A DNA stretch of 64,000 nucleotides from an uncultured virus (IMG/VR IMGVR_UViG_3300029787_000026) (taxonomy: Duplodnaviria > Heunggongvirae > Uroviricota > Caudoviricetes > Crassvirales). The position numbers and the translations under genes were made by a program. Positions 1 through 64,000 of this stretch are shown here, in pieces (positions within the stretch are counted from its first letter, which is position 1; each line of letters begins with the position of its first letter). Under the pieces are notes generated by a model. The model did not search any database, had not been told where the DNA came from, and worked only from the letters and a program-made list of their open reading frames with translations. The stretch lies in IMG/VR virus record IMGVR_UViG_3300029787_000026. One strand, 5' to 3'.

Positions 1-111
1 ACCTTCAAGAGGTTGGTCAGCTAGTTGCCAATCAACACTGTCTTCAATGATTTCTTTCATATGATCCGCTACACCTTGTGCAATCAAATCTAGTTCTTTC
101 ATTTTACTCAT
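1..111 (-). CDS. Hypothetical early protein, truncated by window edge (MSKMKELDLIAQGVADHMKEII...)
   Basis: ATG at 111, open to position 1; abuts the stop of the upstream ORF. Confidence 0.6.
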   Translation of the reverse strand, partial: MSKMKELDLIAQGVADHMKEIIEDSVDWQLADQPLEG

Positions 112-112
112 A

Positions 113-253
113 TTATTTAAATTTAGCTGCGACTTCATATATTTCTTCTTTGTCTTCTGAATCTAGTCCAGGTGTTTGAGTAGCGTACATACGTAGTACA
201 TAGTGTACAAAAGTGCAGTCGTTTTCTGTTAGTTTAAGTGTTTTAGTTGCCAT
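113..253 (-). CDS. 46-aa hypothetical early protein (MATKTLKLTENDCTFVHYVLRMYA...)
   Basis: Manual translation; below ORF-track cutoff; tightly packed with neighbours. Confidence 0.6.
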   Translation of the reverse strand: MATKTLKLTENDCTFVHYVLRMYATQTPGLDSEDKEEIYEVAAKFK

Positions 254-521
254 ATTCTATATTTTTATTACTTGTTACCATCCATTCACAGTTATTTACT
301 TTGTGACCTGCACCATATAAAAATGCTTCACAAGATTCTGTGTCAGGATTCCATTTGTTTTCGTCAGTACATAATGAGCTAATGTCATATCTATATACTT
401 TACCATCTGTAAAATCTAGTAAAAATATATACTTAACATATTTTTGCTCGTGTAGATTTAAGTCTTTTTTATAATTATTTTCTTCTTGCATGTCATGCCA
501 TGCGGTTATGGTATCGCTCAT
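243..521 (-). CDS. Hypothetical early protein
   Basis: 92-aa ORF overlapping neighbours on the same strand. Confidence 0.7.
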   Translation of the reverse strand: MSDTITAWHDMQEENNYKKDLNLHEQKYVKYIFLLDFTDGKVYRYDISSLCTDENKWNPDTESCEAFLYGAGHKVNNCEWMVTSNKNIEYGN

Positions 522-769
522 TGTTTTACTATTTGTTTTAATTGTTCTACACTATATCGTTTCTGATATTTCCACATACGGTTATGCGTGAACTTACGTG
601 CTTTGGCTCCGAAAGATTTCTTGCCAGGTGTGCGTACTCTATTGTACTCAGCAGCGGTAAGTCCACTACAATAACCTTCATGAGCATTTTTTAGCCGATG
701 CTCTTTGGCTACTTGTTTACGCTTGTTTTCAACATAAGCGCATAGTTCTTTCATACTAGTAACTACCAT
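518..769 (-). CDS. Basic hypothetical early protein
   Basis: 83-aa ORF, 4-nt overlap with downstream gene. Confidence 0.65.
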   Translation of the reverse strand: MVVTSMKELCAYVENKRKQVAKEHRLKNAHEGYCSGLTAAEYNRVRTPGKKSFGAKARKFTHNRMWKYQKRYSVEQLKQIVKQ

Positions 770-951
770 GGTAATAATGTTTTTTCTATGTAAGTTAAAC
801 CGTTGTAGTTAAACCATTGATATTTACCTTGTTTGTCGCCTTGTTGTTTAAAACCGAAGGAAGGAGGTAAATCGCCTACATTATAACCTTTGTAGGTAGT
901 ATTATTTAGTTTGATAGTAGTTTTATTAACTTGTTTGAATGTATTTTGCAT
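763..951 (-). CDS. Hypothetical early protein (MQNTFKQ...)
   Basis: Start moved to ATG 951 because the longer ORF overlaps the promoter at 967-995. Confidence 0.6.
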   Translation of the reverse strand: MQNTFKQVNKTTIKLNNTTYKGYNVGDLPPSFGFKQQGDKQGKYQWFNYNGLTYIEKTLLPW

Positions 952-966
952 AATTAAATTTATATT

Positions 967-995
967 ATTATCCAATAGATTTATTATTCTGTCTG
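967..995 (-). promoter_or_regulatory. Class I (early) promoter CAGACA-N17-GATAAT
   Basis: One of five copies with identical 17-nt spacing, each upstream of minus-strand ORFs. Confidence 0.75.
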
Positions 996-998
996 TGA

Positions 999-1079
999 TT
1001 AAACGTAACCACCAAGTAGTTCGAGTAAAGTTTCGAGTGTTATTTCACCCGCTTTGTACATATTTATCCAATCTTCCAT
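999..1079 (-). CDS. 26-aa micro-ORF (MEDWINMYKAGEITLETLLELLGGYV)
   Basis: Manual translation; packed behind the upstream ORF. Confidence 0.4.
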   Translation of the reverse strand: MEDWINMYKAGEITLETLLELLGGYV

Positions 1080-1081
1080 AT

Positions 1082-1219
1082 TTATTTTATATTAGTATCT
1101 TGATAGAATTTAATTTTTTCTTCGACATCTTGTCGAGTTATCTCACCTTGCATTTGTAGCAGTATCATACCGCTCAAATCTATTTGTTTACCATTTTGGC
1201 ATGTTAGTATGAATTGCAT
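1082..1219 (-). CDS. 45-aa early micro-ORF (MQFILTCQNGKQIDLSG...)
   Basis: Manual translation; AATAACT-ATG leader shared with ORFs starting at 1348 and 1780. Confidence 0.55.
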   Translation of the reverse strand: MQFILTCQNGKQIDLSGMILLQMQGEITRQDVEEKIKFYQDTNIK

Positions 1220-1225
1220 AGTTAT

Positions 1226-1348
1226 TTACTTTGAAGTTAATTTTTCTAGTTCAGTGATTTCTTTGTACACTTCGCGATATTGAACCCATCTGTCATTGTC
1301 TTGAAGAAAATCTAGTTTTTCGTATAGTTTTTGTAATTTTAATTGCAT
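1226..1348 (-). CDS. 40-aa early micro-ORF (MQLKLQKLYEKLDFLQ...)
   Basis: Manual translation; same AATAACT-ATG leader. Confidence 0.55.
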   Translation of the reverse strand: MQLKLQKLYEKLDFLQDNDRWVQYREVYKEITELEKLTSK

Positions 1349-1365
1349 AGTTATTTATTTTAATG

Positions 1366-1659
1366 TTAATCGCCTGTAAAATTATCCCATCTAGTCTTAG
1401 AATCGTAATAAGCTTGACACCCAGCGTCGTGAAGTTTAGCCATTTCTTTGTAGTGATCTTCTCTGTCGAAGTAATCATCTATCTTAGCAATAGCTTGTTC
1501 TTTAGTTTGAGCGGCTAGTTGTTGCACTCGTGGACTAGTTATTGCAAACGTTGGATGGTTAGTTATAGTATAACCACTTGCAGGTTTGCCATTCCAAGTT
1601 GTCCACTCATGATAATCATAGTCAACGCCTCTGTGTGTAAGTGTTTTTATTACGCTCAT
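1366..1659 (-). CDS. Hypothetical early protein (MSVIKTLTHRG...)
   Basis: ORF track 1366..1692; ATG 1659 directly follows the stop of the upstream micro-ORF. Confidence 0.7.
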   Translation of the reverse strand: MSVIKTLTHRGVDYDYHEWTTWNGKPASGYTITNHPTFAITSPRVQQLAAQTKEQAIAKIDDYFDREDHYKEMAKLHDAGCQAYYDSKTRWDNFTGD

Positions 1660-1660
1660 A

Positions 1661-1780
1661 TTAGTAGAATTTATAAACCACATCAAGTACAATTTCTCTC
1701 TGTTTTGTTGTGAGAAGGTTCCAATGTTTTCCGAACAAGCGAAACCCGACTTTTAACTTATATGTATTGATGTGAGACAT
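1661..1780 (-). CDS. 39-aa early micro-ORF (MSHINTYKLKVGFRLFGK...)
   Basis: Manual translation; downstream of promoter 1804-1832; AATAACT-ATG leader. Confidence 0.55.
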   Translation of the reverse strand: MSHINTYKLKVGFRLFGKHWNLLTTKQREIVLDVVYKFY

Positions 1781-1788
1781 AGTTATTA

Positions 1789-1974
1789 TTATTTATTTAT
1801 ATTATTATCCAGTTCTTCTTTGGTTTTGTTTGTAATAGGTTGGTTGAAAGGTGCTTCGAGTGTACCGAAGAGCAGTTCGTCGAAGTATTCACCTCTCGTT
1901 ATAAACCTATCTTGTAATTTACTGTAGTAAGCTCTACCCATAGATTCCGAATTGAATATTAGGGTCAACGCCAT
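1789..1974 (-). CDS. Hypothetical early protein
   Basis: 61-aa ORF; true start may be the internal Met (MGRAYY). Confidence 0.5.
   Translation of the reverse strand: MALTLIFNSESMGRAYYSKLQDRFITRGEYFDELLFGTLEAPFNQPITNKTKEELDNNINK
1804..1832 (-). promoter_or_regulatory. Class I (early) promoter CAAACA-N17-GATAAT
   Basis: One mismatch to the other four copies, same spacing. Confidence 0.65.
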
Positions 1975-2128
1975 TTACTATTAAGTTAATGACTAGTGCA
2001 AACCAACCGAAGATTGCTAGTGGTAGTAAGAAGCCGAAAGCAATTACTTCCATCACTACTTCTTGAATTGGTTTAGATTTTACATATTTAGTTACTGCAG
2101 GAATAAATCCTCTGAATTTAAATTTCAT
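1934..2128 (-). CDS. Small membrane protein
   Basis: 64 aa with hydrophobic stretch VIAFGFLLPLAIFGWFALVINLIV. Confidence 0.65.
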   Translation of the reverse strand: MKFKFRGFIPAVTKYVKSKPIQEVVMEVIAFGFLLPLAIFGWFALVINLIVNGVDPNIQFGIYG

Positions 2129-2147
2129 ATTATAGTTTTTAAGTTAG

Positions 2148-2251
2148 TGGATAAGAGAGGATTCGAACCTCCACGCCATACACAACTTACACTGCCAACC
2201 GAAGCCAGCTTGCAGCCATTGCATGATACGCTACTGTCCATGTAGTTACCC
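2148..2251 (-). ncRNA. tRNA-like RNA with D-arm, T-arm and acceptor stem but an about 60-nt arm instead of an anticodon arm
   Basis: GGGTAA/TTATCC-A acceptor; CTAC-ATGGACA-GTAG D-arm; GGAGG-TTCGAAT-CCTCT T-arm. Confidence 0.65.
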
Positions 2252-2257
2252 ATGTAG

Positions 2258-2332
2258 TAGTCGCAGTGAGAATCGAACTCACAAGTGATAGAGTTGGTAT
2301 TCGTCCATCGTTGTCACTTAACCATTACGACT
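2258..2332 (-). ncRNA. tRNA-like RNA lacking a D-stem
   Basis: 7-bp acceptor AGTCGTA/TGCGACT-A; ATGGTT linker; AAGTGA/TCACTT-based long arm; GTGAG-TTCGATT-CTCAC T-arm. Confidence 0.7.
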
Positions 2333-2446
2333 GTTTGCAAGGTGCTATCGACGCACTACTCCAAATTTCTTGCTAATCTGTTCAACATTATTTATAGTGG
2401 TGATGATACACATTTCAACGCGCCACTTAGTTAGTAGAAATACTTG

Positions 2447-2677
2447 TTACAATACTTCTACGTCACCTTGTAATACTCTTGGAATTGAAGTACTTGAAGT
2501 GTAAGACTTGTACTTTTCCCAGCAGTTTAACTTTGATAAGTTATCTTTCATTAGTTCATACACTTTGTCGTGATTGTAAGTGAAAGTCTTTCCGCTTTTG
2601 AATTCAACATTGATTACTTGGTTTTTACCGATTAGTGATTGTCTTACGACAAATCTTTTAGAATTTAATTTACTCAT
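2447..2677 (-). CDS. First substantial early gene, hypothetical protein
   Basis: 76-aa ORF directly downstream of two class I promoters. Confidence 0.75.
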   Translation of the reverse strand: MSKLNSKRFVVRQSLIGKNQVINVEFKSGKTFTYNHDKVYELMKDNLSKLNCWEKYKSYTSSTSIPRVLQGDVEVL

Positions 2678-2706
2678 GATATTTATTATTTATTAGTATT
2701 TATATT

Positions 2707-2735
2707 ATTATCCAATTAGTATTATATTTTGTCTG
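2707..2735 (-). promoter_or_regulatory. Class I (early) promoter CAGACA-N17-GATAAT
   Basis: Intergenic copy; TATATTATTATCCAAT...TGTCTGTGAT shared with 961-999. Confidence 0.75.
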
Positions 2736-2819
2736 TGATGAGTGTAGTTTTGTTTACTTATTTATTTTAGTTAGTATGTATTCCGCTTTGACTCTCATTA
2801 TCTAATTGATTACATATAT

Positions 2820-2848
2820 ATTATCCATTTATTGTAGTAATATGTCTG
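2820..2848 (-). promoter_or_regulatory. Class I (early) promoter CAGACA-N17-GATAAT
   Basis: Most upstream intergenic copy. Confidence 0.7.
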
Positions 2849-2861
2849 TAATATATTAGTA

Positions 2862-2889
2862 TGTCATTATGTCATGTGACAGATTGTCA
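2862..2889. repeat. Cluster of four TGTCA/TGACA pentamers
   Basis: TGTCA at 2862, 2870, 2885 and TGACA at 2877; same pentamer as the arms of the 43-bp element. Confidence 0.55.
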
Positions 2890-2926
2890 TAGTCTTATAG
2901 GAAAAGTCAGGAAGGCGGGGGCAAAT

Positions 2927-2979
2927 CGGGTCAAAAACGAGTATATACGCAGCGAAACCCGGAAAACAGGGTTGACCCG
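2927..2979. repeat. GC-rich inverted repeat at the divergence point of the two genome arms
   Basis: CGGGTCAA (2927-2934) / TTGACCCG (2972-2979); inner AACCC/GGGTT. Confidence 0.55.
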
Positions 2980-3065
2980 GTAAACTAAAACGAATTTTAA
3001 ATAAGAATTACAGAAAAAAAGGTGAGGTGCTACACTATACTCCTCTATACGTGATAACTTTTGTA

Positions 3066-3108
3066 TGACAGTAGCTATATATAGTATATAAGTAATAGGC
3101 TGTTGTCA
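3066..3108. promoter_or_regulatory. 43-bp dyad element TGACA-N33-TGTCA, putative operator copy 1
   Basis: Same length, arms and AGCCTATTACT core as 60520-60562, in opposite orientation. Confidence 0.65.
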
Positions 3109-3137
3109 CTATACGTCTGTAATACACGCTTATTAGT

Positions 3138-3166
3138 GTAAATTCGCTTCAAAACCTGTGAGTATA
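3138..3166 (+). promoter_or_regulatory. Class II promoter GTAAA-N15-GTGAGTATA
   Basis: Bipartite motif with fixed 20-nt offset, recurring before six operon starts. Confidence 0.55.
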
Positions 3167-3214
3167 TATAACTATGGTACGCACATGTAAAACATAACAA
3201 CTAAAAAAACAAAC

Positions 3215-5425
3215 ATGGCAATAATTTATTCATACCCTGAGATAGGAACTTTGGCAGCAGGAGACTTAATGCCAATAAGCGATATTTCAGACAATAACGC
3301 TACAAAATCCGTGACGTTAACTAAGCTTGCTACGTACTTTCAAGGGCAGCAAGCAGCTAACGTATTAGACATTTCTTCAAACAATGGTACTACGGGCAGC
3401 ATAGACTTGGCTTCACAAGTGCTTAATTTCACTGGCGGTTTATTAATTAACACAGCTATCGACCCAGACTTAGGTCAGAACGTAACAATCAATCACAACA
3501 CAGTAGGAAGAACAAATACAGGTGGTCAAACAGACTTACAATTTGGCCAAGAATTTGATGTAATTAATTCCGTAACAACGGATTCATCTGGTCATATTTC
3601 TGGTGTAAATGTTGAAACGTTTCTAATGCCAGCTGAACCATCTGGTACTGTTTCAGGAACTGGTACTACAAATAATATTGTAAAATGGACAGCAGGTGGT
3701 CAAGGTGTTATAGGTGATTCACAAATTATAGAAAATTCTAATGGAATAACTATTGATCCATCTAGTAAAAACGTAGGTATAAACAAAGCTGCTAATTCAA
3801 ATTTTGGATTAGACGTTGAAGGTGTAGTTTCTTTTAGAAAAGGATTAATAATTTCTAACAACCCTGCTAACCCAGTAGTAAATGAAACATCAGCAATAAT
3901 AGGCGCGGGAAGTAATGATATAATATCAGGATCTGATCATTGTTTAACTGTAGGTGAAAACAATCAAATCACTGATAATTCAGATAGATCCGTATCTTTT
4001 GGTGTAGGTAACACCACAAAGTCATCCGTCAACGCAGCAGTTGTAGGATCTGGTAACGTATTAAAATACTCAACTAACTCTCATATAATTGGATTAAATA
4101 ATGTAATGGGTTATGATATTGGGGCTAATACAGCTGGTCTTAATAACTCTATAATAATTGGTTCAGACAACTTACTTACTACTCAAGATGGAAGCGCGGC
4201 TCCTCCAAGTGGTGGGCTAAGCTTTGTTATAGGGCATGACAACGATTTAAAACATACAGAAACAAATTCATTTACTTTTGGGTATAATGTAGCAAATTTA
4301 GGAGGTCAAACAATCTCTCATAGAAACGATTTTAACATTGGTGGAGATTTAAGTGCCACAAATGAATGTATGACCTTAGGTTATAGAAACGATGCAAGCG
4401 AATATCCATCTCAAAATAATCCTGCTGGATTAGGTAAAACAAAATTTGTAGTTGCCACAGGAAGTAATAATAGCGATGATGCAAACGCGTTGATGATAAC
4501 AGAGGGTGGAGTTTTTGTAAATGCTGTAAAACAAGTACCAAGAGTATCATTACCAACGGTTCCAACATTCGCATTTAACAATGATGACACAGCTTTAACC
4601 AGTGGTATACCATACGGCGGTTTGTATAACAGCGGTGGTTTTGTTAAAATTCAAAGATCAAACAATATAGCGCTTAGCGTAACAACTGTTGGTAGTGGAT
4701 ACAATGAAGGTGATACTTATAGCACGACAGCAACCACAGGAAGTGGATTTGGTTTAACTATATTAGTAGATGAAATACTTAGTGGTTCAGGCATCGATAC
4801 CTTTAGTGTTGTTAATCCAGGTGAAGGTTACGCTGTTGGTGATACAGTGGCTGTAGCCGGTGGCGCAATTCTTACCGTAACAATAGGAAACACAGTATCT
4901 TCTAATTCTTTATATACTGGAGATATTTATTTTAACAAAAATTTCCCAACAAATCCTAACTGGTCTATTATAGAAACAGCGGCTAACGACTTAGAAATAA
5001 AAACCACAGGTGGTATAGCACTTAATGTAACAACCGCTGGTACTGGATATAACGAAGACGATATTTACAATACCTCAACAAGTGGTAGTGGATCCGGTCT
5101 TAGAATAAAGGTTTTAGAAATAGACAGCAATTCAGGAGTAACAGCCTTTAGTGTAGCATCAGGAGGCGAAGGTTATGTTGTTGGTGATACAGTAACTCTT
5201 ACAGGAGGCGGTAGCGGTGGCAATAGTGTTCTAACTGTAACAGTTGGTTCGGCTTCGGATTTAATAGTAGATACTGGATCGGGTGACCCTTGTAATTTGT
5301 TAATAAAACGTGGGGATGTAAGTGTTTTAAACTCCAACAAAGGACTTGTGTTAACGGCTCCTAATGGAGATAATTATCGAATAAAAGTTGATAACAGCGG
5401 AAATCTTACAACTACTCTAGCATAA
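3215..5425 (+). CDS. Tail fibre/spike protein
   Basis: G/N/S/T-rich; [IV]GxxN beta-roll repeats; duplicated GxGY...GEGYxVGDTV module. Confidence 0.75.
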   Translation: MAIIYSYPEIGTLAAGDLMPISDISDNNATKSVTLTKLATYFQGQQAANVLDISSNNGTTGSIDLASQVLNFTGGLLINTAIDPDLGQNVTINHNTVGRTNTGGQTDLQFGQEFDVINSVTTDSSGHISGVNVETFLMPAEPSGTVSGTGTTNNIVKWTAGGQGVIGDSQIIENSNGITIDPSSKNVGINKAANSNFGLDVEGVVSFRKGLIISNNPANPVVNETSAIIGAGSNDIISGSDHCLTVGENNQITDNSDRSVSFGVGNTTKSSVNAAVVGSGNVLKYSTNSHIIGLNNVMGYDIGANTAGLNNSIIIGSDNLLTTQDGSAAPPSGGLSFVIGHDNDLKHTETNSFTFGYNVANLGGQTISHRNDFNIGGDLSATNECMTLGYRNDASEYPSQNNPAGLGKTKFVVATGSNNSDDANALMITEGGVFVNAVKQVPRVSLPTVPTFAFNNDDTALTSGIPYGGLYNSGGFVKIQRSNNIALSVTTVGSGYNEGDTYSTTATTGSGFGLTILVDEILSGSGIDTFSVVNPGEGYAVGDTVAVAGGAILTVTIGNTVSSNSLYTGDIYFNKNFPTNPNWSIIETAANDLEIKTTGGIALNVTTAGTGYNEDDIYNTSTSGSGSGLRIKVLEIDSNSGVTAFSVASGGEGYVVGDTVTLTGGGSGGNSVLTVTVGSASDLIVDTGSGDPCNLLIKRGDVSVLNSNKGLVLTAPNGDNYRIKVDNSGNLTTTLA

Positions 5426-5434
5426 ATATAGAAC

Positions 5435-6121
5435 ATGGCAAAAATTTCATCGTACCAAATAGGAACACCTGATGGTTCAGACATTATAATCGGTACTGAT
5501 GTACAAACAGGCCAGACTAAGAATTTTTCCATCAACGCTATTGGTAGTGTTGTAAAAGATTCTAATGTAAGCTGGCAATTTAAAACTTCAGATAGTGAAG
5601 GAATACCTGAAAGAAGTTCTATATACTTTCCTTCGTTTGGTGGTAACAATACTTTGTTTCAAAACATAACAGAGTTAATGATAACGCCAATAATGAAAAA
5701 TAGCTCTAACGCTTTACCATATTTACAGTCGTTGGTGAGTGATGAAATATTTATACAAAATAGAAACAACTTAGGACAATTTGGTGTTTTTACTTTAAAC
5801 TCTTTAACATTAGAGAATGTTTCTGGTAATTATCTTATGGACTTAACGTTTGTAAGTGGTAACGGTGGTTTGCAATTTATGCAGTACTACGGTATAGTTA
5901 AAGAGCCAGAACAAAGCGGTAGTGGTGATAAAACGTTTGTTTATGAACAAGGATTACCATCATCGACGTGGGTTATAACTCATGATTTACAAAAATTTCC
6001 TTCGGTTACTGTCGTAGATAGTGCCAACTCTACTGTAGAGGGTGGAATAACATACAATAACGAAAATGAATTAACACTGACTTTTTCTGCTGCATTTTCA
6101 GGAAAAGCATATTTAAACTAA
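5435..6121 (+). CDS. Tail fibre-associated structural protein
   Basis: N-terminus resembles that of the 3215 ORF; C-terminal WVITHDL..PSVTVVD...FSGKAYLN module. Confidence 0.6.
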   Translation: MAKISSYQIGTPDGSDIIIGTDVQTGQTKNFSINAIGSVVKDSNVSWQFKTSDSEGIPERSSIYFPSFGGNNTLFQNITELMITPIMKNSSNALPYLQSLVSDEIFIQNRNNLGQFGVFTLNSLTLENVSGNYLMDLTFVSGNGGLQFMQYYGIVKEPEQSGSGDKTFVYEQGLPSSTWVITHDLQKFPSVTVVDSANSTVEGGITYNNENELTLTFSAAFSGKAYLN

Positions 6122-6126
6122 AAACA

Positions 6127-7827
6127 ATGGCAATAAATTTTTTAAACACTCTACAGTTTAACAACAACGAATCGTTAAACTTTAGACTACAAAATCTTGG
6201 GACAGATCCAACCACTGATCTACAAGAAGGTAGATTATACTACCATGATACTGACGACGTCGTAAAGGTATATACTATAGACGCTGGAGGAAACGGAGCT
6301 TGGGTTGAAGTAGGTGGCGGAGTAACAAGTGTTGGCGCCTCTATTGATGGTGACGCGGTAGCAATATCAAATTCACCTATAACAAGTAGTGGTACTATAG
6401 CTTTTAATTTTCAAGGAGATAATACTGAGTATATTGATGGTCAAGGAGATCTAGTAAGTTTCCCAACCATACCATCAGTACCTAGCAATATAGTAGAGAC
6501 ATTTAGTAATAGTAATGGTACATACGTATCGGCTACAACAGAGAATAGCTCAGCAACAGGTGATGTAAGTGTTGGTACTCTAGATCTTTCAGCTGTAGAC
6601 GCTACTGGTGCTGCTGCCTCATCACTTAGATTTTTAAGTAAAGACAACGAATGGATTGTTCCAGCTTATACATCTTCAGGTATAGGTGGTAGTGGTACTG
6701 TTAACAGAATGGCTAAATTTACGCCAGATGGATCTAATATAGGTAATTCCACAATGACTGATAATGGAACCGATGTTAGCATAACAGGTAACTTTAGCAT
6801 TGGAGGTGGAAAACTTACAACTAATTCCGTAGTAACATTTGATTACTCTGGTAGTGGTGATCTAGTAATTGGTGATTTTGATGGTGGTGATGAAGTAAGT
6901 AAGCTAGAATTAAAAACAATGGGTCTAGTACTTGTTGAACTTACAGATGATGAATACGTAAACAAAGCTAGTGAAGTTACTTTTGAGAACGAAGTTAATA
7001 TACCTTTAGTTCCTACAGATACTACGCATGCTACATCTAAGCAATATGTTGATGGTTTAGTTTCCGGTGGTTTAACATTCAAAGGAACATTTAGAGCTGA
7101 TAGTGGTTTAATATTATCAGGCTCTGATTCTGGATCATATTTATATAACTGCCCAGGTGGAGCAGGCACTAGAATAGCTGTTGCTGTTGGAGACTACTAT
7201 GTGGTTGCAACTAGTGGTGGTTCTTTCTATTGTTCAGGTGATACACTAGATATTGGTGATTCAATTATAGGTGTAACTGCAGCTGCCGCAAGCGCTTCAA
7301 CTTCAGCTAACTGGTCGATTGTTCAGTCTGATGAGGGTGTTACTGATATTAACTCTGCTGACGGAACAGCTTCTACAGGTGAAGCAATTACAGGTAACAC
7401 AAGCGCAACAGGATCTGTAACACTAAATGTATTTGAATATGCTGGAACTACAAATGTGGGTTATGTGCCCTCAGGTGGTTCTTCTACTACGTTCTTACGT
7501 GGTGATGGTACTTGGGTTACTCCAAGCGCAGGGGCTTTAGGTGCTAAAGTAGGTTTAGATGCAGCTAATGATGGTGTTGGTAATCAAACTAGCGCACCAA
7601 CAGGAACAACAGGTTGGCAGATAGATGTTAGCGATAATGCTTTATTTGGTTCGAACGTTGATGCTGTAGATGTTAAAATTGAAGTTATACAAAAAGAAAC
7701 TGATGGTGGAGCAACTGTTTATCCATCTGTTACAAGAGCTAACGAGTTTATAACAGTTAATTTTACCAACTTACCATCCGCACCAAGTGCTGGAGATTAT
7801 ATAGCTTTACTTACTAAAGTTGGTTAA
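6127..7827 (+). CDS. Tail fibre protein
   Basis: ATSKQYVD and FLRGDGTW fibre motifs; G/S/T-rich. Confidence 0.75.
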   Translation: MAINFLNTLQFNNNESLNFRLQNLGTDPTTDLQEGRLYYHDTDDVVKVYTIDAGGNGAWVEVGGGVTSVGASIDGDAVAISNSPITSSGTIAFNFQGDNTEYIDGQGDLVSFPTIPSVPSNIVETFSNSNGTYVSATTENSSATGDVSVGTLDLSAVDATGAAASSLRFLSKDNEWIVPAYTSSGIGGSGTVNRMAKFTPDGSNIGNSTMTDNGTDVSITGNFSIGGGKLTTNSVVTFDYSGSGDLVIGDFDGGDEVSKLELKTMGLVLVELTDDEYVNKASEVTFENEVNIPLVPTDTTHATSKQYVDGLVSGGLTFKGTFRADSGLILSGSDSGSYLYNCPGGAGTRIAVAVGDYYVVATSGGSFYCSGDTLDIGDSIIGVTAAAASASTSANWSIVQSDEGVTDINSADGTASTGEAITGNTSATGSVTLNVFEYAGTTNVGYVPSGGSSTTFLRGDGTWVTPSAGALGAKVGLDAANDGVGNQTSAPTGTTGWQIDVSDNALFGSNVDAVDVKIEVIQKETDGGATVYPSVTRANEFITVNFTNLPSAPSAGDYIALLTKVG

Positions 7828-7843
7828 AAACTAATTTAATTAT

Positions 7844-10303
7844 ATGTCAATAGGATTATTAAACAATTCAAATGTTTACGGATCACTGTTAGTGTATCCA
7901 GAACAAAATAGTACCTTATCTACTTATACGTTTAAAGGTGAGGTAGATGATAATCTTATAAAGATAGGTGGTTTTGCTAATTCAACTGGTTACTCAGGTG
8001 TAGTTGAAGGTATAAAAATACTACCGCAGAATAGCCACTACATAACAAGGGTCACACCAAGATTTGAGGTGTGGCCTTATGAGCCAGTAGCTGATACTGT
8101 TGTAAATACTTACAGCACTGCTTTTTTTGGTTCCTCATTAATTGTTGGTAGTGAAAACACTAGCATTGGTGATGCTGCTTCTACGAATTTAGCTATTGTA
8201 GGATTCAACAACACGTTGAGTGGTGATAAAATGCTAGTAGTTGGACAAGGTAATACAGTTAGGGGTAGTAACGTTTCATCTTTACTAGTTGGTACTACTA
8301 ACACGTTAACTTCGCCTGGAGCTATAATAAACTCAGGTGTGTTTGGTCAAAATCACGGTATTAGCCACAGTGTAACTAGAAGTATTTATAGCGGTATAAA
8401 TAACCAAACAACTGGCAACGCTACAAATGTTTTAATAGCTGGTTCTGGCTTATCAATTAGTGGTAACAACAGCTCTGTGTTTGGCGCTAACAACGAAATA
8501 AAAAGTGCTAGTAATGCTTTAGCTGGTGGGTTTAATAATGAAATAAAAAACAATTCAAGTTCAAGTAATATAAATTATTACGGCACAGTAATGTTTGGTT
8601 GGAGTAATAGCTCTCAAAACGATTCTAGCTCTACTAATAATACTAAATCTTCACTTATAGTAGGTAGAAACAATCAAATGAGACCAAACTCAAAAGGAGC
8701 TATAGAAAGTATGATTGTAGGCGGTTATAATAATTACGCCTACGCTGGGGCTGATAGAGGTTTAATTGTTGGATCTAACAATGTTATTATTGGTAATGGA
8801 TCCTTTACAAGTCAAGACAGTCCTGATGTTTCGGTTTTTGATTCATCAATAGTTGCAGGTAACGCAAACTACGTAGATGCAATAGATAGTATACTTGTAG
8901 GTAGAGCTAATGGCGAATTGCAATCTGGTGGTGGCGCTAATACTTACTACCCTATACGAGGAAAAGAACTACTTATAATAGGTAATAATCATACATCTAA
9001 CAGTGATAGCACTAAAGGTTGTTTTGCTATTGGAAATAATGTAACAATAAACAGTGGGGCTAATTCAGTAGGATTTATAGGGGCAAATATGTCTGGTGGT
9101 GGTAGCAACAGTTTATATGTAGGTAACAGCCACTCTGGTAGTAATAATAATTCACTTATTAGTGGAGCCAACAATAACGCAAATACCACAAGCACAACTG
9201 GTAGCACATCTCAAATATGCTTAATAAGCGGTAGAGGGAATACTAACAGAGGAACATTAAACTTTATACTAGGTGCTAGCAATAGCGTATATGGTAGTAA
9301 TACCGGTAACAACTTTTCAATAGGTAACGCAAATGTAACTGGTATACCCGGAACTAGTGGACCAACACTTACTAATAAAACAGTAGTAATAGGTTTTAAT
9401 AACACTTGTCAAAAAAATCAAAAAATACTAATAGGTAAAAATTTAATTCAATCTACCAGTTACAATACAGGTACTGGAGATGATTGTGTTATACTAGGAG
9501 AAAGTAATGATTATACAAATTCTCACTATGACAAAACAGGACTATCCCCTGCTTTTATTGTCGGAGCTTCTACTTCAAGTGGCTCAACCACAAGAAGAGA
9601 TGGTTTAATAATAACAAACAGAACTAGTAGTACTAAAGAAAGCTGTGTTATACTACCTACGGTAGGTAAAAACCACAACTACCCTAACGACGCTTCAGCA
9701 GCTATAGGTGGTGTACCACTATATGGTGTATATCATACCGATGGTGATCTTAAAATAAGATTAACATCTGACACTGGTTTTACGTCATATAGCAGTAGCA
9801 CACGTGAAACAACTCAATCAAATGCATGTGCTGGAACAGCTAACCAAACCTACTATCACTCTGGAACATCTACATATCCTGTAGTAGGTGATACATGTAT
9901 GTCCAGAAGTGGATCAGGCACTGGTAATTATACTTTTACAAAACTAATGGGAGGTTGGTACTTATTAGGAAACGCAGGATTAATACAAATAAATTCAGTA
10001 GGCGTAATGATTGCCTCAGCGTCATGTCCTAATGAACTAATAGATTTTGAAGCTACCGCTAGCAATTTCAACGGTATATGCGCATTTGGAACTAGTTTGC
10101 CGGTTCCAACTACAACATACTACCACGATGGTGAAGGTACTTTCCCTGTAGCTGGTGAAAAAATGTTTACTAATTCTACTGGTACTACTCCAGCATCTGC
10201 AGGTTACTACTACTTATATGACGCTGGCTGTGACAATGTATACGTAAGAATTACAGCTAGTGACGGAACCGTGCTAGAGCAAACTCAATGTACAGTGTGT
10301 TAA
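7844..10303 (+). CDS. Tail spike/fibre with long beta-roll repeat region and Cys-containing C-terminal repeats
   Basis: Many [IVF]GxxN repeats; two TYYHxG..[YF]PVxG[DE] modules. Confidence 0.75.
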   Translation: MSIGLLNNSNVYGSLLVYPEQNSTLSTYTFKGEVDDNLIKIGGFANSTGYSGVVEGIKILPQNSHYITRVTPRFEVWPYEPVADTVVNTYSTAFFGSSLIVGSENTSIGDAASTNLAIVGFNNTLSGDKMLVVGQGNTVRGSNVSSLLVGTTNTLTSPGAIINSGVFGQNHGISHSVTRSIYSGINNQTTGNATNVLIAGSGLSISGNNSSVFGANNEIKSASNALAGGFNNEIKNNSSSSNINYYGTVMFGWSNSSQNDSSSTNNTKSSLIVGRNNQMRPNSKGAIESMIVGGYNNYAYAGADRGLIVGSNNVIIGNGSFTSQDSPDVSVFDSSIVAGNANYVDAIDSILVGRANGELQSGGGANTYYPIRGKELLIIGNNHTSNSDSTKGCFAIGNNVTINSGANSVGFIGANMSGGGSNSLYVGNSHSGSNNNSLISGANNNANTTSTTGSTSQICLISGRGNTNRGTLNFILGASNSVYGSNTGNNFSIGNANVTGIPGTSGPTLTNKTVVIGFNNTCQKNQKILIGKNLIQSTSYNTGTGDDCVILGESNDYTNSHYDKTGLSPAFIVGASTSSGSTTRRDGLIITNRTSSTKESCVILPTVGKNHNYPNDASAAIGGVPLYGVYHTDGDLKIRLTSDTGFTSYSSSTRETTQSNACAGTANQTYYHSGTSTYPVVGDTCMSRSGSGTGNYTFTKLMGGWYLLGNAGLIQINSVGVMIASASCPNELIDFEATASNFNGICAFGTSLPVPTTTYYHDGEGTFPVAGEKMFTNSTGTTPASAGYYYLYDAGCDNVYVRITASDGTVLEQTQCTVC

Positions 10304-10305
10304 GA

Positions 10306-10334
10306 GTAAAAATACTTTAAAACAAGTGATGATA
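10306..10334 (+). promoter_or_regulatory. Class II promoter GTAAA-N15-GTGATGATA
   Basis: Intergenic, upstream of the chaperonin operon. Confidence 0.6.
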
Positions 10335-10391
10335 AGAATATACCTGCTCGGTTAGAGCGCATAACCAAAGTTTAATTTAAAACCAAAACCG

Positions 10392-10682
10392 ATGACTTAT
10401 TTTTATTATAAGACCAACACCTGGGGTAACTCCAACCCACAGGTATCCGAGGAAACCAAAGACTTTTGGAAACACCTTGTAGAAAAAAAGAATTGGAGAA
10501 TTGTTCAACTACCTAATGGTTTTTATCAAACTGAGTATAAAGATTTAGAAGATACTTGGATTGATGTTACAAGACGAGAAACATTAGAAAGTGCTGAAGC
10601 TGCTATAGATGGTAGCATAGAGCATTACACTAAAAAACTTGACTTTATAAAAGGACCTAAAGTAGTTAAAACCTTTGAATAG
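10392..10682 (+). CDS. Hypothetical protein preceding groEL
   Basis: 96-aa ORF with A-rich leader. Confidence 0.75.
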   Translation: MTYFYYKTNTWGNSNPQVSEETKDFWKHLVEKKNWRIVQLPNGFYQTEYKDLEDTWIDVTRRETLESAEAAIDGSIEHYTKKLDFIKGPKVVKTFE

Positions 10683-10708
10683 TAAATTAAATAAAATCTA
10701 ATTAAATT

Positions 10709-12262
10709 ATGTCAGATAAGATTGTAAAAAATCTTAACTTTGGTGATGAAGCCAAAGAAAAGATATTCAACGGTATAGATAAACTCACTAAAGCTGTTAG
10801 CTCCACTCTTGGGGCTAGCGGCCAGTGTGTTATACTGGAGAATCAAAACGGAAAACCTATTATAACAAAAGACGGTGTAACTGTTGCAGAGTCTATTGTT
10901 TTGTTAGACCCTGTAGAAAATATGGGTGCTACACTGCTAAAGCAAGCTGCTAAACAAACAGTACAAGAAGCAGGTGATGGAACAACTACCGCGACAGTAT
11001 TAGCTCATGCTATATTACATGAAGCTAGTAAAAAAGAAGGTAGTGTAAGAGAAATAAAAGAAGGTATTAACGATGCTGTTAATCAAGTTATAGAATACTT
11101 AGAAGACAATGCGATAAAAGTATCTGGAGATACTATTGATCAAGTTGCTACAATATCTACTAACAACGATGAAAAGTTAGGTAAAATAATAGGTAAAGCT
11201 TTTAAAGCTGTAAATGAAACAGGAGTTGTTATAATGGAACCAACTACACATAATGAAACTAGTGTAGAAATTGTAGACGGTGTTCAATATAATAAAGGCC
11301 TTATAAATGATAACTTTATTACTAGTAAAGAAAAAAGAGTTGCTGAGTTAGAAAACCCTTGGGTGTTAATAATTGAGTCACCAGTAAACACTATTAGACA
11401 AATACAAAGTGTGTTAGAGTTTGTAATAAAAAATAACAAACCTCTACTTATTATAGGTGATTTAGAACCACCAGTGGTATCAGCACTTGCTATGAATAAA
11501 GTAAAAGGAAATATAAAAATTAATGTTGTTAATGCTCCTACTTATGGTATTAATAAAAAAGACACACTTAATGATCTTTCAATATTAACTGGAGCTACAG
11601 TTATAAACGAAGAGCTAGGTGATGATTTAACTATTATACAACAAGAGCATTTAGGACAATGTATAAAAAGCAGTACGAATGATAACGAAACTATTATACA
11701 AGTTGATACATCTAATAGCGAGGTTCAAGAGTTGGTTAAAGAAGTTAAAAAACAACTGGAAGAAGCTGGTAGCCCAGGTGAAATCATTCAGCTTGAAAAA
11801 CGCCTTGCTCGTCTCTCCGCTAAAGTGGCTGTTGTCAAAGTTGGAGCCAACTCAGAAGTAGAGTTAAAAGAAAAAAGTGATAGAATAGAAGATGCTATAT
11901 GCGCTACAAAAGCAGCTGTTAAAGAAGGTATAGTTGCTGGAGGTGGTGTTGCTTTGTATGATGCTTCTCTTTTTTTAGTAAAAAAATCAGAAGGACATAT
12001 GGCTTTATTAAAAGCTTTAACATATCCTTTTACTACTATATTAGAAAACGCTGGTTTAGTTGACTATAACAAACCAACAGGAAATGGTACTGGTATAAAT
12101 GTAATAACCGGTGATGAAGTAAACATGATAAAAGAAGGTATAGTAGATCCTTTACTTGTAACTAAAAGCGCTTTAAAAAACGCTGCATCAGTTGCAACAA
12201 CTATATTATCTACAGATTGCGTTATTAACAATTTAAGAGTTGGAGATGAAAGCAATAGGTAG
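10709..12262 (+). CDS. groEL: Chaperonin GroEL (phage-encoded)
   Basis: ITKDGVTVA, AGDGTTTATVLA and EGIVAGGG motifs; no C-terminal GGM tail. Confidence 0.97.
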   Translation: MSDKIVKNLNFGDEAKEKIFNGIDKLTKAVSSTLGASGQCVILENQNGKPIITKDGVTVAESIVLLDPVENMGATLLKQAAKQTVQEAGDGTTTATVLAHAILHEASKKEGSVREIKEGINDAVNQVIEYLEDNAIKVSGDTIDQVATISTNNDEKLGKIIGKAFKAVNETGVVIMEPTTHNETSVEIVDGVQYNKGLINDNFITSKEKRVAELENPWVLIIESPVNTIRQIQSVLEFVIKNNKPLLIIGDLEPPVVSALAMNKVKGNIKINVVNAPTYGINKKDTLNDLSILTGATVINEELGDDLTIIQQEHLGQCIKSSTNDNETIIQVDTSNSEVQELVKEVKKQLEEAGSPGEIIQLEKRLARLSAKVAVVKVGANSEVELKEKSDRIEDAICATKAAVKEGIVAGGGVALYDASLFLVKKSEGHMALLKALTYPFTTILENAGLVDYNKPTGNGTGINVITGDEVNMIKEGIVDPLLVTKSALKNAASVATTILSTDCVINNLRVGDESNR

Positions 12263-12506
12263 AAACATTTTAATACAACCAGAAAAACAAGGTACAGAAA
12301 AAACTAAAGGTGGTTTACTTTTAGCTGAACAACAAAGGGTAGATATAAGATACCAAAAAGGTTTAGTTGTAAGTGTAGGAGATGTGGTTTGTGGTATTAA
12401 AGAAAACGATAAAATATTCTACGATAAAAGCGCTAATCATAAAATTGATATAGATGGTGAAAATTATTGCATTGTAAAAGATACTGATGTAGTAATTGTG
12501 ATATGA
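12246..12506 (+). CDS. groES: Co-chaperonin GroES
   Basis: KTKGGLLL mobile loop, GxVVSVG; overlaps the groEL end; ATG at 12246. Confidence 0.9.
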   Translation: MKAIGRNILIQPEKQGTEKTKGGLLLAEQQRVDIRYQKGLVVSVGDVVCGIKENDKIFYDKSANHKIDIDGENYCIVKDTDVVIVI

Positions 12507-12949
12507 GAAGATTAGAGCCAGATAATTTAAAAGAATTAAATTTATTAAAACATTATAGGATAATCCGAAAGTGGGCGTGCAAAAGTTATAATTTAACAGA
12601 TGCAGAGTTTGAACTCTTAATATATCTTGATTGTTTAGACATGTTCACCAGGCATGATTTTGAAATAGGTACATACTCTTTTAGCTGGAACAATAGACGC
12701 TGGAACAAGTTGCTGAATAATGATTGGATAAAAGTCTTTAGACATAATAACCGAACAACTCAGAAATACAACATTTATAAAGTTTCATTTAAGTGTAAGC
12801 AGTTAATTAAAAGAGTGTACCGTATTATGCTTGGGTTAGAAGATATACCCACAAGTGAAAAAAGAAACCCTATAATGAAAGGTAAAAGATATATAGATAA
12901 AGTTATGATAACATCTATATATAACGTAAACAAAGATAAAAACAGATAA
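12503..12949 (+). CDS. Hypothetical protein, possible winged-helix fold
   Basis: YNLTDAEFELLIYL helix pattern reminiscent of MarR-like proteins. Confidence 0.55.
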   Translation: MRRLEPDNLKELNLLKHYRIIRKWACKSYNLTDAEFELLIYLDCLDMFTRHDFEIGTYSFSWNNRRWNKLLNNDWIKVFRHNNRTTQKYNIYKVSFKCKQLIKRVYRIMLGLEDIPTSEKRNPIMKGKRYIDKVMITSIYNVNKDKNR

Positions 12950-12952
12950 ACT

Positions 12953-13471
12953 ATGGGATCAGGAAGTGGTAGCCTTGCAGGTAGCGTGGTCAATTTTTCG
13001 CGAGCTAAAAAAGCTAGTAGGGACTTAAGTAGTCTTTCTATGGACCAGCTCCAAGGTCATTTACAGGGTTTAAGCGGTATGAATAAGTCGCTTTTAAACA
13101 GAAGAGGTGGTAGAGGTTTAACTTCAATGTTTACAAATGAAATTAACAGAAGAAAAGCTTTGCAGCAAACTCAAGGTATGCAAGGTGTTAATGATAACAT
13201 TAGTGGACTAGGTGAAAGAGTTTCTAACTTAGAAGCTGATATACAGGAATTACAAGGTGGTGATAGTGGAGACGCTGTAGCTGAAGGTATAACACCTCCG
13301 CCTAATCCAGCCCCGTTACCAGAAGCAACAGCTCCAGTAAACACTGGAATGCCAGGTCAACAAAGAGCGTACAAAAGACCTTCATTTAGCCCTTTTGGTC
13401 CGCAAGCTGGACTTACTATGCAATCTATTTACGGTACAGAAGAACAAAGAAACAAATCAATAAAAAGATAA
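12953..13471 (+). CDS. Low-complexity hypothetical protein, putative internal virion protein
   Basis: G/Q/P-rich; shares an A..T..SIYG motif with the next ORF. Confidence 0.6.
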   Translation: MGSGSGSLAGSVVNFSRAKKASRDLSSLSMDQLQGHLQGLSGMNKSLLNRRGGRGLTSMFTNEINRRKALQQTQGMQGVNDNISGLGERVSNLEADIQELQGGDSGDAVAEGITPPPNPAPLPEATAPVNTGMPGQQRAYKRPSFSPFGPQAGLTMQSIYGTEEQRNKSIKR

Positions 13472-13473
13472 CT

Positions 13474-14277
13474 ATGCCACATAAACATAACTTAAAAAAG
13501 AAAGGCTTCAGGCAAATGAGTATGGAAGCAGATCCTTATAGCTTAGGCGCAGATAATAATAATTTTAGTGCTGGTGCTCAAGGCACTGCAGAGTCTATAT
13601 ATGGAAATCCACAAGGCGCGATGATGGTTGCACCTGTTGAATTAAAACAAACCGACTCAAGTCAATATCAACAAGTGGCAATGCCAAAGCAAACTAGCAC
13701 GCCACCTTTAACTAACAAGGTTGCGCCGGTTAGCGTAATGGCTAGTAATTATGCTGGCGTTACTCCTGTAAATAGTACAGCAACAGGTGGAGCACCAGGT
13801 CCTGATGTTGATTACTTTACCCCTAGTGATATGGATAAATCCAAACAAGACCAAGGTGAGGAAAAAGGATTGTTTGATCAAGCAGCTCAATTATTTAAAC
13901 CAGGTGCTCTGCTAGGTAAAAGAACAGATCAAAGTTTTGAGAATAAAATTGATAAAGCTAAAGGTCAAGGTCGTCATGCGCAAGTTGCTAGATTAGAAAA
14001 AAGATATAAAAAATTTAGTGCTCTTCAAGATTACAAAGCTGCTAAAACAAATCAAAGTCATTTAAAAAAAGAAGATAGAACTGGTTTGGCAACACAAAAA
14101 AGAAAAGACGTTGTTAAAGACGCGTTGTCAGGTCCAGTACCAAAAACCGCTGCTAAAGTTAAAAATACCACGTTTAAAGCATCTCCAGAAATGCAAGGCC
14201 TGATGGATAAAAGTGCTAAAGGAGAATTGTTTAAAACAAAATCAATATCGGAGTTGGGATCTTTATTTAAAATTTAA
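13474..14277 (+). CDS. Low-complexity basic hypothetical protein, putative internal virion protein
   Basis: 267-aa ORF, disordered composition. Confidence 0.6.
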   Translation: MPHKHNLKKKGFRQMSMEADPYSLGADNNNFSAGAQGTAESIYGNPQGAMMVAPVELKQTDSSQYQQVAMPKQTSTPPLTNKVAPVSVMASNYAGVTPVNSTATGGAPGPDVDYFTPSDMDKSKQDQGEEKGLFDQAAQLFKPGALLGKRTDQSFENKIDKAKGQGRHAQVARLEKRYKKFSALQDYKAAKTNQSHLKKEDRTGLATQKRKDVVKDALSGPVPKTAAKVKNTTFKASPEMQGLMDKSAKGELFKTKSISELGSLFKI

Positions 14278-14288
14278 AAATTAAAATT

Positions 14289-14504
14289 ATGGCAAATCAT
14301 TATAAAAATGACCCACACGCAGAAATGCACGGCAAAGGAAAAGTAGGTATAGTAGGTGAATCTTATATATGGGACGGACCACTAGATCAGCAAGGTAGAT
14401 TACACGCTCCAGGTTGGAGTGCAGGTATAACAGGTATGCAAATATCAAAGTATCCTAGTAAATATATAGCTGGACCTATTACTACTATTGCTAAAATGGG
14501 TTAA
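14289..14504 (+). CDS. Small hypothetical protein
   Basis: 71 aa; TAATG coupling to the amidase gene. Confidence 0.65.
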   Translation: MANHYKNDPHAEMHGKGKVGIVGESYIWDGPLDQQGRLHAPGWSAGITGMQISKYPSKYIAGPITTIAKMG

Positions 14505-14914
14505 TGAGGGATATAGACAAAATCATTATACATTGCTCTGCTACACAAGAAGGTAAAGAAATATCTGCAGCTACAATAGATAAATGGCACAAAGCTAGAG
14601 GGTGGCGTGGTATAGGTTATCATTTTGTTGTTGCGCTTGATGGTACTATTGAATATGGAAGAGCTTTAAATAAAGTGGGAGCTCACGTAAAAGGGCATAA
14701 TAAAAGTAGTATAGGAATTTGTTATATTGGAGGTTTAGATTCAGTCTCTAAGACTGCAAAAGATACTAGAACACCAGAACAAATAGCTACACTGCTTGAA
14801 CTATTAAGAGTATTAAAAAAGCTACATCCTGGGGTAACAATACATGGTCACAATGAATTTGCGGCTAAATCTTGCCCTTGTTTTGATGTTCAAGCTGAAT
14901 ATTGTAATTTATAA
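14504..14914 (+). CDS. Endolysin, N-acetylmuramoyl-L-alanine amidase (T7 lysozyme-like)
   Basis: IIIHCSAT, IGYH, GAHVKGHN, HGHNEF..KSCPCF zinc-amidase motifs. Confidence 0.93.
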   Translation: MRDIDKIIIHCSATQEGKEISAATIDKWHKARGWRGIGYHFVVALDGTIEYGRALNKVGAHVKGHNKSSIGICYIGGLDSVSKTAKDTRTPEQIATLLELLRVLKKLHPGVTIHGHNEFAAKSCPCFDVQAEYCNL

Positions 14915-14916
14915 AA

Positions 14917-15183
14917 ATGGCTAACAAATTTAAGAAATCTGATCTTGCGTGTAATAAGCCCAAGAAAACACCAAGCCACAAAACCAAGTCTCATATAGTT
15001 AAAGCTTGTAAAGATGGTAAAGAGAAGATAATTAGATTTGGCCAGCAAGGCGTGAGCACTGCTGGTAAAAAGAAAGACGCTAAATCAAAAGCAAGACGTA
15101 AAAGCTTTAAAGCTAGACACGCTAAGAATATTGCTAAAGGAGTATTTAGTGCAGCATATTGGGCTAACAAAGTAAAATGGTAA
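14917..15183 (+). CDS. Small basic conserved phage protein
   Basis: IIRFGQQG...RRKSFKARH...SAAYWA motif common in aquatic viruses. Confidence 0.7.
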   Translation: MANKFKKSDLACNKPKKTPSHKTKSHIVKACKDGKEKIIRFGQQGVSTAGKKKDAKSKARRKSFKARHAKNIAKGVFSAAYWANKVKW

Positions 15184-15186
15184 ATC

Positions 15187-15474
15187 ATGGCAAATCAATT
15201 CCCAGAAATAAAAAAAGAAAATCAAGGTAAGTTCACTGCGTGGGTGAAAAAAAATATGAAAGGTAAAGATACCTGTTCAGCCGCTAGTGCGGTCATGGCT
15301 AATAAAGATGACTATAGTAAATCTGTAGTTGAAATGGCTAACTATGCTAATAACTTTGGTTGTAAATCAAAAGGTGGACCTAAGCAAAAATCTGAACCAC
15401 CAAAAGGTAAAAAGAAATTACCTCCGTTTTTAGAGTACGATAAAAATGGTAAGGTTGTAAAAAAGAAAAAGTAA
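15187..15474 (+). CDS. Small basic protein
   Basis: IKKENQGKFT...MANYANNF; GPKQKSEP motif. Confidence 0.65.
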   Translation: MANQFPEIKKENQGKFTAWVKKNMKGKDTCSAASAVMANKDDYSKSVVEMANYANNFGCKSKGGPKQKSEPPKGKKKLPPFLEYDKNGKVVKKKK

Positions 15475-15608
15475 TGGCAAACAAAATAAAAAAGAAAAAA
15501 ACACCTTGCTGGACTGGTTATACTCATATAGTAAACGGTAAAGCTACTTTTAAAAAGAAAGGTGATAGACGTGTGCCTGATTGTAAACCAATTAAAAAAA
15601 AGAAATAA
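15474..15608 (+). CDS. 44-aa Lys-rich protein with CWxGY...KKKG..VPxC motif
   Basis: Manual translation; TAATG overlaps on both sides. Confidence 0.7.
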   Translation: MANKIKKKKTPCWTGYTHIVNGKATFKKKGDRRVPDCKPIKKKK

Positions 15609-15970
15609 TGGCTTTTAAAATGAGAGGACCCGTTATGTATTCTTCTGGAGATTCTGCTAACAGCAGTGTTGAAACTAAGCCTATTGAGCAAGCAACTAAT
15701 TTTATAATTCCAGGAATGGAAGAATATAAAGAACATGTTGCTAATACGCCTAGATTTGAAGAGGGTGGTGGTGTTTTTAGTAAAATAAAAACTTTAGGAC
15801 AAAGGTTTGTTCACAATGTAACTGGACCAACTAATCCACTAATGAACACAGGTGGTGGTGGTTTAGATTTAATAGGTGGTAAAGGCGCTTATAAGTTTCT
15901 TTCTAGAGGATTTGCTAAACTAGCCGCTAAACAAGCAGCAAAAAAAGCTGCTTCAAAACTAACAAACTAA
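15608..15970 (+). CDS. MAFK-leader hypothetical protein
   Basis: Starts MAFKMRGP. Confidence 0.65.
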   Translation: MAFKMRGPVMYSSGDSANSSVETKPIEQATNFIIPGMEEYKEHVANTPRFEEGGGVFSKIKTLGQRFVHNVTGPTNPLMNTGGGGLDLIGGKGAYKFLSRGFAKLAAKQAAKKAASKLTN

Positions 15971-15980
15971 ATTAATAATT

Positions 15981-16256
15981 ATGGGAAAAGGTTGTTGTGA
16001 CCATGAAAGAGGTCACTATGGAAAATACACGGGTAATCACCCGCACTACGCAAAATACGATCAACATGGACATACTCATGTGACTGATTGTAATGTTGCA
16101 GCCGCTGAAAGAGATGATGCTGCACATATGGACTATCTTAAAAGAGACGTGCTATATGATGATCATCATGGACATAGCGATGAAAAAATGACAGCTGATG
16201 AAAAACATATTTCAAAATTAGCTGGAGATTTAAAATACGATAAAGAACATCATTAA
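15981..16256 (+). CDS. His/Asp-rich protein with internal repeat, putative metal-binding
   Basis: 14 His in 91 aa; DxxH...L..D..YD..HH twice. Confidence 0.7.
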   Translation: MGKGCCDHERGHYGKYTGNHPHYAKYDQHGHTHVTDCNVAAAERDDAAHMDYLKRDVLYDDHHGHSDEKMTADEKHISKLAGDLKYDKEHH

Positions 16257-16267
16257 AAATTAAAATT

Positions 16268-16549
16268 ATGGGACACGATAAAAGTGGCAAAGGCCACATA
16301 CAACACTGCGGGCCAGCTCACCAAAAAAGTGAACCTGGAGCGCCAAAAATTTTAGGAGCTATCGCTGCTAAAGTAATACCTTCACTTATAGCTGGTGCTA
16401 TGAGTAAAAAAGCAGAAGCAGCTGGAATGTATAGCGATGGGGTTAAAATGATGGGTGGTTCACCTATATCTAAACACATGCAAGGCAGCGCTTATTTTGC
16501 TGACATGCCTATTATTTCAGATCAAAACCCTGATAAAAAAGGAGCGTAA
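16268..16549 (+). CDS. Small hypothetical protein
   Basis: 93 aa; GPAHQKSEP motif. Confidence 0.6.
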   Translation: MGHDKSGKGHIQHCGPAHQKSEPGAPKILGAIAAKVIPSLIAGAMSKKAEAAGMYSDGVKMMGGSPISKHMQGSAYFADMPIISDQNPDKKGA

Positions 16550-16707
16550 TGGACAAGGGTTTAGGAGATTTTATAGAAAATAAAATAACCAGACCAACAG
16601 GTATCAAGGCTGCTGTTAATATGTTATCAGAAGGACTTGGTATTCCTTGTGGTTGTGAAAGTAGAAAAGAAGCTTTAAATAGAATGATACCATTTAAAAG
16701 AAAATAG
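16549..16707 (+). CDS. 52-aa GLGD...CGC..RK..LN family protein
   Basis: Manual translation MDKGLGDFIENKITRPTGIK...PCGCESRKEALN; TAATG coupling. Confidence 0.7.
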   Translation: MDKGLGDFIENKITRPTGIKAAVNMLSEGLGIPCGCESRKEALNRMIPFKRK

Positions 16708-16708
16708 T

Positions 16709-17059
16709 ATGGCATTTAAACTAACTAACCCACCATACAAATCGGATATAACTCCCGTTTACCAACGTGATTTAGGTCCAGGGGTTTTAGGTGAATCACT
16801 TAAAAATCAAGTGATTATACTTAATGATAAGTTAGATCCAAAGTTTCATGAGGAAGTTGAGGGACACGAGAGTGTTCACGTCGCTCAAATGAAATCCGGT
16901 GAATTAGATTATGACGATCAAAATATTTATTGGAAAGGTGAGACAATACCAAAACACAGCGCCAGAGCTTTGTCAGGTGATCCAAAAAAACTAGGCTACG
17001 AAGCACAAGCTTATCAGCTGTCTGGCACAAAATTCAAAGACAATAAATATAACGTATAA
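16709..17059 (+). CDS. Small zincin-like metallopeptidase with MAFK leader
   Basis: HESVH (HExxH) followed by QM and downstream YEAQAY. Confidence 0.7.
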   Translation: MAFKLTNPPYKSDITPVYQRDLGPGVLGESLKNQVIILNDKLDPKFHEEVEGHESVHVAQMKSGELDYDDQNIYWKGETIPKHSARALSGDPKKLGYEAQAYQLSGTKFKDNKYNV

Positions 17060-17069
17060 AATTAAAACT

Positions 17070-18140
17070 ATGGCATTTAAAATGAAAGGTCTTGAACCTA
17101 TAAACCAAAGATCTTCTGCGGGAAAGGTAAAAAGACAAGTAAGAAGAGCAATGCGTAAAGGCTACGATTACACTGTTGATCAAAGTACTGGAGAAGTAAC
17201 ACGCGGAGCTAGAGTTAATCCAAAAGATGTTAAGCTAGATCCACTTGGACTAGGCTCAACTGGTAAAGCTCGTAGAGAAAGAGCTAAAAATGTAGCTGCT
17301 GCATACGAATCTAAGCAACCTATTTTTAGAGATGAAGACGCAAGTCATTCTGTAAGAAGAAAGAAAACAGAAGGTTTGTTTAACACTGTAGATAAGAAAA
17401 TTGTAAAAGGATCTTATGATGAAGGTGTAGAAACAATAATTAAAATGTATGGTGATGGACCTAAGATGAGAAATTCATCTTACATAAATCAAAGCTCTAA
17501 AGATCCCTTAGCGGCTGAAAGAAAAAGATTACAAGCTCAAGCAACAGCTAAAGCAGAAGCAAAGGCTGATGCTGATGTTAAAGCTAATCCATTGAAAAAT
17601 AAAGAAAAAAGAGATTATGAAGCTAGCGCTACTAACATTATACCAGCTAAAACTCCAGAAGAAGACGCGGCTTGGGCAAAAGCTAAAGCAGCTCATGAGA
17701 GAGGTGAAATGCCAAACTTTGGTAAAGACAATATAACCGAAAAAGGTACAGCTACTCGTAGTAGAAATGAATCTTTAAAACCTTTAAGTATTGATCCAGT
17801 AGGTCTTGCTGAAATTAAAACACCAGGCCCATCAGCGGATATTAAAATACCAAAGCCAACAACACCTGATAAAAAACCAGACATGAGTATTTCTGGTGGA
17901 GCTATTTATAAGACTAAAGATAAGTCAAAAACAAAAACTCCTAAAGACACTATGTTTAGAGATGTTGATGGTGATGGTAATGTTGTTACTAGAACTGTTG
18001 ATAAGATAGGTCAAGGTGTTTCTAATTTAGTAGACAACATAGGTGATTCTATGGACAGAAGTAAAAGAAAAAGAAAGAAAAAGAAACAAACAAGAAATCA
18101 GTCTAGAGGTAATTGTCCTCCATGTCCTCCATGCGCTTAA
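17070..18140 (+). CDS. MAFK-leader basic low-complexity protein
   Basis: Starts MAFKMKG; K/R-rich; ends CPPCPPCA. Confidence 0.7.
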   Translation: MAFKMKGLEPINQRSSAGKVKRQVRRAMRKGYDYTVDQSTGEVTRGARVNPKDVKLDPLGLGSTGKARRERAKNVAAAYESKQPIFRDEDASHSVRRKKTEGLFNTVDKKIVKGSYDEGVETIIKMYGDGPKMRNSSYINQSSKDPLAAERKRLQAQATAKAEAKADADVKANPLKNKEKRDYEASATNIIPAKTPEEDAAWAKAKAAHERGEMPNFGKDNITEKGTATRSRNESLKPLSIDPVGLAEIKTPGPSADIKIPKPTTPDKKPDMSISGGAIYKTKDKSKTKTPKDTMFRDVDGDGNVVTRTVDKIGQGVSNLVDNIGDSMDRSKRKRKKKKQTRNQSRGNCPPCPPCA

Positions 18141-18141
18141 T

Positions 18142-18339
18142 ATGAGTATCAAGGGTTATAAAAAAGATAGTCCCGACGTTAACAAACCATACAACGTTAT
18201 TCCCGGAGGTAATATTACTATGAAAGGTGTTGAGTTTAAAGTACTTGGCACTGATGATAGAGGGTATACTAAAGTTATGTATCCTGGTTATGATTATACA
18301 TTTCCAGGTGCAAAGTATGTTGTTGAAAAGAAAATGTAA
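18142..18339 (+). CDS. Small conserved protein (IP..NITMKGV...MYPG..Y.FPG)
   Basis: ATG 18142 follows the upstream stop; 65 aa. Confidence 0.7.
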   Translation: MSIKGYKKDSPDVNKPYNVIPGGNITMKGVEFKVLGTDDRGYTKVMYPGYDYTFPGAKYVVEKKM

Positions 18340-18797
18340 TGAGTGATAAAAGAAAAAAGTTTAAAGACACTAAAGTCGGACAATTTTTATTAGGTAAATC
18401 AGGTCTTGTACAAGCCATAGGAGATGTGATGCCGGATAAAGGCTTGTTAGGCATAGTTAAAAACTTAATAAATAACGATCCAGAATTACCACCAGAAGAT
18501 AAAGAAAAAGCCATGAAGCTATTAGAGCTTGACATGGTTGAAATGGAAGAGGTTTCAAAACGCTGGGTTAGCGATATGAAATCAGATTCATGGTTAAGTA
18601 AAAACACTAGACCTATGTCACTTATATTTTTAACAGTATCTATGGTATTGTTTATAATATTAGATAGTTTTGAATGGGGTTTTAGTGTAGAAAAAAGTTG
18701 GGTAGATTTACTCAAAACACTTTTAGTTACTGTTTATGTAGCCTATTTTGGTTCACGTGGAGCGGAAAAATTTAAAAGTATAAGTAATAATAAATAG
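18339..18797 (+). CDS. Holin of the 3TM (GTA-type) family
   Basis: RWxxDMxSDSWLSKNTRP plus hydrophobic segments ending YFGSR. Confidence 0.75.
   Translation: MSDKRKKFKDTKVGQFLLGKSGLVQAIGDVMPDKGLLGIVKNLINNDPELPPEDKEKAMKLLELDMVEMEEVSKRWVSDMKSDSWLSKNTRPMSLIFLTVSMVLFIILDSFEWGFSVEKSWVDLLKTLLVTVYVAYFGSRGAEKFKSISNNK
18764..18792 (+). promoter_or_regulatory. Class II promoter GGAAA-N15-GTAATAATA
   Basis: At the holin 3' end, upstream of the packaging operon. Confidence 0.5.
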
Positions 18798-18823
18798 TAG
18801 ATAATCAATTAAAATTTAATATA

Positions 18824-19063
18824 ATGGCAAAAATTAAAAAAGAACAATTAGAAAAAATTGTAAAACAACAAGAAGATATAAAAGAACTACTTATTCAAAT
18901 AGGTGGTACTGAATCTCAAAAGCATGCTATGCTTCATAAGCTTGGTAATTTAAATGAGGCTATAGAAGATACTAAAAAAGACCTCGAAGCAGAGTATGGA
19001 TCAGTAAATATTGATTTAACAGACGGTACTTACACTCCAATTGAAAAAGAAAGTGGAGTCTAA
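18824..19063 (+). CDS. Small coiled-coil hypothetical protein
   Basis: 79-aa ORF with A-rich leader. Confidence 0.7.
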   Translation: MAKIKKEQLEKIVKQQEDIKELLIQIGGTESQKHAMLHKLGNLNEAIEDTKKDLEAEYGSVNIDLTDGTYTPIEKESGV

Positions 19064-19277
19064 AATAAGAAAAATTAGCATAGGTTCTGAATACAAGGAT
19101 AATGCGATGCACTATTCAGTCGGTCAAGAGGTTTATGGAAACCATATCATAAGTGATATAATTAAAGACGAAGAAAACGCTTACAACATTTTTATAAAAA
19201 AGAACAACGAAGTATTACCGTGGAAAAAATTTAATTCTAACATGGCTATATCTGTTGAGTATGATTTACAATATTAA
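19041..19277 (+). CDS. Small hypothetical protein
   Basis: 78-aa ORF coupled to the next gene; start uncertain. Confidence 0.65.
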   Translation: MKKKVESKIRKISIGSEYKDNAMHYSVGQEVYGNHIISDIIKDEENAYNIFIKKNNEVLPWKKFNSNMAISVEYDLQY

Positions 19278-19882
19278 TGAAAAGTATTTGGAATTTTATC
19301 GTTAAACCGATAGGTGATCGATATGATAATTCTATAAAAGTAGAAGACAAAGACTTAATACTAAATAGTAGTATAGAAAAGTTTAAGTTTATAAATAGAA
19401 AAGCAGTTGTTATGAATGTACCAACAGCTTACAATACTGTTATAGAAGAGGGAGATGAGGTTATTATACATCACAATGTTTTTAGAAGATACTATAATGT
19501 TAAAGGTGAAGCTGTAGACAGTAGCAAGAAATTCAAAGAGGATATGTTTTTTTGTCAACCCGATCAAATATATCTTTATAAACGTGTTGTTAAATGGCAC
19601 TCGTTTGGTACTAGATGTTTTGTTATGCCTATTAAAAATAATAACAATCTAACGCTTGAAAAAGAGCAAAAGAATGTTGGTATACTTAAACACGGTAATA
19701 AGCTCTTAGAAGTGCAGGGAATAAACGAGGGAGATCTTGTTGGCTTTCCTAACAATCGTGAATTTGAGTTTATAATAAATAATCAACGATTATATTGTTT
19801 AGACGTTGATGACATTTTAATTAAATATGAATATAAAGGAAACGAAGAAGAGTATAATCCAAGCTGGGCAAAAAGCAGTTGA
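19277..19882 (+). CDS. Tandem GroES-like domain protein
   Basis: Two similar halves: FIVKPI...AVV..VP...IEEGDEVII and FVMPI...GIL..G...INEGDLVGF. Confidence 0.6.
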   Translation: MKSIWNFIVKPIGDRYDNSIKVEDKDLILNSSIEKFKFINRKAVVMNVPTAYNTVIEEGDEVIIHHNVFRRYYNVKGEAVDSSKKFKEDMFFCQPDQIYLYKRVVKWHSFGTRCFVMPIKNNNNLTLEKEQKNVGILKHGNKLLEVQGINEGDLVGFPNNREFEFIINNQRLYCLDVDDILIKYEYKGNEEEYNPSWAKSS

Positions 19883-20099
19883 TGAGTTAATTAAGGTCGC
19901 TAAAGAACCTATTGTAGATTCAGACGATGACATATCAGCTGATCGTTTAAAAAACGCAGCAGCTACAAAAAAGTTAGCAATATTCGATGCGTTTGAAATA
20001 CTCCAACGCATACAAGAAGAAGAAAATTTATTAAATGAAAAACCTAAAAAAACTAAAGAAAGAAGTTTTAAAGGGTTTGCAGAAGGAAGATCTACGTAA
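19827..20099 (+). CDS. Putative terminase small subunit
   Basis: Helical 90-aa protein coupled (TAATG) to the large subunit. Confidence 0.55.
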   Translation: MNIKETKKSIIQAGQKAVDELIKVAKEPIVDSDDDISADRLKNAAATKKLAIFDAFEILQRIQEEENLLNEKPKKTKERSFKGFAEGRST

Positions 20100-22303
20100 T
20101 GTATAAGCAAGATTTATATAAAGTACTAGAAGATCACATTAAACCTCATGTTTTAAAAAAACTAAATAGAGGTAAAAAATGGAAATATGGTTATAACGAA
20201 GAACACGATGTTGTAGTTATAAGTAAAAGTGGTGAGATTGGTGATGTGTATGAAATACAAAATTTAAAAATTGCGTTACCAAAACAAAGTGATGTAGTTA
20301 AATTTGATAACAATACGTGGAATAGGTCAATCATACCTGAAGAGTTAAAAAAAATAAAAACAAGATTTGACTGGGAAAATTATCCTATAGAATTTAAAGA
20401 AGACTGGTATGATTACATTGATAAAGAATTTATTAGAAGAGAACAGGGCTTTTGGTTCTATAATAAAGGTGTGGCTACTTACCTTACTGGTACTCACTAT
20501 ATGTACCTGCAGTGGTCCAAGATTGATGTTGGGAAACCAGATTTTAGGGAAGCAAATAGATTATTCTACATTTTCTGGGAAGCTTGTAAAGCAGACGCCA
20601 GAAGTTATGGAATGTGCTATCTTAAAAATCGTAGATCAGGATTTTCGTTTATGGCCTCAGGAGAAGTGGTTAATCTTGCAACTATTAATTCCGACTCACG
20701 GTACGGAATATTGTCCAAATCTGGGCCCGATGCAAAAACAATGTTCACTGATAAAGTCGTCCCAATATCGGTCAATTACCCGTTCTTTTTCAAACCAATA
20801 CAGGACGGTATGGACCGTCCCAAGACCGAGCTTGCCTACAGGGTACCAGCATCCAAGTTCACAAGAAGGAAACTCGACACCAACGAGACCAAGACCGATC
20901 TTGCAGGACTCGATACCACTATCGATTGGAAAAATACCGGCGACAACTCCTATGATGGAGAGAAGCTTAAACTCCTCGTTCACGACGAATCCGGTAAGTG
21001 GGAAAGGCCAAACAACATCCTCAACAACTGGCGTGTTACGAAAACAACATTACGATTAGGTAGTAGAGTAGTAGGTAAATGCATGATGGGATCAACTAGC
21101 AATGCGCTAGACAAAGGTGGAGAAAACTTTAAAAAACTTTACTATGACTCAGATGTTACAAAAAGAAACGCCAATGGACAGACTCGCTCAGGACTATATA
21201 GTTTGTTCATACCTATGGAATGGAACTACGAAGGATACATTGATTCTTATGGCGTACCTGTATTCGAGGACCCAAAAGAAAAAACTATTGGACCGCATGG
21301 GAATAAAATAAATTTAGGTGTAATAAATTATTGGCAAAATGAAGTTGATGGTTTAAAAGGAGATCAAGAAGCTTTAAATGAATTTTATAGACAATTTCCA
21401 AGAACCGAGCAACACGCTTTTAGAGATGAAGCAAAATCATCTTTATTTAATCTAACTAAAATATATCAACAGGTTGATTACAATGAAGATATTAGAAACA
21501 CCAACGTAATAACAAAAGGTTCTTTTCGTTGGGAAAATGGAACTCAAGACACAAAAGTTATTTTTTACCCAAACAATGACGGTAGGTTTTTAATTAGTTG
21601 GGTTCCACCGTTGCATCTACAAAATAATGTAGTATTAAAAAAAGGATTAAAATATCCTGGAAACGAACACATAGGCGCTTTTGGCTGTGATAGTTATGAC
21701 ATATCAGGAACCGTGGATAGAAGAGGATCTAACGGTGCTTTACATGGTTTAACCAAGTTTAGCATGGAAGACGCACCTCCAAATCAATTTTTTTTAGAGT
21801 ATATAGCTAGACCTCAAACAGCTGAAATATTTTTTGAAGACGTATTAATGGCTTGTATTTTTTATGGCATGCCAATATTAGCAGAAAACAATAAACCTAG
21901 ATTATTATATCATTTTAAAAGAAGAGGTTATAGAGGTTTTAGTATGAATAGACCTGATAAATTAAAGTTATCAGTTACTGAAAGAGAAATAGGTGGTATA
22001 CCTAACTCTAGTGAAGACATGAAGCAGGCTCACGCGGCAGCTATAGAAACATATATAGAACAACACGTGGGTTTATTAAGTCAAGGTTACGGTAATATGT
22101 ATTTTCAAAGAACATTAAATGACTGGGCTAGATTTAATATAAACAATAGAACAAAACATGATGCATCAATTAGCTCTGGTTTAGCGTTAATGGCGTGTAA
22201 CAAACATAGATATAGACCAATATCAGAACGTGTTGTACAATCAAGTCCTTTAGGATTTAAAAAATATAATAATAAAGGACATATGTCAAAAATAATTAAG
22301 TAA
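20099..22303 (+). CDS. Terminase large subunit
   Basis: KNRRSGFS Walker A-like, LLVHDESGK Walker B, GSTS coupling motif, FGCDSYD and LAENN nuclease motifs. Confidence 0.9.
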   Translation: MYKQDLYKVLEDHIKPHVLKKLNRGKKWKYGYNEEHDVVVISKSGEIGDVYEIQNLKIALPKQSDVVKFDNNTWNRSIIPEELKKIKTRFDWENYPIEFKEDWYDYIDKEFIRREQGFWFYNKGVATYLTGTHYMYLQWSKIDVGKPDFREANRLFYIFWEACKADARSYGMCYLKNRRSGFSFMASGEVVNLATINSDSRYGILSKSGPDAKTMFTDKVVPISVNYPFFFKPIQDGMDRPKTELAYRVPASKFTRRKLDTNETKTDLAGLDTTIDWKNTGDNSYDGEKLKLLVHDESGKWERPNNILNNWRVTKTTLRLGSRVVGKCMMGSTSNALDKGGENFKKLYYDSDVTKRNANGQTRSGLYSLFIPMEWNYEGYIDSYGVPVFEDPKEKTIGPHGNKINLGVINYWQNEVDGLKGDQEALNEFYRQFPRTEQHAFRDEAKSSLFNLTKIYQQVDYNEDIRNTNVITKGSFRWENGTQDTKVIFYPNNDGRFLISWVPPLHLQNNVVLKKGLKYPGNEHIGAFGCDSYDISGTVDRRGSNGALHGLTKFSMEDAPPNQFFLEYIARPQTAEIFFEDVLMACIFYGMPILAENNKPRLLYHFKRRGYRGFSMNRPDKLKLSVTEREIGGIPNSSEDMKQAHAAAIETYIEQHVGLLSQGYGNMYFQRTLNDWARFNINNRTKHDASISSGLALMACNKHRYRPISERVVQSSPLGFKKYNNKGHMSKIIK
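20409..21059 (+). CDS. Putative overlapping (+1 frame) lipoprotein-like gene inside the terminase gene
   Basis: 216 stop-free codons; terminase Leu/Ile/Val codons avoid NTA before purines here; KVWLLTLLVLTICTC signal-like segment. Confidence 0.5.
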   Translation: MITLIKNLLEENRAFGSIIKVWLLTLLVLTICTCSGPRLMLGNQILGKQIDYSTFSGKLVKQTPEVMECAILKIVDQDFRLWPQEKWLILQLLIPTHGTEYCPNLGPMQKQCSLIKSSQYRSITRSFSNQYRTVWTVPRPSLPTGYQHPSSQEGNSTPTRPRPILQDSIPLSIGKIPATTPMMERSLNSSFTTNPVSGKGQTTSSTTGVLRKQHYD

Positions 22304-24740
22304 ATGAATATATATACAAATCCAAATAGTTCTTTCCCTAGTCAGGTGGTACCAGACGAAGAGAAAAGCACAATGGAATATGGATTAGCAGTTGCTAGAG
22401 CTATAGAAGGTGAATGGTGGGCTGGTGATAGAGGTCTTGGAGCAGCCGGTAGGTTTGGAAACAACTGGCAGTATTTTAATTCTTTAAGATTATATGCTAG
22501 AGGAGAACAGTCAGTACAAAAATATAAAGATGAGTTATCAATAAATGGTGACTTAAGCTATTTAAATCTTGATTGGAAACCAGTACCTATTATACCAAAA
22601 TTTGTAGACATATTAGTAAACGGTATGTCATCAAAAGTTTACGATATAAAAGCTTTTGCTCAAGATCCTGAATCTGTAAAACAAAGAACAAATTACGCGG
22701 CTGGTTTAATGCGTGATATGTACGGTAAAGATTTATTAAACGAAACAAAAGAAAAAACAGGTTTAGATTTTTACACAGTAACAGATCCTGATTCTTTACC
22801 TGAATCTCAAGAAGAAATTGATTTACATATGCAATTAACTTATAAGCAATCTGTAGAGATAGCTGAAGAAGAGTTAATAGAAAATGTGTTACAAAGAAAT
22901 AGATACCAGTTAACTAAAAGAAGATTACTTCAAGATTTAGTTGTATTAGGTATAGGTTGTAGTAAGACTAGTTTTAACTTAGCTAACGGTATTAATGTTG
23001 AATATGTTGATCCTGCTAACTTAGTTTATTCTTACACTGAAGATCCTAATTTTGAAGATATATACTATGTAGGTGAAGTTAAACAAATAAGTTTAGAGGA
23101 ACTAAAAAAACAATATTCTTATTTAACACCTGAAGACCTAAAAGAAATAGAAAAATTCCCTGGTAATTCTAATTTTAGAAATAATTACTATGGTCAGTAT
23201 GATAATAACAATACTGTAAACATTTTATATTTTGAATATAAAACATATCAAGATCAAGTTTTTAAAATTAAAAGATCTGAAAATGGTTTAGAAAAAGCAT
23301 TAGAAAAACCAGATACTTTTAATCCTCCTAAAAATGACAACTTTGAAAGAGCGTCTAGATCAATAGAAGTTTTATACTCAGGAGCAAAAATACTAGGCAT
23401 GGATAAAATGCTTAGATGGGAGTTGGCAAAGAATATGACTCGACCAATGAGTAATATAGCTAAAGTAAACATGAACTACAACATATGTGCTCCTCGTATG
23501 TATAAAGGTAGAATAGAATCAACCGTTAGTCGTATTACAGCTTTTGCTGATATGATACAAATAACACATTTAAAATTACAGCAAGTATTATCTCGTATGG
23601 TACCAGATGGTGTTTTTGTAGATGTTGATGGTTTAGCAGAAGTTGATTTAGGTAATGGAACAAACTATAACCCACAAGAAGCTTTAAACATGTACTTCCA
23701 AACTGGTAGTATTGTTGGTAGAAGTTTAACACAAGAGGGTGATCCTAATAGAGGTAAAGTACCTATTCAAGAACTACAAACAAGTAGTGGTAACGCTAAG
23801 ATAGCTAGTTTAATACAAACTTATCAGTATTATTTACAAATGATTAGAGACGTGACCGGATTAAATGAGGCTAGAGATGCTAGTACTCCTGAAATAGGTT
23901 CGTTAGTTGGTTTACAAAAATTAGCAGCTGCTAATAGTAATACAGCTACAAGACACATTTTACAGTCTTGTTTNNNNNNNNNNTTGTTTGTATTTAACTT
24001 TACGTAATTGTGAAAATATAGCATTACGAGCGGCAGATGCTTTAGCATTTCCTTTAACAAGACAAGCTTTAGTTGATTCAATATCTATGTTTAATACAGC
24101 TACTCTTGGTGAGTTAATGGAAAAACAATTAATGGAGTTTGGTATATACTTAGAACTAGAACCAGATGAAGAAGAAAAAGCCATGCTAGAGCAAAATATT
24201 CAAATGGCTTTACAGCAACAAAGTATAGATTTATCTGATGCTATAGATTTAAGAGCAATAAAAAACCTTAAATTAGCTAATGCTAAATTAAAAATAGCTC
24301 AGAAAAAGAAAAGAGAAAGAGATCAACAAGCTCAAATGATGAATATACAAGCACAAGCTAAAGCCAATGCCGAAACATCAGAAGCAGCTTCTTTAGCTGA
24401 AATGCAAAAACAACAAGCTTTAACAGAATCTAAAGTTCAAATAGAGCAGGCTAAGTCTCAGTTTGAAATACAACGTATGCAAACAGAAGCTGAAATTAAA
24501 AAGCTTTTAATGGCTGAAGAGTTTAATTATAATATACAACTAGCTCAAGCTCAAATGCAGGCTGCTAAAACTAAAGAAAAAGAAATAGAAGATCGTAAAG
24601 ATAAAAGAGTAAAAATAGTGGGTACACAACAGTCACAAATGATTGATCAAAGAAAGAATGATACATTACCTACAAACTTTGAGTCAGCTGGGTTTGATAA
24701 TCTAGATGGCTTTGGCTTAGAGCAATTTGAGCCGCAATAA
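22304..24740 (+). CDS. Portal protein (one gene split by an assembly gap at 23974-23983)
   Basis: Follows the terminase; PIIPKFVDILV, TGLNEARD and Q-rich coiled-coil tail; TTGTTT flanks both sides of the N run and merging gives QSCLYLTLR in frame. Confidence 0.85.
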
Positions 24741-24767
24741 ATTATTTATTAACTATTATATTATATT

Positions 24768-25967
24768 ATGTCAGAACAAGTAAAACAAGAAGGTGAATTT
24801 AAAATTAAAACACCTAAAAAACCTAAAAACTTAGGTAAAATTGATAACGTAACTAAAGTAGATATACCTAACACAGCTCCAGAAGCTCAAGGTGAAGTTG
24901 TTCCTGAGGTTACAAAAGTTGAAATTAAAAAAGAAGACAATGCCGTTTCAGAGCCTAAAACAGATGAACTGGTTGAAAATAAACAAACCGGAGATATACC
25001 TGAAGTGGAAGAACAAGTACAAGAGCCCAGCGCGAATGTTGAGCTTCCGATCCAAGAAATAACAGAGGAACAGGTACAAGAAGAAACAAAAAAAGTAGAG
25101 CAAGAAGTAAAAGAAGCTATAAGAGATAATCAAGTAGCAGGAAAAGCTTTACCAGAAAATATTGAAAAGCTAGTTTCCTTTATGGAGGATACTGGTGGTA
25201 ATATAGAGGATTATGTTAGATTAAATGCTGACTACTCTAGTGTTGATAATACAACTTTAATTAGAGAGTATTATAAACAAACTAAACCTCATTTAGATCA
25301 TGAAGATGTAAGTCTTTTATTAGAAGACTTTGATTATGACGAAGAGGTTGACGAACCAAAAGAAATACGCAAGAAAAAAATTGCGTTTAAAGAAGAAGTT
25401 GCAAAAGCACAAGGCTTTTTAGAAAATGCAAAGAGTAAATATTACGACGAGATCAAGTTGAGACCGGGCGTTACTCAAGAGCAACAAAAAGCAATGGACT
25501 TTTTCAACCGCTATAATGAAGAAAAAGATATAGCAAACCGACAACATGAAGATTTTAAACATAATACTAAAAATCTATTTGGCGCAGAATTCAAAGGTTT
25601 TGATTTCAAACTAGGCCAAAAAATATTTAGATATAATGTTAAAAACCCTAATGCTGTTGCGGATAGACAGTCTAATGTTGCTAACACTATTGAGAAGTTT
25701 CTCGATAAAGAAGGCAACGTGGTAGATGTGACTGGTTATCACAAAGCTATATATGCTGCGGAAAATGCTGATACTATAGCAAGTCATTTCTATGAGCAAG
25801 GTAAAGCCGATGCTGTAAGGGATATGATGGCTAAATCCAAAAACATAGACCAAGAGCCTCGTAAAACTGCGAGTGGAGAGGTTTTTGTTAATGGAATAAA
25901 AGTAAAAGCACTAAGCGGTGTTGATTCTTCAAAATTAAAAATCAAAAAAGTAACAATTAAAAATTAA
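24768..25967 (+). CDS. Putative capsid scaffolding protein
   Basis: Acidic N-half, helical C-half; between portal and capsid genes. Confidence 0.65.
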   Translation: MSEQVKQEGEFKIKTPKKPKNLGKIDNVTKVDIPNTAPEAQGEVVPEVTKVEIKKEDNAVSEPKTDELVENKQTGDIPEVEEQVQEPSANVELPIQEITEEQVQEETKKVEQEVKEAIRDNQVAGKALPENIEKLVSFMEDTGGNIEDYVRLNADYSSVDNTTLIREYYKQTKPHLDHEDVSLLLEDFDYDEEVDEPKEIRKKKIAFKEEVAKAQGFLENAKSKYYDEIKLRPGVTQEQQKAMDFFNRYNEEKDIANRQHEDFKHNTKNLFGAEFKGFDFKLGQKIFRYNVKNPNAVADRQSNVANTIEKFLDKEGNVVDVTGYHKAIYAAENADTIASHFYEQGKADAVRDMMAKSKNIDQEPRKTASGEVFVNGIKVKALSGVDSSKLKIKKVTIKN

Positions 25968-25972
25968 CAATT

Positions 25973-27481
25973 ATGAGTCAAAATGTAAGCCCGTTATTCG
26001 GGACAATCAAGCCGTCTCAGAAACAACAAATACTAGATTCTAACTATTTGTCGTTTAACGGAGGCGCAAATCCAGGTGATTCTGATTCATTTGCTCAGCA
26101 ATATCTACCCGAAATCTACGAACAAGAAGTAGAGAGATACGGTAACCGAACGTTATCTGGTTTCTTAAGAATGGTAGGCGCTGAAATGCCAATGACATCA
26201 GACCAAGTTATCTGGTCAGAACAAAACAGATTACACATCGGTTACGAAGGTTGTGATAACGACCAAGTAAACACAATAACAATTCCTGTAGACCTAGCTC
26301 CAGCTGATCCTAAAGATTATGTAGCTAACGTTATATCTCCAAATCAAACTATCGTTATGATGGACGAGACTGGACAAGAAGCTAAAGGTGTTGTTACTGC
26401 AAGTAACACTGCAACTGGTGCGTTAACTGTAGCTGTATACGGTGCAGCTGATCTTTCTAACTTAGCAACTACAAATATTAAAATATTTGTTTCAGGTTCT
26501 GAGTATGGAAAAGGAAGCTCTATCGCTAACAACACTGCTGGTGCAGGTGCTGTTAATGGTTATCAAAGTATAACACCATCATTTACTCAGTTCTCTAATT
26601 CACCAATCATTATCAGAAACAAATATGTTGTATCTGGTTCTGACACTGCTCAGATCGGTTGGGTTGAAGTAGCTACTGAAGATGGAACATCAGGATATTT
26701 ATGGTATTTAAAAGCTGAGTCTGAAACAAGACTTAGATTTGAAGATTATCTAGAAATGTCTGTTGTTGAAGGTGAGTTAGCTGATGCTGTGGGTGCTCCT
26801 GCTGGATCTGCTGCTGCTGCTGGATTCAAAGGTACTCAAGGTTTATTTGCTGCTATCGAAGATAGAGGTAATATTAACGTTGGGTTTAACGCTGCTCCTG
26901 TTGGAGGTGTTTCTCAGTTAGATTCTTTCGATTCTATTCTTAGGAACTTAGATACTCAAGGTGCTATCGAAGAAAATATGCTTTTCTTAAACAGAGAAAC
27001 TGCATTATCTTTTGATGACATGCTTGCTGGTATTTCTGCTGGAGGCGAAGGTGGTACTGCTTATGGTTTATTTGAAAACTCTGAGCAAATGGCACTTAAC
27101 TTAGGATTCTCTGGTTTCAGACGAGGTTCTTATGATTTCTATAAAACAGACTGGAAATACTTAAACGACGCTTCTACAAGAGGCGCGATTGAGACTGCTC
27201 CAGTTGTTGGATACGGTGTAAGTTCTATTGACGGTGTATTAGTACCGGCTGGAACATCTACTGTTTATGACCAAATTTTAGGTACAAACATTAGACGACC
27301 ATTCCTACACGTGAGATATAGAGCATCACAAGCTGACGACAGACGAATGAAGTCTTGGTTAACAGGTTCCGTTGGTGGAGCGTTCACATCTGATCTTGAT
27401 GCGATGGAAGTAAACTTCCTATCTGAAAGATGTTTATGTGTACAAGCTGCTAACAACTTTGTTTTATTCAAAGGCATCTAA
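25973..27481 (+). CDS. Major capsid protein
   Basis: Position after scaffold, 502 aa, strongly biased codons, followed by a stable hairpin. Confidence 0.8.
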   Translation: MSQNVSPLFGTIKPSQKQQILDSNYLSFNGGANPGDSDSFAQQYLPEIYEQEVERYGNRTLSGFLRMVGAEMPMTSDQVIWSEQNRLHIGYEGCDNDQVNTITIPVDLAPADPKDYVANVISPNQTIVMMDETGQEAKGVVTASNTATGALTVAVYGAADLSNLATTNIKIFVSGSEYGKGSSIANNTAGAGAVNGYQSITPSFTQFSNSPIIIRNKYVVSGSDTAQIGWVEVATEDGTSGYLWYLKAESETRLRFEDYLEMSVVEGELADAVGAPAGSAAAAGFKGTQGLFAAIEDRGNINVGFNAAPVGGVSQLDSFDSILRNLDTQGAIEENMLFLNRETALSFDDMLAGISAGGEGGTAYGLFENSEQMALNLGFSGFRRGSYDFYKTDWKYLNDASTRGAIETAPVVGYGVSSIDGVLVPAGTSTVYDQILGTNIRRPFLHVRYRASQADDRRMKSWLTGSVGGAFTSDLDAMEVNFLSERCLCVQAANNFVLFKGI

Positions 27482-27498
27482 TATTTATATAAGGTACA

Positions 27499-27534
27499 AG
27501 GGCACCAAAAAGCTTAATGCTCAAAAGGTGCCCT
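27499..27534 (+). terminator. Stem-loop after the capsid gene (attenuator or mRNA 3' protector)
   Basis: AGGGCACC/GGTGCCCT stem enclosing A-rich bulges and an AGC/GCT mini-stem; T-rich sequence shortly downstream. Confidence 0.55.
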
Positions 27535-27568
27535 GACCCTTATTTTAACTTTTATATTATATTATATT

Positions 27569-28342
27569 ATGACAAAAGAAAAAAAAGTGTCTTCACACCT
27601 TGAAGCAGGGTGGGAGATAAAAGACAGACACTATTATGTTTTAGGTAAGTATAATCCTTTAACATTAACTATACCATCAAGACACGGTAAAAGATACCCT
27701 TTAACTTGGTTTGATGAAAAAAAAGGTGGAGTAAGAGAATTAAGATACGCTACTAATCATTCTAGTCCGTTTGTAGATGAACAAAAAGGTGAGGCTACAC
27801 TAGGACATATTATGTTTAAAAAAGGTGCGTTACACGTACCTAAACAATATCAAGCATTACAAAAATTACTTTCACTATACCACCCTCTATTGGGTAAAAA
27901 ATATGCAGAAGTCAACACTGTTGCTGATGCTGAAAGTGATCTAGATTATATGGCAGTAGAAATAGAAGCGTTAAACGCGGCTGCTAATATGGATATAGAT
28001 TTAGCTGAAGCAATATTAAGGGTTGAGTTTGGTAACAAAGTATCTAAATTAACTTCAAAAGAGTTAAAGAGAGATATAATTATTTATGCTAAAAGAAATC
28101 CTAAATTGTTTTTAGATCTTGCTAATGATGAAAATATTGAGCTTAGAAACTTTGCTATAAAAGCAACAGAAGCTAAAATAATCTCTTTGTCACAAGATCA
28201 AAGAACATTTAATTGGGCTAGTAATGGCAAGAAATTAATGACAATACCATATGATGAAAATCCTTATTCTGCTATGGCTGCATTCTTTAAAACCGACGAC
28301 GGGGTTGAAGTTTACAAATCAATAGAGAAAAAGTTTAAATAA
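27569..28342 (+). CDS. Hypothetical protein in the head module
   Basis: 257-aa ORF. Confidence 0.8.
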   Translation: MTKEKKVSSHLEAGWEIKDRHYYVLGKYNPLTLTIPSRHGKRYPLTWFDEKKGGVRELRYATNHSSPFVDEQKGEATLGHIMFKKGALHVPKQYQALQKLLSLYHPLLGKKYAEVNTVADAESDLDYMAVEIEALNAAANMDIDLAEAILRVEFGNKVSKLTSKELKRDIIIYAKRNPKLFLDLANDENIELRNFAIKATEAKIISLSQDQRTFNWASNGKKLMTIPYDENPYSAMAAFFKTDDGVEVYKSIEKKFK

Positions 28343-28354
28343 CATGTAATCTTA
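28326..28354 (+). promoter_or_regulatory. Possible class II promoter AGAAA-N15-GTAATCTTA
   Basis: Degenerate copy with the correct offset, upstream of tail genes. Confidence 0.4.
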
Positions 28355-28386
28355 ATATAAGGCGGTTTCGGCCGCCTTTATATTAA
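28352..28386 (+). terminator. GC-rich hairpin with TTCG loop
   Basis: TTAATATAAGGCGGT-TTCG-GCCGCCTTTATATTAA. Confidence 0.65.
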
Positions 28387-28400
28387 CTTAAAAATATAAA

Positions 28401-29165
28401 ATGGTAAACGTAAACACTGTATATTCAACCGTGTTGTTAATTCTAAATAAAGAACAACGTGGTTATATGACGCCACAAGAATTTAACAGCGTGGCAGATC
28501 AAGTACAATTGCAAATATTTGAGCAATACTTTGAAGACTTAAATCAACAATTACGTGTACCTCAAGCGGATGTAGACTATGCTGATAGACAAATGAACAT
28601 TGATGAAAAATTATCTATATTTAAAAACTCCGCTACACTTTCCTACACTTCTAATTACTTTACAATACCACAAACTATAACAAATAGTTTAGGCCAATCC
28701 GTTGAATTCTATAGATTAGGTTTAGTTACATACACTAATCCTTTTGGTGAAATTAAAGAATTAGAAAGAGTTAATAGAACTGATTTTTACAACGCACAAA
28801 GTTCTCCTTTTTTAGCTGCTACAGATGAGTTTCCTGTTTATCTATACGAAGGTGAAAAATTATACGTGTCACCAAATAACATTAACACAAGCAATGTAAT
28901 TAGTATAGATTTTGTTAGAAAACCTATATCACCGCTATGGGGTTTTAGCGTGGGTAGCAGAGGTCAATATGTTTACGACAGTGAGCAGTACGACTCAACA
29001 GCAAACCCACCCACTGGTTCTATACAATTTGAACTTCACCAATCAGAACAAACAAGTTTAATATTAAGAATATTAGCTTATGCTGGTGTAATTGTAAAGG
29101 ATCCACAAATAATACAAGTAGCTACACAGCAAGTAATGCAAGATGAAGCAAACGCAAAAAGTTAA
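28401..29165 (+). CDS. Tail adaptor/ring protein
   Basis: LNKEQRGYMTPQEFN N-terminal helix and YEGEKLYVSP..IDFVRKP pattern typical of podovirus ring proteins. Confidence 0.6.
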   Translation: MVNVNTVYSTVLLILNKEQRGYMTPQEFNSVADQVQLQIFEQYFEDLNQQLRVPQADVDYADRQMNIDEKLSIFKNSATLSYTSNYFTIPQTITNSLGQSVEFYRLGLVTYTNPFGEIKELERVNRTDFYNAQSSPFLAATDEFPVYLYEGEKLYVSPNNINTSNVISIDFVRKPISPLWGFSVGSRGQYVYDSEQYDSTANPPTGSIQFELHQSEQTSLILRILAYAGVIVKDPQIIQVATQQVMQDEANAKS

Positions 29166-29169
29166 CTAA

Positions 29170-30681
29170 ATGGCATTAATACAAGAAAACAATAGGCAAT
29201 ATTACGAAGGAGCTCAATCATTTCAGACTGTTATTGATCAATTTGAATTTACTACAACATTTGATACTAAGTTAAAGTTTTTAAGTGATGATCCTAGTAA
29301 TCAAAACTATAATCAAAACAACTTTAAAATATATAAAAGTGGTAATGGTTTACCAGGTAGCTATGAAGAGTTAAACTTTACAAACAATCAATTTAGAGTA
29401 ACTGGTAATACAATAAGCTTTTTAGGTACAGGTTTTACAACAAACACTTCCGCATCTCCACCAGGCGCTGCTCAAGCTGTATTTACGGTTCCAGCGGGTG
29501 GAATAATACCTAAAGTTGGTATGAAGTTTTTTGCTGAAGGCTCTAATGTATTATGGACACCAGGTTCTACAGGTGTAAAATATGCTATATTAAGCGATGT
29601 ATCTTACGACGCTACTACTAATAAATATACTGTTTTATGGCCACAACCACTTTATGGCACATTGCTTTATGGTGGCGGAAGTACTCTTACTACATTTGAA
29701 TATTATACACCCTTTGCCTTAGATACATATATTGTAGTACAATTAAAAAAATTAGATGGAGGTAAATATGGTACCACATTAAATGATAAAGCATTTGGAG
29801 ATGTTGTTGAGGAAAATTATGGAAGCTATGCCTACGTTAAATTAAAAGATATTATAAATAATTTTTTAGTTGCTTATGTTGGGGCGGGTAAATTAATACC
29901 TAGTGTAAAAAGAACTGATTTAATATTCTTTGCTAAACGCGCAATGCAAGAATTTAGTTATGACACGTTAAAAAGTATTAAAAGCCAAGAGCTTACAATA
30001 CCTCACAGTCTAAGTGTTATATTGCCTCAGGATTATGTTAACTATGTTAGCATGGGTTGGTATGATAGCCAAGGAGTAAAACACCCTATATATCCATCAA
30101 ATAACTTAACACAAAGTCCTTATAGAATGCCTTTACAAGATGGCAAAGGCGTTCCTATTCAAGATGTTTATGATGCTAATATTTCTGGAACATCTATAGT
30201 AGAAGAGAGATGGGGCACAAATGCTTATAGATATTTTAACCAATTAGTAGACGAAACTTGGTTAGGTTATCTTTTACAATTTGGGGACTGGGGTTTTGGA
30301 TTATACGCGGGCTACGGTGAGCTTTACGGTATGGATCCTCAATATGCTAACTATAACGGTTGGTTTAACATGAATGAAAGAGAGGGTAAGATAAGTTTTT
30401 CTGCAAACCTTAGAGACAAAATAATAATACTAGAATACATATCAGATGGTCTAGCTTACGACTTAGATACTAAAGTTCCTAAGTTAGCGGAAGACGCTAT
30501 GTACTCAGCAATACTATATTCCATACTATCAACAAGAGCTAATCAACCAGAGTATGTGGTTATGAGGTTTAAAAAAGATAGATATGCTAAATTAAGAAAT
30601 GCTAAAATAAGATTATCAAATATTAAACTTGACGAGATAGTGCAGGTTATGCGTGGTAAATCTAAATGGATAAAACACTAG
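29170..30681 (+). CDS. Tail ring/structural protein
   Basis: LPQDYVNYV and ILEYISDG motifs; position between adaptor and nozzle. Confidence 0.6.
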   Translation: MALIQENNRQYYEGAQSFQTVIDQFEFTTTFDTKLKFLSDDPSNQNYNQNNFKIYKSGNGLPGSYEELNFTNNQFRVTGNTISFLGTGFTTNTSASPPGAAQAVFTVPAGGIIPKVGMKFFAEGSNVLWTPGSTGVKYAILSDVSYDATTNKYTVLWPQPLYGTLLYGGGSTLTTFEYYTPFALDTYIVVQLKKLDGGKYGTTLNDKAFGDVVEENYGSYAYVKLKDIINNFLVAYVGAGKLIPSVKRTDLIFFAKRAMQEFSYDTLKSIKSQELTIPHSLSVILPQDYVNYVSMGWYDSQGVKHPIYPSNNLTQSPYRMPLQDGKGVPIQDVYDANISGTSIVEERWGTNAYRYFNQLVDETWLGYLLQFGDWGFGLYAGYGELYGMDPQYANYNGWFNMNEREGKISFSANLRDKIIILEYISDGLAYDLDTKVPKLAEDAMYSAILYSILSTRANQPEYVVMRFKKDRYAKLRNAKIRLSNIKLDEIVQVMRGKSKWIKH

Positions 30682-30687
30682 AATTAA

Positions 30688-33600
30688 ATGGCTGAAGTTA
30701 AAAATGCTTTTATAAAGTCTAAGATGAATAAAGACTTAGACGATCGATTGCTACCTAGCGGCGAGTACAGAGACGCTATAAATATAGCAATTAGTAGGTC
30801 AGAGGCTTCAGATGTTGGAGCTTTAGAAAATGTTATAGGTAATACTGCTTTAGTTGATTTTTGGCAGGACGTTGAAGACGATGTAACTTGTATAGGAACT
30901 TTTGTTTCAGAAGATAAAAATACTATATTTTTCTTTATGACAAGCAATAACGGCGAAGCATATGATCCAGGAGCAACTCAAGCTATAGTAAGTATAAATA
31001 CAGGTAGTGGAAGTAATCAATTAACTTTACATGTACAAGATGAGTTTCTTAATTTTTCAACATTATATCCTGTAATAGGTGTAAACTTATTAGAAAATTT
31101 ATTATTTTTTACAGATAATAGAAATCAACCTAGACGTATAGATATTACAAAACCAGATAATTATTATTTTAATGAAGATCAAGTTAGTGTTGCTTCTTAT
31201 AATCCTTATCAACCTATTGATCTTTGGCAACCTAGTGCTTTAGCTCCATCAGCTTCGGTTCCTTACGAAACAACAATGAAAGATGTTGTTAACGAATACT
31301 ATCCAGGTGGTGGTGGTGAGCTTACGCCAGTGGCGGATAATACAGGGGTTTCATTTAATGTTGACGGTGCGAGTGTGATAGGTAACCCGGTTGTAGGTGA
31401 TCAAGTAGAGTGGGCTAGTGATCAAGGTGTACCAACTACTATAATTGAAATTATACAACAAAATCCTTCTCCACCAGGTACACAGTTGTGGGCTATAATT
31501 ACAGATAACAGTAACGCACAGTGGTTTACAAATGAAGTTGTTACGTTCAATAAAAACCCTTATTTCAATATTGATTTTCAAGGTGATCCTGATTTCTTAC
31601 AAGATAAGTTTGTAAGGTTTAGTTATAGATTCCAGTTTGAAGACAACACGTATTCATTAATGGCTCCTTATACACAAGAAGCTTTTATACCAAAACAAGA
31701 TGGTTATTTTTTAAATGAAACAGAATTTGATGATCCAACAACGAGTGTAAACGAAGATCAAGAACAAGCATATAGAAGTACGGTTGTTGATTTTATGGAA
31801 AACAAAGTTAATCAAATAACTTTAAAAATTCCACTACCATCAATAGGACAAAATCTTATAAATAATTTTAAGATAAAAAATCTTCAAATATTATTTAAAG
31901 AATCTGATACACAAGCAATACAAGTTGTTGACACTATAGAGGCTACAAGAGTTGCTGCTGTTGCTGATGCAACCACGGTATTTACTTATGACTATAATTC
32001 TACAAAACCTTTTCAAACACTACCATCAAACGAAATAATTAGGGTTTACGATAAAATACCTGTAAAAGCCTTTGGTCAAGAAGTTATAAGTAATAGAATA
32101 GTTTACAGTAATTTTCAAACAAAGCATTCACCACCTGCTTCAATAGATTATAATGTTAATGTTTCTGAAAAACAAAATTTTGACGTTGAAGATATTATAG
32201 ACGGCACTAACTACCCAGTGCAATGGAAAACAAGTTATGTAGAATATCCTAATCATTCTTTAAAGCAAAATAGAAATTATCAAGTTGGTTTTGTTTTATC
32301 TGATAGATACGGTAGAACGTCTACTACTATATTATCTAATGATGGTACAGATTCTGCTGCTGGTTTATCCACTGTATATGTACCGTATAGAAACCCAAAT
32401 CAACCTCAAGGAGACGAGGTTGCTTCAGTGTGGCCAGGTGATTCTTTAAAAATTAATGTAAACAATATAATACCTACAGCACCAGTTTTAACTTCTGGTA
32501 ATTTTTATCCTGGTGTTTATAACGGTAACAAACAAAGTCCTGATTATAATCCATTAGGTTGGTATTCTTATAAAATTGTAGTAAAACAAAACGAACAAGA
32601 GTATTATAATGTATATTTACCTGGTATATTAAATGGTTATCCTCAGCAAAACTCCGCTGGTACTGATCCACCTCCACCATTTCCAACGGGTGAAGAAAAT
32701 TATACAGCCAATGTTGTATTAATAAATGATAATATAAATAAAGTACCAAGAGATTTATCGGAGGTAGGACCAGAACAAAAACAATTTAGAAGTTCCGTAA
32801 GATTATTTGGTAGAGTTACAAACCTACCAGTCACTCAACAAGGCCAAGCCGCTGTTACTCCAGCAACTGCTAACACTCAGTTTTACCCAGGTGTATTTGC
32901 TCATATTGTAAGTAATATAGCAACAACAGCTGATTCAAACATGGAATTTGAGACTTTAAGCGCTACTGGTCAAGAGAATTTATATCAAATAGACACAAAA
33001 CCTTTAATAGCTAGAATTACTACAACAAGAGGTGTTAATGATCCTATTAACATAGGTGTTGTAACAACCGGCTCTGGTGGATTAGGAATAATGACCCCTC
33101 AACTAGCTATATATGAGACAGAACCTAATATATCTAGATTAGACATATATTATGAAACTACTACATCAGGTTTAATTAGTGATTTAAATTTTGTTGTAGA
33201 AAACAATACAAGTATTGCAGCTGGCTTAGACAACTATAACTTCTTTTTAGAAGAAAGCGCAAGCTTAAATTATAGTGAAGCTACTGGTGCTCCTTTTACA
33301 GATCCAGCAGGTGCTGATATACCTATAAATCTTTACCCAGGTTTACAAGCTTTAGGAATATTTGCTTCTAGAGTACAAGGTTCTGCAAATAGAACTGCAA
33401 GATTTCCAAAAACAGACTGGCAAGGAAATGAAGACAGAATATTAAACACAGTACCTGTAGGAAATACAACTGGTTCACCTACAGTAACTAGTGTTGTTGA
33501 TGATGGTAACGCATACTTAGTAACAGTTGTTGGTGGTGCTTTCGGTACTCCTAACAGTGGTATACAAACTAAGTTTGTGGGTATATCATCTACCAACGCT

Positions 33601-35697
33601 AATGGTAATTTTGCTCCAGAAGATTCTGGTGGCACACCAATACCATATACTATTATAGCTACAGACGCTGCTGGTAATGATATTTTTAGCGCCGTTGATG
33701 GTTTAGGTAATGATGTTACTAATTATTTTCAATTAGTTAGAGTTAAGCATGGTGATATAATGCTTGATGGTAGTACAGGTAATCAACCTTATTCTTATGA
33801 TAGTTATTATATAGCAACTAAAGGACAGTATTTTTACAAAGATGGTTTTTCACCTAACGATGTAGCTAACACATATCAGTTTAGTTTTAGTGTTATAGAA
33901 GCAGATCAGTCTGGTATACCTGTTCCAGGAGCAACACCTTCATCATTTACAGTTAGTAATAATCAATTGACAAATGTTTCTTCTTTAATAGCAAATCCTT
34001 TTGCAACACGAAATTATTCTTTTCAAGAAGGTCAAGGCCCACCGACCAACGCACCTATGTATGATTTTATAGGGTACAATGGTTCAAATATAAATAATCA
34101 AACACAGCAAATACAAGGTGATTTAATGTATGAGCATGATTTGATTTGGAATCTTACTAGCGTACAAGTTGGTGGTCAAGCAGTACCTAACAGTCCGTTT
34201 GATATAACAAACTATCAAGATCCAACCACAGGAAAAAGATATGGTAGATTAACACAAGACGGAACAGCAATAGGTGCTTATGATTTAACAGTTACTTTAA
34301 CTGATTCTAATGGCAGTATAGACACGTCAACGTTTCAAGTTATATTTGGAGAAACACCTTTAACAGGTTCTTTAGGTTCTAATGGACAAGTATTCCAATT
34401 TGGTGTTGGTGAAGCTACTACAATATTTTTTACTGGTCCAATAAGCGCTGGAACCGCTTTTAGTCAAATGAATTTTGCAGACCAAGGTTTTGTGGCTATA
34501 CCACAAGCAGGGGCTACAGGTGGACCTCAATTTCCAGCAAGCCCAGCAGGTAACACCAATGGTTTTACAAGCAGTGAAGCGTGTGCTGATTGTAACGAAA
34601 CACCTGTCAACTGCAACACTACAACCTCAGCGTACAATCACAGCGTTTTTAGATTTGCTAGTGGATCTTTAGCCACAGGTTACACACTAACACAAGGTTT
34701 AGTAGATGGTACGGCTTATATAAATATTACTTTAATATCACAAAATACTAATACGTTTTGTAGTAACGATGGTGGATTTGGAAATGATGAGGGTATTAGT
34801 GGCCCAGCAAGCAATTTTAATTATCTGTATAGTTTTGGAAGTTTTAATATAGATTACAAACCTCAAAATGGAACTCAATGGCAACCAGCGGTAGATTTAA
34901 ATGGCGATTATACAGGGGCTATATCTCCTTCAAGTGTGCAGGCAAGTTATTCTAAAGGTGAGTGGAGAGTATCAGCTTTAAACACTGGCGATTGGATTTA
35001 TGGTCAATTATATTCAAATACTAACACGACTGCCGGCGGTGGTAGTTTAAACGGTGTTGGTATGTGGGAAACAAGAATTCCTACATTAACCTCAAACACG
35101 GGAACACCCTCATCTTGCTATGCGTCAAGAACATTCGCGTTTGATACGCCTGGTGATTATAGAATAGTAACTAATAACATGAACAATAACAACTGGAAAT
35201 GCAACACTCAGCTTTGTGGTCAAACTTCCGGTTTCGATAGCGGCAATTTAACGGCTGGTTTTCAAAACGGTTTTAAAGTTACATGGGGTGATTTTTATTA
35301 TGACTTTGGTAATCAAAGGGCGTTTGCATATAGAGTAAGTTTTCCTTCGTCTTCAGTCAATCCAAGTGCTGGAAATACAGTTGTGTATGCTAAAGAGCCT
35401 TTGTTTAGATATATTACACAGTTTTATACAGATACAGCTTTAACCATACCTAAGACTTGGAGTAACGGTGGAACAGTAAATGTAAGAACAGTTGGAAGTG
35501 GTGGCACTAATTTTGAAGAAGCTGGTAACTGGTCTAGTGGACAGCAACCCACAAATTATCCGTTTGAATTTGCTGGAAAAGGAGGAGGTAACCCAGGTAA
35601 TCAAAATCAACAAAATCAAGAGTTAAGACAATGGCTTATGGATGTAAGCGCAAATGGAACTGTAACCGCTGGCAGTCAAGTGCCTCGAACAAGTTAA
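30688..35697 (+). CDS. Tail nozzle/stabilisation protein N-part with long variable C-terminal extension
   Basis: MNKDLDDRLLPSGEYRDAINI start, LLFFTDNRNQPRRI, RFSYRF, NRIVYSN. Confidence 0.65.
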   Translation: MAEVKNAFIKSKMNKDLDDRLLPSGEYRDAINIAISRSEASDVGALENVIGNTALVDFWQDVEDDVTCIGTFVSEDKNTIFFFMTSNNGEAYDPGATQAIVSINTGSGSNQLTLHVQDEFLNFSTLYPVIGVNLLENLLFFTDNRNQPRRIDITKPDNYYFNEDQVSVASYNPYQPIDLWQPSALAPSASVPYETTMKDVVNEYYPGGGGELTPVADNTGVSFNVDGASVIGNPVVGDQVEWASDQGVPTTIIEIIQQNPSPPGTQLWAIITDNSNAQWFTNEVVTFNKNPYFNIDFQGDPDFLQDKFVRFSYRFQFEDNTYSLMAPYTQEAFIPKQDGYFLNETEFDDPTTSVNEDQEQAYRSTVVDFMENKVNQITLKIPLPSIGQNLINNFKIKNLQILFKESDTQAIQVVDTIEATRVAAVADATTVFTYDYNSTKPFQTLPSNEIIRVYDKIPVKAFGQEVISNRIVYSNFQTKHSPPASIDYNVNVSEKQNFDVEDIIDGTNYPVQWKTSYVEYPNHSLKQNRNYQVGFVLSDRYGRTSTTILSNDGTDSAAGLSTVYVPYRNPNQPQGDEVASVWPGDSLKINVNNIIPTAPVLTSGNFYPGVYNGNKQSPDYNPLGWYSYKIVVKQNEQEYYNVYLPGILNGYPQQNSAGTDPPPPFPTGEENYTANVVLINDNINKVPRDLSEVGPEQKQFRSSVRLFGRVTNLPVTQQGQAAVTPATANTQFYPGVFAHIVSNIATTADSNMEFETLSATGQENLYQIDTKPLIARITTTRGVNDPINIGVVTTGSGGLGIMTPQLAIYETEPNISRLDIYYETTTSGLISDLNFVVENNTSIAAGLDNYNFFLEESASLNYSEATGAPFTDPAGADIPINLYPGLQALGIFASRVQGSANRTARFPKTDWQGNEDRILNTVPVGNTTGSPTVTSVVDDGNAYLVTVVGGAFGTPNSGIQTKFVGISSTNANGNFAPEDSGGTPIPYTIIATDAAGNDIFSAVDGLGNDVTNYFQLVRVKHGDIMLDGSTGNQPYSYDSYYIATKGQYFYKDGFSPNDVANTYQFSFSVIEADQSGIPVPGATPSSFTVSNNQLTNVSSLIANPFATRNYSFQEGQGPPTNAPMYDFIGYNGSNINNQTQQIQGDLMYEHDLIWNLTSVQVGGQAVPNSPFDITNYQDPTTGKRYGRLTQDGTAIGAYDLTVTLTDSNGSIDTSTFQVIFGETPLTGSLGSNGQVFQFGVGEATTIFFTGPISAGTAFSQMNFADQGFVAIPQAGATGGPQFPASPAGNTNGFTSSEACADCNETPVNCNTTTSAYNHSVFRFASGSLATGYTLTQGLVDGTAYINITLISQNTNTFCSNDGGFGNDEGISGPASNFNYLYSFGSFNIDYKPQNGTQWQPAVDLNGDYTGAISPSSVQASYSKGEWRVSALNTGDWIYGQLYSNTNTTAGGGSLNGVGMWETRIPTLTSNTGTPSSCYASRTFAFDTPGDYRIVTNNMNNNNWKCNTQLCGQTSGFDSGNLTAGFQNGFKVTWGDFYYDFGNQRAFAYRVSFPSSSVNPSAGNTVVYAKEPLFRYITQFYTDTALTIPKTWSNGGTVNVRTVGSGGTNFEEAGNWSSGQQPTNYPFEFAGKGGGNPGNQNQQNQELRQWLMDVSANGTVTAGSQVPRTS

Positions 35698-35721
35698 AAC
35701 AGTGAAAAACAAGTAATTATA
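35693..35721 (+). promoter_or_regulatory. Class II promoter GTTAA-N15-GTAATTATA
   Basis: Between two genes, fixed 20-nt offset. Confidence 0.55.
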
Positions 35722-35726
35722 ATAAT

Positions 35727-37295
35727 ATGCCTGCGATAATAGAAGTAAAATACTTTAATACCTTCTTGTTAAAGAAAGTCAACGATTACGAACAAGGTAG
35801 CGGTGATGCATTAGAACCAGTTTGGGACGGTTCAAGAGGTATACCACAAGCTTTAGGTGGTTACCCTAGAATTAGTACTATAGGTTCAGATGCTTTTGAC
35901 TGGGCTATTGAAGAATCTAGAATTAGAGGTGGATATAATAACACGTCTGTATCACTAGGTGTAAAAGCTTATTTAGTTGAAAACGAACCGCTTGGCGCTA
36001 TTAGAGGTAATGCTATGATTTATTCTGGTATATATAATTCTAGAACAGGTATTAACGATACAAATGTATTTAGCGTTGGTGAAGAGATTACTAAAGCAGC
36101 TGATCCAGCAAACGGTAGTATACAAAAACTATATGCAGAAGATACTAACTTAATTATATTTCAAGAAAATAAAGTTAGTAGAGCTTTAATAGATAAAGAT
36201 GCTATATATACTGCAGAAGGTGGTGGTGTTCCTGTTAGTCAACTTAATTTAGTTATAGGTCAAATAGTTCCTTATGCTGGTAATTATGGTATTAGTAGAA
36301 ATCCAGAAAGCTTTGCTGTCTATGGTTATAGAAAGTACTTTGCAGATATGGATAGAAACGCTGTACTAAGGTTGTCAAGAGATGGTATAACAGAAATATC
36401 TAACTATGGTATGTTTGATTATTTTAGAGACAATCTAAGTAGTGTTAACGCTAACAACGCTCAGTTAGGAAAAGTTATTGGTGGTTGGGATATGTATCAA
36501 AAACAATATGTAATATCACTACAAGGATATAGTAATCCTACTCCTGGTTTACCTAATGATCCACCTAGATACCAAACATTAGCTTTTGACGAAACCGTTT
36601 TAGGTTGGACTAGTAGATTTACTTATAGACCAATTGAGATGTTTAGTTTGAAGGGTACTTTTTATTCTATTGGCTATGAGCAAGAACAACAAAGCGGTGG
36701 TAGTTATAAGGATACCGCGCCCACTTTATGGCAGCATAACTTAGGTCAAAGAGCTAATTTTTATAATAGACAGTATGACTCACAAATAACATTTATATTT
36801 AACCCTAAAGTTAGTTTATCTAAAAACTTTAAAACAGTTAATTATGAAGGAAGTAATGGTTGGGAAGTTTATGCTTTTCAAAGCGATGCTACTGGACCAG
36901 ATGAGTTTAATGATACTTACATTAACTACTTTGATGTTGTTGGTAATCCACCGGTTTACGTTCCAGCTGTTAGTAGTTTTTATGAGGGTGAATATGTAAT
37001 AAACCCGGCTGACGGACAAGCGGTAGATAGGTTAGATTATCTTAGTGTTTTTGGAACAGTTAATCCAGCATTACCAAGAGAGTATGCGGGGTTTGATAGA
37101 AAAGAAAATAAATACTACGCTAACTTAGTTAACGATACACAACCGTCTGAGGGTGAAATTGTTTTTGGTGCAGACATGACTGGAATAAAAGGATACTATT
37201 GTACGGTTGTAGTACAAACAGATCAATCCACAGATGTTGGTGGTGTAAAAGAATTATTTGCAGTCTCTTCAAACTATGTAGAGTCAGCCTATTAA
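35727..37295 (+). CDS. Tail nozzle/stabilisation protein C-part
   Basis: GSIQKL..LIIFQENKV, YGISRNPESFA, LRLSRDGITEIS..GM beta-propeller-like motifs. Confidence 0.65.
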   Translation: MPAIIEVKYFNTFLLKKVNDYEQGSGDALEPVWDGSRGIPQALGGYPRISTIGSDAFDWAIEESRIRGGYNNTSVSLGVKAYLVENEPLGAIRGNAMIYSGIYNSRTGINDTNVFSVGEEITKAADPANGSIQKLYAEDTNLIIFQENKVSRALIDKDAIYTAEGGGVPVSQLNLVIGQIVPYAGNYGISRNPESFAVYGYRKYFADMDRNAVLRLSRDGITEISNYGMFDYFRDNLSSVNANNAQLGKVIGGWDMYQKQYVISLQGYSNPTPGLPNDPPRYQTLAFDETVLGWTSRFTYRPIEMFSLKGTFYSIGYEQEQQSGGSYKDTAPTLWQHNLGQRANFYNRQYDSQITFIFNPKVSLSKNFKTVNYEGSNGWEVYAFQSDATGPDEFNDTYINYFDVVGNPPVYVPAVSSFYEGEYVINPADGQAVDRLDYLSVFGTVNPALPREYAGFDRKENKYYANLVNDTQPSEGEIVFGADMTGIKGYYCTVVVQTDQSTDVGGVKELFAVSSNYVESAY

Positions 37296-37306
37296 AATTT
37301 AATTAT

Positions 37307-37705
37307 ATGAAAATAAAAAGAATAGAAGAGTCAAACTTTGACGAGATAAGTCAATGGTGGCTTGATTGGGAAATGCCAATACCTGATCCAGATTATTTAC
37401 CACACGATAGCACAGGTGGATATATAGTATCAAAAGATGGCGTTAACGTAGCAGCTGGTTATTTGTATTTTACAAACGCTAGAATAGCTTATGTAGATTT
37501 TGTTATATCAAACATAAAATATAGAAAAAAAGATAGAAACGAATTAATAACACAACTAATAGATTACATGGTTAATCACGCGATAAAAGTTGGTTGTAAA
37601 TTTGTTTGGGCTACATCGGCCGAACCTGGTATTGTGAGTAAAGTAAAAAGCTTAGACTACTCGGTGTTAGAAGAAAAACATTCAATAATATATAAATATG
37701 CATAA
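37307..37705 (+). CDS. GNAT-like acetyltransferase between nozzle and ejection genes
   Basis: VAAGYLY..IAYVDFVISN..YR.. then helix; ATG at 37307; position analogous to T7 gp13. Confidence 0.6.
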   Translation: MKIKRIEESNFDEISQWWLDWEMPIPDPDYLPHDSTGGYIVSKDGVNVAAGYLYFTNARIAYVDFVISNIKYRKKDRNELITQLIDYMVNHAIKVGCKFVWATSAEPGIVSKVKSLDYSVLEEKHSIIYKYA

Positions 37706-37708
37706 AAC

Positions 37709-38398
37709 ATGGGAAGCGTAGCAGGAGGAATAGTAAAAGGCATCGGAGCCATAGGCGCTGGTAGAAGAGCTAGAAGAGCTCAAAGACGTGCCGCTCGTGA
37801 GCAAAGACGTAGAGAAGCCCAGTTACAAAGACTGGAGAACAGTAGGCAGCCAGTGGTAAACCCATATGCTAGTACCACCGACTTGTCTGGTTTAGCAACA
37901 GATTTAAGCGGTATGATTTCTAATCCATACGCAAGCCTAGGTGTTGCAACACAAGCCGCAGAGATGCAAGCTGAAGAAGCAGATATTTCTTTAGCTAATA
38001 CATTAGACACTATAAGATCTACAGGTGCTAGCGCAGGTGGAGCGACAGCTTTAGCTCAAGCAGCATTAAAAGCTAAAAAAGGTGTATCAGCTAGTATAGA
38101 GTCACAAGAGGCTGCTAATGAAAAACTTAGAGCACAAGGTGAATCACAAATGCAACAAATGAAAATGCAAGAACAACAAAGACTACAAGGTATACAAATA
38201 TCTGAAGGTCAAAGAGTTCAAGCCGCAGATGCTCAAGGTAAAGCATTTATGTTTAATGCTACAGAACAACGTGAAGTCGCGAAGATGAATAGAGTTGCAG
38301 GTTTATCTGATAGAGCTTATCAAGAAGGTAGAGACGCTAGAGCTGCTAGAGAAACCGCAACAGGTAATCTATTTGGAGCGGTAGCAAGTATAGTATAA
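37709..38398 (+). CDS. Ejection (internal core) protein, small
   Basis: A/G/Q-rich helical protein with Gly-rich hydrophobic ends. Confidence 0.6.
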   Translation: MGSVAGGIVKGIGAIGAGRRARRAQRRAAREQRRREAQLQRLENSRQPVVNPYASTTDLSGLATDLSGMISNPYASLGVATQAAEMQAEEADISLANTLDTIRSTGASAGGATALAQAALKAKKGVSASIESQEAANEKLRAQGESQMQQMKMQEQQRLQGIQISEGQRVQAADAQGKAFMFNATEQREVAKMNRVAGLSDRAYQEGRDARAARETATGNLFGAVASIV

Positions 38399-38408
38399 AA
38401 ATAAAAAT

Positions 38409-40262
38409 ATGAGTTACGAAAATCCGGCAATGCCACAGGGTGGAAGCCCAATAAATAAATACTTTGACGCACAAAGCAGAAGTGAAGCTTTGTATCAAAA
38501 GGAAAAGCAAAGGCAAGATATTCTTAAAAGACAAAAAGAAAAAGAAAGACAAGCTCAAATAAATAAAATGCAGGAAATGCAGTATAAAGTTGACATGCTT
38601 TCTTTACAAAGAGCCGATGAGTTAAGCAAGATAACTGAAAACCCTACGCTAGATAATGAAGTAACAAGTATATTAAGAGATAGAATAGACGTGGCTTCTC
38701 AAGCCCAGTTGTATCTTATGACAGATTTTAGTGATAATAAAAAAAGAGGTGAAGCAAAAAAAGTTATAGCTGATTATCAAAACTTACTAAACCTAACACA
38801 AGGGTTTGCCTCTAGCTGGTCTGATATAACTAGTTATTGGAATGAAAAAAAAGATGGCATAGGATCTAATATAGCGGTTTTGGGTACGGATAACTATACA
38901 TACGATCAAAATCAGTGGCTTGTAAATTCAATGGCTGGTAAAATACCTAATACAAAAATAAGCTTATCATATGATGAAAAAGACAATGATTTAAAACTTG
39001 TTGTTAGTGGTAAAAATGGTAATGGAGATATTATGCCTACACGTACTATATCCGCTAAGAAATGGATGGAGTTAGACGATAGTGAAGAAAATGATTTTAT
39101 ACAAGAAATTCCTCAAATTTATCAAGAATATGCAAAGTTATTAGGACCAGATAATTTTAACCTATTAACAGCCAAAGGGCAACTAGACCCTAGTATGATT
39201 AAAGGTGATGATATAAGTATTGATATAGGTAATGTAATGTCTGCTGATGGTAAAACAAAAACAGGAACTAAACAAGATATAAGAACGTACTACGATATAG
39301 CAAGCAGAATACCTGGCATGTCTACAAAAGCAGCATCTATGATTGCAGGTGTTGAGGGTATGGGTTTTAATGCTATGAAAAATTTTTATGAATTTAATTT
39401 AAAAATGAATAATGGTGATGGTATTTTGCCTGATAACTATAAAGATTTTGTAGATCAAATAAAAAAAGATATAGTTGGTAAAAAAAATGATGATGGAAGT
39501 CAAGTTACATTTAGTCAAAAACAAGAAGAAGTTTTATCTAGGTTATTAATAGATCAAACTCTTGGTTCAACTGGACTTAAAAAAGATGAAGAGGGAAGAT
39601 ATTATACATCTAAAATAAACGTAGCAGCTGTACAAAAATCTTCAAAGGTACCAAGTGAAAAATCTCAAGCGAATAACGCTTTAGCTGTTCAATTTAACAA
39701 TGCTATTGCAGACGGTCAATTAGATGATTTAAATTTAATTAATGGATTAAAAATTGAAAGAGTTCCGGGTTCTAGTAGAAGGTATGAAGTTAAAGGTAAG
39801 CAAACATCAACAGGTAATCAAGCTGAATACGGTATTCTTGACATACCAGCTGGTGATTTATATAGCCCGGGAGCTGCTGAATTACGTAGATTGTTAGGTT
39901 TACCAGAACAATATAATTTAAAGCCAGATGGCTACGCGACTAAACCTACCACCACCACTGCAACGAATGATATAATTAATTTCTTAAGACCATTACAAGA
40001 AGATTCTGGTGTTGATGGTATTGACGAATTAAAAGTTAACTTTAAAGGTAATGAAATTACGTTTGCTGAGTTAAAAGAAAAAGTAGATGGGCTGGATATT
40101 ATAAATCACTCTGATGTGTTTAGCAGTAAAATAACAATAAAACTACCTTTACAAAATCCAAAAACAGGGGAAAAGTATGCTAAAAAATTCTCAATGCCTC
40201 TTTCGCCTGAAGACAGAAAAGAGATCAGCACACAACTAACAAAGGCATTACTTAAATTTTAA
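38409..40262 (+). CDS. Ejection (internal core) protein, medium
   Basis: 617 aa, N-terminal coiled coil, second of three size-increasing genes. Confidence 0.55.
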   Translation: MSYENPAMPQGGSPINKYFDAQSRSEALYQKEKQRQDILKRQKEKERQAQINKMQEMQYKVDMLSLQRADELSKITENPTLDNEVTSILRDRIDVASQAQLYLMTDFSDNKKRGEAKKVIADYQNLLNLTQGFASSWSDITSYWNEKKDGIGSNIAVLGTDNYTYDQNQWLVNSMAGKIPNTKISLSYDEKDNDLKLVVSGKNGNGDIMPTRTISAKKWMELDDSEENDFIQEIPQIYQEYAKLLGPDNFNLLTAKGQLDPSMIKGDDISIDIGNVMSADGKTKTGTKQDIRTYYDIASRIPGMSTKAASMIAGVEGMGFNAMKNFYEFNLKMNNGDGILPDNYKDFVDQIKKDIVGKKNDDGSQVTFSQKQEEVLSRLLIDQTLGSTGLKKDEEGRYYTSKINVAAVQKSSKVPSEKSQANNALAVQFNNAIADGQLDDLNLINGLKIERVPGSSRRYEVKGKQTSTGNQAEYGILDIPAGDLYSPGAAELRRLLGLPEQYNLKPDGYATKPTTTTATNDIINFLRPLQEDSGVDGIDELKVNFKGNEITFAELKEKVDGLDIINHSDVFSSKITIKLPLQNPKTGEKYAKKFSMPLSPEDRKEISTQLTKALLKF

Positions 40263-40272
40263 TTAATAAAAT

Positions 40273-43200
40273 ATGGAAATATATGTAGATGAGTTTGGCA
40301 ACGAAACAACTGCTCAATCTTTAAGGCAAATGTTTGGAGATCAATGGGAAATTGAAGCAGCCAATCTAGGTTACTCAAAAAAAGCAGAAGGTGTTGTGGC
40401 AGAGGATGCAACTGTAACACCGATAACTCCGGTAGCATCCGAGAATACGGTATCAAGCTTGGAAAACTCTTCATTGGAGTTAGAAGATGAATGGGAGGTT
40501 ATAGTACCTGATCAAACCGAAGTTGTTATACCTAAAGATAGAAAGTTTGGTGATCTAATTGAAATACCAGACTTTGAAAATCAAAACACAAAAGACTTAG
40601 CTAACGTTTACAATACACTATATGGTGGTGAAAACGGTGGTTTTCATTTTGAAGCAGACGGTAAATACGGTTTAAATATTACAGCTTTAAATGGTAATGA
40701 AATAGGTGTAAAAACAGGTTTAACTAACATGGAAATAATGGGTAGCGGATTGTACACCCCTGAAACTGTAGAAATGAAAGATGCAGAGTCCATGATAAAC
40801 GAGTTTTTAAAACTTAACTTTGATAACGAGGCTCAAGAACAGTATAATACTAACATTGATGTTTTTGAGGAAGAGGTAATGTTGAACATTAATGATTTAA
40901 CAAGAAAGTTTTTAGAAGAAGAGGACTACGAGACAGACAACTTTATGCCTGTAAATGGATTATTAACTAGTACACTAAGTGCTGACTATGAAAAATTTAT
41001 TAGACAAAATGTGTCAGAGACTTATAAAGATAATGGTGGATACTTACCTGAGTATCAAATTACTCAAAACGTAAAAAGCATACTACAAGACGTGCAAAGT
41101 AATGAACTTCAACTTAACTACTTACTAAGATCTAAACAGTATGAAGAATTAAAAGACAGTGACAATGGTGATCTTGCTATAGAAGATTTAAAGGTTGGAC
41201 ACATACAAGAAATAGTTGATCCAGCAGAAAAAGAACTAGCGTCTATCAATATGGCTTTAATAAGTAAAGACATAATGTTAAATGAAAACTTTGCAAACTT
41301 AGGTTACAATGAGTCTATTAATTCATTAATGAATGATAGAAAAAAGCTAGAAGCTAGAAGAGATTTATTACAAAAAGAGGTTTTTGGTAAAAACACTAAA
41401 TTTTTATTTAACCTAGATAATGGTTCTTATAGAGTAACACCTGAATCAAAGGGTGGTTTAGTTGTTAAAAATGAAAAAGACTTAACAGAGCAATTTGGCG
41501 TAGCTAAAATACAGGTTAGAGAGATAATGAAAAATAACCCGTTTGCTACAGTTCAATCTAAGTATAATATATTTAATGTTGGGTTTGAAGATTTTCAAAG
41601 ACAAATGCAAGATGAAAAGTATGATATAACAATTAAAGCAAGCATGTTACAAGAAGGATCTCCTTTAGCTGAGAAGCTCAATAGCATGGGTTACAAAATT
41701 GAAACTAAATCATTTGGTAAGGATAAAGTAATTGAGGGCGGAGAAGGTGCTCCATATGTTACACAAGGAGTTGTAAAAGATGTTAGTCTAAAAGACTTAA
41801 TGTATTTAAAAAGAATTGAAACTTCTTTTTTAGGGCCCAACGCTTATCAAGAATTTGATAAAGCTGATAAGTCACAAAAACCTTTGGGTTATACGTTAGA
41901 TCAATATGTAGAAAACTCTAACGTAACATTGAATAGGTTATCTGTAATGCGTGAAGCTTGGAAACAGTTATACTTATTAAATGTAGATCCAGCTAGTATA
42001 GAGGCTAACAACCTAACACCTGATGGTACTGGTATAGAAAAGCTTTGGAAAAATAATTTTGTAGAAGGTTTAGCAGAGGCATTACCTTTTCAAGATCAAT
42101 CAAACTATGGTTATATAGCTAGTAACAAGTTTAATGTAGATACTGATAGAGATATATTAGATAGATTTCAAATGGTAATAGGCGATATAAACGCCAACCT
42201 ACAAGAAGGTGAAAAACCGTTTGAACTAACTAAAGAACAAGAAGAAAACTTTGAACAAGGTTTTGGCGAGGAGTTAGTTCGTGGCCTTGGTGGTTTTGTA
42301 CCTATGATTGCGGAGCTAGCGGCTATAACATATATGACTGGTGGTACTGGAAACTTTTTAGGTACTGGTAGATACTTAAATAAATTAAGAACTGTAACTT
42401 ATCTAGCTAAATCAGGTAAAAATAGCGTAACACCTTTATCACAAGCTGTTGTTGCGGCTAGAGCTAGAAAAGCAAAAATGACAGTAGATGCTTATGCTAA
42501 GTCAAAAGGTTTAACAAAAGCTAGTGGTGATGCTTTACAAAAACTACAAGCTTTAGGTATAATGGGTTTACAAGAAGAAGCTAAAATGGCTGCGCTAGAT
42601 CCTTTGTTTGGTGTAGATATGCCTGTGGGTGCTGGTTTTGGATTTGTAGTTGGTGGTGCTGGTATGAGAAAACTATTACCTACCGGGGTTTTTAAAGGCA
42701 ACTACGCTCCGTTAAATGTATTTTTAGATAAAGGTTTATACTCAGGGCTTGGTGGTATGGCTGGTGCTCAAACGGCGGCTCCAATGGAAGCTATGGTTCA
42801 ATCATTTATGAATCAAACAGACATGCAAACTTTTGCGGAAGAGAAGTATGGTAACATGGAAGACTGGGCTAAACATGCTTTAATGGAAACTATACAGTTT
42901 AGTTTAATTGGTTTAACACATACTAATAAAGCTGATCGTACAATGAGTATGAGAGGTAAAAGAGCGTTACAAGAAAAGCTAGCTGTTGATATAATAAAGA
43001 TGGAAAAACAAATAGGTGAAGGTAAATTATCTAAAACCGATCCTTTGTTTATAAATAAGTCTCAGCTGTTTGAACAAGTTAGTCAACAAATAAGAATATC
43101 AGAAAACAGAGAGAGATATTTAGATAAAAATATCTTAATGGCTGATACAAAATCTTTGTTTGAAAAATATAATAGACAATACAAGAGAGAAACTAAATCA

Positions 43201-46200
43201 GATCAACCTGCTTTTGATTTTAAATTAAATAAGTCTGGTAAAACAGAAGTTGTTTTTAGAGGCAGCAAACCACCTTTGGTTAGAGTTAATGTAAATAAAA
43301 TGACTCCTGGTACAGTACCACATGAGATATTTCACACGATGATGAAGCAACAATTCAAGAATGATGTTGGTTTATCTGGTTCTTTAGCTAGAAACATTTC
43401 GTCAACATTAAATAAAGTTGATTGGACCTTTGGTATTAAAAATGTAAAAGGTGGATTAAAGGGTGTTGTTGAACAAGCTTATGAAAATATACAAAACAAA
43501 GATAGCTTTAGTGAAGAGTTTAATGCAGCTGTTATAGATTTACTTAGATCACCTGAGAACTACGAAAAATTAATAACAGGTAATGTATTTGGTCAAATAG
43601 TACAAGACATATATGGTGCTGTAGAGAAAACATTAGGTAACACACCTATGAAAGGTTTATTACCTGACTTAAACACGCCACAAAAAGTAATAAACTTTTT
43701 AGGTAGATACGGAAAAAGTACAGCGGCGGGTGAGTATAGTCCTGGTATGATAGAGCGTTTTAAAGATATTAAAATACAAAAACAAAAAGATGGAAAAGTT
43801 TATGATCTTTTTGATACTCAGACAGGAGAAAAATTAAACCTAGATAAAGCTGCTCAAGAGCTTTTAAAAACTCAACAACAACGTAATAGAGAATTAGCAG
43901 AAAATATTAAAAACAAATCTGGTGATTACGGTAAAGATATTTATGATTTAATTAAAGATAATCAAGCTTTAATAAATCAATCTTTAGGTTTTAGTACTAA
44001 GCTAGGTGATGTACAGCAAAGTGCTATAACAGACGCTTTAGTATATCAAATGCTGGGTGTAGCAAAAGGTAGAAAGACTGGTATGCTAGATAACTATGAT
44101 GGTAGCACCGAGGTAATGACATATCTTGGTAATACGATCAGATCTCGTAGAAAAGAAATATACGAAGAAGCTGGGCTAGATATGACTAAACGTATCAACG
44201 AGGACATTAGTAATATTAGAGGTATTGCAGACACTGGAGGTTTTAAAGCTGAAAACTTAGATGCACCTAAACCAAAACCTAGAGTTAAGAAAACAGATCC
44301 TAGAGAATTAGATTTAACTATAGATGTTCAAAAAGATCTTATACCTGAAATGCAAAAGGATATAAGTAGTAGAGACATGTCTAAAGAAACTTATAAGTCT
44401 TTGCGTTTAACTGAAGCTGAGGCTAAGTTGCTTGCTGAAACATATGGTATAGTAGATTCAAAAGGTAATCCTTTAGCTGAATGGTTTACAAATCCAAAAC
44501 GTAACTTGCCTAAAGTTGCAATAGAAGGTTTCAGACAATTAAGATCGGATCTAAATAAAAACGCACAAGCTGTTTTAAATATAATACCAGAAGGATTTAC
44601 AGCTGGCGGTAAAGCAACAGGTGTACCAAACAACCTTAAAAAATTATTATATAGAAAAAATAATAACGGCAACTGGGAATTAAGAAAAGATCTTACTATA
44701 AAAGATATACAAAATATATTAAAAGAACCAGCGGGTGCTTTATATAGAGATGCACAAGTGCAAACTATAAAGGGTTTAACTGAATTAGTTTTTAGAGGAT
44801 TAAAAAACAAAGTAGCTAGAGAGGCTCAAGGTACAGGACCTGAATCTAACTCTGTTATTAGAGACTTAGCTGATGGTAAAAATCCACGCATGGCTCAAGT
44901 TATTTTAGATGCTCCTAATAAACCTAAGACTTTAAATAGTATAGAAAAAGTATTTACAGCTTTTGCTAACTACTCAAGAGATCCAGAAGGATTTAGAAAA
45001 CTTTATCCAGATGTTGCTAAGTTTATAGAAGCTGAATCTATTAAAATGTCTGAGGCAGAAGCTACTCGTGGTAAAGCTGAAGCACCTACGTTTAAAAAAG
45101 CTCCTAAAGCTGATATGAAAATAGCTGAAGCTAGTGGCGCACCAAAAGGTGTTAAGATAGAAAATATTATAGATGGAGTAACTGGTAAATCCATGCGTAG
45201 TGTTCAAGGTGATGTTGCTTTATTTGATGTAGCTAGAATAGAAGGTTTCTTTAAAAATATAGAAGACTTAGCAAAATATTATCCTAAAAATTTACCAGAC
45301 TTTTTAAAGACTAAAGAAACTTTATTACAATCATTTGGTAGTAGTAGTAGAGGTACTGGTAGAAATGTTGGTCGTGACGGTGCTAAAATAACTACAGAGG
45401 GTAATTTAATGTCAGAAAGCCCTGTTAGTAAAAATCAATATGAACGAATAGTTAAAAACCTTGGTGAAAAATATCAAGGTGAAATATTTGATAATATAAA
45501 ACCAGGAGACTTTATGACTGAGTCTCAACAAAAAAATGCTTTAAAAAATTATTTTGAAACTAACGATTTAAGCGCACTTAAAAAATACATAAATGCTAGT
45601 GACAACGCTTACAAGGCGGATGTATATTACGCTATGGGTGTTATTAAACAAAAGTATTTATATGATGCTAAAACACCAAAAGAGTTTGAAGCAAGAGCAA
45701 GAACTATATATGATTTAGCGGCAGCTAATTCTAGTACTATACAAGGTTATGGTAGACAATTAGTTCCTGTTATGGCTATTAAAAAAACAGGCACTGTTGG
45801 TAAACTAAAACTAGAGCATTTAAAATCTTCATTAGAACAATCTATGGCAGAAGCCAAAGCTATTGTAGAAGGTAGATGGGCTAAAGATGGTAGAAAAATA
45901 ATGAATGATTATCAGGGTATTATATCATTTAAAAAGTTTTTAAACGTTATAGATAAATTAGGTGGCACAACTAACACGGCTGGTTTGTCTCGTATGGTAT
46001 TAGATTTAAAAGAGTTAAAAGATTATGTAACTGTTGAGAGTGACTTTAAACAAACACTTTATGATAAGTTGATGCAGCAGAACGCGCAAAAACTAGGTCA
46101 ATCAGTTAGAAAACTAGAATCACCACAACTACAAGATGCTATGGCTAGGATGGGACTAGAGCCAAGCAAACCAAATGTTGAAATAGCTAAATATGAGTTA

Positions 46201-48855
46201 GCAAACCCTAAACAAACTAAACAGTCATACGAATCTAATAAAGCTTTAGCTAAAAAGTCAGGCACTTTATCTCAAGTTGATCTTAGTAAATCTGAATTAC
46301 TAAACAACATGTCTAACAGGGATAAAGCTTTAGCTTTAGCTAGAAGGTTAAAGAAAGAAACTAAGGGTATAAGTGTATACGATTTCGATGATACACTTGC
46401 TAAGTCTAAATCTAACGTGCTTTACACGCTCCCTAATGGTAAGAGAGGTAAACTTAATGCTACGGAGTTTGCTAAACGTTCAGAGGCCTTAGAAGCTCAA
46501 GGAGCAAAATTTGATTTTTCTGAGTTTAACAGAGTAATTGACGGGAAACCCGGGCCTCTAGTTCCTAGAATTAAAAAAGCTATAGGAAAATTTGGTAATG
46601 AAAATATGTTTGTGTTAACAGCAAGACCTCAAGCGTCAGCTAATGCTATTCATAAGTTTTTAAAAGGAATAGGTATTGACATACCTCTTAAAAATATTAC
46701 TGGTTTAGAAAACGGTAGCCCAACAGCAAAGTCAAATTGGATATTAGATAAAGCTGCTAAAGGTTATAATGATTTTTATTTTGTAGATGACGCTGTAAAA
46801 AACGTTAAAGCTGTTAAAGCTGTTTTAGATGTTATAGATGTTAAGAGTAAAGTTCAACTAGCTTTACAACAAGTTGATCTAAACAAAACGTTTAACGAAA
46901 TAATACAAAACAAATCAGGCATCGGCGCTGATAAAGTATTTGGTAGAGCAAAAGCTGAGGTTGTAGGTAGAGGTAAAGGTAAGTTTGATTACATCGTTTC
47001 TCCTGGTGCTGAAGATTTTATGGGATTACTTTATAAAACATTAGGTAAAGGTAAGGTAGGAGAAAAACAACAAGCATTTTATAAAAAATACTTAAATGAT
47101 CCTTTTGCTAAAGCAGAAGAAATGATTTCTAAAGATCAAGTTAAGCTAGCACAAGATATTAAAGCTTTGAAAAAGAGTTTAGGTGTTGTACCTAAAAACC
47201 TTAAAAAGACTAATGATACTGGCTTTACAAATGAAACAGCAGTAAGAGTTAGAATGTGGACTAAAATGGGACTTGAAGTTCCCGGGTTAAGTAAAGCAGA
47301 TTTAAAAGATTTAAATAAATTAGTTAAAGATAATCCTAAGCTTGAAGCGTTTGCAGATCAGTTATTATTAGCTACTAAAAACTCTGGTTGGGCACCACCT
47401 AAAGCTGATTGGCTTAGTGGTAACTTAACTTTAGATGCTAGAAATTTATTAAGAGATGTAAAGAGATCTGAATATCTAGAACAATATGGTTGGACAGAAA
47501 ATGTTAATCAAATATTTAGTGAAGCAAATTTAAATAAACTTGAAGCTGCTTTTGGTAAGAGTTATAGAAATGCTTTAGAAGGTACTATAGCTAGAATGAA
47601 GACTGGTAGAAATAGAAAAGTAAGAAACAATTTAGAAAATAAAGTACTTGACTATATTAATAATTCTGTAGGTGCTATCATGTTCTTAAACACTAGGTCC
47701 GCTGTGTTACAAACAATATCCTCTATTAACTTCGTTAACTGGACAGATAATAATCCCATGGCTGCTGGTAAGGCTTTAGCTAATATGCCTCAATATTCTA
47801 AAGACTTTTTAAAGCTAATGAATTCTGATTATCTTCTTTCTAGACGAAATGGTTTAAAATTAAATATATCAGAATCTGAAATAGCTGATGCTGGCGGTGG
47901 TAGAGGACTTATTAACTACATGTTAAATAAAGGTTTTGTATTTACAAGATACGCTGATAGTTTTGCTATTGCTAGTGGTGGTGCTACGTTTTATAGAAAT
48001 AGATTAAACACTTATAAGAAAAAAGGTTTATCTGAAAAAGAAGCAGAGGCAAGAGCTTTTAGGGATTTTAGAGAAATAGCTGAGAACTCCCAACAGTCAA
48101 GTAGAACTGATAAAATTAGTCAACAACAAGCTAGTGATTTAGGTAGGGTTATATTAGCTTTTGCTAACACACCTATGCAGTATATGAGAATACAAAAGAA
48201 AGCTTATTTGGATTTAGTAAACGGTAGGGGTAATTGGAAAACAAATGCTTCTAAAATAGTTTACTATGGATTTATACAAAACCTTATGTTCAACGCTATA
48301 CAAAACGCTATGTTTGGTATTGCGTTTGGTGATGATGAAACAGACGATAAGCTAATGGCTAAGTCTGGTAGAGTTGCTAATGGTATGGCTGACTCATTAT
48401 TAAGAGGTATGGGATTATACGGTGCTACAGCATCTATGGTTAAAAACACATTAATGAAAATAAAACAAATACAGGAAAAAGACGGGAAGAAAGCTTATGA
48501 TGCAGCGATATTTGAAGTGTTAAACGTATCACCTACAATAGGTTCAAAAGCAAGAAAATTAAGAAGCGCTGCTATATCCGCAGAGTATGGAGCGTTTGAT
48601 GACATGGAGTTTAGTTTAGATAACGAAGCTTATATGGCATTAGCAAATATAATATCTGCAACCACAAATGTACCTATGGACAGAGCTTTAAGAAAAGCTC
48701 AGAATATAGATGGAGCATTGTTTGACGATGTGGAAATGTGGCAAAGAATCTCTATGCTCATGGGTTACCAAGACTGGGAACTTGGTATAGGTAGAGATAC
48801 AACGGGGAATAAAAAGAAGAAAAAATCAGTCCAAAATATAGACGAATGGGAATAA
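40273..48855 (+). CDS. Giant multidomain ejection protein (zincin + sigma-like + unknown + HAD units)
   Basis: HEIFH at 43321; sigma region 1.2/2/4.1-like segments at 43861-44451; YDFDDT/LTAR/FVDD at 46378-46791; helical C-terminal region. Confidence 0.8.
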   Translation: MEIYVDEFGNETTAQSLRQMFGDQWEIEAANLGYSKKAEGVVAEDATVTPITPVASENTVSSLENSSLELEDEWEVIVPDQTEVVIPKDRKFGDLIEIPDFENQNTKDLANVYNTLYGGENGGFHFEADGKYGLNITALNGNEIGVKTGLTNMEIMGSGLYTPETVEMKDAESMINEFLKLNFDNEAQEQYNTNIDVFEEEVMLNINDLTRKFLEEEDYETDNFMPVNGLLTSTLSADYEKFIRQNVSETYKDNGGYLPEYQITQNVKSILQDVQSNELQLNYLLRSKQYEELKDSDNGDLAIEDLKVGHIQEIVDPAEKELASINMALISKDIMLNENFANLGYNESINSLMNDRKKLEARRDLLQKEVFGKNTKFLFNLDNGSYRVTPESKGGLVVKNEKDLTEQFGVAKIQVREIMKNNPFATVQSKYNIFNVGFEDFQRQMQDEKYDITIKASMLQEGSPLAEKLNSMGYKIETKSFGKDKVIEGGEGAPYVTQGVVKDVSLKDLMYLKRIETSFLGPNAYQEFDKADKSQKPLGYTLDQYVENSNVTLNRLSVMREAWKQLYLLNVDPASIEANNLTPDGTGIEKLWKNNFVEGLAEALPFQDQSNYGYIASNKFNVDTDRDILDRFQMVIGDINANLQEGEKPFELTKEQEENFEQGFGEELVRGLGGFVPMIAELAAITYMTGGTGNFLGTGRYLNKLRTVTYLAKSGKNSVTPLSQAVVAARARKAKMTVDAYAKSKGLTKASGDALQKLQALGIMGLQEEAKMAALDPLFGVDMPVGAGFGFVVGGAGMRKLLPTGVFKGNYAPLNVFLDKGLYSGLGGMAGAQTAAPMEAMVQSFMNQTDMQTFAEEKYGNMEDWAKHALMETIQFSLIGLTHTNKADRTMSMRGKRALQEKLAVDIIKMEKQIGEGKLSKTDPLFINKSQLFEQVSQQIRISENRERYLDKNILMADTKSLFEKYNRQYKRETKSDQPAFDFKLNKSGKTEVVFRGSKPPLVRVNVNKMTPGTVPHEIFHTMMKQQFKNDVGLSGSLARNISSTLNKVDWTFGIKNVKGGLKGVVEQAYENIQNKDSFSEEFNAAVIDLLRSPENYEKLITGNVFGQIVQDIYGAVEKTLGNTPMKGLLPDLNTPQKVINFLGRYGKSTAAGEYSPGMIERFKDIKIQKQKDGKVYDLFDTQTGEKLNLDKAAQELLKTQQQRNRELAENIKNKSGDYGKDIYDLIKDNQALINQSLGFSTKLGDVQQSAITDALVYQMLGVAKGRKTGMLDNYDGSTEVMTYLGNTIRSRRKEIYEEAGLDMTKRINEDISNIRGIADTGGFKAENLDAPKPKPRVKKTDPRELDLTIDVQKDLIPEMQKDISSRDMSKETYKSLRLTEAEAKLLAETYGIVDSKGNPLAEWFTNPKRNLPKVAIEGFRQLRSDLNKNAQAVLNIIPEGFTAGGKATGVPNNLKKLLYRKNNNGNWELRKDLTIKDIQNILKEPAGALYRDAQVQTIKGLTELVFRGLKNKVAREAQGTGPESNSVIRDLADGKNPRMAQVILDAPNKPKTLNSIEKVFTAFANYSRDPEGFRKLYPDVAKFIEAESIKMSEAEATRGKAEAPTFKKAPKADMKIAEASGAPKGVKIENIIDGVTGKSMRSVQGDVALFDVARIEGFFKNIEDLAKYYPKNLPDFLKTKETLLQSFGSSSRGTGRNVGRDGAKITTEGNLMSESPVSKNQYERIVKNLGEKYQGEIFDNIKPGDFMTESQQKNALKNYFETNDLSALKKYINASDNAYKADVYYAMGVIKQKYLYDAKTPKEFEARARTIYDLAAANSSTIQGYGRQLVPVMAIKKTGTVGKLKLEHLKSSLEQSMAEAKAIVEGRWAKDGRKIMNDYQGIISFKKFLNVIDKLGGTTNTAGLSRMVLDLKELKDYVTVESDFKQTLYDKLMQQNAQKLGQSVRKLESPQLQDAMARMGLEPSKPNVEIAKYELANPKQTKQSYESNKALAKKSGTLSQVDLSKSELLNNMSNRDKALALARRLKKETKGISVYDFDDTLAKSKSNVLYTLPNGKRGKLNATEFAKRSEALEAQGAKFDFSEFNRVIDGKPGPLVPRIKKAIGKFGNENMFVLTARPQASANAIHKFLKGIGIDIPLKNITGLENGSPTAKSNWILDKAAKGYNDFYFVDDAVKNVKAVKAVLDVIDVKSKVQLALQQVDLNKTFNEIIQNKSGIGADKVFGRAKAEVVGRGKGKFDYIVSPGAEDFMGLLYKTLGKGKVGEKQQAFYKKYLNDPFAKAEEMISKDQVKLAQDIKALKKSLGVVPKNLKKTNDTGFTNETAVRVRMWTKMGLEVPGLSKADLKDLNKLVKDNPKLEAFADQLLLATKNSGWAPPKADWLSGNLTLDARNLLRDVKRSEYLEQYGWTENVNQIFSEANLNKLEAAFGKSYRNALEGTIARMKTGRNRKVRNNLENKVLDYINNSVGAIMFLNTRSAVLQTISSINFVNWTDNNPMAAGKALANMPQYSKDFLKLMNSDYLLSRRNGLKLNISESEIADAGGGRGLINYMLNKGFVFTRYADSFAIASGGATFYRNRLNTYKKKGLSEKEAEARAFRDFREIAENSQQSSRTDKISQQQASDLGRVILAFANTPMQYMRIQKKAYLDLVNGRGNWKTNASKIVYYGFIQNLMFNAIQNAMFGIAFGDDETDDKLMAKSGRVANGMADSLLRGMGLYGATASMVKNTLMKIKQIQEKDGKKAYDAAIFEVLNVSPTIGSKARKLRSAAISAEYGAFDDMEFSLDNEAYMALANIISATTNVPMDRALRKAQNIDGALFDDVEMWQRISMLMGYQDWELGIGRDTTGNKKKKKSVQNIDEWE

Positions 48856-48866
48856 ATTAACAAGCA

Positions 48867-49028
48867 ATGGATATACAAAATTTAAAACTTTACTTAATAA
48901 ACGGATCAACACTAGGCGTAACCACACTCACAGATATAGAAATGGGACTGAAAGTATTACTACTTATTGTAACTATAGGTTATACTGTAACTAAATGGGT
49001 GCAATTAAAAAATGAAAAAAAGAAATAA
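48867..49028 (+). CDS. 53-aa membrane protein, possible holin
   Basis: MDIQNLKLYLINGSTLGVT..TDIEMGLKVLLLIVTIGYTVTKW with basic tail. Confidence 0.65.
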   Translation: MDIQNLKLYLINGSTLGVTTLTDIEMGLKVLLLIVTIGYTVTKWVQLKNEKKK

Positions 49029-49112
49029 TGAGAAAATTTATTTTCAAGTTTAAGCAAGCTTGGAACAAATTGCTATATAAATCAATGTTTAAAAACTATA
49101 AATAAAATAGAT

Positions 49113-49151
49113 ATGTGTCCGATATGTAATGGCTACTGCGGTCTTTGTTAA
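49113..49151 (+). CDS. 12-aa Cys-rich micro-ORF MCPICNGYCGLC
   Basis: ATG with A-rich leader; four Cys as CxxC-xxx-CxxC. Confidence 0.35.
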   Translation: MCPICNGYCGLC

Positions 49152-49209
49152 GCAGAAGAAATAAAAGGAACAAAAATAAAATGGGCGTACCATACCCAAA
49201 AGTTCCTAT

Positions 49210-49238
49210 AAAGGGAGGCGTTTAGTCTCCCTTTTTTT
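49210..49238 (+). terminator. Intrinsic terminator at the convergence of both arms
   Basis: AAAGGGAGGC-GTTTA-GTCTCCC followed by T7. Confidence 0.85.
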
Positions 49239-49270
49239 ATTGTCATTATAATAACCTAAGGTTATAACTA

Positions 49271-50971
49271 TTAGCCATCACAAGCAACACAATCTTCACT
49301 AGTTGCTTTGTCAGCTATATCTCCCCTCAATACAGATTCTGTTCTCATATAGTACAACGTCTTAACTCCTTTTTTCCAAGCATCAAAATGAACTTTGTTT
49401 AACCACTTAGGTGTTGACTGGCTAGGAAAAGCTAAGTTTAAACTAACAGACTGATCTATGTATTGTTGTCTTATACCTGCCTGCCTAACTAATTCTAGTT
49501 GATTTATTTCTTTAAAAGTTTTAAAAACTTCTTTTGTTTCATCGTCTAATTCTTTTATATCTTGTACTGATCCACCATCGGATAATATTTTATCCCACAC
49601 TGATCTTGTGTTTAATCCTTTTTCGTCCAATATTTTTTCAAGCGTAGGGTTTTTACGTATGAAAGTACCTTTAGCAGATTGCTCCGTGAAAACATTTGCA
49701 GCCCACGGTTCAATACCTGGCGAGATGTTTCCACTAAGTTTGCTGTTGCTAACAGTAGGAGCAATAGCGCGTAAGTGGGTATTACGAAAACCAGTTCCAG
49801 CACACCACAAAGGTTCTCCATATATCTCTGCAAGGTCCATACTAGCTCTTTCACTTTCAATTTTAATTTGTGAAAATATTTTTCTAGTTTCAAACTGAGC
49901 TGGTAAACCTTCAAAAGCAATGCTTTTTTCCTGGAGATAGGTATGCCAACCAAGAACACCAAGCCCGAGGGCGCGACCCTTTTCTGCGGAACGTACTGAG
50001 TTGGCAAAACCAATTTTGCCTTTAGCTTTTTGTATAAACTCCTCAAGCACCCCGTCAAGGAACCATATGCTGTCATAAATAATATTTGTATTTTTCCATT
50101 CATCATATTTAGCTAGGTTTAAAGAAGATAAACAACATACAAAGCTATGTGATTCATCTGTATGTAGAACTATTTCAGAACATATATTAGTCATATGTAC
50201 TTTTAAGCCGTTGTCTTTGTATGCAGCAGGGTTATTTTTGTTTGTGTTACCTTTAAATAAGATATAAGGTTCTCCAGTTGCTTTACGCTTTTGTAATAAT
50301 TTACTCCATTTTTTTCTAGCGCCTGTATCTCCCTGTTCAAGCTTCCGCATAAACTTATCGCCAACGACAGCGCATTGGTGCAAATTAAGAGACTGTCTGT
50401 TGACATCTCCCTTTGGCTCTCTAATTTCAAGCCACTCTTCGAAGTCAGCATGCTCAATGTTGATATTAACTGATGCAGCTCCTCGTCTGACAGATCCTTG
50501 ATTAGTAGCAAGGATTGTTGAGTCATATATTTTACAAAACGGCACAACGCCATCACTTGTTCCATTACCTGTTATTTTAGCTCCGGCGGGTCTTATTTGA
50601 TTTATACCGATGCCTACTCCACCGCCGTGTTTAGCGAGTAACATCATTTCTAAATTTTTAGTACCAATATCATATATACTATCAGCGACATCAATACCAA
50701 AGCAACTAATAGGTAAACCTCTATCAGTGCCTGTATTAGATAAAACTGGAGATGCTAAACATAACCAACCATTCCAAATGTATTCATAAAATATATCACA
50801 AAGCTCTGGCCGATTTAATCTTCTTGCTACTGTTTTACAAACACGCATATAAGCGTCGGCAGGTGTTTCATCTTCTAATAAATAACCTCCAGTAATAGTT
50901 TTTTTATATACATCAGTATCTCCCCACGCAGGGTAATCTACATCTTTTATCCAATTGTTATTCCAATTCAT
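49271..50971 (-). CDS. nrdA: Ribonucleotide reductase class I alpha subunit (no ATP cone)
   Basis: ISCF, GGGVG, TNICSEI, CCLSSLNL, AIAPT, IDQSVSLN, TLYY, C-terminal CVAC. Confidence 0.95.
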   Translation of the reverse strand: MNWNNNWIKDVDYPAWGDTDVYKKTITGGYLLEDETPADAYMRVCKTVARRLNRPELCDIFYEYIWNGWLCLASPVLSNTGTDRGLPISCFGIDVADSIYDIGTKNLEMMLLAKHGGGVGIGINQIRPAGAKITGNGTSDGVVPFCKIYDSTILATNQGSVRRGAASVNINIEHADFEEWLEIREPKGDVNRQSLNLHQCAVVGDKFMRKLEQGDTGARKKWSKLLQKRKATGEPYILFKGNTNKNNPAAYKDNGLKVHMTNICSEIVLHTDESHSFVCCLSSLNLAKYDEWKNTNIIYDSIWFLDGVLEEFIQKAKGKIGFANSVRSAEKGRALGLGVLGWHTYLQEKSIAFEGLPAQFETRKIFSQIKIESERASMDLAEIYGEPLWCAGTGFRNTHLRAIAPTVSNSKLSGNISPGIEPWAANVFTEQSAKGTFIRKNPTLEKILDEKGLNTRSVWDKILSDGGSVQDIKELDDETKEVFKTFKEINQLELVRQAGIRQQYIDQSVSLNLAFPSQSTPKWLNKVHFDAWKKGVKTLYYMRTESVLRGDIADKATSEDCVACDG

Positions 50972-51240
50972 AAGCTGCTAATTAAATGTTTTGTCCAGGC
51001 TATTAACCCATTAATGTTTAGTACTACCAAGTTCCATTGTTTACGAGATGCTACCTGAATTAATACACAAACAAATCCTGCTATATATAATTTAGGTTCT
51101 AATGTCCAGTGAGCCGCAAGTAAACATCCAGCTCCAAAGTAACCTATTCTACTCGATATTTTTTCTACTGGTGTCAGTCTCCTTGTTCTTACTAGGATCT
51201 TTAGTAACTTGTTCTTTAAGTTTTTTAACCGCTTCGTCAT
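50968..51240 (-). CDS. Small membrane protein between RNR subunits
   Basis: Three short hydrophobic segments; 4-nt overlap with the nrdA start. Confidence 0.55.
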   Translation of the reverse strand: MTKRLKNLKNKLLKILVRTRRLTPVEKISSRIGYFGAGCLLAAHWTLEPKLYIAGFVCVLIQVASRKQWNLVVLNINGLIAWTKHLISSL

Positions 51241-51379
51241 AGGCAGGCATATTTTTTATTAGCTCTAAAGTACCAACTGCTAGTTCTTTTATGTGAGCTG
51301 TTTCTGTTAAAAGGTGTTGAGCAATATTTGTTAAAGCCTCTACCTTGTTTTTCATTTCTAATAATTTATTTTCTTTCAT
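51149..51379 (-). CDS. Small coiled-coil hypothetical protein
   Basis: 76-aa ORF. Confidence 0.6.
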   Translation of the reverse strand: MKENKLLEMKNKVEALTNIAQHLLTETAHIKELAVGTLELIKNMPAYDEAVKKLKEQVTKDPSKNKETDTSRKNIE

Positions 51380-51417
51380 ATAAATCTTTATTTATATCGT
51401 CTTCAGTTATGTTTACT

Positions 51418-52416
51418 TTAATCCCACATGTCTTCGAAGTCCTCACCTTCATTAGGCTTTGAGTAATCCGTTGAACGTATTGCAAAGAAATCAGTATGGG
51501 TATGGCCCCCGGTAAGATGATCAAACCAAGAAAGAGCATCCACTCCTTTTTGGTCATAGCTTTTGTCCGCTGTCCAGTCGTGGTTTTTGTATTTTTTAGT
51601 TTTATATCCAAGCTCTGCAAGCTTATCTCCAACCCTTTTTTTAATAAATTGTACCAAGTCATATTTTTTAATTCCTTCTATATCACCCATCTCAAATATC
51701 TTACTAATGTAAGTCATCTCAGCATTGTGCATTGTTAAAGCTGCCTCAAATATATGAGGTTCACATTCCTCTTTTAATCCTGGTATTTGTGAACACATTT
51801 GTCTAAACAGCTGGCAGCCCATTTTACTGTGTAGACTTTCATCTCTTACTGACCACTTCATTTGTTGGCCAATACCTTTTAATAAGTTTCGTAGTTGAAA
51901 ACTATATAGCACAGCGAAAGCAGAATACAAACTAACTCCTTCTGCAAAAGCAGAAAATGTAGCTAGTGATTTACCTATACCTACTGGATCATTACCCTCA
52001 TAAGCTACAAGGTTGTCAAACCTAGCGGCTGTAGCTGGCTCATGTAAGAACGCTGAAAAATCTTCAAGCCCTAGTGTTTCATTTAAATAACTATAAGCTA
52101 CCGCGTGTATTGTTTCTTGAGATCCAAACATCATAGCCATTTGCTGTATCTCGTGTTTAGGAAACCATGATACAACTTTTTGTGTCCAGTAATCAGACAC
52201 AGCACATTCAGTTTGAGCAAAACCTAGCAGAATATTTCCTACTAAGTTTTTCTCTGCATCAGTTAATTTTTCGTTCCAGTCTTTAACATCACCTGACATA
52301 GGTATTTCAGTGTGCAACCAAAACGCTTGAGCTTGTTTTAACCAACCTTCAGTATAATACTCAGGGTACTCAAAAGGTTTATAAGGTATTCTTGGGGTAA
52401 ATATAGGTGCAGCCAT
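51418..52416 (-). CDS. nrdB: Ribonucleotide reductase class I beta subunit
   Basis: FWLHTEI, QETIHAVAYS, EGVSLYSAF, VRDESLH, HTDFF. Confidence 0.95.
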   Translation of the reverse strand: MAAPIFTPRIPYKPFEYPEYYTEGWLKQAQAFWLHTEIPMSGDVKDWNEKLTDAEKNLVGNILLGFAQTECAVSDYWTQKVVSWFPKHEIQQMAMMFGSQETIHAVAYSYLNETLGLEDFSAFLHEPATAARFDNLVAYEGNDPVGIGKSLATFSAFAEGVSLYSAFAVLYSFQLRNLLKGIGQQMKWSVRDESLHSKMGCQLFRQMCSQIPGLKEECEPHIFEAALTMHNAEMTYISKIFEMGDIEGIKKYDLVQFIKKRVGDKLAELGYKTKKYKNHDWTADKSYDQKGVDALSWFDHLTGGHTHTDFFAIRSTDYSKPNEGEDFEDMWD

Positions 52417-52417
52417 A

Positions 52418-52582
52418 TTAATTATATATTTCTAATGCTATATCTATAAAAGGTAAATATAACACGTGTGTTACTTGTTTTTCTTCTTCATAAGTTCTAC
52501 CACCTAGTAATATACCTGGGTAAAAACCTACTGACAAAGACCAGTTATCTTTAACGTCCTTGTCCTCTATATTTTTTGACAT
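52418..52582 (-). CDS. 54-aa hypothetical protein (WSLSVGFYPGILLGGRTY...HVLYLPFIDI)
   Basis: Manual translation; stop abuts the nrdB start. Confidence 0.6.
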   Translation of the reverse strand: MSKNIEDKDVKDNWSLSVGFYPGILLGGRTYEEEKQVTHVLYLPFIDIALEIYN

Positions 52583-52685
52583 AATTTATACTTTGTTTAC
52601 AATTACTATTCTTAGACTTGGCGTGTACTCCAGGTCTTTTCTTTCTTACCTGTTTTTTGTAGGTAAATAAATTTATTTTAGCCAT
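52551..52685 (-). CDS. 44-aa basic peptide ending KKYRGQGR
   Basis: Manual translation; KxYRGQG C-terminus is recurrent in marine phage small proteins. Confidence 0.7.
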   Translation of the reverse strand: MAKINLFTYKKQVRKKRPGVHAKSKNSNCKQSINYVKKYRGQGR

Positions 52686-52851
52686 ATGTTTTTACTCCAT
52701 ATTTGTTTTGTACTTCTACTAATTCTTTATACAATACTTTTCCTCTTATATTAAAACTCCACTTCCACCAAGTGTCGATCTGTCGCTCAGCATACTTACG
52801 TCTTGCTAGCTCTTTCTCGACTCGAGGATTAACCTTATTGTTTCGTCGCAT
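52678..52851 (-). CDS. 57-aa basic hypothetical protein
   Basis: Manual translation MRRNNKVNPRVEKELARRKYAERQIDTWWKW... Confidence 0.5.
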   Translation of the reverse strand: MRRNNKVNPRVEKELARRKYAERQIDTWWKWSFNIRGKVLYKELVEVQNKYGVKTYG

Positions 52852-53258
52852 TCTTTTTGATTTTGTGGTTTATACAAAGTTAATGGTGCTATTTTGTTTT
52901 CTGTCAATAATTTTTTAAACATCTTCCATCTAAGTGGAAATGATTCGTTTGCTCTACCTTTTGTTTCTATTATAAAGCCTTTGCCAACGAAATCAGGTGT
53001 GTATTTAATATTGAATATTTTTTTATTACCTCTATTTTTATACTCACCTTTACCGTTACCACATCGTTCATAAGATTCAAAAGGAAAATCAAAACCTTCT
53101 TGAAGTTCAAATGTTTCGCCCTCGTACAAAGCTTTGATCTTTGCTTTTTTTAAAGCTTGGTACATATATCTTTCAAGGCCTGAAGCAAATGTTATACCGT
53201 CGTATATTATTTTCTTTGATTGTACGGGACCTCTTTTCTTTTTATAAAACTTCTTCAT
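52806..53258 (-). CDS. PD-(D/E)XK endonuclease, T7 endonuclease I-like resolvase
   Basis: FASGLE, KYTPDF, IIETKGR. Confidence 0.8.
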   Translation of the reverse strand: MKKFYKKKRGPVQSKKIIYDGITFASGLERYMYQALKKAKIKALYEGETFELQEGFDFPFESYERCGNGKGEYKNRGNKKIFNIKYTPDFVGKGFIIETKGRANESFPLRWKMFKKLLTENKIAPLTLYKPQNQKECDETIRLILESRKS

Positions 53259-53553
53259 CGTTTACTTCTATATCGTAATGCAAACCGTCGTTTCCGTTTT
53301 GACCTATTATATTCATTCTATTTAACATAGCTTCTTCTATTTCATCAGTCAAACATCTTTTCGCAGCTTCGATATATAGTAGTGCATCCATTAGTTCTTC
53401 TTGAACGTCAACTAAAAATCTATTTAAGTCTTTCTTTTGACCTTCAATCTCTTGCATCATAGTAGCTCCATATTTCTTTTGACCTATTAAGCTACGTTCG
53501 TCCATCTTCCTTAGTACAGCTTGTACTATCTTATCTTCTGTTTTAATTCTCAT
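53242..53553 (-). CDS. All-alpha nucleotide pyrophosphohydrolase-like protein
   Basis: R..IGQKKYG and QEELMDALLY motifs. Confidence 0.55.
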   Translation of the reverse strand: MRIKTEDKIVQAVLRKMDERSLIGQKKYGATMMQEIEGQKKDLNRFLVDVQEELMDALLYIEAAKRCLTDEIEEAMLNRMNIIGQNGNDGLHYDIEVNDEEVL

Positions 53554-54325
53554 CTTTTACAAATGTTCCATTAATCATTTTACCTTTGCGTTTACTAATA
53601 ACTTTATAGGCTTCATCAATACAGTGTTCAATAGTGTAACCCTGTAGATGAGCTAGATTAGTTAATACTACAACCATATCACCAATAGCATCTATAACTT
53701 CTGGCTTATCATCTTCTAGTGTGGCTTTAGCGAGCTCACCCATTTCTTCTTGTAATTTAATTAGCTGTGTTTTAGCGTCTCCTTTTTCATATAAACCTCT
53801 CTCATCAGCCCATTGTCTAATCAACTCAAATCTTTCACAATCTAAATTATTAGCAACGCAAGCTTCTTTATCAGGATTATGTTTTGGATTATAAAATGCT
53901 TCATAAAAAGCTTTGTTGTATATATAACTTCTGTTTTCATTAAACATTGAAGTTTTAACATTGGTCATAATCCACAGAATAGTTTGTTTGTTAATTTCAA
54001 ACTGGCCAAATTCTGTTTGCCAAGTAAGACCTAGGTTATCATTTAATTGTCCTTTTAATTTATTAATTGGACAAGGGAAGGTTGAGGTCTGTTCTGTTGC
54101 GTTTATTTTCATTTTATTAAATAAGTTTTTATATAATTTAAAATCTTTTTTATAGCCATAAGACGATTGAAGTTCTATTTCGCGGTCTGATATATAATCT
54201 ATATCATCTGACTGCTCAAGAACCTCATACTCACCCTCCTTATAGCCTTGCATAAGGGTAACCCTGTTATTAAGATTACGTGTTACACCTATCTTTTTAC
54301 CCGGTATGTGATATAAATAATACAT
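53543..54325 (-). CDS. MazG-like NTP pyrophosphohydrolase with N-terminal GIY-YIG-like domain
   Basis: KLQEEMGELA and DAIGDMVVVL; N-terminal YYLYHIPGKKIGVTRNLNNR...E. Confidence 0.8.
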   Translation of the reverse strand: MYYLYHIPGKKIGVTRNLNNRVTLMQGYKEGEYEVLEQSDDIDYISDREIELQSSYGYKKDFKLYKNLFNKMKINATEQTSTFPCPINKLKGQLNDNLGLTWQTEFGQFEINKQTILWIMTNVKTSMFNENRSYIYNKAFYEAFYNPKHNPDKEACVANNLDCERFELIRQWADERGLYEKGDAKTQLIKLQEEMGELAKATLEDDKPEVIDAIGDMVVVLTNLAHLQGYTIEHCIDEAYKVISKRKGKMINGTFVKDEN

Positions 54326-54327
54326 AA

Positions 54328-54978
54328 TTATAATTTGTTATTATATAAGTGTAAGTTATGTGCGTGATGATAATACCAACCAGTCGGTATAGACAGTCTG
54401 TCTGCAACCATTTGTTGCAACGATGCAAATTGATATTGGTCATTGCAGAAACCGTACCAGAGATCATTAGAACGCATATAGACAGACATGTTTAACATAC
54501 CGTCTAGTATCGTAAACTGAACCGCGTAAGTACAAGGTGTATCGTTTCTATACTTTTCATATTCTTTACAGTCATATATACTAATAGCTGCGTGTCTAGT
54601 TTCTGGGTCTTCACGTAGTTTACCTACAACATAATGTATTTGATCATTACGATTCCATTGCCAACCATAGTTAGACATTACATTACCATCACTATCAGCC
54701 ATACGTTCCCATATAGGAGGTACACTACCATAAAGTTCACCTAATTTTTTAACGTTAGGATCACCAGATAAATACCAAGCCCATTCAGCTGCAGCGTATT
54801 TCTGATTCCATTTTCTATATCTAGCTTTTATCTGTTTATCAGAAGGGTCGTGGATATAAAACCCAATATTAAATAAAGCTTTAGTGTCTTGAAATGCTTG
54901 ACCTTTATCTTTTATTTTAATATAAAAATAATCGAAAGCTTCACTTGCTGTTTTAAAATTAATTTTTGTATTTGTCAT
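54328..54978 (-). CDS. Thymidylate synthase superfamily enzyme, dCMP hydroxymethylase-like
   Basis: EWAWYLSG, NYG, PCT, MRSNDLWYGFCND, NLHLY. Confidence 0.85.
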   Translation of the reverse strand: MTNTKINFKTASEAFDYFYIKIKDKGQAFQDTKALFNIGFYIHDPSDKQIKARYRKWNQKYAAAEWAWYLSGDPNVKKLGELYGSVPPIWERMADSDGNVMSNYGWQWNRNDQIHYVVGKLREDPETRHAAISIYDCKEYEKYRNDTPCTYAVQFTILDGMLNMSVYMRSNDLWYGFCNDQYQFASLQQMVADRLSIPTGWYYHHAHNLHLYNNKL

Positions 54979-55198
54979 AATAATATTTAGCGTATTCACA
55001 TTGCTTTTGCCATATCTCTACAGGGCCAAAAGCTTCACTTGTTCCTAATAATTTTCTGTTAGGGTATATACCTGTCTCAATATCTAAAACCCATTTGCCT
55101 TCTCCCCATTTAATTTGTCTAGGAGATATACAAACGTTGTTAGCTATACACCAGTATAAAGCTTCATCTTCTTCATTGCTTCTTTGATATGTACCCAT
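54959..55198 (-). CDS. Small hypothetical protein
   Basis: ATG at 55198 within the ORF-track frame. Confidence 0.6.
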   Translation of the reverse strand: MGTYQRSNEEDEALYWCIANNVCISPRQIKWGEGKWVLDIETGIYPNRKLLGTSEAFGPVEIWQKQCEYAKYYYDKYKN

Positions 55199-55211
55199 GG
55201 TACTTTTTTGT

Positions 55212-56953
55212 TTATTCCCACGGAAGGCTGCTGTCATCTGACACTGTATTTACTTGTGGTACAAATGAACCAGACTTAGGTTCCCATGTGAAAAAGCATT
55301 CAGCTCCGTTTTCACCAAGGTTTTGAAATTTTACTTTAAGTACTTTGACTTTAGTATTTTTAGCCTCGTAGTCACGATGTACAAGCAAGCCGTGGTAAGA
55401 GGCATCATACCACTCACCGCCACCTTTAATATTGTACATATTTGGTTCTTGCGTTTTTCCATTTTGATCTCTCTGCATTTTTGTTGGGTGTGCTACAATG
55501 AATACTAGAGCGTCATACTTTTTTGCAAACGTCTCTATTTTCATTAAGTAATCCATAGTATAACGATTAACATCGTCAGACGCTGCGTTAACATCTCTTA
55601 TTTTATTATATGGATCTATAACAAGGCATTTAATACCTTTACGTTTAACAAGCTCAGCACCTTTACGTAGNNNNNNNNNNGCAGCACTGATTCAAGATCG
55701 TACTTATCCATGTCTATAAAATAAAAATTATCGTTAACATGATTTGCAACTTGTTTCCATTTATTGCTACCAATATCAGAAACAATAGGCATATCACCCC
55801 ATACTTTACGCATTAACTTGTGAGCGTGTAAATATGTCGGCGCGTTTTCAGGACTTGCAAAAGCTGTTTTCCAACCATAGTTATTGTTATAACCTACAAC
55901 CATTTGGTCAACAAAATCAGACTTACCGCTACTAGGTATCCCAGTAACAGTAATAAACTGACCGGTATACGTTGAAAAAATTTCGTCAAAGTTGTTGAGG
56001 CCGATTTGATAACCCGGTTTAAACCCATGTTTAACAAAGTCTGTGACTTCTCCTTCGATGTCTTTAAACGTTGTGACGTTTTCGAGAGGGTACGGTCTTG
56101 CCTTGTTAACACAGTCTTGTAATTTTTGTTTATCATATCTTTGTAAATATTCATTAGCGTCTTTACACTCATCAAAGTCAACAATATAACATACTTCAGC
56201 ACCAAGACGTCTGACCATCTCTTGCTGTAACATTTGGCCTGCTTCATCTTTGTCTATAGCTAGTATTATTTTTTCTTTGTCTTCAAAATAATCTATACAA
56301 TTATCTAAATAATCTAAATTATTATTTCCGAGCGTAGCTCCATTAGGTACTGATATAACATTAGGAACTCCAGCTTCATGAAAAGCTAGCACGTCCATTT
56401 CTCCTTCAGTAATAATACAAGTATCATAACCTACTATACTGTTTATATTGTAAAATACTTTTTCAGCACCTTTATATAATTTAAAATTCTTACGACCATC
56501 TCTGTATTTAACATTTATAAGTTGATCGCCCATAAAGTATTGAAACTTTATAGTATTCTCGGTCTTGCCGGTTTGAGGCATCCACTCAGAGCCTTGCCCA
56601 ACTTTTAAATCAAGCAAAGTCTCTGGTGATATTCCTCTAGTTTCAAACCATTTCAAAACCTTATCATCTAATCCATAAGCTTTGCCTGGATACTCAGGAT
56701 CTGGTTGATCAGGTCTAACATAGACTCTTTCACTAGCTCCTTTACGTTGATAAGTATGTAATTGAAAAGACGTGTTACAATTGTGACATGTACCGAGACC
56801 ACGTTCCCAATCATATGAAGCACATTTAAGCTTCTGATTCTTGGGCTTTCTAGTGTGGGAGCAAAGAGGGCATGTACCCTGCTTTTTTCCAGTTTCTAGC
56901 TTATGTATATTGAACTCGTCAATTACAAAACCATTGATCTCTGTTGTCTGCAT
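55212..56953 (-). CDS. Primase-helicase (T7 gp4/Twinkle-like), one gene split by an assembly gap at 55671-55680
   Basis: CPLC..CHNC zinc finger, ITEGEMD and DKD TOPRIM, GIPSSGKS Walker A, VAHPTK. Confidence 0.93.
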
Positions 56954-57354
56954 TATTTATACTTTTTTAAAATAGTATACATTTCTATATTTGTGTCACT
57001 GTCCCACATATAATTAATATCTTTATCAAACATAATTAAATAAGGTATTTCAATGTCACAAGGGTTATAATCTATATTTAGTTTTCTTTTTATGTTTTTA
57101 ATCCAAACAGAATCTGCTTCGTAACATTTAACAAGTATAGTGTTAAAGTTTTTGTTTATAATTTTATAATACTTTTTAGTATTTAATTTATTTACAACAT
57201 CTTGAGACTTTTGTTCTGTGTTTAAATAAAGATATAGATAATTTTTACTTGGATCTCTGTTACCAAGCGATTGACCAAGCTCATAAGTTTGAACTTGGCC
57301 GTAAGTCGCTAGGCTAACAAACAAACATAAAATTAAACTAAAATGGTAAGTCAT
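56953..57354 (-). CDS. Putative secreted protein with possible thioredoxin-like fold
   Basis: Signal-like FSLILCLFVSLATYG-Q; IPYLIMFD strand pattern; no CxxC. Confidence 0.5.
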   Translation of the reverse strand: MTYHFSLILCLFVSLATYGQVQTYELGQSLGNRDPSKNYLYLYLNTEQKSQDVVNKLNTKKYYKIINKNFNTILVKCYEADSVWIKNIKRKLNIDYNPCDIEIPYLIMFDKDINYMWDSDTNIEMYTILKKYK

Positions 57355-57658
57355 CTGGTTCATTAGAACCACCCGTCTTACCCACGGGGGCTGCTGTCGC
57401 AAACTCCTGTTTAGGAGCAACGCCAACATTGTTGTCATTTGTCCATACTACTTTTACGTTACCAAGGTAAACCTTGTCTGATTTAGCATCTCTTTCCTCT
57501 TTGGTCTGTTGTACCACAACTGGACCATTGTTTCCGAACTGATCTAACTCATCGTTTAACGTAATAGTAATAGGTAAGTATTTTCCTTTTTTACCCTCGA
57601 TAATTTTATCTTTAGGTATTTTAGTAAGGTCAATACTAGTTGCTATTATACTTGCCAT
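57338..57658 (-). CDS. Single-stranded DNA-binding protein
   Basis: Acidic C-terminal DDLPF tail; beta-rich core; between recombinase and primase genes. Confidence 0.75.
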   Translation of the reverse strand: MASIIATSIDLTKIPKDKIIEGKKGKYLPITITLNDELDQFGNNGPVVVQQTKEERDAKSDKVYLGNVKVVWTNDNNVGVAPKQEFATAAPVGKTGGSNEPDDLPF

Positions 57659-57659
57659 A

Positions 57660-57839
57660 CTATGCGTATTGATTTATTTGATTAAACATTCTAGCTAACT
57701 GATCTTTAGTCGCGTTAGTAGTTCTCCTTAAGTTGTCTACAGCTTTAACATGATTTTGATTAGTGTAAAAATTGTTTACATTAGTTTCTAATCCTGTTAC
57801 GCTGCATACTTTTAACTGTGGTTTTCTTGTTCTTGCCAT
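57660..57839 (-). CDS. 59-aa hypothetical protein (MARTRKPQLKVCSVTG...)
   Basis: Manual translation; fills the gap between neighbours. Confidence 0.65.
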   Translation of the reverse strand: MARTRKPQLKVCSVTGLETNVNNFYTNQNHVKAVDNLRRTTNATKDQLARMFNQINQYA

Positions 57840-57848
57840 ATTATTAAA

Positions 57849-58574
57849 TTAAAGGGTTTTACTTATAAAATACTGTGAAGCATCAAAGTCTTTTGTTTTG
57901 TAAAATAAATTATACGCTTCACTTGCTCTTATAACTTTATCGTGACCGGAGCTTATAAACTCTGGTGAGCAATCGAATAATCCTATTTGTTGATTGTTTT
58001 TATCTATAACAATAAATATTAATTCATAGCCAAATAGGGAACTATAAATATAAGCTTGTGAGTCGTAATTATATTTGTAAGCAGATCTTTTAAATGAATT
58101 TAAATCGTTAGTTGTTTTTAAATCAATTACTAACTTTTCATTGTGATTAACTATATCTGCTTTACCTTTCCACATATTGTCTTCAAGCTTTCCTATCGCT
58201 GGTTTTTCATACTCAATATTATCACCTTGTATAAGGTCTCTACATATAGTATTACTCAGCATTTTATCTGATAGTTTTTCTATCATATCTACCTCATGTT
58301 GTAGTAGGCATAATTCACCACCAGATATCTCTTTATAAACCTTCGTATTTCTAGTTGATGAAGGTATCACCTTGTATTTCTTAAGCTTATGTGGCTCAAG
58401 TATAGCAGTGTGAAAATATCCACCAACTAAAAACGCTGCTGAAGGTTTGCTAGGTTGCCCTAGCGCTAAAGGATTTTTAAGTAACGTACTAATGTCGCTA
58501 TTACTAAGATACTTTTTACCAAAGTCTCCATAGTAATGCTCGTCATTACGTAGTTTTTCTATTATTTTATCCAT
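57849..58574 (-). CDS. RecE/exonuclease VIII-like PD-(D/E)XK exonuclease
   Basis: LSNS, G.YFHTAILEP, KGKADI, IDLKTT, Y..QAYIY. Confidence 0.85.
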   Translation of the reverse strand: MDKIIEKLRNDEHYYGDFGKKYLSNSDISTLLKNPLALGQPSKPSAAFLVGGYFHTAILEPHKLKKYKVIPSSTRNTKVYKEISGGELCLLQHEVDMIEKLSDKMLSNTICRDLIQGDNIEYEKPAIGKLEDNMWKGKADIVNHNEKLVIDLKTTNDLNSFKRSAYKYNYDSQAYIYSSLFGYELIFIVIDKNNQQIGLFDCSPEFISSGHDKVIRASEAYNLFYKTKDFDASQYFISKTL

Positions 58575-59085
58575 TTAGTGTTTTTAATTCTTGCTCTTGC
58601 AATGACGTGAGCTTATACTTTTTCTTTATAGCGTCAATAGTACCTCCTGATTTAATATAGCTTTTAGCTTTGTTAATATCAGTTAGTTTATCTTTACCAT
58701 GAGTATTAGTTGCATCACTGTCTTGTGTATCATCGATTAAGAACAAATTACCTAACGCATATTTTTTTCCATAACTAGAAGCTGTACCGAACTGTTGAGG
58801 CACTTGCATACCTTTTTGATTAAGATCAACACCTACTATAGCCGTAGCATTAATAGTATGTTCACCATCACAAATAGTTGCTGTTGTCTCAATGATAGGC
58901 ATAGGGCTTGTTTCAAGTAGTTTTTCACCAATTGTAACATACACACCTAACTCCTTTTCAAAGGGTTTAATAGCTTCGAGAATGTCTTCGGCACTGCGAA
59001 AGTAATATTTGCCGAATGAATTAAATCTAGATTTTTTAGATTTAAACTTTGTCTGAATGACGGTTAGTTTTTCGTTTATATTCAT
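58567..59085 (-). CDS. ERF-family single-strand annealing protein
   Basis: FNSFGKYYFRSAEDILEAIKP and QQFGTASSYGKKYALGNLF...DSD. Confidence 0.85.
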   Translation of the reverse strand: MNINEKLTVIQTKFKSKKSRFNSFGKYYFRSAEDILEAIKPFEKELGVYVTIGEKLLETSPMPIIETTATICDGEHTINATAIVGVDLNQKGMQVPQQFGTASSYGKKYALGNLFLIDDTQDSDATNTHGKDKLTDINKAKSYIKSGGTIDAIKKKYKLTSLQEQELKTLNG

Positions 59086-59109
59086 AATTCTAGGTATTTG
59101 GTATACTTA

Positions 59110-59138
59110 TATAATTACACATAAATATACTGTTTTAC
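59110..59138 (-). promoter_or_regulatory. Class II promoter GTAAA-N15-GTAATTATA
   Basis: Intergenic, between the sigma gene and the replication operon. Confidence 0.6.
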
Positions 59139-59147
59139 ATTTATAAC

Positions 59148-59903
59148 TTACAGATAGTCAAGCACTTGCGAGTGGTCGACCTCTTCAATCAGCTTGTTTA
59201 TAGCATCTTTTTTTAGCTCTGAAACGCGCACATAATTGCTTGTTCCATTGATATTTAATTTTGCTGCAATTTCTTTAGCTGAGTGTTTATCACAGTCTAA
59301 ACCATAACTTAATCTTAGTACTTCGTATTGTACGTGGTTTAAATGTTTCTTCAACAAACTTTTTAAGTATATGTTTAGAAAAGCAACGTTGTAAGGTTCT
59401 GACTTATCAGGAAGTTGTTGAACCATAGATTCACCTTCCTCATTCAATGGTTGAGCATCGATAGATAAAAATATACTATTAAAAAACATTTCAACCATTT
59501 TTTTATCTTTAGGATTTTTACGTATTTCATTCATTTTATGTTCTGGTATACGCATATTACCTCTATGTCGATCAATTCGTCTACGAATAGCCCCTTTGAT
59601 ACGTTTACTAAAAAATGATTTAAGAGTTTTTTCAATATCTTCAGAGTCAGTTAATTTATCCCACTCTAGTTTATCTACAGCTCTTGTTAAAGCTTCATTA
59701 CCTATTTGCAATAGATCTAGTATACTTAGTATACCTGAAGCTTGGTCTCCGGTTGAAAATTTTCTAGCCAAGTTTTCTACCAATGGCATAAACTTAACTA
59801 TCATCTCATCACGGGTGTAATAATCATAAAATTTTTCTTTAGGCATTGAAACTTTTAAATCTTCTTTATACCTAATGTAGTTTTGTATATTATATTTCCT
59901 CAT
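59148..59903 (-). CDS. Phage sigma-70 family factor
   Basis: Region 2 PLVENLARKF..DLLQIGNEALTRAVDK..RIKGAIRR..RIP; region 4 EVLRLSYGL..EIAAKL..RVSELKKDAINKL. Confidence 0.9.
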   Translation of the reverse strand: MRKYNIQNYIRYKEDLKVSMPKEKFYDYYTRDEMIVKFMPLVENLARKFSTGDQASGILSILDLLQIGNEALTRAVDKLEWDKLTDSEDIEKTLKSFFSKRIKGAIRRRIDRHRGNMRIPEHKMNEIRKNPKDKKMVEMFFNSIFLSIDAQPLNEEGESMVQQLPDKSEPYNVAFLNIYLKSLLKKHLNHVQYEVLRLSYGLDCDKHSAKEIAAKLNINGTSNYVRVSELKKDAINKLIEEVDHSQVLDYL

Positions 59904-60525
59904 TCATTTCTTGTTTTGCAAGTTTTAATTCATCACACATGTGACGATATATTGTTCTTTGTGATACGTTTAGAATCTCAGCCAACCATCTGACTGTTAT
60001 CTTTTGTTGATCGTAATGTATATCAATCATAGCTTGATATATAGTTTCTTTATCTATACTAGACCTACCTATGAGTTTACCTACAATGCTAAGCTTTTCG
60101 CTAAGTGTTAGCATGTTGTATGGTTTAAATATAACTTTGCGTAGTTTATTTTTAGGAGGTTCACCACCTGTTTTAAACACATCAATAATCATATCGTATA
60201 GAACTTTTTTACTAATAAAAAATGTTACAAAACCGTTTTCTTTATCAGCTATAAACTCAAACCATTTTTTTAAATGCTCTAAGTTCCAAAAAGCTACATT
60301 AATACCTTTTTTACAAGGATTTAAATAGTATAATACAAGAAAATGCCATTTAAGTGATTTATATGTAGTAATTTTGGCTTTAGTATTAAATAGGTGATAA
60401 CAACCATGCGTGCCATTTTTATAGTATTTATACTGTTTAGTTTCAATGTCAGGTTTATCTATACCATCATAACGATATATAACTCTCCTATCATTTAACC
60501 ATTTCATGTTTCTGTTCTGTGACAT
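59890..60525 (-). CDS. DNA-binding protein with C-terminal HTH
   Basis: ITVRWLAEILNVSQRTIYRHM. Confidence 0.75.
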   Translation of the reverse strand: MSQNRNMKWLNDRRVIYRYDGIDKPDIETKQYKYYKNGTHGCYHLFNTKAKITTYKSLKWHFLVLYYLNPCKKGINVAFWNLEHLKKWFEFIADKENGFVTFFISKKVLYDMIIDVFKTGGEPPKNKLRKVIFKPYNMLTLSEKLSIVGKLIGRSSIDKETIYQAMIDIHYDQQKITVRWLAEILNVSQRTIYRHMCDELKLAKQEMNEEI

Positions 60526-60562
60526 TAGCCTATTACTAATTATACTATTAAGGCATTTGTCA
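60520..60562. promoter_or_regulatory. 43-bp dyad element TGACA-N33-TGTCA, putative operator copy 2
   Basis: Overlaps the start of the HTH gene; matches 3066-3108. Confidence 0.65.
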
Positions 60563-60743
60563 TGCCTTCTATTAAATTTAATCTTCTATTGTATTTTTTA
60601 ATTAACACTGCTTTATTAGATGCATTAATACCATTTATGGTATCTATAACAATCTCATTGTGTAAATTATTTATATGACTTCTTAGAAACTCTACGTGTT
60701 GTATTTTTCTTTTGCGCCTTTTTAATTTTATCAGCAATTCCAT
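60540..60743 (-). CDS. Small basic hypothetical protein
   Basis: 67-aa ORF. Confidence 0.55.
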   Translation of the reverse strand: MELLIKLKRRKRKIQHVEFLRSHINNLHNEIVIDTINGINASNKAVLIKKYNRRLNLIEGMTNALIV

Positions 60744-60778
60744 AAAAATTTGTTTTAATTAAGTGTTGTACTAGTTTT

Positions 60779-61243
60779 TTACTCATATATTTTTTCTTTT
60801 TTAATATTAGCTATGTGGCTTTTGTCGCCAACATAATAGTTCCAATAAGCCGTTATACTATCACCTACAACCTTATACTCATCGGGCATAGCTTGTGGTG
60901 GTTGTTTAAATTCTTGATTACAAGGTATTAACGGAGGTAAAAACATTAATGGTATTTTACATTTAGTTATTGTTAAATGAGTTTTACCATATCGTTTTGT
61001 ATACTCCTCACCTAAAGCAATCATATGATTGTATAACCACATATATTGTTTACTGTTTTGTCTACACCATATAGTTGATGGGTGATTTAGATGAGCCGTT
61101 TTATAAGGTACATCTTCATTACCGTAATATCTATGCGCAGTACAAAGCATCTGGGCTGATTCTAAGATCATTTTAACCACATGCTTATTGTATTGCATCT
61201 CTGCAGCTTTTACAGGATCCTCATGTAAATAAAATATATTCAT
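60779..61243 (-). CDS. Pyrimidine-dimer DNA glycosylase-like protein
   Basis: MNIFYL, KHVVKMILESAQML, HLNHPSTIW, EYTKRYGK.H, PQAMP. Confidence 0.7.
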   Translation of the reverse strand: MNIFYLHEDPVKAAEMQYNKHVVKMILESAQMLCTAHRYYGNEDVPYKTAHLNHPSTIWCRQNSKQYMWLYNHMIALGEEYTKRYGKTHLTITKCKIPLMFLPPLIPCNQEFKQPPQAMPDEYKVVGDSITAYWNYYVGDKSHIANIKKEKIYE

Positions 61244-61404
61244 TCATTCCATCGTTTTAGTATATTCCATACAATAAAAGCGTTAGCAATTATAGCTTGT
61301 AATATAATTAAAGTTCTAAAAAATGCTACTTTATCTGCATCTTTATTACTTTCTCCTACTTTTTCACCAAGAGCTCTTGCCCAGTGTCTCCATAGTTTTT
61401 TCAT
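61240..61404 (-). CDS. 54-aa conserved membrane protein (WRHWARALGEK...ADKVAFFRT)
   Basis: Manual translation; ATGA overlaps both neighbours. Confidence 0.65.
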   Translation of the reverse strand: MKKLWRHWARALGEKVGESNKDADKVAFFRTLIILQAIIANAFIVWNILKRWNE

Positions 61405-61511
61405 TTATATCTTTTATTTTGTAATCTATTATAATGAGCATCTAACAAGATGTGAGCAACTTCTTCGCTGATCATATTATCATTATATAATTTCCATATT
61501 ACTTTACTCAT
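61401..61511 (-). CDS. 36-aa micro-ORF (MSKVIWKLYNDNMISEEVA...)
   Basis: Manual translation; ATGA overlaps both neighbours. Confidence 0.5.
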   Translation of the reverse strand: MSKVIWKLYNDNMISEEVAHILLDAHYNRLQNKRYK

Positions 61512-61717
61512 AATCCTGATTTTTGTAAAAAGTAATTATACACTTCTGGTATATGTTTTTTGTAATAAGGTTGGCTATCTTTAACCCACTTTTTAAGCTC
61601 TACTTTATTAGTGAAAGGTTGTCTGTTTATGTGAGTAGCCATATCAAATATAGGTTCTATATCGTCAATGAAGTCACCGACTGTCCAACCTTCCCATATA
61701 TGTTTATCTCTATTCAT
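61508..61717 (-). CDS. Hypothetical protein (MNRDKHIWEGWTV...)
   Basis: ATG at 61717 overlaps the ligase end. Confidence 0.65.
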   Translation of the reverse strand: MNRDKHIWEGWTVGDFIDDIEPIFDMATHINRQPFTNKVELKKWVKDSQPYYKKHIPEVYNYFLQKSGL

Positions 61718-62540
61718 AATTTCTAATACATTTAAATAGCGGGTGTCTGTATGAACCTGCTTTTGTTCTTTGAAAATAAGTAAAGGTAGCACGCTTGCCA
61801 ACATAAGAGTCTATTTCACTGAGCATTTTAGCTAAATCCTTGTAGGAATAACCTTTACCCGGCGGACAACCGAACTGTATACCTTCGTCATCTAGCATAA
61901 TGAACTTGCCTAACGTGCCTGTCCTTTTACCTTTACCTAATTCATAACCTATAATAGTTGCTTCAGTATCGCTGAAGTCTTTAAATTTCATTAAGTCGTA
62001 AGACCTACCGTGTTTGTACAGACCATCTAGCCTTATGATAGAGCCTTCGTAACCTTGATCAAGGAACTCAGCGTGTATATCTCTAGCGTAATTGTAACTG
62101 TCAACAAGTCTAGCAGGTACATATTTGACCTGAACATCATAAATGTCTGAGTTAACAAGTTGTTGCATACGTGTTTTATAGTTGTCATATTTGTCATCTA
62201 TATAGTCGTACACGTGAAACTGTACAAGATGTTGAGCATCACGCCTGTCATCTGTTGTAGGTTTTTGCTTACGAACTAATGATATAATCTTTTCAAAATC
62301 GCGTTTTAGCTTGTGGTTGTATAATTCGCCGTCAAGTACTATGTCAGGATGTTTTTTAAAGAACGGTATTAAAGCAAGCTCAATGTGAGCTAGATTCATA
62401 AACTTTTTACCTGTTCTTGAAAAACCACCGTCTTTAGTTAATAGGCATCTGACACCGTCAAGCTTGGGTTGTATATACACAGGTTTAGACCAGTCAACTC
62501 GACCGTCATCAAACTTGTGTGCAAGCATAGGTTTTATCAT
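61710..62540 (-). CDS. ATP-dependent DNA ligase
   Basis: QPKLDGVR, LDGELY, VYD, YEGSIIR, LMKFK, RHP.F...R. Confidence 0.93.
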   Translation of the reverse strand: MIKPMLAHKFDDGRVDWSKPVYIQPKLDGVRCLLTKDGGFSRTGKKFMNLAHIELALIPFFKKHPDIVLDGELYNHKLKRDFEKIISLVRKQKPTTDDRRDAQHLVQFHVYDYIDDKYDNYKTRMQQLVNSDIYDVQVKYVPARLVDSYNYARDIHAEFLDQGYEGSIIRLDGLYKHGRSYDLMKFKDFSDTEATIIGYELGKGKRTGTLGKFIMLDDEGIQFGCPPGKGYSYKDLAKMLSEIDSYVGKRATFTYFQRTKAGSYRHPLFKCIRNYE

Positions 62541-62809
62541 AGGTTTTTTAATTTTAATTCAATTTTAGTTATTCTCATTTTCACAATAGCACATTTTTCG
62601 TACTCTTGTCTGTCTTCTAGCATAGCTAGTTGTGTTTGTAGTCTGGCTAATTCGCCAACTAATATTTCTTCTTGATTTGAAGTAAAGTTTAATGGGTAAA
62701 TGTCACCGTATTTATCTATAATACGAGCAAATACTAAATCAGTTAACTGATCTATATAATCATCAAATCTATTTAAATCAAACATTTCATTATTATTATC
62801 CAAATTCAT
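62537..62809 (-). CDS. Small protein with C-terminal UVR-like helical hairpin
   Basis: LAMLEDRQEYEKCAIVK; start may be ATG 62785. Confidence 0.55.
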   Translation of the reverse strand: MNLDNNNEMFDLNRFDDYIDQLTDLVFARIIDKYGDIYPLNFTSNQEEILVGELARLQTQLAMLEDRQEYEKCAIVKMRITKIELKLKNL

Positions 62810-62823
62810 TTATATTTTGTCTG
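62795..62823 (-). promoter_or_regulatory. Class I (early) promoter CAGACA-N17-GATAAT
   Basis: Fifth copy; upstream of the ligase-HTH-sigma block. Confidence 0.7.
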
Positions 62824-63316
62824 TAAATAAGCTAACCAATTTATTAGCGTAATATAAACCATCTTTTTTATCTGCTTGATTCCACCTGGTTTCACCATTA
62901 GAAAAATCAGTGTATTCCATATCGTTCATATACTTAGATATAATTTTTTCTGGTTTTAGTACAAACACATTGTAGCTATTGTAATTATCCCAACAGCTAA
63001 CCCATCTATCTTGTTTACCTGACCATATAATATAAGTATAATGATGGTCAATATGCATTGGATCAGCGTATAGATAGCAGCTGTCATAGTACATATCATG
63101 AACTAATTTAGCAGCTAACCTGCTACCGTCTTGACTAGGATTAGTATGTAGCCAATTAGCTATCTGCACACCTTGCCACTCAGGGTAACCATCGTGGTGT
63201 AAATACATGTTTACATAGCTTTTGTCACTGAAAACAACAGGGTTTTCTGCAAAACCAAGCTCTGATTCTTCAGCGTGTTTACGGTCTACGACCATAGTTA
63301 AATTTCTAGTTGCCAT
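62810..63316 (-). CDS. Conserved phage protein with MATR...YxHxDGYP motif
   Basis: YLHHDGYPEWQG. Confidence 0.75.
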   Translation of the reverse strand: MATRNLTMVVDRKHAEESELGFAENPVVFSDKSYVNMYLHHDGYPEWQGVQIANWLHTNPSQDGSRLAAKLVHDMYYDSCYLYADPMHIDHHYTYIIWSGKQDRWVSCWDNYNSYNVFVLKPEKIISKYMNDMEYTDFSNGETRWNQADKKDGLYYANKLVSLFTDKI

Positions 63317-63512
63317 TTTCTTTTGATTTTTGTTCGTTATAATCTACAAAGAAGCCTATTGCCACTATAACGTGTAGCAATAAACTCGAAATAATTTCAT
63401 ATAAATCATGAAAAGAGTGTACAGATAAATGAATATGCCCCACCATCCAAAAAGGTATGGCAAGGTTTTGACTTATCCATATTACAGTATATTTTAAAAA
63501 ATTATTCTTCAT
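63306..63512 (-). CDS. Small membrane protein
   Basis: Two hydrophobic segments around a His-rich loop. Confidence 0.6.
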   Translation of the reverse strand: MKNNFLKYTVIWISQNLAIPFWMVGHIHLSVHSFHDLYEIISSLLLHVIVAIGFFVDYNEQKSKENGN

Positions 63513-63699
63513 AATTTTCTAGTATTCCTTCAATTTCAGGTTCTAGGTTAGTAATTTCTTTTGCTAGATCTAAAAAGTGAGAAAGAGCGTTGACTTCATA
63601 GCTACTAAGCTCATCTGTTTCTCGATCTTCGATCGCGTTTATGCAATCTCTCATGTCTGTGACGGTGTTTTCAAACCGACAGTAACTCATATTTGGCAT
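63502..63699 (-). CDS. Conserved small phage protein (NMSYCRFENT)
   Basis: 65 aa; starts just after the tRNA. Confidence 0.7.
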   Translation of the reverse strand: MPNMSYCRFENTVTDMRDCINAIEDRETDELSSYEVNALSHFLDLAKEITNLEPEIEGILENYEE

Positions 63700-63718
63700 A
63701 ATTTATATTTAAAGTTAG

Positions 63719-63792
63719 GTGCGCCAGCAGGATTCGAACCTGCGACCTCTAGGTTATGAGCCTAGCGAGCTGACCAACTGCTCCACAGCGCA
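63719..63792 (-). tRNA. tRNA with CAT anticodon, initiator-Met-like, CCA not encoded
   Basis: TGCGCTG/TGGCGCA acceptor, GAGC/GCTC D-stem, CTAGG-CTCATAA-CCTAG, GCAGG-TTCGAAT-CCTGC. Confidence 0.92.
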
Positions 63793-63797
63793 ATTTT

Positions 63798-64000
63798 TTA
63801 GTCTAATAGTATCATGTATGCTCTAGCATTAGCTGATCTAAACCAGTCAAGACTTTTTTCAGTTAACTTCCAGTCTTGCACTAGTTGTGCACCCATTATT
63901 AAGTCATACATAGCTAACTCATTAGCTGTTAGTATAGCTTGTTCACCACTAAACGGATTAGTAACTAAATCACCTTCAGTATACTTAGCACCGTCATACC
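63798..64000 (-). CDS. Hypothetical protein, 5' end outside the window (...VTNPFSGE...DWFR..NARAYMILLD)
   Basis: Open frame from the window edge to TAA at 63798. Confidence 0.65.
   Translation of the reverse strand, partial: YDGAKYTEGDLVTNPFSGEQAILTANELAMYDLIMGAQLVQDWKLTEKSLDWFRSANARAYMILLD

What the first reader, a model, noticed from the sequence alone, without database searches (positions are those of the whole stretch)
2148..2251. tRNA-like RNA A: tRNA elbow and acceptor with a long arm instead of an anticodon
Seen (minus strand): acceptor GGGTAA/TTATCC + A73, D-arm CTAC-ATGGACA-GTAG with GG, canonical T-arm GGAGG-TTCGAAT-CCTCT, and an about 60-nt irregular hairpin (core CTGC..AGCTG-GCTT-CGGTT..GCAG) where the anticodon arm should be. 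Its 3' trailer CTAACTT is identical to that of the real tRNA at 63719. Known: RNase P, the CCA-adding enzyme and T-loop modifiers read the elbow and acceptor, as in tmRNA and Y RNA tRNA-like domains. Inference: a processed non-decoding tRNA mimic made first in infection, for example a decoy for tRNA-targeting defence toxins or a ribosome/synthetase ligand.
Basis: partly seen in the sequence, partly recalled or inferred. Interest (0 to 1): 0.75.

Follow-up and report, generated by a model that had tools for sequence, protein, structure and literature searches.

The report
Anticodon-less alanine tRNA mimic of phage
A marine phage carries a conserved small RNA gene shaped like the top half of an alanine tRNA, with a long stem where the codon-reading arm should be, so it can probably be loaded with alanine but cannot read codons; what it does is untested.

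Summary
Window 2148-2251 (minus strand) is a real RNA gene, not a decayed or intron-bearing tRNA. I found it in 47 loci, giving 28 distinct sequences. They come in a long form (104 nt) and a short form (77-79 nt). Compensatory changes support the T stem, the base and tip of the long arm, and acceptor pair 6:67.

No anticodon is conserved. ARAGORN and Rfam give no tRNA call. The tmRNA model gives nothing for the window's copy and 15-19 bits for some relatives, against a threshold of 47.

The same phages also carry a second alanine-type element ('C'), 1.8-2.7 kb downstream. C scores 34-38 bits on the tmRNA model, close to the published tag-less tmRNA of mycobacteriophage DS6A at 43 bits.

Best reading: a new family of non-decoding RNA that probably accepts alanine, loosely of the phage 'tRNA-like-domain-only tmRNA' kind. 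Function is inferred, not shown. This scan has noted the same general kind on other phage DNA.

The parts
2148..2251 (-). Gene for the tRNA-like RNA 'A' (104 nt; position p of the RNA = coordinate 2252-p)
   Evidence: sequence. The covariance model R1 scores it 124.5 bits. There are 28 distinct homologues.
2246..2251 (-). Acceptor 5' strand G1-A6, with G3 of the G3.U70 pair. C7 (2245) faces C66 as an invariant C.C, or belongs to the D stem.
   Evidence: pairs 1-5 are invariant. G.U at 3:70 holds in 28 of 28. Pair 6:67 is A-U in 24, G-C in 3, and other in 1.
2231..2245 (-). D arm CUAC-AUGGACA-GUAG with G13 G14 (counterparts of G18 G19)
   Evidence: Invariant in 28 of 28. There is no covariation, so the stem itself is unproven. 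Positions 11-21 were fixed by the search patterns. A pattern that left them free found the same 7 viral contigs.
2174..2230 (-). Long irregular arm in place of the anticodon arm (positions 22-78): base stems 22-24/76-78 and 27-32/70-75, an invariant internal region, and an apical C(UUCG)G hairpin
   Evidence: changes on both sides at 22:78, 28:74, 29:73, 31:71, 44:57 and 46:55. In the short form a 31-33-nt arm with a loop beginning GGAG (AGAG in 1 of 11) replaces it.
2156..2172 (-). T arm GGAGG-UUCGAAU-CCUCU
   Evidence: 3 of 5 stem pairs change on both sides. The loop letters U54 U55 C56 G57 A58 are invariant.
2148..2154 (-). Acceptor 3' strand UUAUCC plus discriminator A73 (2148)
2144..2147 (-). 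Trailer CUAA. CCA is not encoded.
   Evidence: CTAA follows A73 in 47 of 47 loci, while the sequence beyond it diverges. The genes for element C, the DS6A element and the tRNA-Met also have CUA here.
2391..2418 (-). Promoter-like TTGAAA-16 nt-TATAAA upstream of B and A (seen by eye, inference only)
   Evidence: A TATAAA word lies 20-30 nt before G1 in L003, L134 and L135, which lack B. The consensus scan did not call it.
2258..2332 (-). Optional second tRNA-like element 'B' (75 nt), 6 nt upstream of A. It is not alanine-type (A1-U72, U3-A70).
   Evidence: It lies in a 121-nt insertion (2256-2376) that L003 and contigs of two runs lack. ARAGORN calls it tRNA-Phe(GAA) only at relaxed thresholds.

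Best explanation
Window 2148-2251(-) encodes a stable, non-decoding tRNA-like RNA. It belongs to a previously uncatalogued family carried by marine podophages related to phages of Flavobacteriia.

It keeps the 'top half' of a tRNA: a 12-layer acceptor/T-arm stack, the G13 G14 and T-loop elbow letters, and the alanine identity set G3.U70 + A73. A long arm replaces the anticodon arm, and that arm can be swapped between a long and a short version.

Inferred mechanism, from established tRNA biology:
- It is transcribed with its neighbours.
- RNase P and a 3' endonuclease cut it out.
- CCA is added, because the gene has CUA there.
- Host AlaRS charges it with alanine.
- It cannot read a codon.

My best guess at its job, at about one chance in three, is that it acts like the tRNA-like domain of tmRNA. 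That would mean engaging SmpB, EF-Tu or stalled ribosomes without adding a tag, so as to modulate host ribosome rescue during infection. It may act alongside the more tmRNA-like element C of the same phages.

Shown: the conservation, the structure, the alanine marks, the lack of an anticodon, and the co-occurrence with C. Inferred: processing, charging and function.
For: - Family size: 47 loci, 28 distinct sequences.
- Structure: 9 of 36 pairs (long form) and 6 of 22 pairs (short form) change on both sides. 99.2% and 98.8% of cells pair, and 0 of 500 shuffles reach this.
- Alanine marks: G3.U70 and A73 hold in 28 of 28, while the neighbouring pair 6:67 covaries.
- Elbow letters G13 G14 and U54 U55 C56 A58 are invariant.
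- No decoding: no ARAGORN call with introns allowed. At relaxed thresholds the 'anticodon' differs between homologues (12 different calls).
- Not a protein: in 6 of 28 members the T loop falls in another frame of the overlapping ORF, or that ORF ends early.
- Distinct family: members score 80-125 bits on R1 and everything else at most 32.
- tmRNA link: the only Rfam family that aligns end to end with any A copy is tmRNA, at 15.3-19.1 bits.
- Co-occurrence: element C scores 34-38 bits on tmRNA and lies 1.8-2.7 kb downstream of A in 5 of 5 viral contigs with enough DNA.
- Operon-like layout: other tRNA-like elements sit 4-6 nt upstream of A in 4 of the distinct contexts.
Against: - No expression, ends, CCA or charging data. 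RNA-library contigs cannot show them.
- The window's own copy matches no Rfam family beyond T-arm fragments of at most 11 bits.
- A lacks the GG-UUCGAC and GGAC junction words seen in 10 phage tmRNAs and in the Rfam tmRNA consensus. It has instead a 4-bp Watson-Crick D stem. SmpB binding is therefore doubtful.
- The phages already have C, so a tmRNA-domain role for A would be redundant.
- The invariant 5' 23 nt could serve some other partner.
- The D stem and the inner part of the arm never vary, so they are unproven as pairs.
- Pfam found no SmpB, synthetase or CCA enzyme among 70 window ORFs, so there is no phage partner to point to.
Confidence: 0.55

Rival explanations
1. Decoy or sponge for host defence or toxin enzymes that act on the acceptor end or elbow of tRNAs. 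Examples, recalled from memory and not tested here, are enzymes that pyrophosphorylate, extend, acetylate or cleave tRNA 3' ends or T loops. The mimic would soak them up and spare the real tRNAs.
For: The top half is kept and the decoding half discarded. The element sits in a cluster of small, early-looking ORFs and is optional within the phage clade: L005, an elemovirus and phi46:3 lack it. The arm is swappable. Other tRNA-like minis occupy the slot just upstream.
Against: No defence system or target is identified. A general decoy would not need an invariant G3.U70 and A73, unless it must be charged. Nothing was tested.
Confidence: 0.2
2. A cis-acting processing signal ('tRNA punctuation'). 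The tRNA-like fold only recruits RNase P and a 3' endonuclease to cut the early polycistronic RNA and set the ends of the flanking mRNAs. The excised RNA itself has no job.
For: A lies between ORFs on the same strand. In 45 of the 46 loci where a downstream ORF could be read, the next start codon lies 7-51 nt after A73. The element moves among different early ORFs as a cassette. Tandem tRNA-like elements lie 4-6 nt apart.
Against: Punctuation needs neither alanine identity, nor an invariant 23-nt 5' region, nor a conserved covarying arm. A promoter-like word directly upstream suggests a gene of its own (inference).
Confidence: 0.12
3. An ordinary tRNA gene that is decayed or carries an intron, or a short protein gene (the 42-aa ORF 2125-2253).
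For: The T arm and 3' acceptor strand are identical to those of a real tRNA-Ser(TGA) of an unrelated phage. An ORF overlaps the element.
Against: Compensatory changes are seen across 28 distinct sequences. ARAGORN makes no call with introns allowed, and the relaxed calls disagree on the anticodon. No Rfam family, hence no group I intron model, matched at E<=10 beyond weak fragments. The ORF's frame is broken in 6 of 28 members.
Confidence: 0.03

Closest known systems
TLD-only (CDS-less) tmRNA of mycobacteriophage DS6A (JN698994 28478-28560; PMC4131195 and PMC11915505, passages read)
   Same: It is phage-encoded. It has an acceptor with G3.U70 and A73, a T arm, no anticodon and no tag reading frame. 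The gene has CUA where CCA would be.
   Different: DS6A scores 43.2 bits on Rfam tmRNA, against 0-19 for A. It scores 19.9 bits on the A model, against 80 or more for members. A has a 4-bp D stem, lacks the UCGAC and GAC junction words, and has a longer covarying arm. The phage lineage and host phylum also differ.
Element 'C' of the same phages (for example L003:1544-1645, L132:4365-4444), a tag-less tmRNA-like RNA
   Same: It shares the genomes and the strand. It has G3.U70 + A73, the CUAA trailer and a variable-length arm in place of the anticodon arm. Its D region AUGGUUAGAAGCU resembles A's AUGGACAGUAGCG (9 of 13 letters, by eye).
   Different: C scores 34-38 bits on Rfam tmRNA. It scores only 21.8-22.5 bits on the A model. 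It has no D stem.
Bacterial tmRNA (Rfam RF00023)
   Same: It shares the alanine acceptor, the T arm, a GG in the D region at the same distance from the 5' end, and a helix leaving the elbow where the anticodon stem would be.
   Different: A has no pseudoknots and no conserved resume codon or tag. The short form has no stop codon in its arm at all. A is 104 nt, against about 240-390 nt for the phage tmRNAs. It falls below the model's threshold.
tRNA-Ala
   Same: G1-C72, G2-C71, G3.U70, A73, a D stem, a canonical T arm and an un-encoded CCA.
   Different: A has no 5-bp/7-nt anticodon arm and no anticodon. There are no free positions 8, 9 and 26 if the D stem is real. Rfam's tRNA model does not match it.
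Stable tRNA-like RNAs of phage T4 (species 1 and 2), and the tRNA-like module of bacterial YrlA/Y RNAs (both recalled from memory, not examined here)
   Same: These are small non-decoding RNAs with tRNA-like parts, of unknown or non-decoding function. The T4 RNAs lie among tRNA genes.
   Different: In YrlA, as I recall it, the RNA ends lie at the opposite side of the tRNA-like module.

Membership tests
Canonical tRNA (Rfam RF00005 / ARAGORN) | Cloverleaf with a 5-bp anticodon stem, a 7-nt loop and a conserved anticodon | tested here: not met
   ARAGORN makes no call by default or with introns allowed. Relaxed calls give 12 different anticodons among homologues. No RF00005 match at E<=10.
Canonical tRNA (Rfam RF00005 / ARAGORN) | Acceptor stem plus T arm with a T-loop of the form UUCRANY, and a GG in the D loop | tested here: met
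   The acceptor has 6 pairs plus an invariant C7.C66.
tmRNA (Rfam RF00023) | Alanine identity G3.U70 with A73 | tested here: met
   28 of 28 distinct sequences.
tmRNA (Rfam RF00023) | Score at or above the curated threshold of the covariance model (47 bits) | tested here: not met
   The window's copy has no match at E<=10. Relatives score 15.3-19.1 bits.
tmRNA (Rfam RF00023) | mRNA-like domain: a resume codon, a conserved tag and an in-frame stop | tested here: not met
   The reading GCU GCA ... UAA in the long arm gives unrelated endings (LAV, SMA, SMT, SMK). It has an early UGA in the L132 and L136 types. The short form has no stop codon in its arm (read from the sequences).
tmRNA (Rfam RF00023) | D-loop analogue GG-UUCGAC without a D stem, and GGAC before the T arm | tested here: not met
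   Comparison with 10 phage tmRNAs and the Rfam consensus. A has GG-ACAGUAG and GGCGU, and a possible 4-bp D stem.
TLD-only / CDS-less tmRNA (DS6A type) | Little more than the tmRNA tRNA-like domain, still recognisable by tmRNA models | tested here: inconclusive
   DS6A scores 43.2 bits and C scores 34-38 bits. A scores 0-19 bits, though tmRNA is the only family that aligns with it end to end.
TLD-only / CDS-less tmRNA (DS6A type) | Binds SmpB and inhibits trans-translation | not testable with these tools
   This needs binding and reporter assays. The claim for a similar molecule comes from PMC4131195 citing Mao et al. 2009, which I did not see.
Intron-containing tRNA | A group I intron core, or exons that join into a decoding tRNA | tested here: not met
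   No intron family matched at E<=10. ARAGORN -i found none. The insert is only 31-57 nt and covaries as a hairpin.

The most novel reading that the evidence does not exclude
A and C together are a two-RNA phage device that rewires what happens at stalled or damaged translation complexes. C, the tmRNA-like domain, would occupy SmpB. A, a separately evolved RNA that probably accepts alanine and whose invariant 5' 23 nt reads a different partner, would deliver or withhold alanine outside normal decoding, or would shield the acceptor ends of host tRNAs from a defence enzyme. If so, anticodon-less alanyl-RNAs would be a general and so far unrecognised class of phage effectors.
Probability: 0.15. 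Interest if true: 0.85.

Novelty: new variant of a known kind. Interest (0 to 1): 0.55.

Why it matters
Phage tRNA genes are usually explained by codon supply. This is instead a maintained RNA that keeps everything needed to be processed and charged with alanine, and nothing needed to decode. It sits in the same genomes as a second, tmRNA-like alanine-type element.

The published record that I could find has one phage example of the kind, DS6A, plus a remark that such a molecule inhibits tmRNA. If families like this one are functional, phages have a wider toolkit aimed at the acceptor end of tRNA biology than is recognised. That toolkit could touch AlaRS, EF-Tu, SmpB, ribosome rescue or tRNA-targeting defences.

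The swappable arm and the invariant 5' half give clear handles for experiments.

Tried and rejected
- **BLAST of the region against phage records.** Near mode found nothing. Distant mode found only a 38-nt T-arm match to a Caulobacter phage tRNA-Leu.
- **The window's own assembly** is not held. The nearest record, G001, is a 17.7-kb fragment without the element.
- **Exact 24-nt search** found only an unrelated phage tRNA-Ser with the same T arm and acceptor strand.
- **** used a wrong spacer (9 N instead of 7). Its 4 hits were not used.
- **Tag-peptide reading** of the long arm: rejected. The endings are not conserved, some types have an early UGA, and the short form has no such frame.
- **Protein-coding reading:** rejected.
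- **Intron reading:** rejected.
- **Promoter and terminator scan:** 8 promoter-like sites against 6.9 expected, 0 terminators, and none at the TATAAA word.
- **RNA evidence.** I laid contigs of 4 runs labelled RNA. One, whose RNA label is a guess, spans A and its neighbours in a relative without B. One oligo-dT run covers 2229-2255 and then runs on into a variant arm. Two cover only the upstream ORF. Contigs show neither ends, strand nor level, and DNA carry-over is possible, so there is no verdict on expression.
- **Partner proteins.** Pfam on 70 window ORFs found no SmpB, synthetase, CCA-adding enzyme, integrase or reverse transcriptase. PHROGs gave nothing for the flanking small ORFs.
- **Cultured relatives.** The A model found only ordinary or unannotated tRNAs, at 24.9 bits or less, in 5 full records. 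Two of them had no match at all.
- **Bacterial and archaeal genomes.** There were 6 pattern matches, and none is a family member (at most 26.1 bits).
- **Literature.** A search for 'phage' + 'tRNA-like' + 'anticodon-less' found 0 papers. A search for 'Cellulophaga phage' + 'tRNA-like' found 2 papers, seen in the listing only. A catalogue of candidate structured RNAs from viral contigs (PMC10690425, passages read) mentions tRNA-like candidates. Its supplementary tables, which I did not open, could already contain this motif.
- **Earlier notes of this scan** on this genome: none.

Full report
**What the window is.** The window has about 34% G+C. Pfam finds a P22-like portal, a crAss-type muzzle domain, GroEL and GroES, ribonucleotide reductase, thymidylate synthase, an ERF recombinase and a DNA ligase. 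The portal's nearest relatives among deposited phages are podophages of Flavobacteriia and one uncultured genome. These are a Manatee Spring assembly (54% identity), Maribacter phage Panino (49%), Flavobacterium elemoviruses (44%), and Cellulophaga and Tenacibaculum phages (25-33%). Small ORFs on the minus strand fill positions 1-2677, and large structural genes start at 3215 on the plus strand.

**The observation.** Reading the minus strand from 2251 to 2148 gives four parts: GGGTAA...TTATCC with A73, CTAC-ATGGACA-GTAG, GGAGG-TTCGAAT-CCTCT, and about 57 nt between the D and T arms. The trailer CTAACTT also follows the only tRNA that the detectors call, tRNA-Met at 63718-63792.

The window alone would not convince:
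- The fold is no better than shuffles (z = -0.38).
- The T-loop word is not enriched (3 found, 2.56 expected).
- ARAGORN and Rfam call nothing here.
- Restricted to 2138-2256, Rfam returns only T-arm fragments of 11 bits or less.

**Homologues.** A neighbouring-protein search gave L003, whose neighbour protein is 82% identical. L003 has the element with three substitutions. Two pattern scans gave 7 viral and 54 metagenome loci.

Of the 62 loci examined, the window included, 47 carry the family signature, making 28 distinct sequences. Some contigs occur in both collections, so 28 is the safer number. I dropped the other 15 loci. They score at most 32.1 bits on the family model, against 80-125 for members.

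The patterns fixed positions 11-21. A third pattern, which fixed only the acceptor ends, returned the same 7 viral contigs. Six pattern matches in bacterial and archaeal genomes are not members. The run table labels the holders as marine or seawater metagenomes.

**Structure.** There are two forms: 17 distinct long sequences (104 nt) and 11 short ones (77-79 nt).
- Long form: RNAalifold predicts 36 pairs, and 9 change on both sides. These are 22:78, 28:74, 29:73, 31:71, 44:57, 46:55 and three T-stem pairs.
- Short form: 22 pairs, and 6 change on both sides, including acceptor pair 6:67.
- Counted against controls: 99.2% and 98.8% of cells pair, against about 93% in column shuffles (0 of 500 reach it) and at most 54% when partners are slid.
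- The 18 core pairs across all 28 sequences give 98.4% against 91.5%.

Three regions never vary, so they are unproven as pairs: acceptor pairs 1-5, the D stem, and the G.U-rich region 34-40/62-69.

The apex is a C(UUCG)G hairpin.

The arm is a swappable module. Loci with nearly identical flanking ORFs carry either the long or the short arm, for example L135 against L183. The short arm ends in a 9-nt loop that begins GGAG (AGAG in one of the 11 short sequences).

**It does not decode, and it is not a protein.**
- With introns allowed ARAGORN calls nothing. With thresholds lowered it names 12 different anticodons across homologues.
- The overlapping 42-aa ORF is not conserved. In 6 of 28 members the T loop is read in another frame, or the frame stops after 14-23 codons.
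- A tmRNA-like tag reading of the long arm (GCU GCA ... UAA) gives unrelated endings. Two sequence types have an early UGA, and the short form has no such frame.

**Alanine identity.** G1-C72, G2-C71, G3.U70 and A73 are invariant in 28 of 28, while the neighbouring pair 6:67 covaries. By established knowledge, recalled here, G3.U70 in an acceptor helix is the main determinant for alanyl-tRNA synthetase, and it works even in minihelices. RNase P, the 3' endonuclease, the CCA-adding enzyme, EF-Tu and the T-loop modifiers all read the acceptor/T-arm half and the elbow.

All of these features are present. The 6 acceptor pairs, the C.C mismatch and the 5 T-stem pairs make the 12-layer stack. G13 G14 and U54 U55 C56 A58 are invariant. 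The gene has CUAA after A73 in 47 of 47 loci, so CCA would have to be added.

Processing and charging therefore follow from the sequence, but they were not observed.

**Relation to tmRNA.** A broad scan for the 3' end word found three things in viral contigs: tRNA-Ala genes, full phage tmRNAs, and many short elements of 63-146 nt with a tmRNA-like 5' end and no tag.

In the phages that carry A, a second alanine-type element, C, lies 1.8-2.7 kb downstream, just before the tRNA-Met. This holds in 5 of 5 viral contigs with enough downstream DNA. Two of these are near-identical to each other, and two further contigs end too early to tell.

| Element | Bits on Rfam tmRNA (threshold 47) |
|---|---|
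| C | 34-38 |
| DS6A TLD-only tmRNA | 43.2 |
| A, relatives' copies | 15.3-19.1 where a full-length match was listed; L003, L134 and L136 not listed at E<=0.01; T-arm fragments only in L131 and L138 |
| A, the window's copy | no match |

Compared with 10 phage tmRNAs, A lacks the GG-UUCGAC and GGAC junction words and has a possible 4-bp D stem instead. So A works like, and perhaps descends from, a tmRNA tRNA-like domain, but it fails the membership tests.

In the window C is not seen in 1-3300 or 62500-64000. By synteny it would fall just beyond position 1.

**Context.** A sits in the small-ORF cluster, most often after a 76-aa ORF ending ...KYKSYTSSTS... and before a 64-aa membrane ORF starting MKFKFRGF. 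In some loci it lies between other ORFs of the same cluster, so it moves as a cassette.

A TATAAA word lies 20-30 nt upstream of G1 in relatives. This was seen by eye and was not called by the scan.

In the window a 121-nt insertion (2256-2376) puts a second, non-alanine tRNA-like element B 6 nt upstream of A. L136, L173 and L191 have other mini elements 4-6 nt upstream. This tandem layout resembles a tRNA operon.

Pfam finds no SmpB, synthetase or CCA enzyme in the window.

**Function.** Nothing tests it here. I rank the possibilities as follows.
1. A tmRNA-domain-like RNA that probably accepts alanine and acts on SmpB, EF-Tu or stalled ribosomes: about one in three. In support, PMC4131195 (passages read) reports that a TLD-like molecule strongly inhibits tmRNA, perhaps by titrating SmpB.
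2. A decoy for enzymes that attack tRNA acceptor ends or elbows: 0.2.
3. A mere processing signal: 0.12.
4. A decayed or intron-bearing tRNA, or a protein gene: 0.03.

The co-occurrence with C argues that A is not simply the phage's tmRNA-domain gene.

**Novelty.** The published kind is the tag-less tmRNA of DS6A and the CDS-less tmRNAs of organelles (PMC4131195, PMC11915505; passages read). My literature searches found no description of this family. Earlier notes of this scan describe the same general kind in at least eight other phage genomes. This is therefore a new family and variant of a barely described kind, not a new category.

Noticed in passing
window 2258-2332 (-), within insertion 2256-2376: Element B is a 75-nt tRNA-like gene with acceptor AGUCGUA/UGCGACU, a good T arm and no alanine marks, 6 nt upstream of A. 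It is absent from L003 and from contigs of two runs. ARAGORN calls it tRNA-Phe(GAA) only at relaxed thresholds, with C where U33 should be.
   Followed up: partly
L003:1544-1645(-), L005:1297-1388(-), L131:4413-4533, L132:4365-4444, L213:251-333(-), L215:5776-5858: Element C is a tag-less, tmRNA-like alanine-type RNA of 80-121 nt. It scores 34-38 bits on Rfam tmRNA (threshold 47) and lies just before the phage tRNA-Met. It was not seen inside the window.
   Followed up: partly
L136 and L191, 4 nt upstream of their A copies; L173, 6 nt upstream: Further optional mini tRNA-like elements lie in the slot before A. In L136 a 45-nt unit is made only of an acceptor stem, a 13-nt linker and a T arm.
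   Followed up: no
L054, L017, L119, L056, L020, L121 and about 50 more loci: Many viral contigs hold elements of 63-146 nt with a tmRNA-style 5' end (GGG..GGUUUCGAC), a closing hairpin, a T arm and ..UCCA-CUAA. ARAGORN calls neither a tRNA nor a tmRNA for them.
   Followed up: no
L048, L067, L103, L107; L037, L026, L041, L052, L046; MW202828.1 523-630: These are other uncalled tRNA look-alikes. One has a normal 5' half and T arm with a 65-nt A+T-rich insert in the anticodon loop. Several have tRNA-Leu-like 5' halves followed by arms of 60-100 nt. The one in MW202828 lies directly after a zinc-ribbon ORF.
   Followed up: no
L157, L161, L164, L169, L185: Another uncalled tRNA-like family inside phage tRNA clusters shares the D-region word CAUGGACAGUAG with A. 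It scores only 18-32 bits on the A model.
   Followed up: no
PP540027.1 67843-67923(-); NC_021796.1 37020-37109(+): These unannotated stretches in Maribacter phage Panino and Cellulophaga phage phi38:1 read by eye as class II tRNAs (anticodons GUA and UGA).
   Followed up: no
window 10709-12262 and 12240-12506 (+): The phage encodes both GroEL-like (Cpn60) and GroES-like (Cpn10) chaperonins.
   Followed up: no
window, about 23980-24070: The window contains N letters (masked or unknown bases) near the end of the portal gene.
   Followed up: no
window 63718-63792 (-) against window start: In relatives the order is A, small ORFs, C, tRNA-Met. In the window tRNA-Met lies at the far end, which fits a circularly permuted assembly of about 64.5-65 kb that the window nearly spans (related contigs measure 64,561 and 64,857 bases).
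   Followed up: no

What the first reader, a model, noticed from the sequence alone, without database searches (positions are those of the whole stretch)
20409..21059. Hidden lipoprotein-like gene in the +1 frame of the terminase ATPase region
Seen: 216 stop-free codons. In this frame stops arise from terminase NTA codons before purines (or NTG before A), which are common in the flanks (TTA GGT, GTA GTA GGT just after). Here they are replaced by CTT/CTC/ATT/ATC/GTT/GTC, and third positions become unusually C-rich at about 20760-21030. The product has a basic-hydrophobic-Cys start (IKVWLLTLLVLTICTC) and a P/S/T-rich tail. Inference: a selected overlapping gene, possibly the outer-membrane lysis (spanin-like) or exclusion lipoprotein that is otherwise not evident. 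Caveat: +1 frames of T-ending codons are hydrophobic by default.
Basis: partly seen in the sequence, partly recalled or inferred. Interest (0 to 1): 0.7.

Follow-up and report, generated by a model that had tools for sequence, protein, structure and literature searches.

The report
Hidden gene inside phage terminase gene
A second reading frame inside the DNA-packaging (terminase) gene of a group of uncultured marine phages is kept open by selection and most likely encodes a new small protein, which gives a clean natural example of a virus writing a new gene on top of an old one.

Summary
The ORF at 20409-21059 (216 codons, ATG to TAG) lies in the +1 frame of a 734-aa TerL gene (20099-22303).

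- **Distribution.** Of 80 distinct relatives (TerL 64-82% identical), 30 keep at least 213 codons open, 19 keep 149-206 codons, and 31 have 8-18 stops.
- **GC3.** Only the ORF-bearing lineages raise TerL third-position GC. It rises to 0.40-0.65 exactly across their own ORF. It is about 0.2 elsewhere and in ORF-less relatives.
- **Stop avoidance.** Shuffles that keep the local codon usage expect about 6 stops in the +1 frame. The observed number is 0 in 31 of 31 sequences. No other frame is depleted.
- **Codon choice.** It depends on context: TTA/CTA/ATA/GTA are replaced only where a purine follows.
- **Product-level selection.** A few third positions that are not needed for stop avoidance are also fixed (CTCSG, TTSSTTG), and the ATG and a hydrophobic helix are better kept.

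I read it as an overprinted accessory gene. The product has one N-terminal hydrophobic helix and a strongly basic, S/T/P-rich tail that is predicted to be disordered. It has no homologue outside TerL +1 frames.

The lipoprotein/spanin identity is not supported, because there is no canonical lipobox. Translation and function are untested.

A second conserved +1 ORF lies in the RNR large-subunit gene.

The parts
20099..22303 (+). Host gene: terminase large subunit (TerL), 734 aa, frame 0
   Evidence: It matches phrog_6681 at E 5.6e-165 over residues 24-732. tblastn finds TerL in 87 phage records. A P22-like portal gene follows at 22304.
20409..21059 (+). Overprinted ORF in the +1 frame of TerL: 216 codons, ATG 20409-20411, TAG 21057-21059
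   Evidence: In ORF-bearing sequences there are 0 stops against 5.9 expected, in 31 of 31. The frame is open for at least 213 codons in 30 of 80 relatives and for 149-206 codons in 19 of 80.
20409..20411 (+). Proposed start codon, formed by TerL codons Tyr103 (TAT) and Asp104 (G..)
   Evidence: ATG stands at the aligned position in 29 of 31 full-length ORF sequences and in 16 of 31 ORF-less ones. Fisher p is 0.0004, not corrected for relatedness.
20460..20516 (+). Hydrophobic helix of the +1 product (residues 18-36, IIKVW...CTCSG), over TerL residues 120-140 (..THYMYLQW)
   Evidence: Kyte-Doolittle hydropathy is 1.77. AlphaFold2 predicts a helix at residues 2-34 with pLDDT 54-65. Hydropathy of residues 17-34 is at least 1.5 in 49 of 50 ORF-bearing sequences and in 15 of 31 ORF-less ones.
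20502..20516 (+). CTCSG motif. Its second Cys and its Ser depend on G-ending TerL codons (Leu TTG/CTG, Gln CAG) that are not needed to avoid stops
   Evidence: The third base is G in 97% of full-length sequences and 29% of ORF-less ones at TerL codons 136 and 137.
20699..21059 (+). GC3/C3-rich stretch of TerL, which encodes the basic, S/T/P-rich tail of the +1 product
   Evidence: GC3 is 0.50-0.60 in the window. Group means are 0.46-0.65 for full-length sequences and 0.16-0.26 for ORF-less ones, and the value falls to 0.24 at 21059. S+T+P in the tail is 0.30, against 0.10 in the virtual translation of ORF-less relatives, and mean net charge is +17.
21012..21032 (+). TTSSTTG motif of the +1 product, over TerL NNILNNW written with C-ending codons
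   Evidence: T203, S204, S205, T206 and T207 are nearly invariant and G208 is invariant in 40 aligned products. Only the Leu codon (CTC in 90% against 3%) is needed to avoid a stop.
20696..20983 (-). Antisense ORF of 95 aa: a by-product, not part of the gene
   Evidence: Its stops would be the TerL codons TTA, CTA and TCA, which the +1 ORF removes. This frame is open in only 3 of 31 full-length sequences. It is invariant under synonymous shuffling.

Best explanation
The ORF at 20409-21059 is a real protein-coding gene overprinted on the ATPase part of TerL in a clade of uncultured marine phages related to podoviruses of Flavobacteriia.

**Shown**
- Selection keeps the +1 frame free of stops.
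- Selection reshapes TerL's synonymous codons across exactly the length of the ORF.
- A few third positions are fixed even though stop avoidance does not require them.

**Inferred**
- The ORF is translated from the late TerL mRNA by internal initiation at the conserved ATG.
- The product is about 210 aa. It has one N-terminal hydrophobic helix that anchors it in, or targets it to, the cytoplasmic membrane.
- The long tail is strongly basic, S/T/P/R-rich and intrinsically disordered. Its composition and length matter more than its exact sequence.
- The gene arose de novo at the base of the clade. It is accessory and has been truncated or lost many times.

**Guess at function (about 0.3)**
It acts on the host envelope late in infection, as a lysis helper or a membrane-directed accessory. 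Its architecture is that of a phiX174 E-like protein (transmembrane helix plus basic tail), not that of a lipoprotein spanin.
For: 1. **Conservation of the open frame.** Among the window plus 80 distinct relatives (79 IMG/VR loci and MW202828.1; L001 is identical to the window and was dropped), the stop-to-stop +1 frame covers at least 213 codons in 31, 149-206 codons in 19, and fewer than 100 codons in 31.
2. **Stop avoidance is specific to one register.** With local codon usage kept, full-length sequences have 0 stops against 5.93 expected, with P<=0.05 in 31 of 31. The +2, -1 and -2 frames are not depleted (24.2 against 20.9; 10.1 against 9.9; 18.4 against 17.1). In the truncated forms, at most 1.6% of shuffles have no stop, in 19 of 19.
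3. **Independence of the lineages.** The 31 full-length sequences fall into 16-27 clusters by synonymous difference, and their mean synonymous codon difference inside the ORF is 0.448.
4. **GC3 follows each lineage's own ORF.** It is 0.40-0.65 in full-length sequences against 0.16-0.30 in ORF-less ones, identical outside the ORF, and GC at codon positions 1 and 2 is unchanged. In truncated forms GC3 is 0.46 in the 40 codons before their own stop and 0.24 after it.
5. **Codon choice depends on context**.
6. **Signals at the level of the product.**
   - Five of 214 third positions inside the ORF are fixed as G or C in full-length sequences and rare in ORF-less ones, against 0 of 505 outside (p = 0.002). 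Four of the five are not needed for stop avoidance.
   - The ATG is present in 29 of 31 against 16 of 31.
   - The hydrophobic helix is present in 49 of 50 against 15 of 31.
   - Hydrophobic residues in the tail are 0.25, against 0.44 in the virtual product of ORF-less relatives.
   - Site-specific codon information is 0.306 inside against 0.246 outside.
   - Synonymous difference is 0.72 of saturation inside against 0.82 outside.
7. **No homologue other than TerL +1 frames.** There are 89 hits without name or Pfam domain and 156 cluster representatives. There is no match in 50,697 phage records.
8. **Origin.** The outgroup clade (L047-L050, L081) lacks the ORF.
9. **Variants among close strains.** Of 40 listed variants, 6 fall in the ORF. 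None makes a premature stop except Y215*, two codons from the end.
Against: - There is no evidence of transcription start, translation or protein.
- Raw synonymous variability is not reduced inside the overlap (0.448 against 0.367).
- An OLGenie-style dNN/dNS is 0.93 (CI 0.76-1.16). The statistic misbehaved on a control region, giving 0.71.
- AlphaFold2 gives no fold: mean pLDDT is 38.6 and residues 34-216 are below 50.
- Much of the product's apparent conservation is forced by TerL. This includes three of the four nearly invariant Cys and the ATG through the WYD motif.
- The Bacteroidetes-type TAnnTTTG motif is not enriched upstream (15 of 31 against 17 of 31).
- Position -3 before the ATG is a forced G.
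- 31 of 80 relatives do without the ORF.
- The phage already has an amidase and a holin, so a lysis role is not required.
- The strongly basic tail argues against export across the membrane.
Confidence: 0.72

Rival explanations
1. The open frame is a by-product of a GC3-rich patch that exists for another reason, such as recombination with a GC-richer relative, mRNA structure, or local codon tuning for TerL translation.
For: - The patch and the ORF end together, which either causal direction would produce.
- An antisense ORF is also open in the window.
- Trees of the inside and outside of the region disagree, so recombination within TerL is likely.
- Raw synonymous variability is not reduced.
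Against: - Shuffles that keep the patch's codon usage still expect 4.5-9 stops, and none is seen in 31 of 31 sequences. Only the +1 register is depleted.
- NTA codons are tolerated before pyrimidines and replaced before purines.
- GC at codon positions 1 and 2 is unchanged.
- The antisense frame is open in only 3 of 31.
- Sixteen to 27 separately diverged lineages keep the frame.
Confidence: 0.06
2. The +1 frame is kept open as the landing frame of a programmed +1 ribosomal frameshift. This would make a trans-frame protein: the TerL N-terminus fused to the alternative tail.
For: - In several relatives the +1 frame is open 30-50 codons upstream of the ATG.
- Database proteins exist that start in the TerL frame and continue in the +1 frame, for example P0060, P0067, P0072 and P0088.
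Against: - Those chimeras switch frame at different places and in both directions, as indel errors in assemblies would.
- An ATG stands at the aligned start in 29 of 31 sequences.
- In the window and about ten relatives a +1 stop lies six codons upstream of it.
- No shift site was looked for systematically.
Confidence: 0.08
3. The ORF is translated, but the peptide itself does not matter. Translation in the +1 frame would tune TerL expression, and the polar composition would only keep the by-product harmless.
For: - The exact sequence at TerL-synonymous sites varies freely (dSN about 2).
- The tail length varies from about 150 to 220 aa.
- No fold is predicted.
Against: - Third positions that stop avoidance does not require are fixed (CTCSG, S172, TTSSTTG).
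- The hydrophobic helix is conserved in 49 of 50.
- A regulatory ORF would not need more than 200 codons.
Confidence: 0.08
4. One reading: the product is an outer-membrane lipoprotein, either an o-spanin or an exclusion lipoprotein, cleaved and lipidated at one of the N-terminal cysteines.
For: - It has a basic and hydrophobic N-terminus followed by Cys32 and Cys34.
- Cys34 and Ser35 are held by selected G-ending codons.
- The tail is rich in P, S and T.
- No spanin was recognised among the 45 window proteins scanned against PHROGs.
Against: - The residue at -1 is I or T for Cys32 and T for Cys34, so no match to the lipobox rule (a recalled rule).
- The gene is not in the lysis cassette (amidase at 14504-14914, holin at 18339-18797).
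- At 216 aa, with a tail of net charge +9 to +27, it is unlike Rz1-type proteins.
- No partner i-spanin was found.
Confidence: 0.06

Closest known systems
Rz1 (o-spanin) embedded in the +1 frame of Rz in phage lambda (recalled knowledge)
   Same: It is a same-strand gene wholly nested in the +1 frame of another late phage gene, with a proline-rich product directed at the envelope.
   Different: Rz1 is about 60 aa, has a canonical lipobox, and sits inside its functional partner in the lysis cassette. Here the ORF is 216 codons, has no canonical lipobox, lies inside TerL, and has a strongly basic tail.
phiX174 lysis gene E inside scaffold gene D. [quoted passage not shown] The other details are recalled.
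   Same: It is a +1-frame gene overprinted on a morphogenesis gene. The product has an N-terminal transmembrane helix followed by a basic, poorly constrained C-terminal part.
   Different: E is 91 aa and is the only lysis gene of a small ssDNA phage. This phage has an amidase and a holin. There is no sequence similarity, and lysis activity was not tested.
Embedded single-gene lysis (sgl) genes of ssRNA phages (PMC7693330; abstract seen in the listing)
   Same: They are small, lineage-restricted genes that evolved de novo, are embedded in other genes, and lack sequence similarity to anything.
   Different: Those phages have genomes of 3-4 genes and their sgl genes are much shorter. Here the genome is a dsDNA phage genome of more than 60 kb.
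Experimentally proven overlapping genes of eukaryotic viruses (PMC6195259; abstract read)
   Same: The composition is biased towards high-degeneracy amino acids (S, R, L, P, T). The distribution is typical of an accessory gene, and the gene is missed by annotation.
   Different: This is a bacterial virus. Presence and absence are polymorphic among close relatives, so the codon-level cost can be read directly. Expression is not proven.

Membership tests
Overprinted (nested, same-strand) viral gene | The ORF lies wholly inside an older gene, in another frame | tested here: met
   20409-21059 lies inside TerL 20099-22303 in the +1 frame.
Overprinted (nested, same-strand) viral gene | The frame is kept open in diverged relatives beyond what codon usage predicts | tested here: met
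   There are 0 stops against 5.93 expected in 31 of 31 full-length sequences. In 19 of 19 truncated forms at most 1.6% of shuffles have no stop. Other frames are not depleted.
Overprinted (nested, same-strand) viral gene | Restricted distribution and no homologue outside the overlap | tested here: met
   The outgroup clade lacks it. Hits are only unnamed proteins resembling TerL +1 frames. There is no match in 50,697 phage records.
Overprinted (nested, same-strand) viral gene | Reduced synonymous variability of the host gene across the overlap | tested here: inconclusive
   The raw value is 0.448 inside against 0.367 outside. Relative to saturation it is 0.72 against 0.82. Site-specific information is 0.306 against 0.246. 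dNN/dNS is 0.93 and not significant, and the control misbehaves. TerL-synonymous variants among close strains number 4 in 651 nt against 23 in 1554 nt, p = 0.065, from a truncated list.
Overprinted (nested, same-strand) viral gene | The product is shown to be expressed | not testable with these tools
   Only contigs of RNA runs were available. No ribosome profiling or proteomics could be done.
Bacterial lipoprotein (Sec/SPII signal) | A charged n-region and a hydrophobic h-region | tested here: met
   K6, R13 and K20 are followed by a hydrophobic stretch with Kyte-Doolittle hydropathy 1.77. The stretch is conserved in 49 of 50.
Bacterial lipoprotein (Sec/SPII signal) | A lipobox [LVI][ASTVI][GAS]C, with a small residue at -1 | tested here: not met
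   A regex of the recalled PROSITE-style rule finds nothing in the first 45 residues. The residue at -1 is I or T throughout the family. SignalP was not available.
o-spanin (Rz1 type) | A lipoprotein gene within or beside an i-spanin gene in the lysis cassette | tested here: not met
   The gene lies in TerL. The amidase is at 14504-14914 and the holin at 18339-18797. No spanin family was hit.
i-spanin (Rz type) | An N-terminal transmembrane helix plus a periplasmic coiled-coil domain | tested here: inconclusive
   A helix at residues 2-34 is predicted. The rest has no helices except at 77-91, but pLDDT is below 50, so the model says little.
phiX174 E-type single-gene lysis protein | A +1-frame gene inside a morphogenesis gene, whose product has an N-terminal transmembrane helix and a basic tail | tested here: met
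   (tail net charge +9 to +27). This is a resemblance of architecture only.
phiX174 E-type single-gene lysis protein | It is the sole lysis function of the phage and causes lysis when expressed | tested here: not met
   The window encodes an amidase (phrog_822, 2.8e-59) and a holin (phrog_3427, 1.1e-19). Lysis activity itself is not testable here.

The most novel reading that the evidence does not exclude
Marine phages of Flavobacteriia hide several de novo genes inside their most conserved core genes: TerL, the RNR large subunit and perhaps primase. The TerL-embedded one would be a young, still polymorphic envelope effector built from a transmembrane helix and a polycationic disordered tail. 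It would serve as an E-like or disruptin-like lysis or exclusion factor, filling the missing outer-membrane step of lysis in these hosts. Its birth, truncation and loss can all be read in extant genomes.
Probability: 0.25. Interest if true: 0.82.

Novelty: new member of a known kind. Interest (0 to 1): 0.68.

Why it matters
- **Rarity.** Long, fully nested genes are textbook material for tiny phages, but they are rarely documented in core genes of tailed dsDNA phages, and annotation pipelines discard them.
- **A built-in control.** Closely related lineages with and without the ORF stand side by side, so the price the old gene pays is visible codon by codon: Leu TTA becomes CTC only before purines, and GC3 rises from about 0.2 to about 0.6.
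- **Use as a test case.** This makes a clean test case for methods that detect overlapping genes and for models of de novo gene birth. It shows a disordered, high-degeneracy composition, truncation and repeated loss.
- **Practical consequences.** TerL is the standard phylogenetic marker for phages, and a hidden second gene distorts its synonymous sites and composition. TerL-synonymous recoding or mutagenesis in such phages would not be neutral.
- **Generality.** The second conserved +1 ORF in the RNR gene suggests the phenomenon is not isolated.
- **Literature.** Five full-text searches found no report of a gene nested in a phage TerL. The systematic review PMC8227390 contains the word 'terminase' 0 times.

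Tried and rejected
- **OLGenie-style dNN/dNS.** The value was 0.93 and not significant. A control region without an ORF gave 0.71, so I do not rely on the statistic.
- **AlphaFold2 on a 40-sequence alignment.** Mean pLDDT was 38.6. No fold search was run, because a low-confidence model gives meaningless matches.
- **ESM Atlas look-alikes.** No usable hit.
- **Pfam and PHROGs on the product.** No family.
- **tblastn of the product against 50,697 phage records.** No match.
- **Profile search of 1.84 billion representatives.** There were 156 hits. All are short, unnamed proteins, apart from two long low-complexity matches (P0220, P0226). Genomic context could not be fetched, so that these are TerL +1 frames is inferred from their motifs.
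- **Internal promoter.** TAnnTTTG is as common in ORF-less relatives (17 of 31) as in ORF-bearing ones (15 of 31).
- **Gene-content comparison.** I compared 6 ORF-bearing and 5 ORF-less contigs looking for a complementary gene. Nothing convincing emerged. The one apparent anti-correlated cluster is the small gene upstream of TerL, masked in my ORF caller by a longer antisense ORF. Most of the contigs are partial.
- **Trees.** The careful IQ-TREE search did not finish, so a quick tree was used. The inside-region FastTree is weakly supported. I therefore cannot separate repeated loss from recombination.
- **Sequencing runs.** Only contigs were available. RNA-library contigs at 88-95% likeness cover parts of TerL, but they show neither transcription nor 5' ends. 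The joints listed come from mixed relatives.
- **The window's own assembly.** It is not held. The nearest record, G001, is identical over TerL and adds nothing.
- **Antisense ORF 20696-20983.** Rejected as a by-product.
Full report
**What is there**

The window is a phage genome segment of about 34% GC.
- Genes recognised include GroEL/GroES-like genes, an amidase (14504-14914), a holin (18339-18797), TerL (20099-22303; phrog_6681, E 5.6e-165), a P22-like portal, virion proteins, and an RNR/thymidylate synthase/primase module on the minus strand.
- The nearest deposited phages are an uncultured Caudoviricetes genome (MW202828.1, TerL 62.7% identical) and podoviruses of Flavobacterium, Cellulophaga, Tenacibaculum and Maribacter (44% or less).
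- The same sequence occurs in marine metagenomes of several studies.
- TerL GC3 jumps from about 0.15 to 0.50-0.60, and C3 to 0.30-0.42, across 20699-21058.

**Is it more than chance?**

I shuffled synonymous codons only within the ORF region. This keeps the TerL protein and the locally raised GC3.
- The window then expects 5.4 stops in the +1 frame, and 0.1% of shuffles have none.
- Over 214 windows of 200 codons in 29 genes, +1 stops occur at 0.95 of expectation. There is therefore no general depletion. The extreme windows belong to three genes only: RNR, primase and TerL.

**Relatives**

A scan of IMG/VR found more than 604 TerL relatives, of which the best 80 were kept. L001 is the same sequence as the window and was dropped. 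MW202828.1 was added.

On a codon alignment of the window plus 80 relatives, the state of the +1 frame falls into three classes:

| Class | Sequences | +1 frame | Region GC3 |
|---|---|---|---|
| Full-length | 31 (window + 30) | at least 213 codons open | 0.41-0.55 |
| Truncated | 19 | 149-206 codons open, cut short at the 3' end | raised up to their own stop |
| ORF-less | 31 | 8-18 stops | mostly 0.11-0.30; 0.41-0.47 only in GC-richer L050 and L081 (gene-wide 0.42-0.46) |

- The group GC3 profiles coincide outside the ORF (about 0.1-0.3). They differ only between about 20459 and 21058. At 21059 the full-length group drops from 0.63 to 0.24. GC at codon positions 1 and 2 is the same in all groups.
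- Truncated forms have GC3 of 0.46 in the 40 codons before their own stop and 0.24 after it.

**Register-specific stop avoidance**

With local shuffles:

| Group and frame | Observed stops | Expected stops |
|---|---|---|
| Full-length, +1 | 0 | 5.93 |
| Full-length, +2 | 24.2 | 20.9 |
| Full-length, -1 | 10.1 | 9.9 |
| Full-length, -2 | 18.4 | 17.1 |
| ORF-less, +1 | 11.3 | 13.4 |

- In the full-length group P<=0.05 holds in 31 of 31 sequences.
- In all 19 truncated forms, at most 1.6% of shuffles have no stop.
- The codon-level picture explains this. At conserved Leu, Ile and Val codons followed by a purine, ORF-less sequences use TTA/CTA/ATA/GTA and ORF-bearing ones use CTT/CTC/ATT/ATC/GTT/GTC. 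At codon 307, for example, CTC stands in 28 of 31 ORF-bearing sequences and TTA in 21 of 31 ORF-less ones.
- ATA is kept in 25 of 31 ORF-bearing sequences at codon 195, where the next base is T.
- TTA is kept at codon 317, where it makes the ORF's own stop in most lineages.
- The sequences are not near-copies. Mean synonymous codon difference inside the ORF is 0.448, and they form 16-27 clusters depending on the threshold.

A composition patch of any other origin does not predict this register-specific, context-dependent pattern.

**Is the protein, and not only the open frame, under selection?**

The evidence is real but modest.

For:
- Five of 214 third positions inside the ORF are at least 90% G or C in ORF-bearing sequences and at most 30% in ORF-less ones. 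Outside, the count is 0 of 505 (p = 0.002). Four of the five are not needed to avoid a stop. They turn CIYNG into CTCSG, Leu into Ser172, and Lys into Arg.
- TerL NNILNNW is written almost invariably with C-ending codons, giving TTSSTTG.
- The ATG is present in 29 of 31 against 16 of 31.
- The hydrophobic segment has Kyte-Doolittle hydropathy of at least 1.5 in 49 of 50 against 15 of 31.
- The tail is 30% S+T+P and 25% hydrophobic. The virtual translation of ORF-less relatives is 10% and 44%.
- Site-specific codon information is 0.306 inside against 0.246 outside; in ORF-less sequences it is 0.140 against 0.158.
- Synonymous difference reaches 72% of its saturation value inside against 82% outside.

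Against:
- Raw synonymous difference is not reduced.
- My OLGenie-style ratio is 0.93 and not significant, and it fails its control.
- Most of the product's alignment is dictated by TerL. Cys32, Cys69 and Cys112 come from TerL Met codons followed by T, and the ATG comes from the WYD motif.
- Among close strains in metagenomes, 6 of the 40 best-supported variants (of 200) fall in the ORF. Four of these are TerL-synonymous (Q130R, A178V, Q201R, Y215*). None truncates the ORF by more than two codons. The density of TerL-synonymous variants is 4 in 651 nt against 23 in 1554 nt (p = 0.065).

**What the product looks like**

- It is about 210 aa. A hydrophobic helix lies near the N-terminus: residues 18-36, a core of 16-17 residues between K20 and R/K38. 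AlphaFold2 places a helix at residues 2-34 with pLDDT 54-65.
- About 180 residues follow that are predicted to be disordered (pLDDT below 50), rich in S, T, P, R and Q, with net charge +9 to +27.
- It has no Pfam or PHROG family and no Atlas look-alike.
- It has 89 and 156 database relatives. All are unnamed and, by their motifs, are TerL +1 frames. Some are chimeras that switch frame at varying points, as indel errors would.
- None is found in 50,697 deposited phage genomes.

**Evolution**

- The outgroup clade (L047-L050, L081) lacks the ORF.
- L070, the deepest member of the 76-sequence clade, has it, but with a different N-terminal part.
- Inside the clade the states are interspersed. Well-supported branches of a quick tree of the TerL parts outside the overlap force at least 7-10 changes.
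- A tree of the overlap region clusters the ORF-bearing sequences more tightly: 11 changes, of which 2 are forced.
- The most economical reading is one origin by overprinting, followed by repeated truncation and loss, and probably exchange of the segment by recombination. I could not separate these.

**Mechanism and function**

- The steps shown are selection on the open frame, on composition and on a few residues.
- The steps inferred are internal initiation at the ATG on the late TerL mRNA and a membrane-associated, disordered, polycationic product. No separate promoter signal was found.
- The lipoprotein/spanin identity fails its defining test: no small residue stands before either Cys (the rule is recalled, and SignalP was unavailable). 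The gene also lies outside the lysis cassette.
- The nearest analogue in architecture is phiX174 E: +1 frame inside a morphogenesis gene, a transmembrane helix and a basic tail. However, this phage has its own amidase and holin, so any lysis role would be auxiliary.
- I put about 0.3 on an envelope or lysis-related function. The rest is open.

**Seen in passing**

- The RNR large-subunit gene carries a +1 ORF at 50565-50203 on the minus strand (120 codons). It is free of internal stops in 78 of 81 sequences: 0.16 observed against 3.66 expected, with P<=0.05 in 77 of 81. Synonymous difference among relatives is 0.46, and there is no GC3 rise.
- The primase gene has a weaker candidate.

Noticed in passing
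window 50203-50565, minus strand (inside the RNR large-subunit gene 49271-50971): This is a second candidate overprinted gene: a 120-codon +1-frame ORF with an ATG start, bounded by stops at both ends in relatives. It has no internal stop in 78 of 81 sequences (the window plus 80 IMG/VR relatives with RNR 83-87% identical). Stops are 0.16 observed against 3.66 expected under local shuffles, with P<=0.05 in 77 of 81, and there is no GC3 rise. It has no PHROG family.
   Followed up: partly
window 49612-50106, minus strand (same RNR gene, +1 frame): This 164-codon ORF has a lipobox-like GSLTGC near its start. The window has 0 stops against 5.0 expected, but the frame is fully open only in the window (1 of 81). 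The median longest open stretch in relatives is 131 codons.
   Followed up: partly
window 55894-56247, minus strand (inside the primase/helicase gene 55616-56953): This 117-codon +1-frame ORF has 0 stops against 2.96 expected (P = 0.001). The gene is among the three outliers for +1 stop depletion. It has only a marginal PHROG hit (E 0.0075). Relatives were not examined.
   Followed up: no
window 19817-20110, minus strand: This 97-aa antisense ORF covers the 90-aa gene just upstream of TerL (19827-20099). An equivalent antisense ORF longer than the sense gene appears in 8 of 11 compared contigs. It is probably a by-product of the Lys/Glu-rich sense gene, but this was not tested.
   Followed up: no
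window 10709-12262 and 19277-19882: The phage encodes chaperonin-like genes: GroEL-like (phrog_5725, E 2.2e-134) and GroES-like (phrog_13932, E 6e-21).
   Followed up: no
window 40273-48855 and 3215-10303: A 2860-aa ORF and three ORFs of 566-819 aa have no PHROG match, or only marginal ones. They also have no counterpart in the ten compared contigs. They look like variable host-interaction or tail modules.
   Followed up: no
window 23974-23983 and 55671-55680: Two runs of 10 N interrupt the portal ORF and the primase ORF, so the ends of those ORFs in ORF lists are artefacts.
   Followed up: no
database proteins P0056, P0060, P0067, P0068, P0072, P0074, P0077, P0088: These gene calls in other assemblies are chimeras of the TerL frame and the +1 frame. 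They switch at different positions and in both directions. They are most simply indel errors, made visible because the +1 frame is open. A shared shift site was not looked for.
   Followed up: partly

Follow-up and report, generated by a model that had tools for sequence, protein, structure and literature searches.

Iyer, Burroughs, Anand, de Souza & Aravind (2017; PMC5512222) described phage-type polyvalent proteins with zincin-like metallopeptidase (MPTase) domains, in which an HExxH motif is followed by a glutamate on the next helix and preceded by a three-stranded sheet and an N-terminal helix, and among which HExxxH variants occur. Autoprocessing with release of the units was proposed for these proteins in the same work, the main text of which gives no cutting sites and contains neither 'processing site' nor 'linker', nor 'cleavage site' outside its reference list. 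N4 virion RNA polymerase (vRNAP), ArdC and TraC1 are described there as having MPTase domains and yet being delivered full length (PMC5512222). The first of these (gp50; Schitoviridae) is a giant protein with an internal HExxH MPTase domain that is packaged in the virion and ejected. A description of a similar kind exists for gp96 of the Thermus phage P23-45, a tape-measure-fused virion RNAP (PMC10770324).

The protein examined here is encoded by the largest gene of a marine phage (IMG/VR record IMGVR_UViG_3300029787_000026), of which a stretch of 64,000 nucleotides, the window, was analysed. The ORF (40273..48855, + strand) specifies a multi-part protein of 2860 aa (319 kDa). Among the ORFs upstream of it are matches to the terminase, portal and virion structural families of PHROG and to a crAss muzzle C-terminal domain; the giant gene is the last of this rightward virion-structure block and directly follows the ORFs that gave the muzzle and virion-structural matches. 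This position, together with a weak match to a deposited 'structural protein', hints at a giant protein that would be packaged in the virion and ejected. The deposited protein is the 2482-aa gp74 of the Tenacibaculum phage Gundel_1 (Pachyviridae; MT732474), which has a flavobacterial host, a single HEFGH and a histidine content of 0.48%, and which is weakly similar to aa 2515-2692 of the giant protein (tblastn, 26.6% identity, E = 6e-6). None of our unit HMMs matches gp74, however, and its gene has other neighbours, lying upstream of that for the portal; the passages of PMC8776804 consulted do not say why it is labelled 'structural'.

Like the polyvalent proteins, the giant protein combines unrelated enzymatic units with one HExxH...E domain, and its domain content differs among homologues, as does the motif itself, HExxxH variants being found in both groups. 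It differs from them in that no Pfam, PHROG or NCBIfam model of their or other families matches it: the whole protein gives no usable match in Pfam and PHROG, and its six sub-parts give only a sub-threshold HAD match in NCBIfam. The cargo is also different, consisting here of a HAD phosphatase and two further units, and a specific, repeated junction motif that co-varies by lineage is visible in the giant protein. With N4 gp50 it shares a putative third-ligand glutamate in an E-F-x-A context. Unlike the giant protein as we interpret it below, N4 vRNAP is packaged unprocessed according to PMC5512222. We rejected an identity as an N4-like virion RNA polymerase: the RNAP-type DxDGD motif is missing and hhalign finds no similarity between the C-terminal module and the C-terminal region of N4 vRNAP (probability 0.04%). 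P23-45 gp96 is likewise a giant virion protein in which an early-infection enzyme is combined with membrane and metallopeptidase domains (PMC10770324), but it is the tape measure protein of a long-tailed phage and carries an RNAP, and the likeness is one of description only.

The C-terminal module (aa 2201-2860, 73.8 kDa; 46873..48852, + strand) is universal, its HMM matching 120 of 120 homologues. It contains the FANTPMQ block, defines the family and is covered by 116 of 119 BLAST subjects; neither the PDB nor Pfam contains a match to it. About 1,989 homologues were scored among 8,000 candidates, and 650 of the 670 candidate IMG/VR stretches encode a relative. The giant protein represents a new and abundant marine family of phage polyvalent proteins, the novel feature of which is a concrete, co-varying candidate cleavage motif. 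At the other end, the acidic N-terminal region (aa 1-640; 40273..42192, + strand) is restricted to closer relatives (its unit HMM matches 27 of 120 homologues) and finds no match in Pfam or NCBIfam; the pI of the piece comprising aa 1-1195 is 5.0. It is followed by a glycine-rich hydrophobic region (aa 641-900; 42193..42972, + strand; HMM matches in 41 of 120 homologues) with two membrane-like segments in a Kyte-Doolittle scan (aa 668-686 and 778-796). In two relatives (A2 rows 25 and 36; best E = 3.7e-5) Pfam TMP_2 is matched somewhere in the window around their HExxH.

The predicted zincin-like metallopeptidase domain spans approximately aa 940-1190 (43090..43842, + strand), as judged from conserved residues, an AF2 model and the ESM Atlas. 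The original prediction ran from nt 43321 to 46887, a span that corresponds to aa 1017-2205, and it started from the motif HEIFH at aa 1017-1021 (43321..43335, + strand), taken as a zincin motif with EEF at aa 1081 downstream. The motif scan located both motifs as placed, and the signature proved to be conserved across the family. Of 180 distinct members of the family, 167 have exactly one HExxH and none has more, in proteins in which histidine accounts for only 0.42% of residues; six of the 13 members without it have HExxGH instead, which brings the members with a zincin motif to 173 of 180. The pair E1081-E1082 (43513..43518, + strand) includes the candidate third zinc ligand, E1082, which is present in all 167 HExxH-bearing members, compared with 117 of 167 for E1081 and 150 of 167 for Y1070. 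Across 12 diverse homologues G1013, H1017, E1018, H1021, E1081, E1082 and P1094 are invariant. The motif is missing from P0067 and P0120, and in L025 and L039 neither HExxH nor HExxxH is found in the giant ORF or in the ORFs upstream of it.

The AF2 model of this region is of low confidence (mean pLDDT 62). It places HExxH on helix 110-124 and E1082 on helix 172-187 (model numbering), with strands preceding both; helix 56-70 and strands 77-81 and 87-91 come before, with pLDDT below 50 over residues 78-106. Profile and structure searches gave only leads. No peptidase family was matched in Pfam at E <= 0.1 except ATLF and M90, each in a single member, and neither the PDB profile search nor Foldseek with the model returned a match. 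The wide VIA structure search was dominated by the N-terminal helical hairpin of the model; its best match covering the core was PPEP-2 (6fpc_A; Z 3.8, r.m.s.d. 4.5, 133 aligned residues). With the N4 MPTase, hhalign gave a probability of 29% (E = 5.8e-4) with the segment from the strand to HExxH in register, and the closest named clusters in the ESM Atlas are polyvalent-protein families, for example LPD23 at 0.94. HEIFH, the candidate zinc-binding and catalytic motif, is part of a conserved zincin-like signature, and the domain is a putative metallopeptidase.

Three units lie between this domain and the C-terminal module, and their sizes (347, 459 and 199 aa) and masses (38.8, 51.1 and 21.9 kDa) agree with those given in the original prediction. 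Unit A (aa 1196-1542, pI 9.3; 43858..44898, + strand) is a swappable slot, as comparison of homologues shows. For its earlier label as sigma-like the one lead, a weak one, comes from the language model, in which Sigma70_r2 clusters of the ESM Atlas stand at 0.90-0.91 with 107-129 shared features. Unit A finds no match in Pfam: no Sigma70 family is matched at E <= 5 by the query or at E <= 1 by eight unit A homologues, and hhalign with the window's own sigma-like ORF gives a probability of 0.5%. A weak PDB profile match to histone H2B was also obtained. Unit B (aa 1543-2001, pI 9.4; 44899..46275, + strand), present in 44 of 120 homologues, contains a conserved block with the invariant columns K-x-E-H-x-K-x-S-x-x-Q-S (aa 1846-1857) and matches nothing in the PDB, Pfam or NCBIfam.

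The assignment of the third unit (aa 2002-2200; 46276..46872, + strand) to the HAD superfamily is borne out by catalytic motifs and fold. D2037-x-D2039 and D2173 are invariant and T2041, T2116 and D2172 nearly so in 12 homologues, all six residues are invariant in the 34-row alignment A3, and the motif III lysine, K2153, is invariant or nearly so; motif I (DxDxT), the Thr/Ser of motif II and the acidic pair of motif IV are represented as well. The core of the AF2 model reaches pLDDT 80-95, and its best Foldseek matches are class C acid phosphatases, e(P4), the T4 PNK phosphatase and HAD hydrolases, with E values from 2.2e-3 (none at E <= 1e-3) and probabilities of 0.99-1.0 for the acid phosphatases and 0.92-0.96 for the T4 PNK phosphatase and HAD hydrolases. 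Matches to PF00702 (E = 0.045, 14.6 bits against a cut-off of 26.4) and TIGR01509 (E = 0.0019, 18.4 against 29.4) fall below threshold. Motifs and modelled fold together argue for a genuine HAD phosphatase-like unit, a divergent superfamily member outside any named family.

The boundaries of these units are marked by four motifs, which the original prediction had described as repeated glutamine boundary motifs. All were found by the motif scan where they had been placed. KAAQ-ELLK (Q1195; 43846..43869, + strand) separates the zincin-like domain from unit A, in a segment (aa 1190-1195, model residues 286-291) with pLDDT below 50. RMAQ-VILD (Q1542; 44887..44910, + strand), located by the motif scan and homologue alignment, separates units A and B. 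TLSQ-VDLSK (Q2001; 46264..46290, + strand) separates unit B from the HAD unit, and ALQQ-VDLNK (Q2200; 46861..46887, + strand) separates the HAD unit from the C-terminal module. It had been anticipated that the motifs should not fall inside folded domains. This holds for site 3, which is in a coil between two helices (AF2 model residues 33-41), whereas site 4 is modelled inside a helix of low confidence (residues 229-251, pLDDT 54-64) and not in an open linker. Site 4 belongs to a conserved, indel-free stretch, the indel density near sites 2 to 4 is unremarkable, and the junction sites lie outside low-complexity or indel-rich linkers.

The positions of the motifs are conserved across distant homologues and only their spelling changes. 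In the clade of the query, sites 1-4 read [AG]Q-ELL, AQ-VIL, SQ-VDL and QQ-VDL; in the P0005 clade three of the four sites are spelled AQ-K, and in the P0019/21/27 clade every site is spelled AS-K[DEIN][LI]. With increasing distance, [ASGQ]Q-[VE]xL in the query gives way to AQ-[KR]xL or AS-KDL in relatives and to FSK-type tripeptides in remoter ones, which are still present in L025. The general form is a small or aromatic residue, Ser or Gln, Lys or Arg (Val or Glu in the query lineage), any residue and Leu or Ile. Glutamine is the spelling of one lineage, most relatives having Ser-Lys at the junction positions, so that the original description stands as regards repetition and positional conservation at boundaries but is too narrow in naming glutamine. 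The four sites are instances of one positionally conserved junction motif, the spelling of which shifts by lineage at all four sites together.

Several counts bear on this. Q[VE]xL occurs six times in the giant ORF, compared with 1.5 ± 1.2 in 2000 shuffles; the copies at aa 900 and aa 2289 were dropped, since relatives show no conserved motif there. The pattern [ASGQ]Q[VE][DIL]L, derived from the sites after the fact, picks out exactly the four sites and matches nowhere in the 15,138 aa of the window's 44 other ORFs. Comparison between homologues carries more weight than these counts. In 24 homologues with all five units, the strict motif is present at 62 of 96 junctions, and 62 of its 72 matches fall inside junction windows that make up 3.5% of the sequence, an enrichment that is partly circular since the patterns were taken from the sites themselves and the sequences are mutually related. 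For the other spellings, A[SQ][KR][DKNE][LI] was observed 118 times in 120 proteins (19.1 expected) and [FY]S[KR] 174 times in 36 FSK-type proteins (63.5 expected). Moreover, sites 3 and 4 resemble each other more within a protein than between shuffled pairings (similarity 16.4 compared with 13.7 ± 0.5, with 0 of 300 shuffles as high; 38 cluster representatives from 154 proteins). Some matches were set aside: in P0008 and P0013 an AQKKL near aa 2078 matches by chance, within the helix that precedes the HAD core, and the N-terminal ASK-type matches in P0021 and P0058 are not conserved.

It had also been predicted that homologues would gain or lose units at these motifs, and units are indeed gained, lost or replaced there; in silico, both refuting checks set out with the original prediction, positional conservation and unit exchange, thus spoke for it. 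Unit A is swapped for unrelated sequence between the same motifs in P0029 (flanking motifs at 1180 and 1584), P0058 and P0020; in P0058 units A and B are both replaced, with motifs retained at 1269, 1670, 2201 and 2399. P0071, P0081 and P0112 have no HAD unit and a single motif left at the B/C junction, and P0028 has the HAD unit relocated directly after the zincin and followed by a motif at 1239. P0013 has an inserted Zeta-toxin/AAA_33 kinase. Of the 287 homology breakpoints inside the proteins, 92 are no more than 15 aa away from one of the four sites (12.8 expected), distributed as 67 at site 3, 19 at site 4, four at site 1 and two at site 2; the clustering is therefore strong at sites 3 and 4 only. 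Shorter homologous proteins were searched for units A and B encoded on their own; the 15 matches were for the most part fragments from short contigs and gave no sign of split genes.

We put at roughly 0.5 the probability that the giant protein is a polyvalent carrier with exchangeable cargo, the junction motif of which is cut, most probably by the protein's own zincin, in the capsid or after ejection. It would be a virion-associated carrier protein of a marine, flavobacterial-type short-tailed phage, with a constant frame formed by the N-terminal region, the hydrophobic region, the single zincin-like domain and the universal 660-aa C-terminal module. Lined up on this frame are the exchangeable cargo units, here the possibly sigma-like unit A, the HAD phosphatase and, between them, unit B. 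The junction motif bounds each of them and is most likely the recognition site of an endopeptidase. The most probable candidate for this enzyme is the zincin within the same polypeptide, and the products of its cutting, inside the capsid or once the protein has been ejected, would have masses of about 134, 39, 51, 22 and 74 kDa.

Viral polyproteins have this kind of organization, with an embedded protease and a short consensus that is repeated at the unit boundaries and drifts with lineage. Such embedded-protease polyproteins are translation strategies of RNA viruses, whereas the giant protein would serve a dsDNA phage for delivery, with cleavage proposed from the layout of the motifs. We advance more tentatively, as something possible that we would not yet bet on, the idea that zincin and junction motif are a co-evolving protease-and-site pair in a general cargo-cassette delivery system of a dsDNA phage. 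Any unit placed between two copies of the motif would then enter the virion, leave it together with the DNA and be set free in the host as a separate basic protein; the present phage would deliver in this way a sigma-like or DNA-binding factor made beforehand, an enzyme (unit B) and a HAD phosphatase.

We may wonder whether the motif is cut at all. It could mark module boundaries or have a structural part, as a helix cap or docking segment would, and so serve folding and exchange in a protein working intact like N4 vRNAP. The zincin would then have its substrates in the host or the envelope, or would just aid encapsidation or ejection. The full-length delivery of N4 vRNAP, ArdC and TraC1 reported in PMC5512222 is in line with such a role, as are the modelled helix and highly conserved, indel-free surroundings of site 4 and the location of the sites outside low-complexity or indel-rich linkers. 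We nevertheless consider it unlikely, since a role in structure alone would give little reason for the spelling to shift in step at four different junctions of one lineage, or for the motif to persist beside unrelated replacement units. Moreover, the DNA of sites 3 and 4 has only 11 nt in common, so the repeat is held at the protein level and is not a recombination repeat.

If the motifs are cleavage sites, the protease could still be another one, either a phage maturation protease or a host protease. L025, in which FSK-type tripeptides persist while HExxH and HExxxH are both missing, and L039, which lacks both as well, would be explained in this way, and one ORF between the portal and capsid genes (24768-25967) is unannotated. 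This is improbable in our view, given that one zincin per protein is near-universal (173/180), which fits a function in cis, and that no other peptidase family occurs among the Pfam matches of the 45 other window ORFs scanned (those of at least 100 aa, minus eight short overlapping ones). The motif is also absent from the capsid and other structural ORFs, and has no match in 10.4 kaa of neighbouring ORFs of three relatives, a comparison of low power as only about 0.6 would be expected. A HExxH region that is a structural metal site or a different hydrolase, with the repeated motif unrelated to it, is very improbable. It would account for the low-confidence model (mean pLDDT 62) and for the lack of a significant peptidase match by Pfam, PDB profile search and Foldseek, but not for an HExxH with an invariant glutamate 61 residues downstream, both on helices after strands, which is the zincin layout given in PMC5512222; the weak leads, from PPEP-2 and the N4 MPTase to ATLF and M90 and the polyvalent families of the ESM Atlas, also agree with one another.

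Cutting of polyvalent proteins by their own zincins was predicted in 2017 (PMC5512222). To this prediction the present family adds explicit candidate sites, which co-vary by lineage and delimit exchangeable units. Should the motif go uncleaved, it would still be a strongly constrained and unexplained junction element. If the sites prove real, sequence alone would suffice to delimit cargo units, which may lead to new early-infection effectors in uncultured marine phages. And if zincin and motif do form a protease-and-site pair for the delivery of cargo, this would be a polyprotein strategy for delivery, with sites recognizable in the sequences of thousands of marine phage genomes.

The giant ORF (window 40273–48855, + strand), which contains the whole reported finding, encodes 2860 residues arranged as an N-terminal region, a hydrophobic region, a zincin-like domain, unit A, unit B, an HAD unit and a C-terminal module. 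The motifs named in the original prediction are all in place: HEIFH at aa 1017 (nt 43321), EEF at aa 1081 and four glutamine motifs at unit junctions, namely KAAQ-ELLK (Q1195; site 1, zincin/A), RMAQ-VILD (Q1542; site 2, A/B), TLSQ-VDLSK (Q2001; site 3, B/HAD) and ALQQ-VDLNK (Q2200; site 4, HAD/C). The sizes proposed for the units between these sites also agree with our count (347 residues, 38.8 kDa; 459 residues, 51.1 kDa; 199 residues, 21.9 kDa). Q[VE]xL occurs six times in the giant protein, compared with 1.5 ± 1.2 in shuffles; the copies at aa 900 and aa 2289 were discarded as sites, as relatives are not motif-like there. The tighter [ASGQ]Q[VE][DIL]L, a pattern made post hoc from the sites, matches just these four sites, with no occurrence in the window's other 44 ORFs (15,138 aa). 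These sequences are best read (probability about 0.5) as a polyvalent virion protein in which putative endopeptidase sites would delimit the cargo units.

An alignment of 17 homologues having all units shows the four glutamine sites to be copies of a single motif. The expected glutamine did not hold throughout, however: spelling is specific to each lineage, with serine in several other clades. Sites 1–4 read A[AG]Q-ELL, MAQ-VIL, LSQ-VDL and LQQ-VDL in the query clade; AQ-KEL, AQ-[KLQ][IL][IL], [TD]S-K.. and AQ-KKL in homologues P0005-9; AQ-R[DE][IL] or QQ-RQL, AQ-[KR].L, a variable sequence and A[QS]-RNL in P0010-12; ASKDLF, ASKDI, GS[KR]DL and ASKDI in P0014/15; and AS-K[DE][IL], AS-K[IN]L, ASKDL and ASKDL in P0019/21/27. 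The residue following Gln/Ser is basic in all clades but the query clade, where Val/Glu at 4/4 sites amounts to four parallel changes. Across 120 proteins, A[SQ][KR][DKNE][LI] was observed 118 times (19.1 expected), and in the wider family, whose motif resembles FSK/YSK, the count of [FY]S[KR] in 36 such proteins was 174 (63.5 expected). In the 24 proteins with all five units, the strict motif stands at 62 of 96 junctions, and 62 of its 72 matches fall inside junction windows, which account for 3.5% of total length; p-values for such enrichments overstate independence, because the patterns came from the sites themselves and the sequences share kinship. Within a protein, the sites before and after the HAD unit resemble each other (likeness 16.4, compared with 13.7 ± 0.5 for shuffled pairings; 0/300 shuffles reach 16.4; 38 cluster representatives from 154 proteins). 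This likeness of sites 3 and 4 is held at the protein level, since the DNA shares only 11 nt there.

As anticipated, homologues gain, lose or replace units at the motifs. P0029 keeps the zincin and has motifs at 1180 and 1584, with about 400 residues in between that are unrelated to unit A; in P0058 both A and B are replaced, with motifs retained at 1269, 1670, 2201 and 2399; and P0020, the N-terminal half of which is unrelated, has them at 1287, 1681, 2156 and 2354. P0071, P0081 and P0112 are without the HAD unit and retain a single motif at the B/C junction. The HAD unit lies directly behind the zincin in P0028, followed by a motif at 1239, and P0045 has only an HAD remnant between two motifs. 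Internal homology breakpoints, of which 174 homologues yielded 287, concentrate around the four sites: 92 fall no more than 15 aa from one of them (12.8 expected), with 67 at site 3, 19 at site 4, four at site 1 and two at site 2. An insert elsewhere than at a motif is found in P0013 (locus L003, 9839–17662), where a Zeta-toxin/AAA_33 kinase-like segment, named dephospho-CoA kinase by one source, lies within the HAD unit; this ORF stops early within the C-terminal module. At locus L004 the giant gene is in two overlapping ORFs (6300–10373 and 10330–15027); the break is within unit A, not at a motif, and probably reflects a frameshift or misassembly.

The zincin-like domain was followed through 180 distinct sequences, pooled from the listed proteins and the complete giants of the fetched loci. 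HExxH occurs once in 167 of them, twice in none and is absent from 13, in a set where histidine accounts for 0.42% of residues. Across the 167 members E1082 is invariant, Tyr is found at position 1070 in 150 and Glu at 1081 in 117. Six of the 13 HExxH-less members have HExxGH at the equivalent place, which conforms to the HExxxH variant described for zincin-like metallopeptidase domains (MPTases; Iyer et al., 2017; PMC5512222); three are short proteins of 1609–1670 aa. Neither form is found in four full-length members (P0067, P0120 and those of loci L025 and L039), nor in the upstream ORFs of L025 and L039. The AlphaFold2 model of aa 905–1195 (mean pLDDT 62; 53-row alignment, 10–18% identity) places strands at model residues 77–81 and 87–91, HExxH on helix 110–124 and E1082 on helix 172–187; so modelled, with low confidence around the strands, the region resembles the MPTase layout, described as a three-stranded sheet, an HExxH helix and a later helix with a glutamate (PMC5512222). 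Profile searches of Pfam and the PDB found no significant zincin in this region, and Foldseek returned no match for its model. In an exhaustive scan of structures the zinc endopeptidase PPEP-2 reached only Z 3.8 (133 aligned residues, rmsd 4.5), and when hhalign compared the domain with an N4 vRNAP MPTase alignment, 61 columns aligned with HExxH in register (probability 29%, E 5.8e-4). The nearest named ESM Atlas clusters are the polyvalent-protein families LPD23 (0.94), then LPD1, ART-PolyVal and MuF_C. We read the zincin-like domain as real but very divergent, with weak independent fold recognition; that the HExxH domain is a non-peptidase seems improbable, the least favoured of the alternatives.

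The embedded zincin would most likely be the protease cutting at the junction motifs, because 173 of 180 members have a single zincin and no second peptidase family was found in the scanned ORFs of the window. Cutting by another protease is a rather unlikely alternative, to which L025 and L039 lend something: both are without the zincin motif, and L025 retains FSK-type tripeptides, which we counted against a zincin-cut reading. A further possibility, unlikely but the most serious of the three, is that the motif is an uncut structural or module-boundary element. N4 vRNAP, ArdC and TraC1 have MPTases yet travel intact (PMC5512222), which counts against cutting. The models bear on this too. Site 1 falls in the low-confidence terminus of the aa 905–1195 model, site 3 occupies an inter-helix coil (model of aa 1965–2260), and site 4 is inside a predicted helix (pLDDT 54–64), in a conserved, indel-free stretch; indel density near sites 2–4 is ordinary. 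The sites are therefore constrained segments and not floppy spacers, and their placement is conserved as predicted, although site 4 is not modelled as an open linker. Such constraint fits a recognition site but also allows a structural role.

The window represents most of the phage genome, and the giant protein's cluster is on a 65.9-kb contig. On the + strand, 5′ of the giant ORF, are GroEL (window 10709–12262; Cpn60, E 1.4e-57), an amidase, a GroES-like co-chaperonin (window 19277–19882), the large terminase, the portal and several PHROG 'virion structural' families. On the opposite strand, 3′ of it, are ribonucleotide reductase, thymidylate synthase, primase, ERF, ligase and a separate ORF (window 59148–59903, −) that matches Sigma70 region 2 weakly (E 2.2e-4, below cut-off). 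Host RNA polymerase is probably redirected, since no phage RNA polymerase was found among the scanned ORFs of the window. The closest terminase is that of an uncultured Caudoviricetes record (62.7%); of the named phages, short-tailed Flavobacterium phages come nearest, and Cellulophaga phages match more weakly. In short-tailed phages, internal or ejection proteins are usually encoded at the end of the structural block, of which the giant ORF is the last gene. This position, together with a weak match of aa 2515–2692 to gp74, a 2482-aa 'structural protein' of Tenacibaculum phage Gundel_1 (26.6% identity, E 6e-6), hints that the giant protein may be packaged and ejected. The portal gene is seemingly split into overlapping ORFs (window 22304–24007 and 23988–24740, +) matching positions 3–575 and 621–823 of one 827-position PHROG portal profile; a frameshift, a sequencing error and a genuine split are all conceivable. 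Two further + strand ORFs (window 30688–35697, 1669 aa, and 35727–37295, 522 aa) match different parts of phrog_14478, a virion structural family (positions 1–176 and 927–1205, respectively). In the 522-aa ORF, Pfam also recognised the C-terminal domain of the crassvirus muzzle (E 6.4e-10), pointing to a crAss-like muzzle on the tail of a flavobacterial-type phage.

Among the cargo units, the HAD assignment was borne out. In aa 2002–2200, D2037-x-D2039-x-T2041, T2116, K2153 and D2172-D2173 vary little or not at all, and AlphaFold2 models the HAD core with a pLDDT of 80–95. The top Foldseek matches (E from 2.2e-3) are class C acid phosphatases (prob 0.99–1.0), e(P4), T4 PNK phosphatase and HAD hydrolases (0.92–0.96 for the last two). 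The unit is below curated HMM cut-offs, and residues and model together indicate a divergent HAD-superfamily phosphatase. Unit A (window 43858–44898, +), predicted to be sigma-like, has Sigma70_r2 clusters as an ESM Atlas lead (0.90–0.91, few shared features) but no Pfam match. The PDB profile search pointed instead to a histone H2B fold (profile positions 247–319, aa ~1435–1507; E 0.0048 with the single histone 6m2m_D and 1.6e-5 with the tandem construct 8grq_D); the two conflict and are leads only. Searches of known families and structures matched nothing to unit B (window 44899–46275, +; 459 aa) or the C-terminal module. Unit B has an invariant block K-x-E-H-x-K-x-S-x-x-Q-S (aa 1846–1857) and many further invariant polar residues, and may be an as yet uncharacterised enzyme. 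A basic pI (9.3–9.8) is common to units A, B, HAD and C, in contrast to the acidic first 1195 residues (pI 5.0). Hydrophobic segments (aa 668–686 and 778–796) lie N-terminal of the zincin; metallopeptidase and transmembrane domains are described as typical of many tape measure proteins in the P23-45 gp96 paper (PMC10770324).

The family includes 1,989 proteins at E ≤ 0.001 among 8,000 candidates scored in a word-indexed search, mostly from marine metagenomes, and a relative is encoded on 650 of 670 candidate IMG/VR stretches, of which 75 loci were fetched. By BLAST, a universal core (aa ~2000–2840) is covered by 108–117 of 119 subjects and the variable first 2000 residues by 7–44. Seven segment HMMs, each built from 17 close homologues and run on 120 proteins, matched 27 (N-terminal region), 41 (hydrophobic region), 39 (zincin), 39 (unit A), 44 (unit B), 116 (HAD) and 120 (C-terminal module). 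Polyvalent proteins with MPTase domains, and a proposal of their autoprocessing, are already known (PMC5512222); the main text of that paper is without 'processing site' or 'linker', with 'cleavage site' solely in its reference list, and no description of junction motifs appeared among the papers listed by a full-text search from 2018 onward. What is new is an abundant marine family matching nothing in Pfam, PHROGs or NCBIfam and, as read from the alignments, a motif of lineage-dependent spelling at every unit boundary and several clear unit swaps between its copies. Gp74 of the cultured phage Gundel_1 (locus L076, 5698–13146) likewise carries just one HEFGH (aa 1337) and is similarly poor in histidine (0.48%); a lone zincin motif in giant virion proteins may therefore be general among flavobacterial phages.
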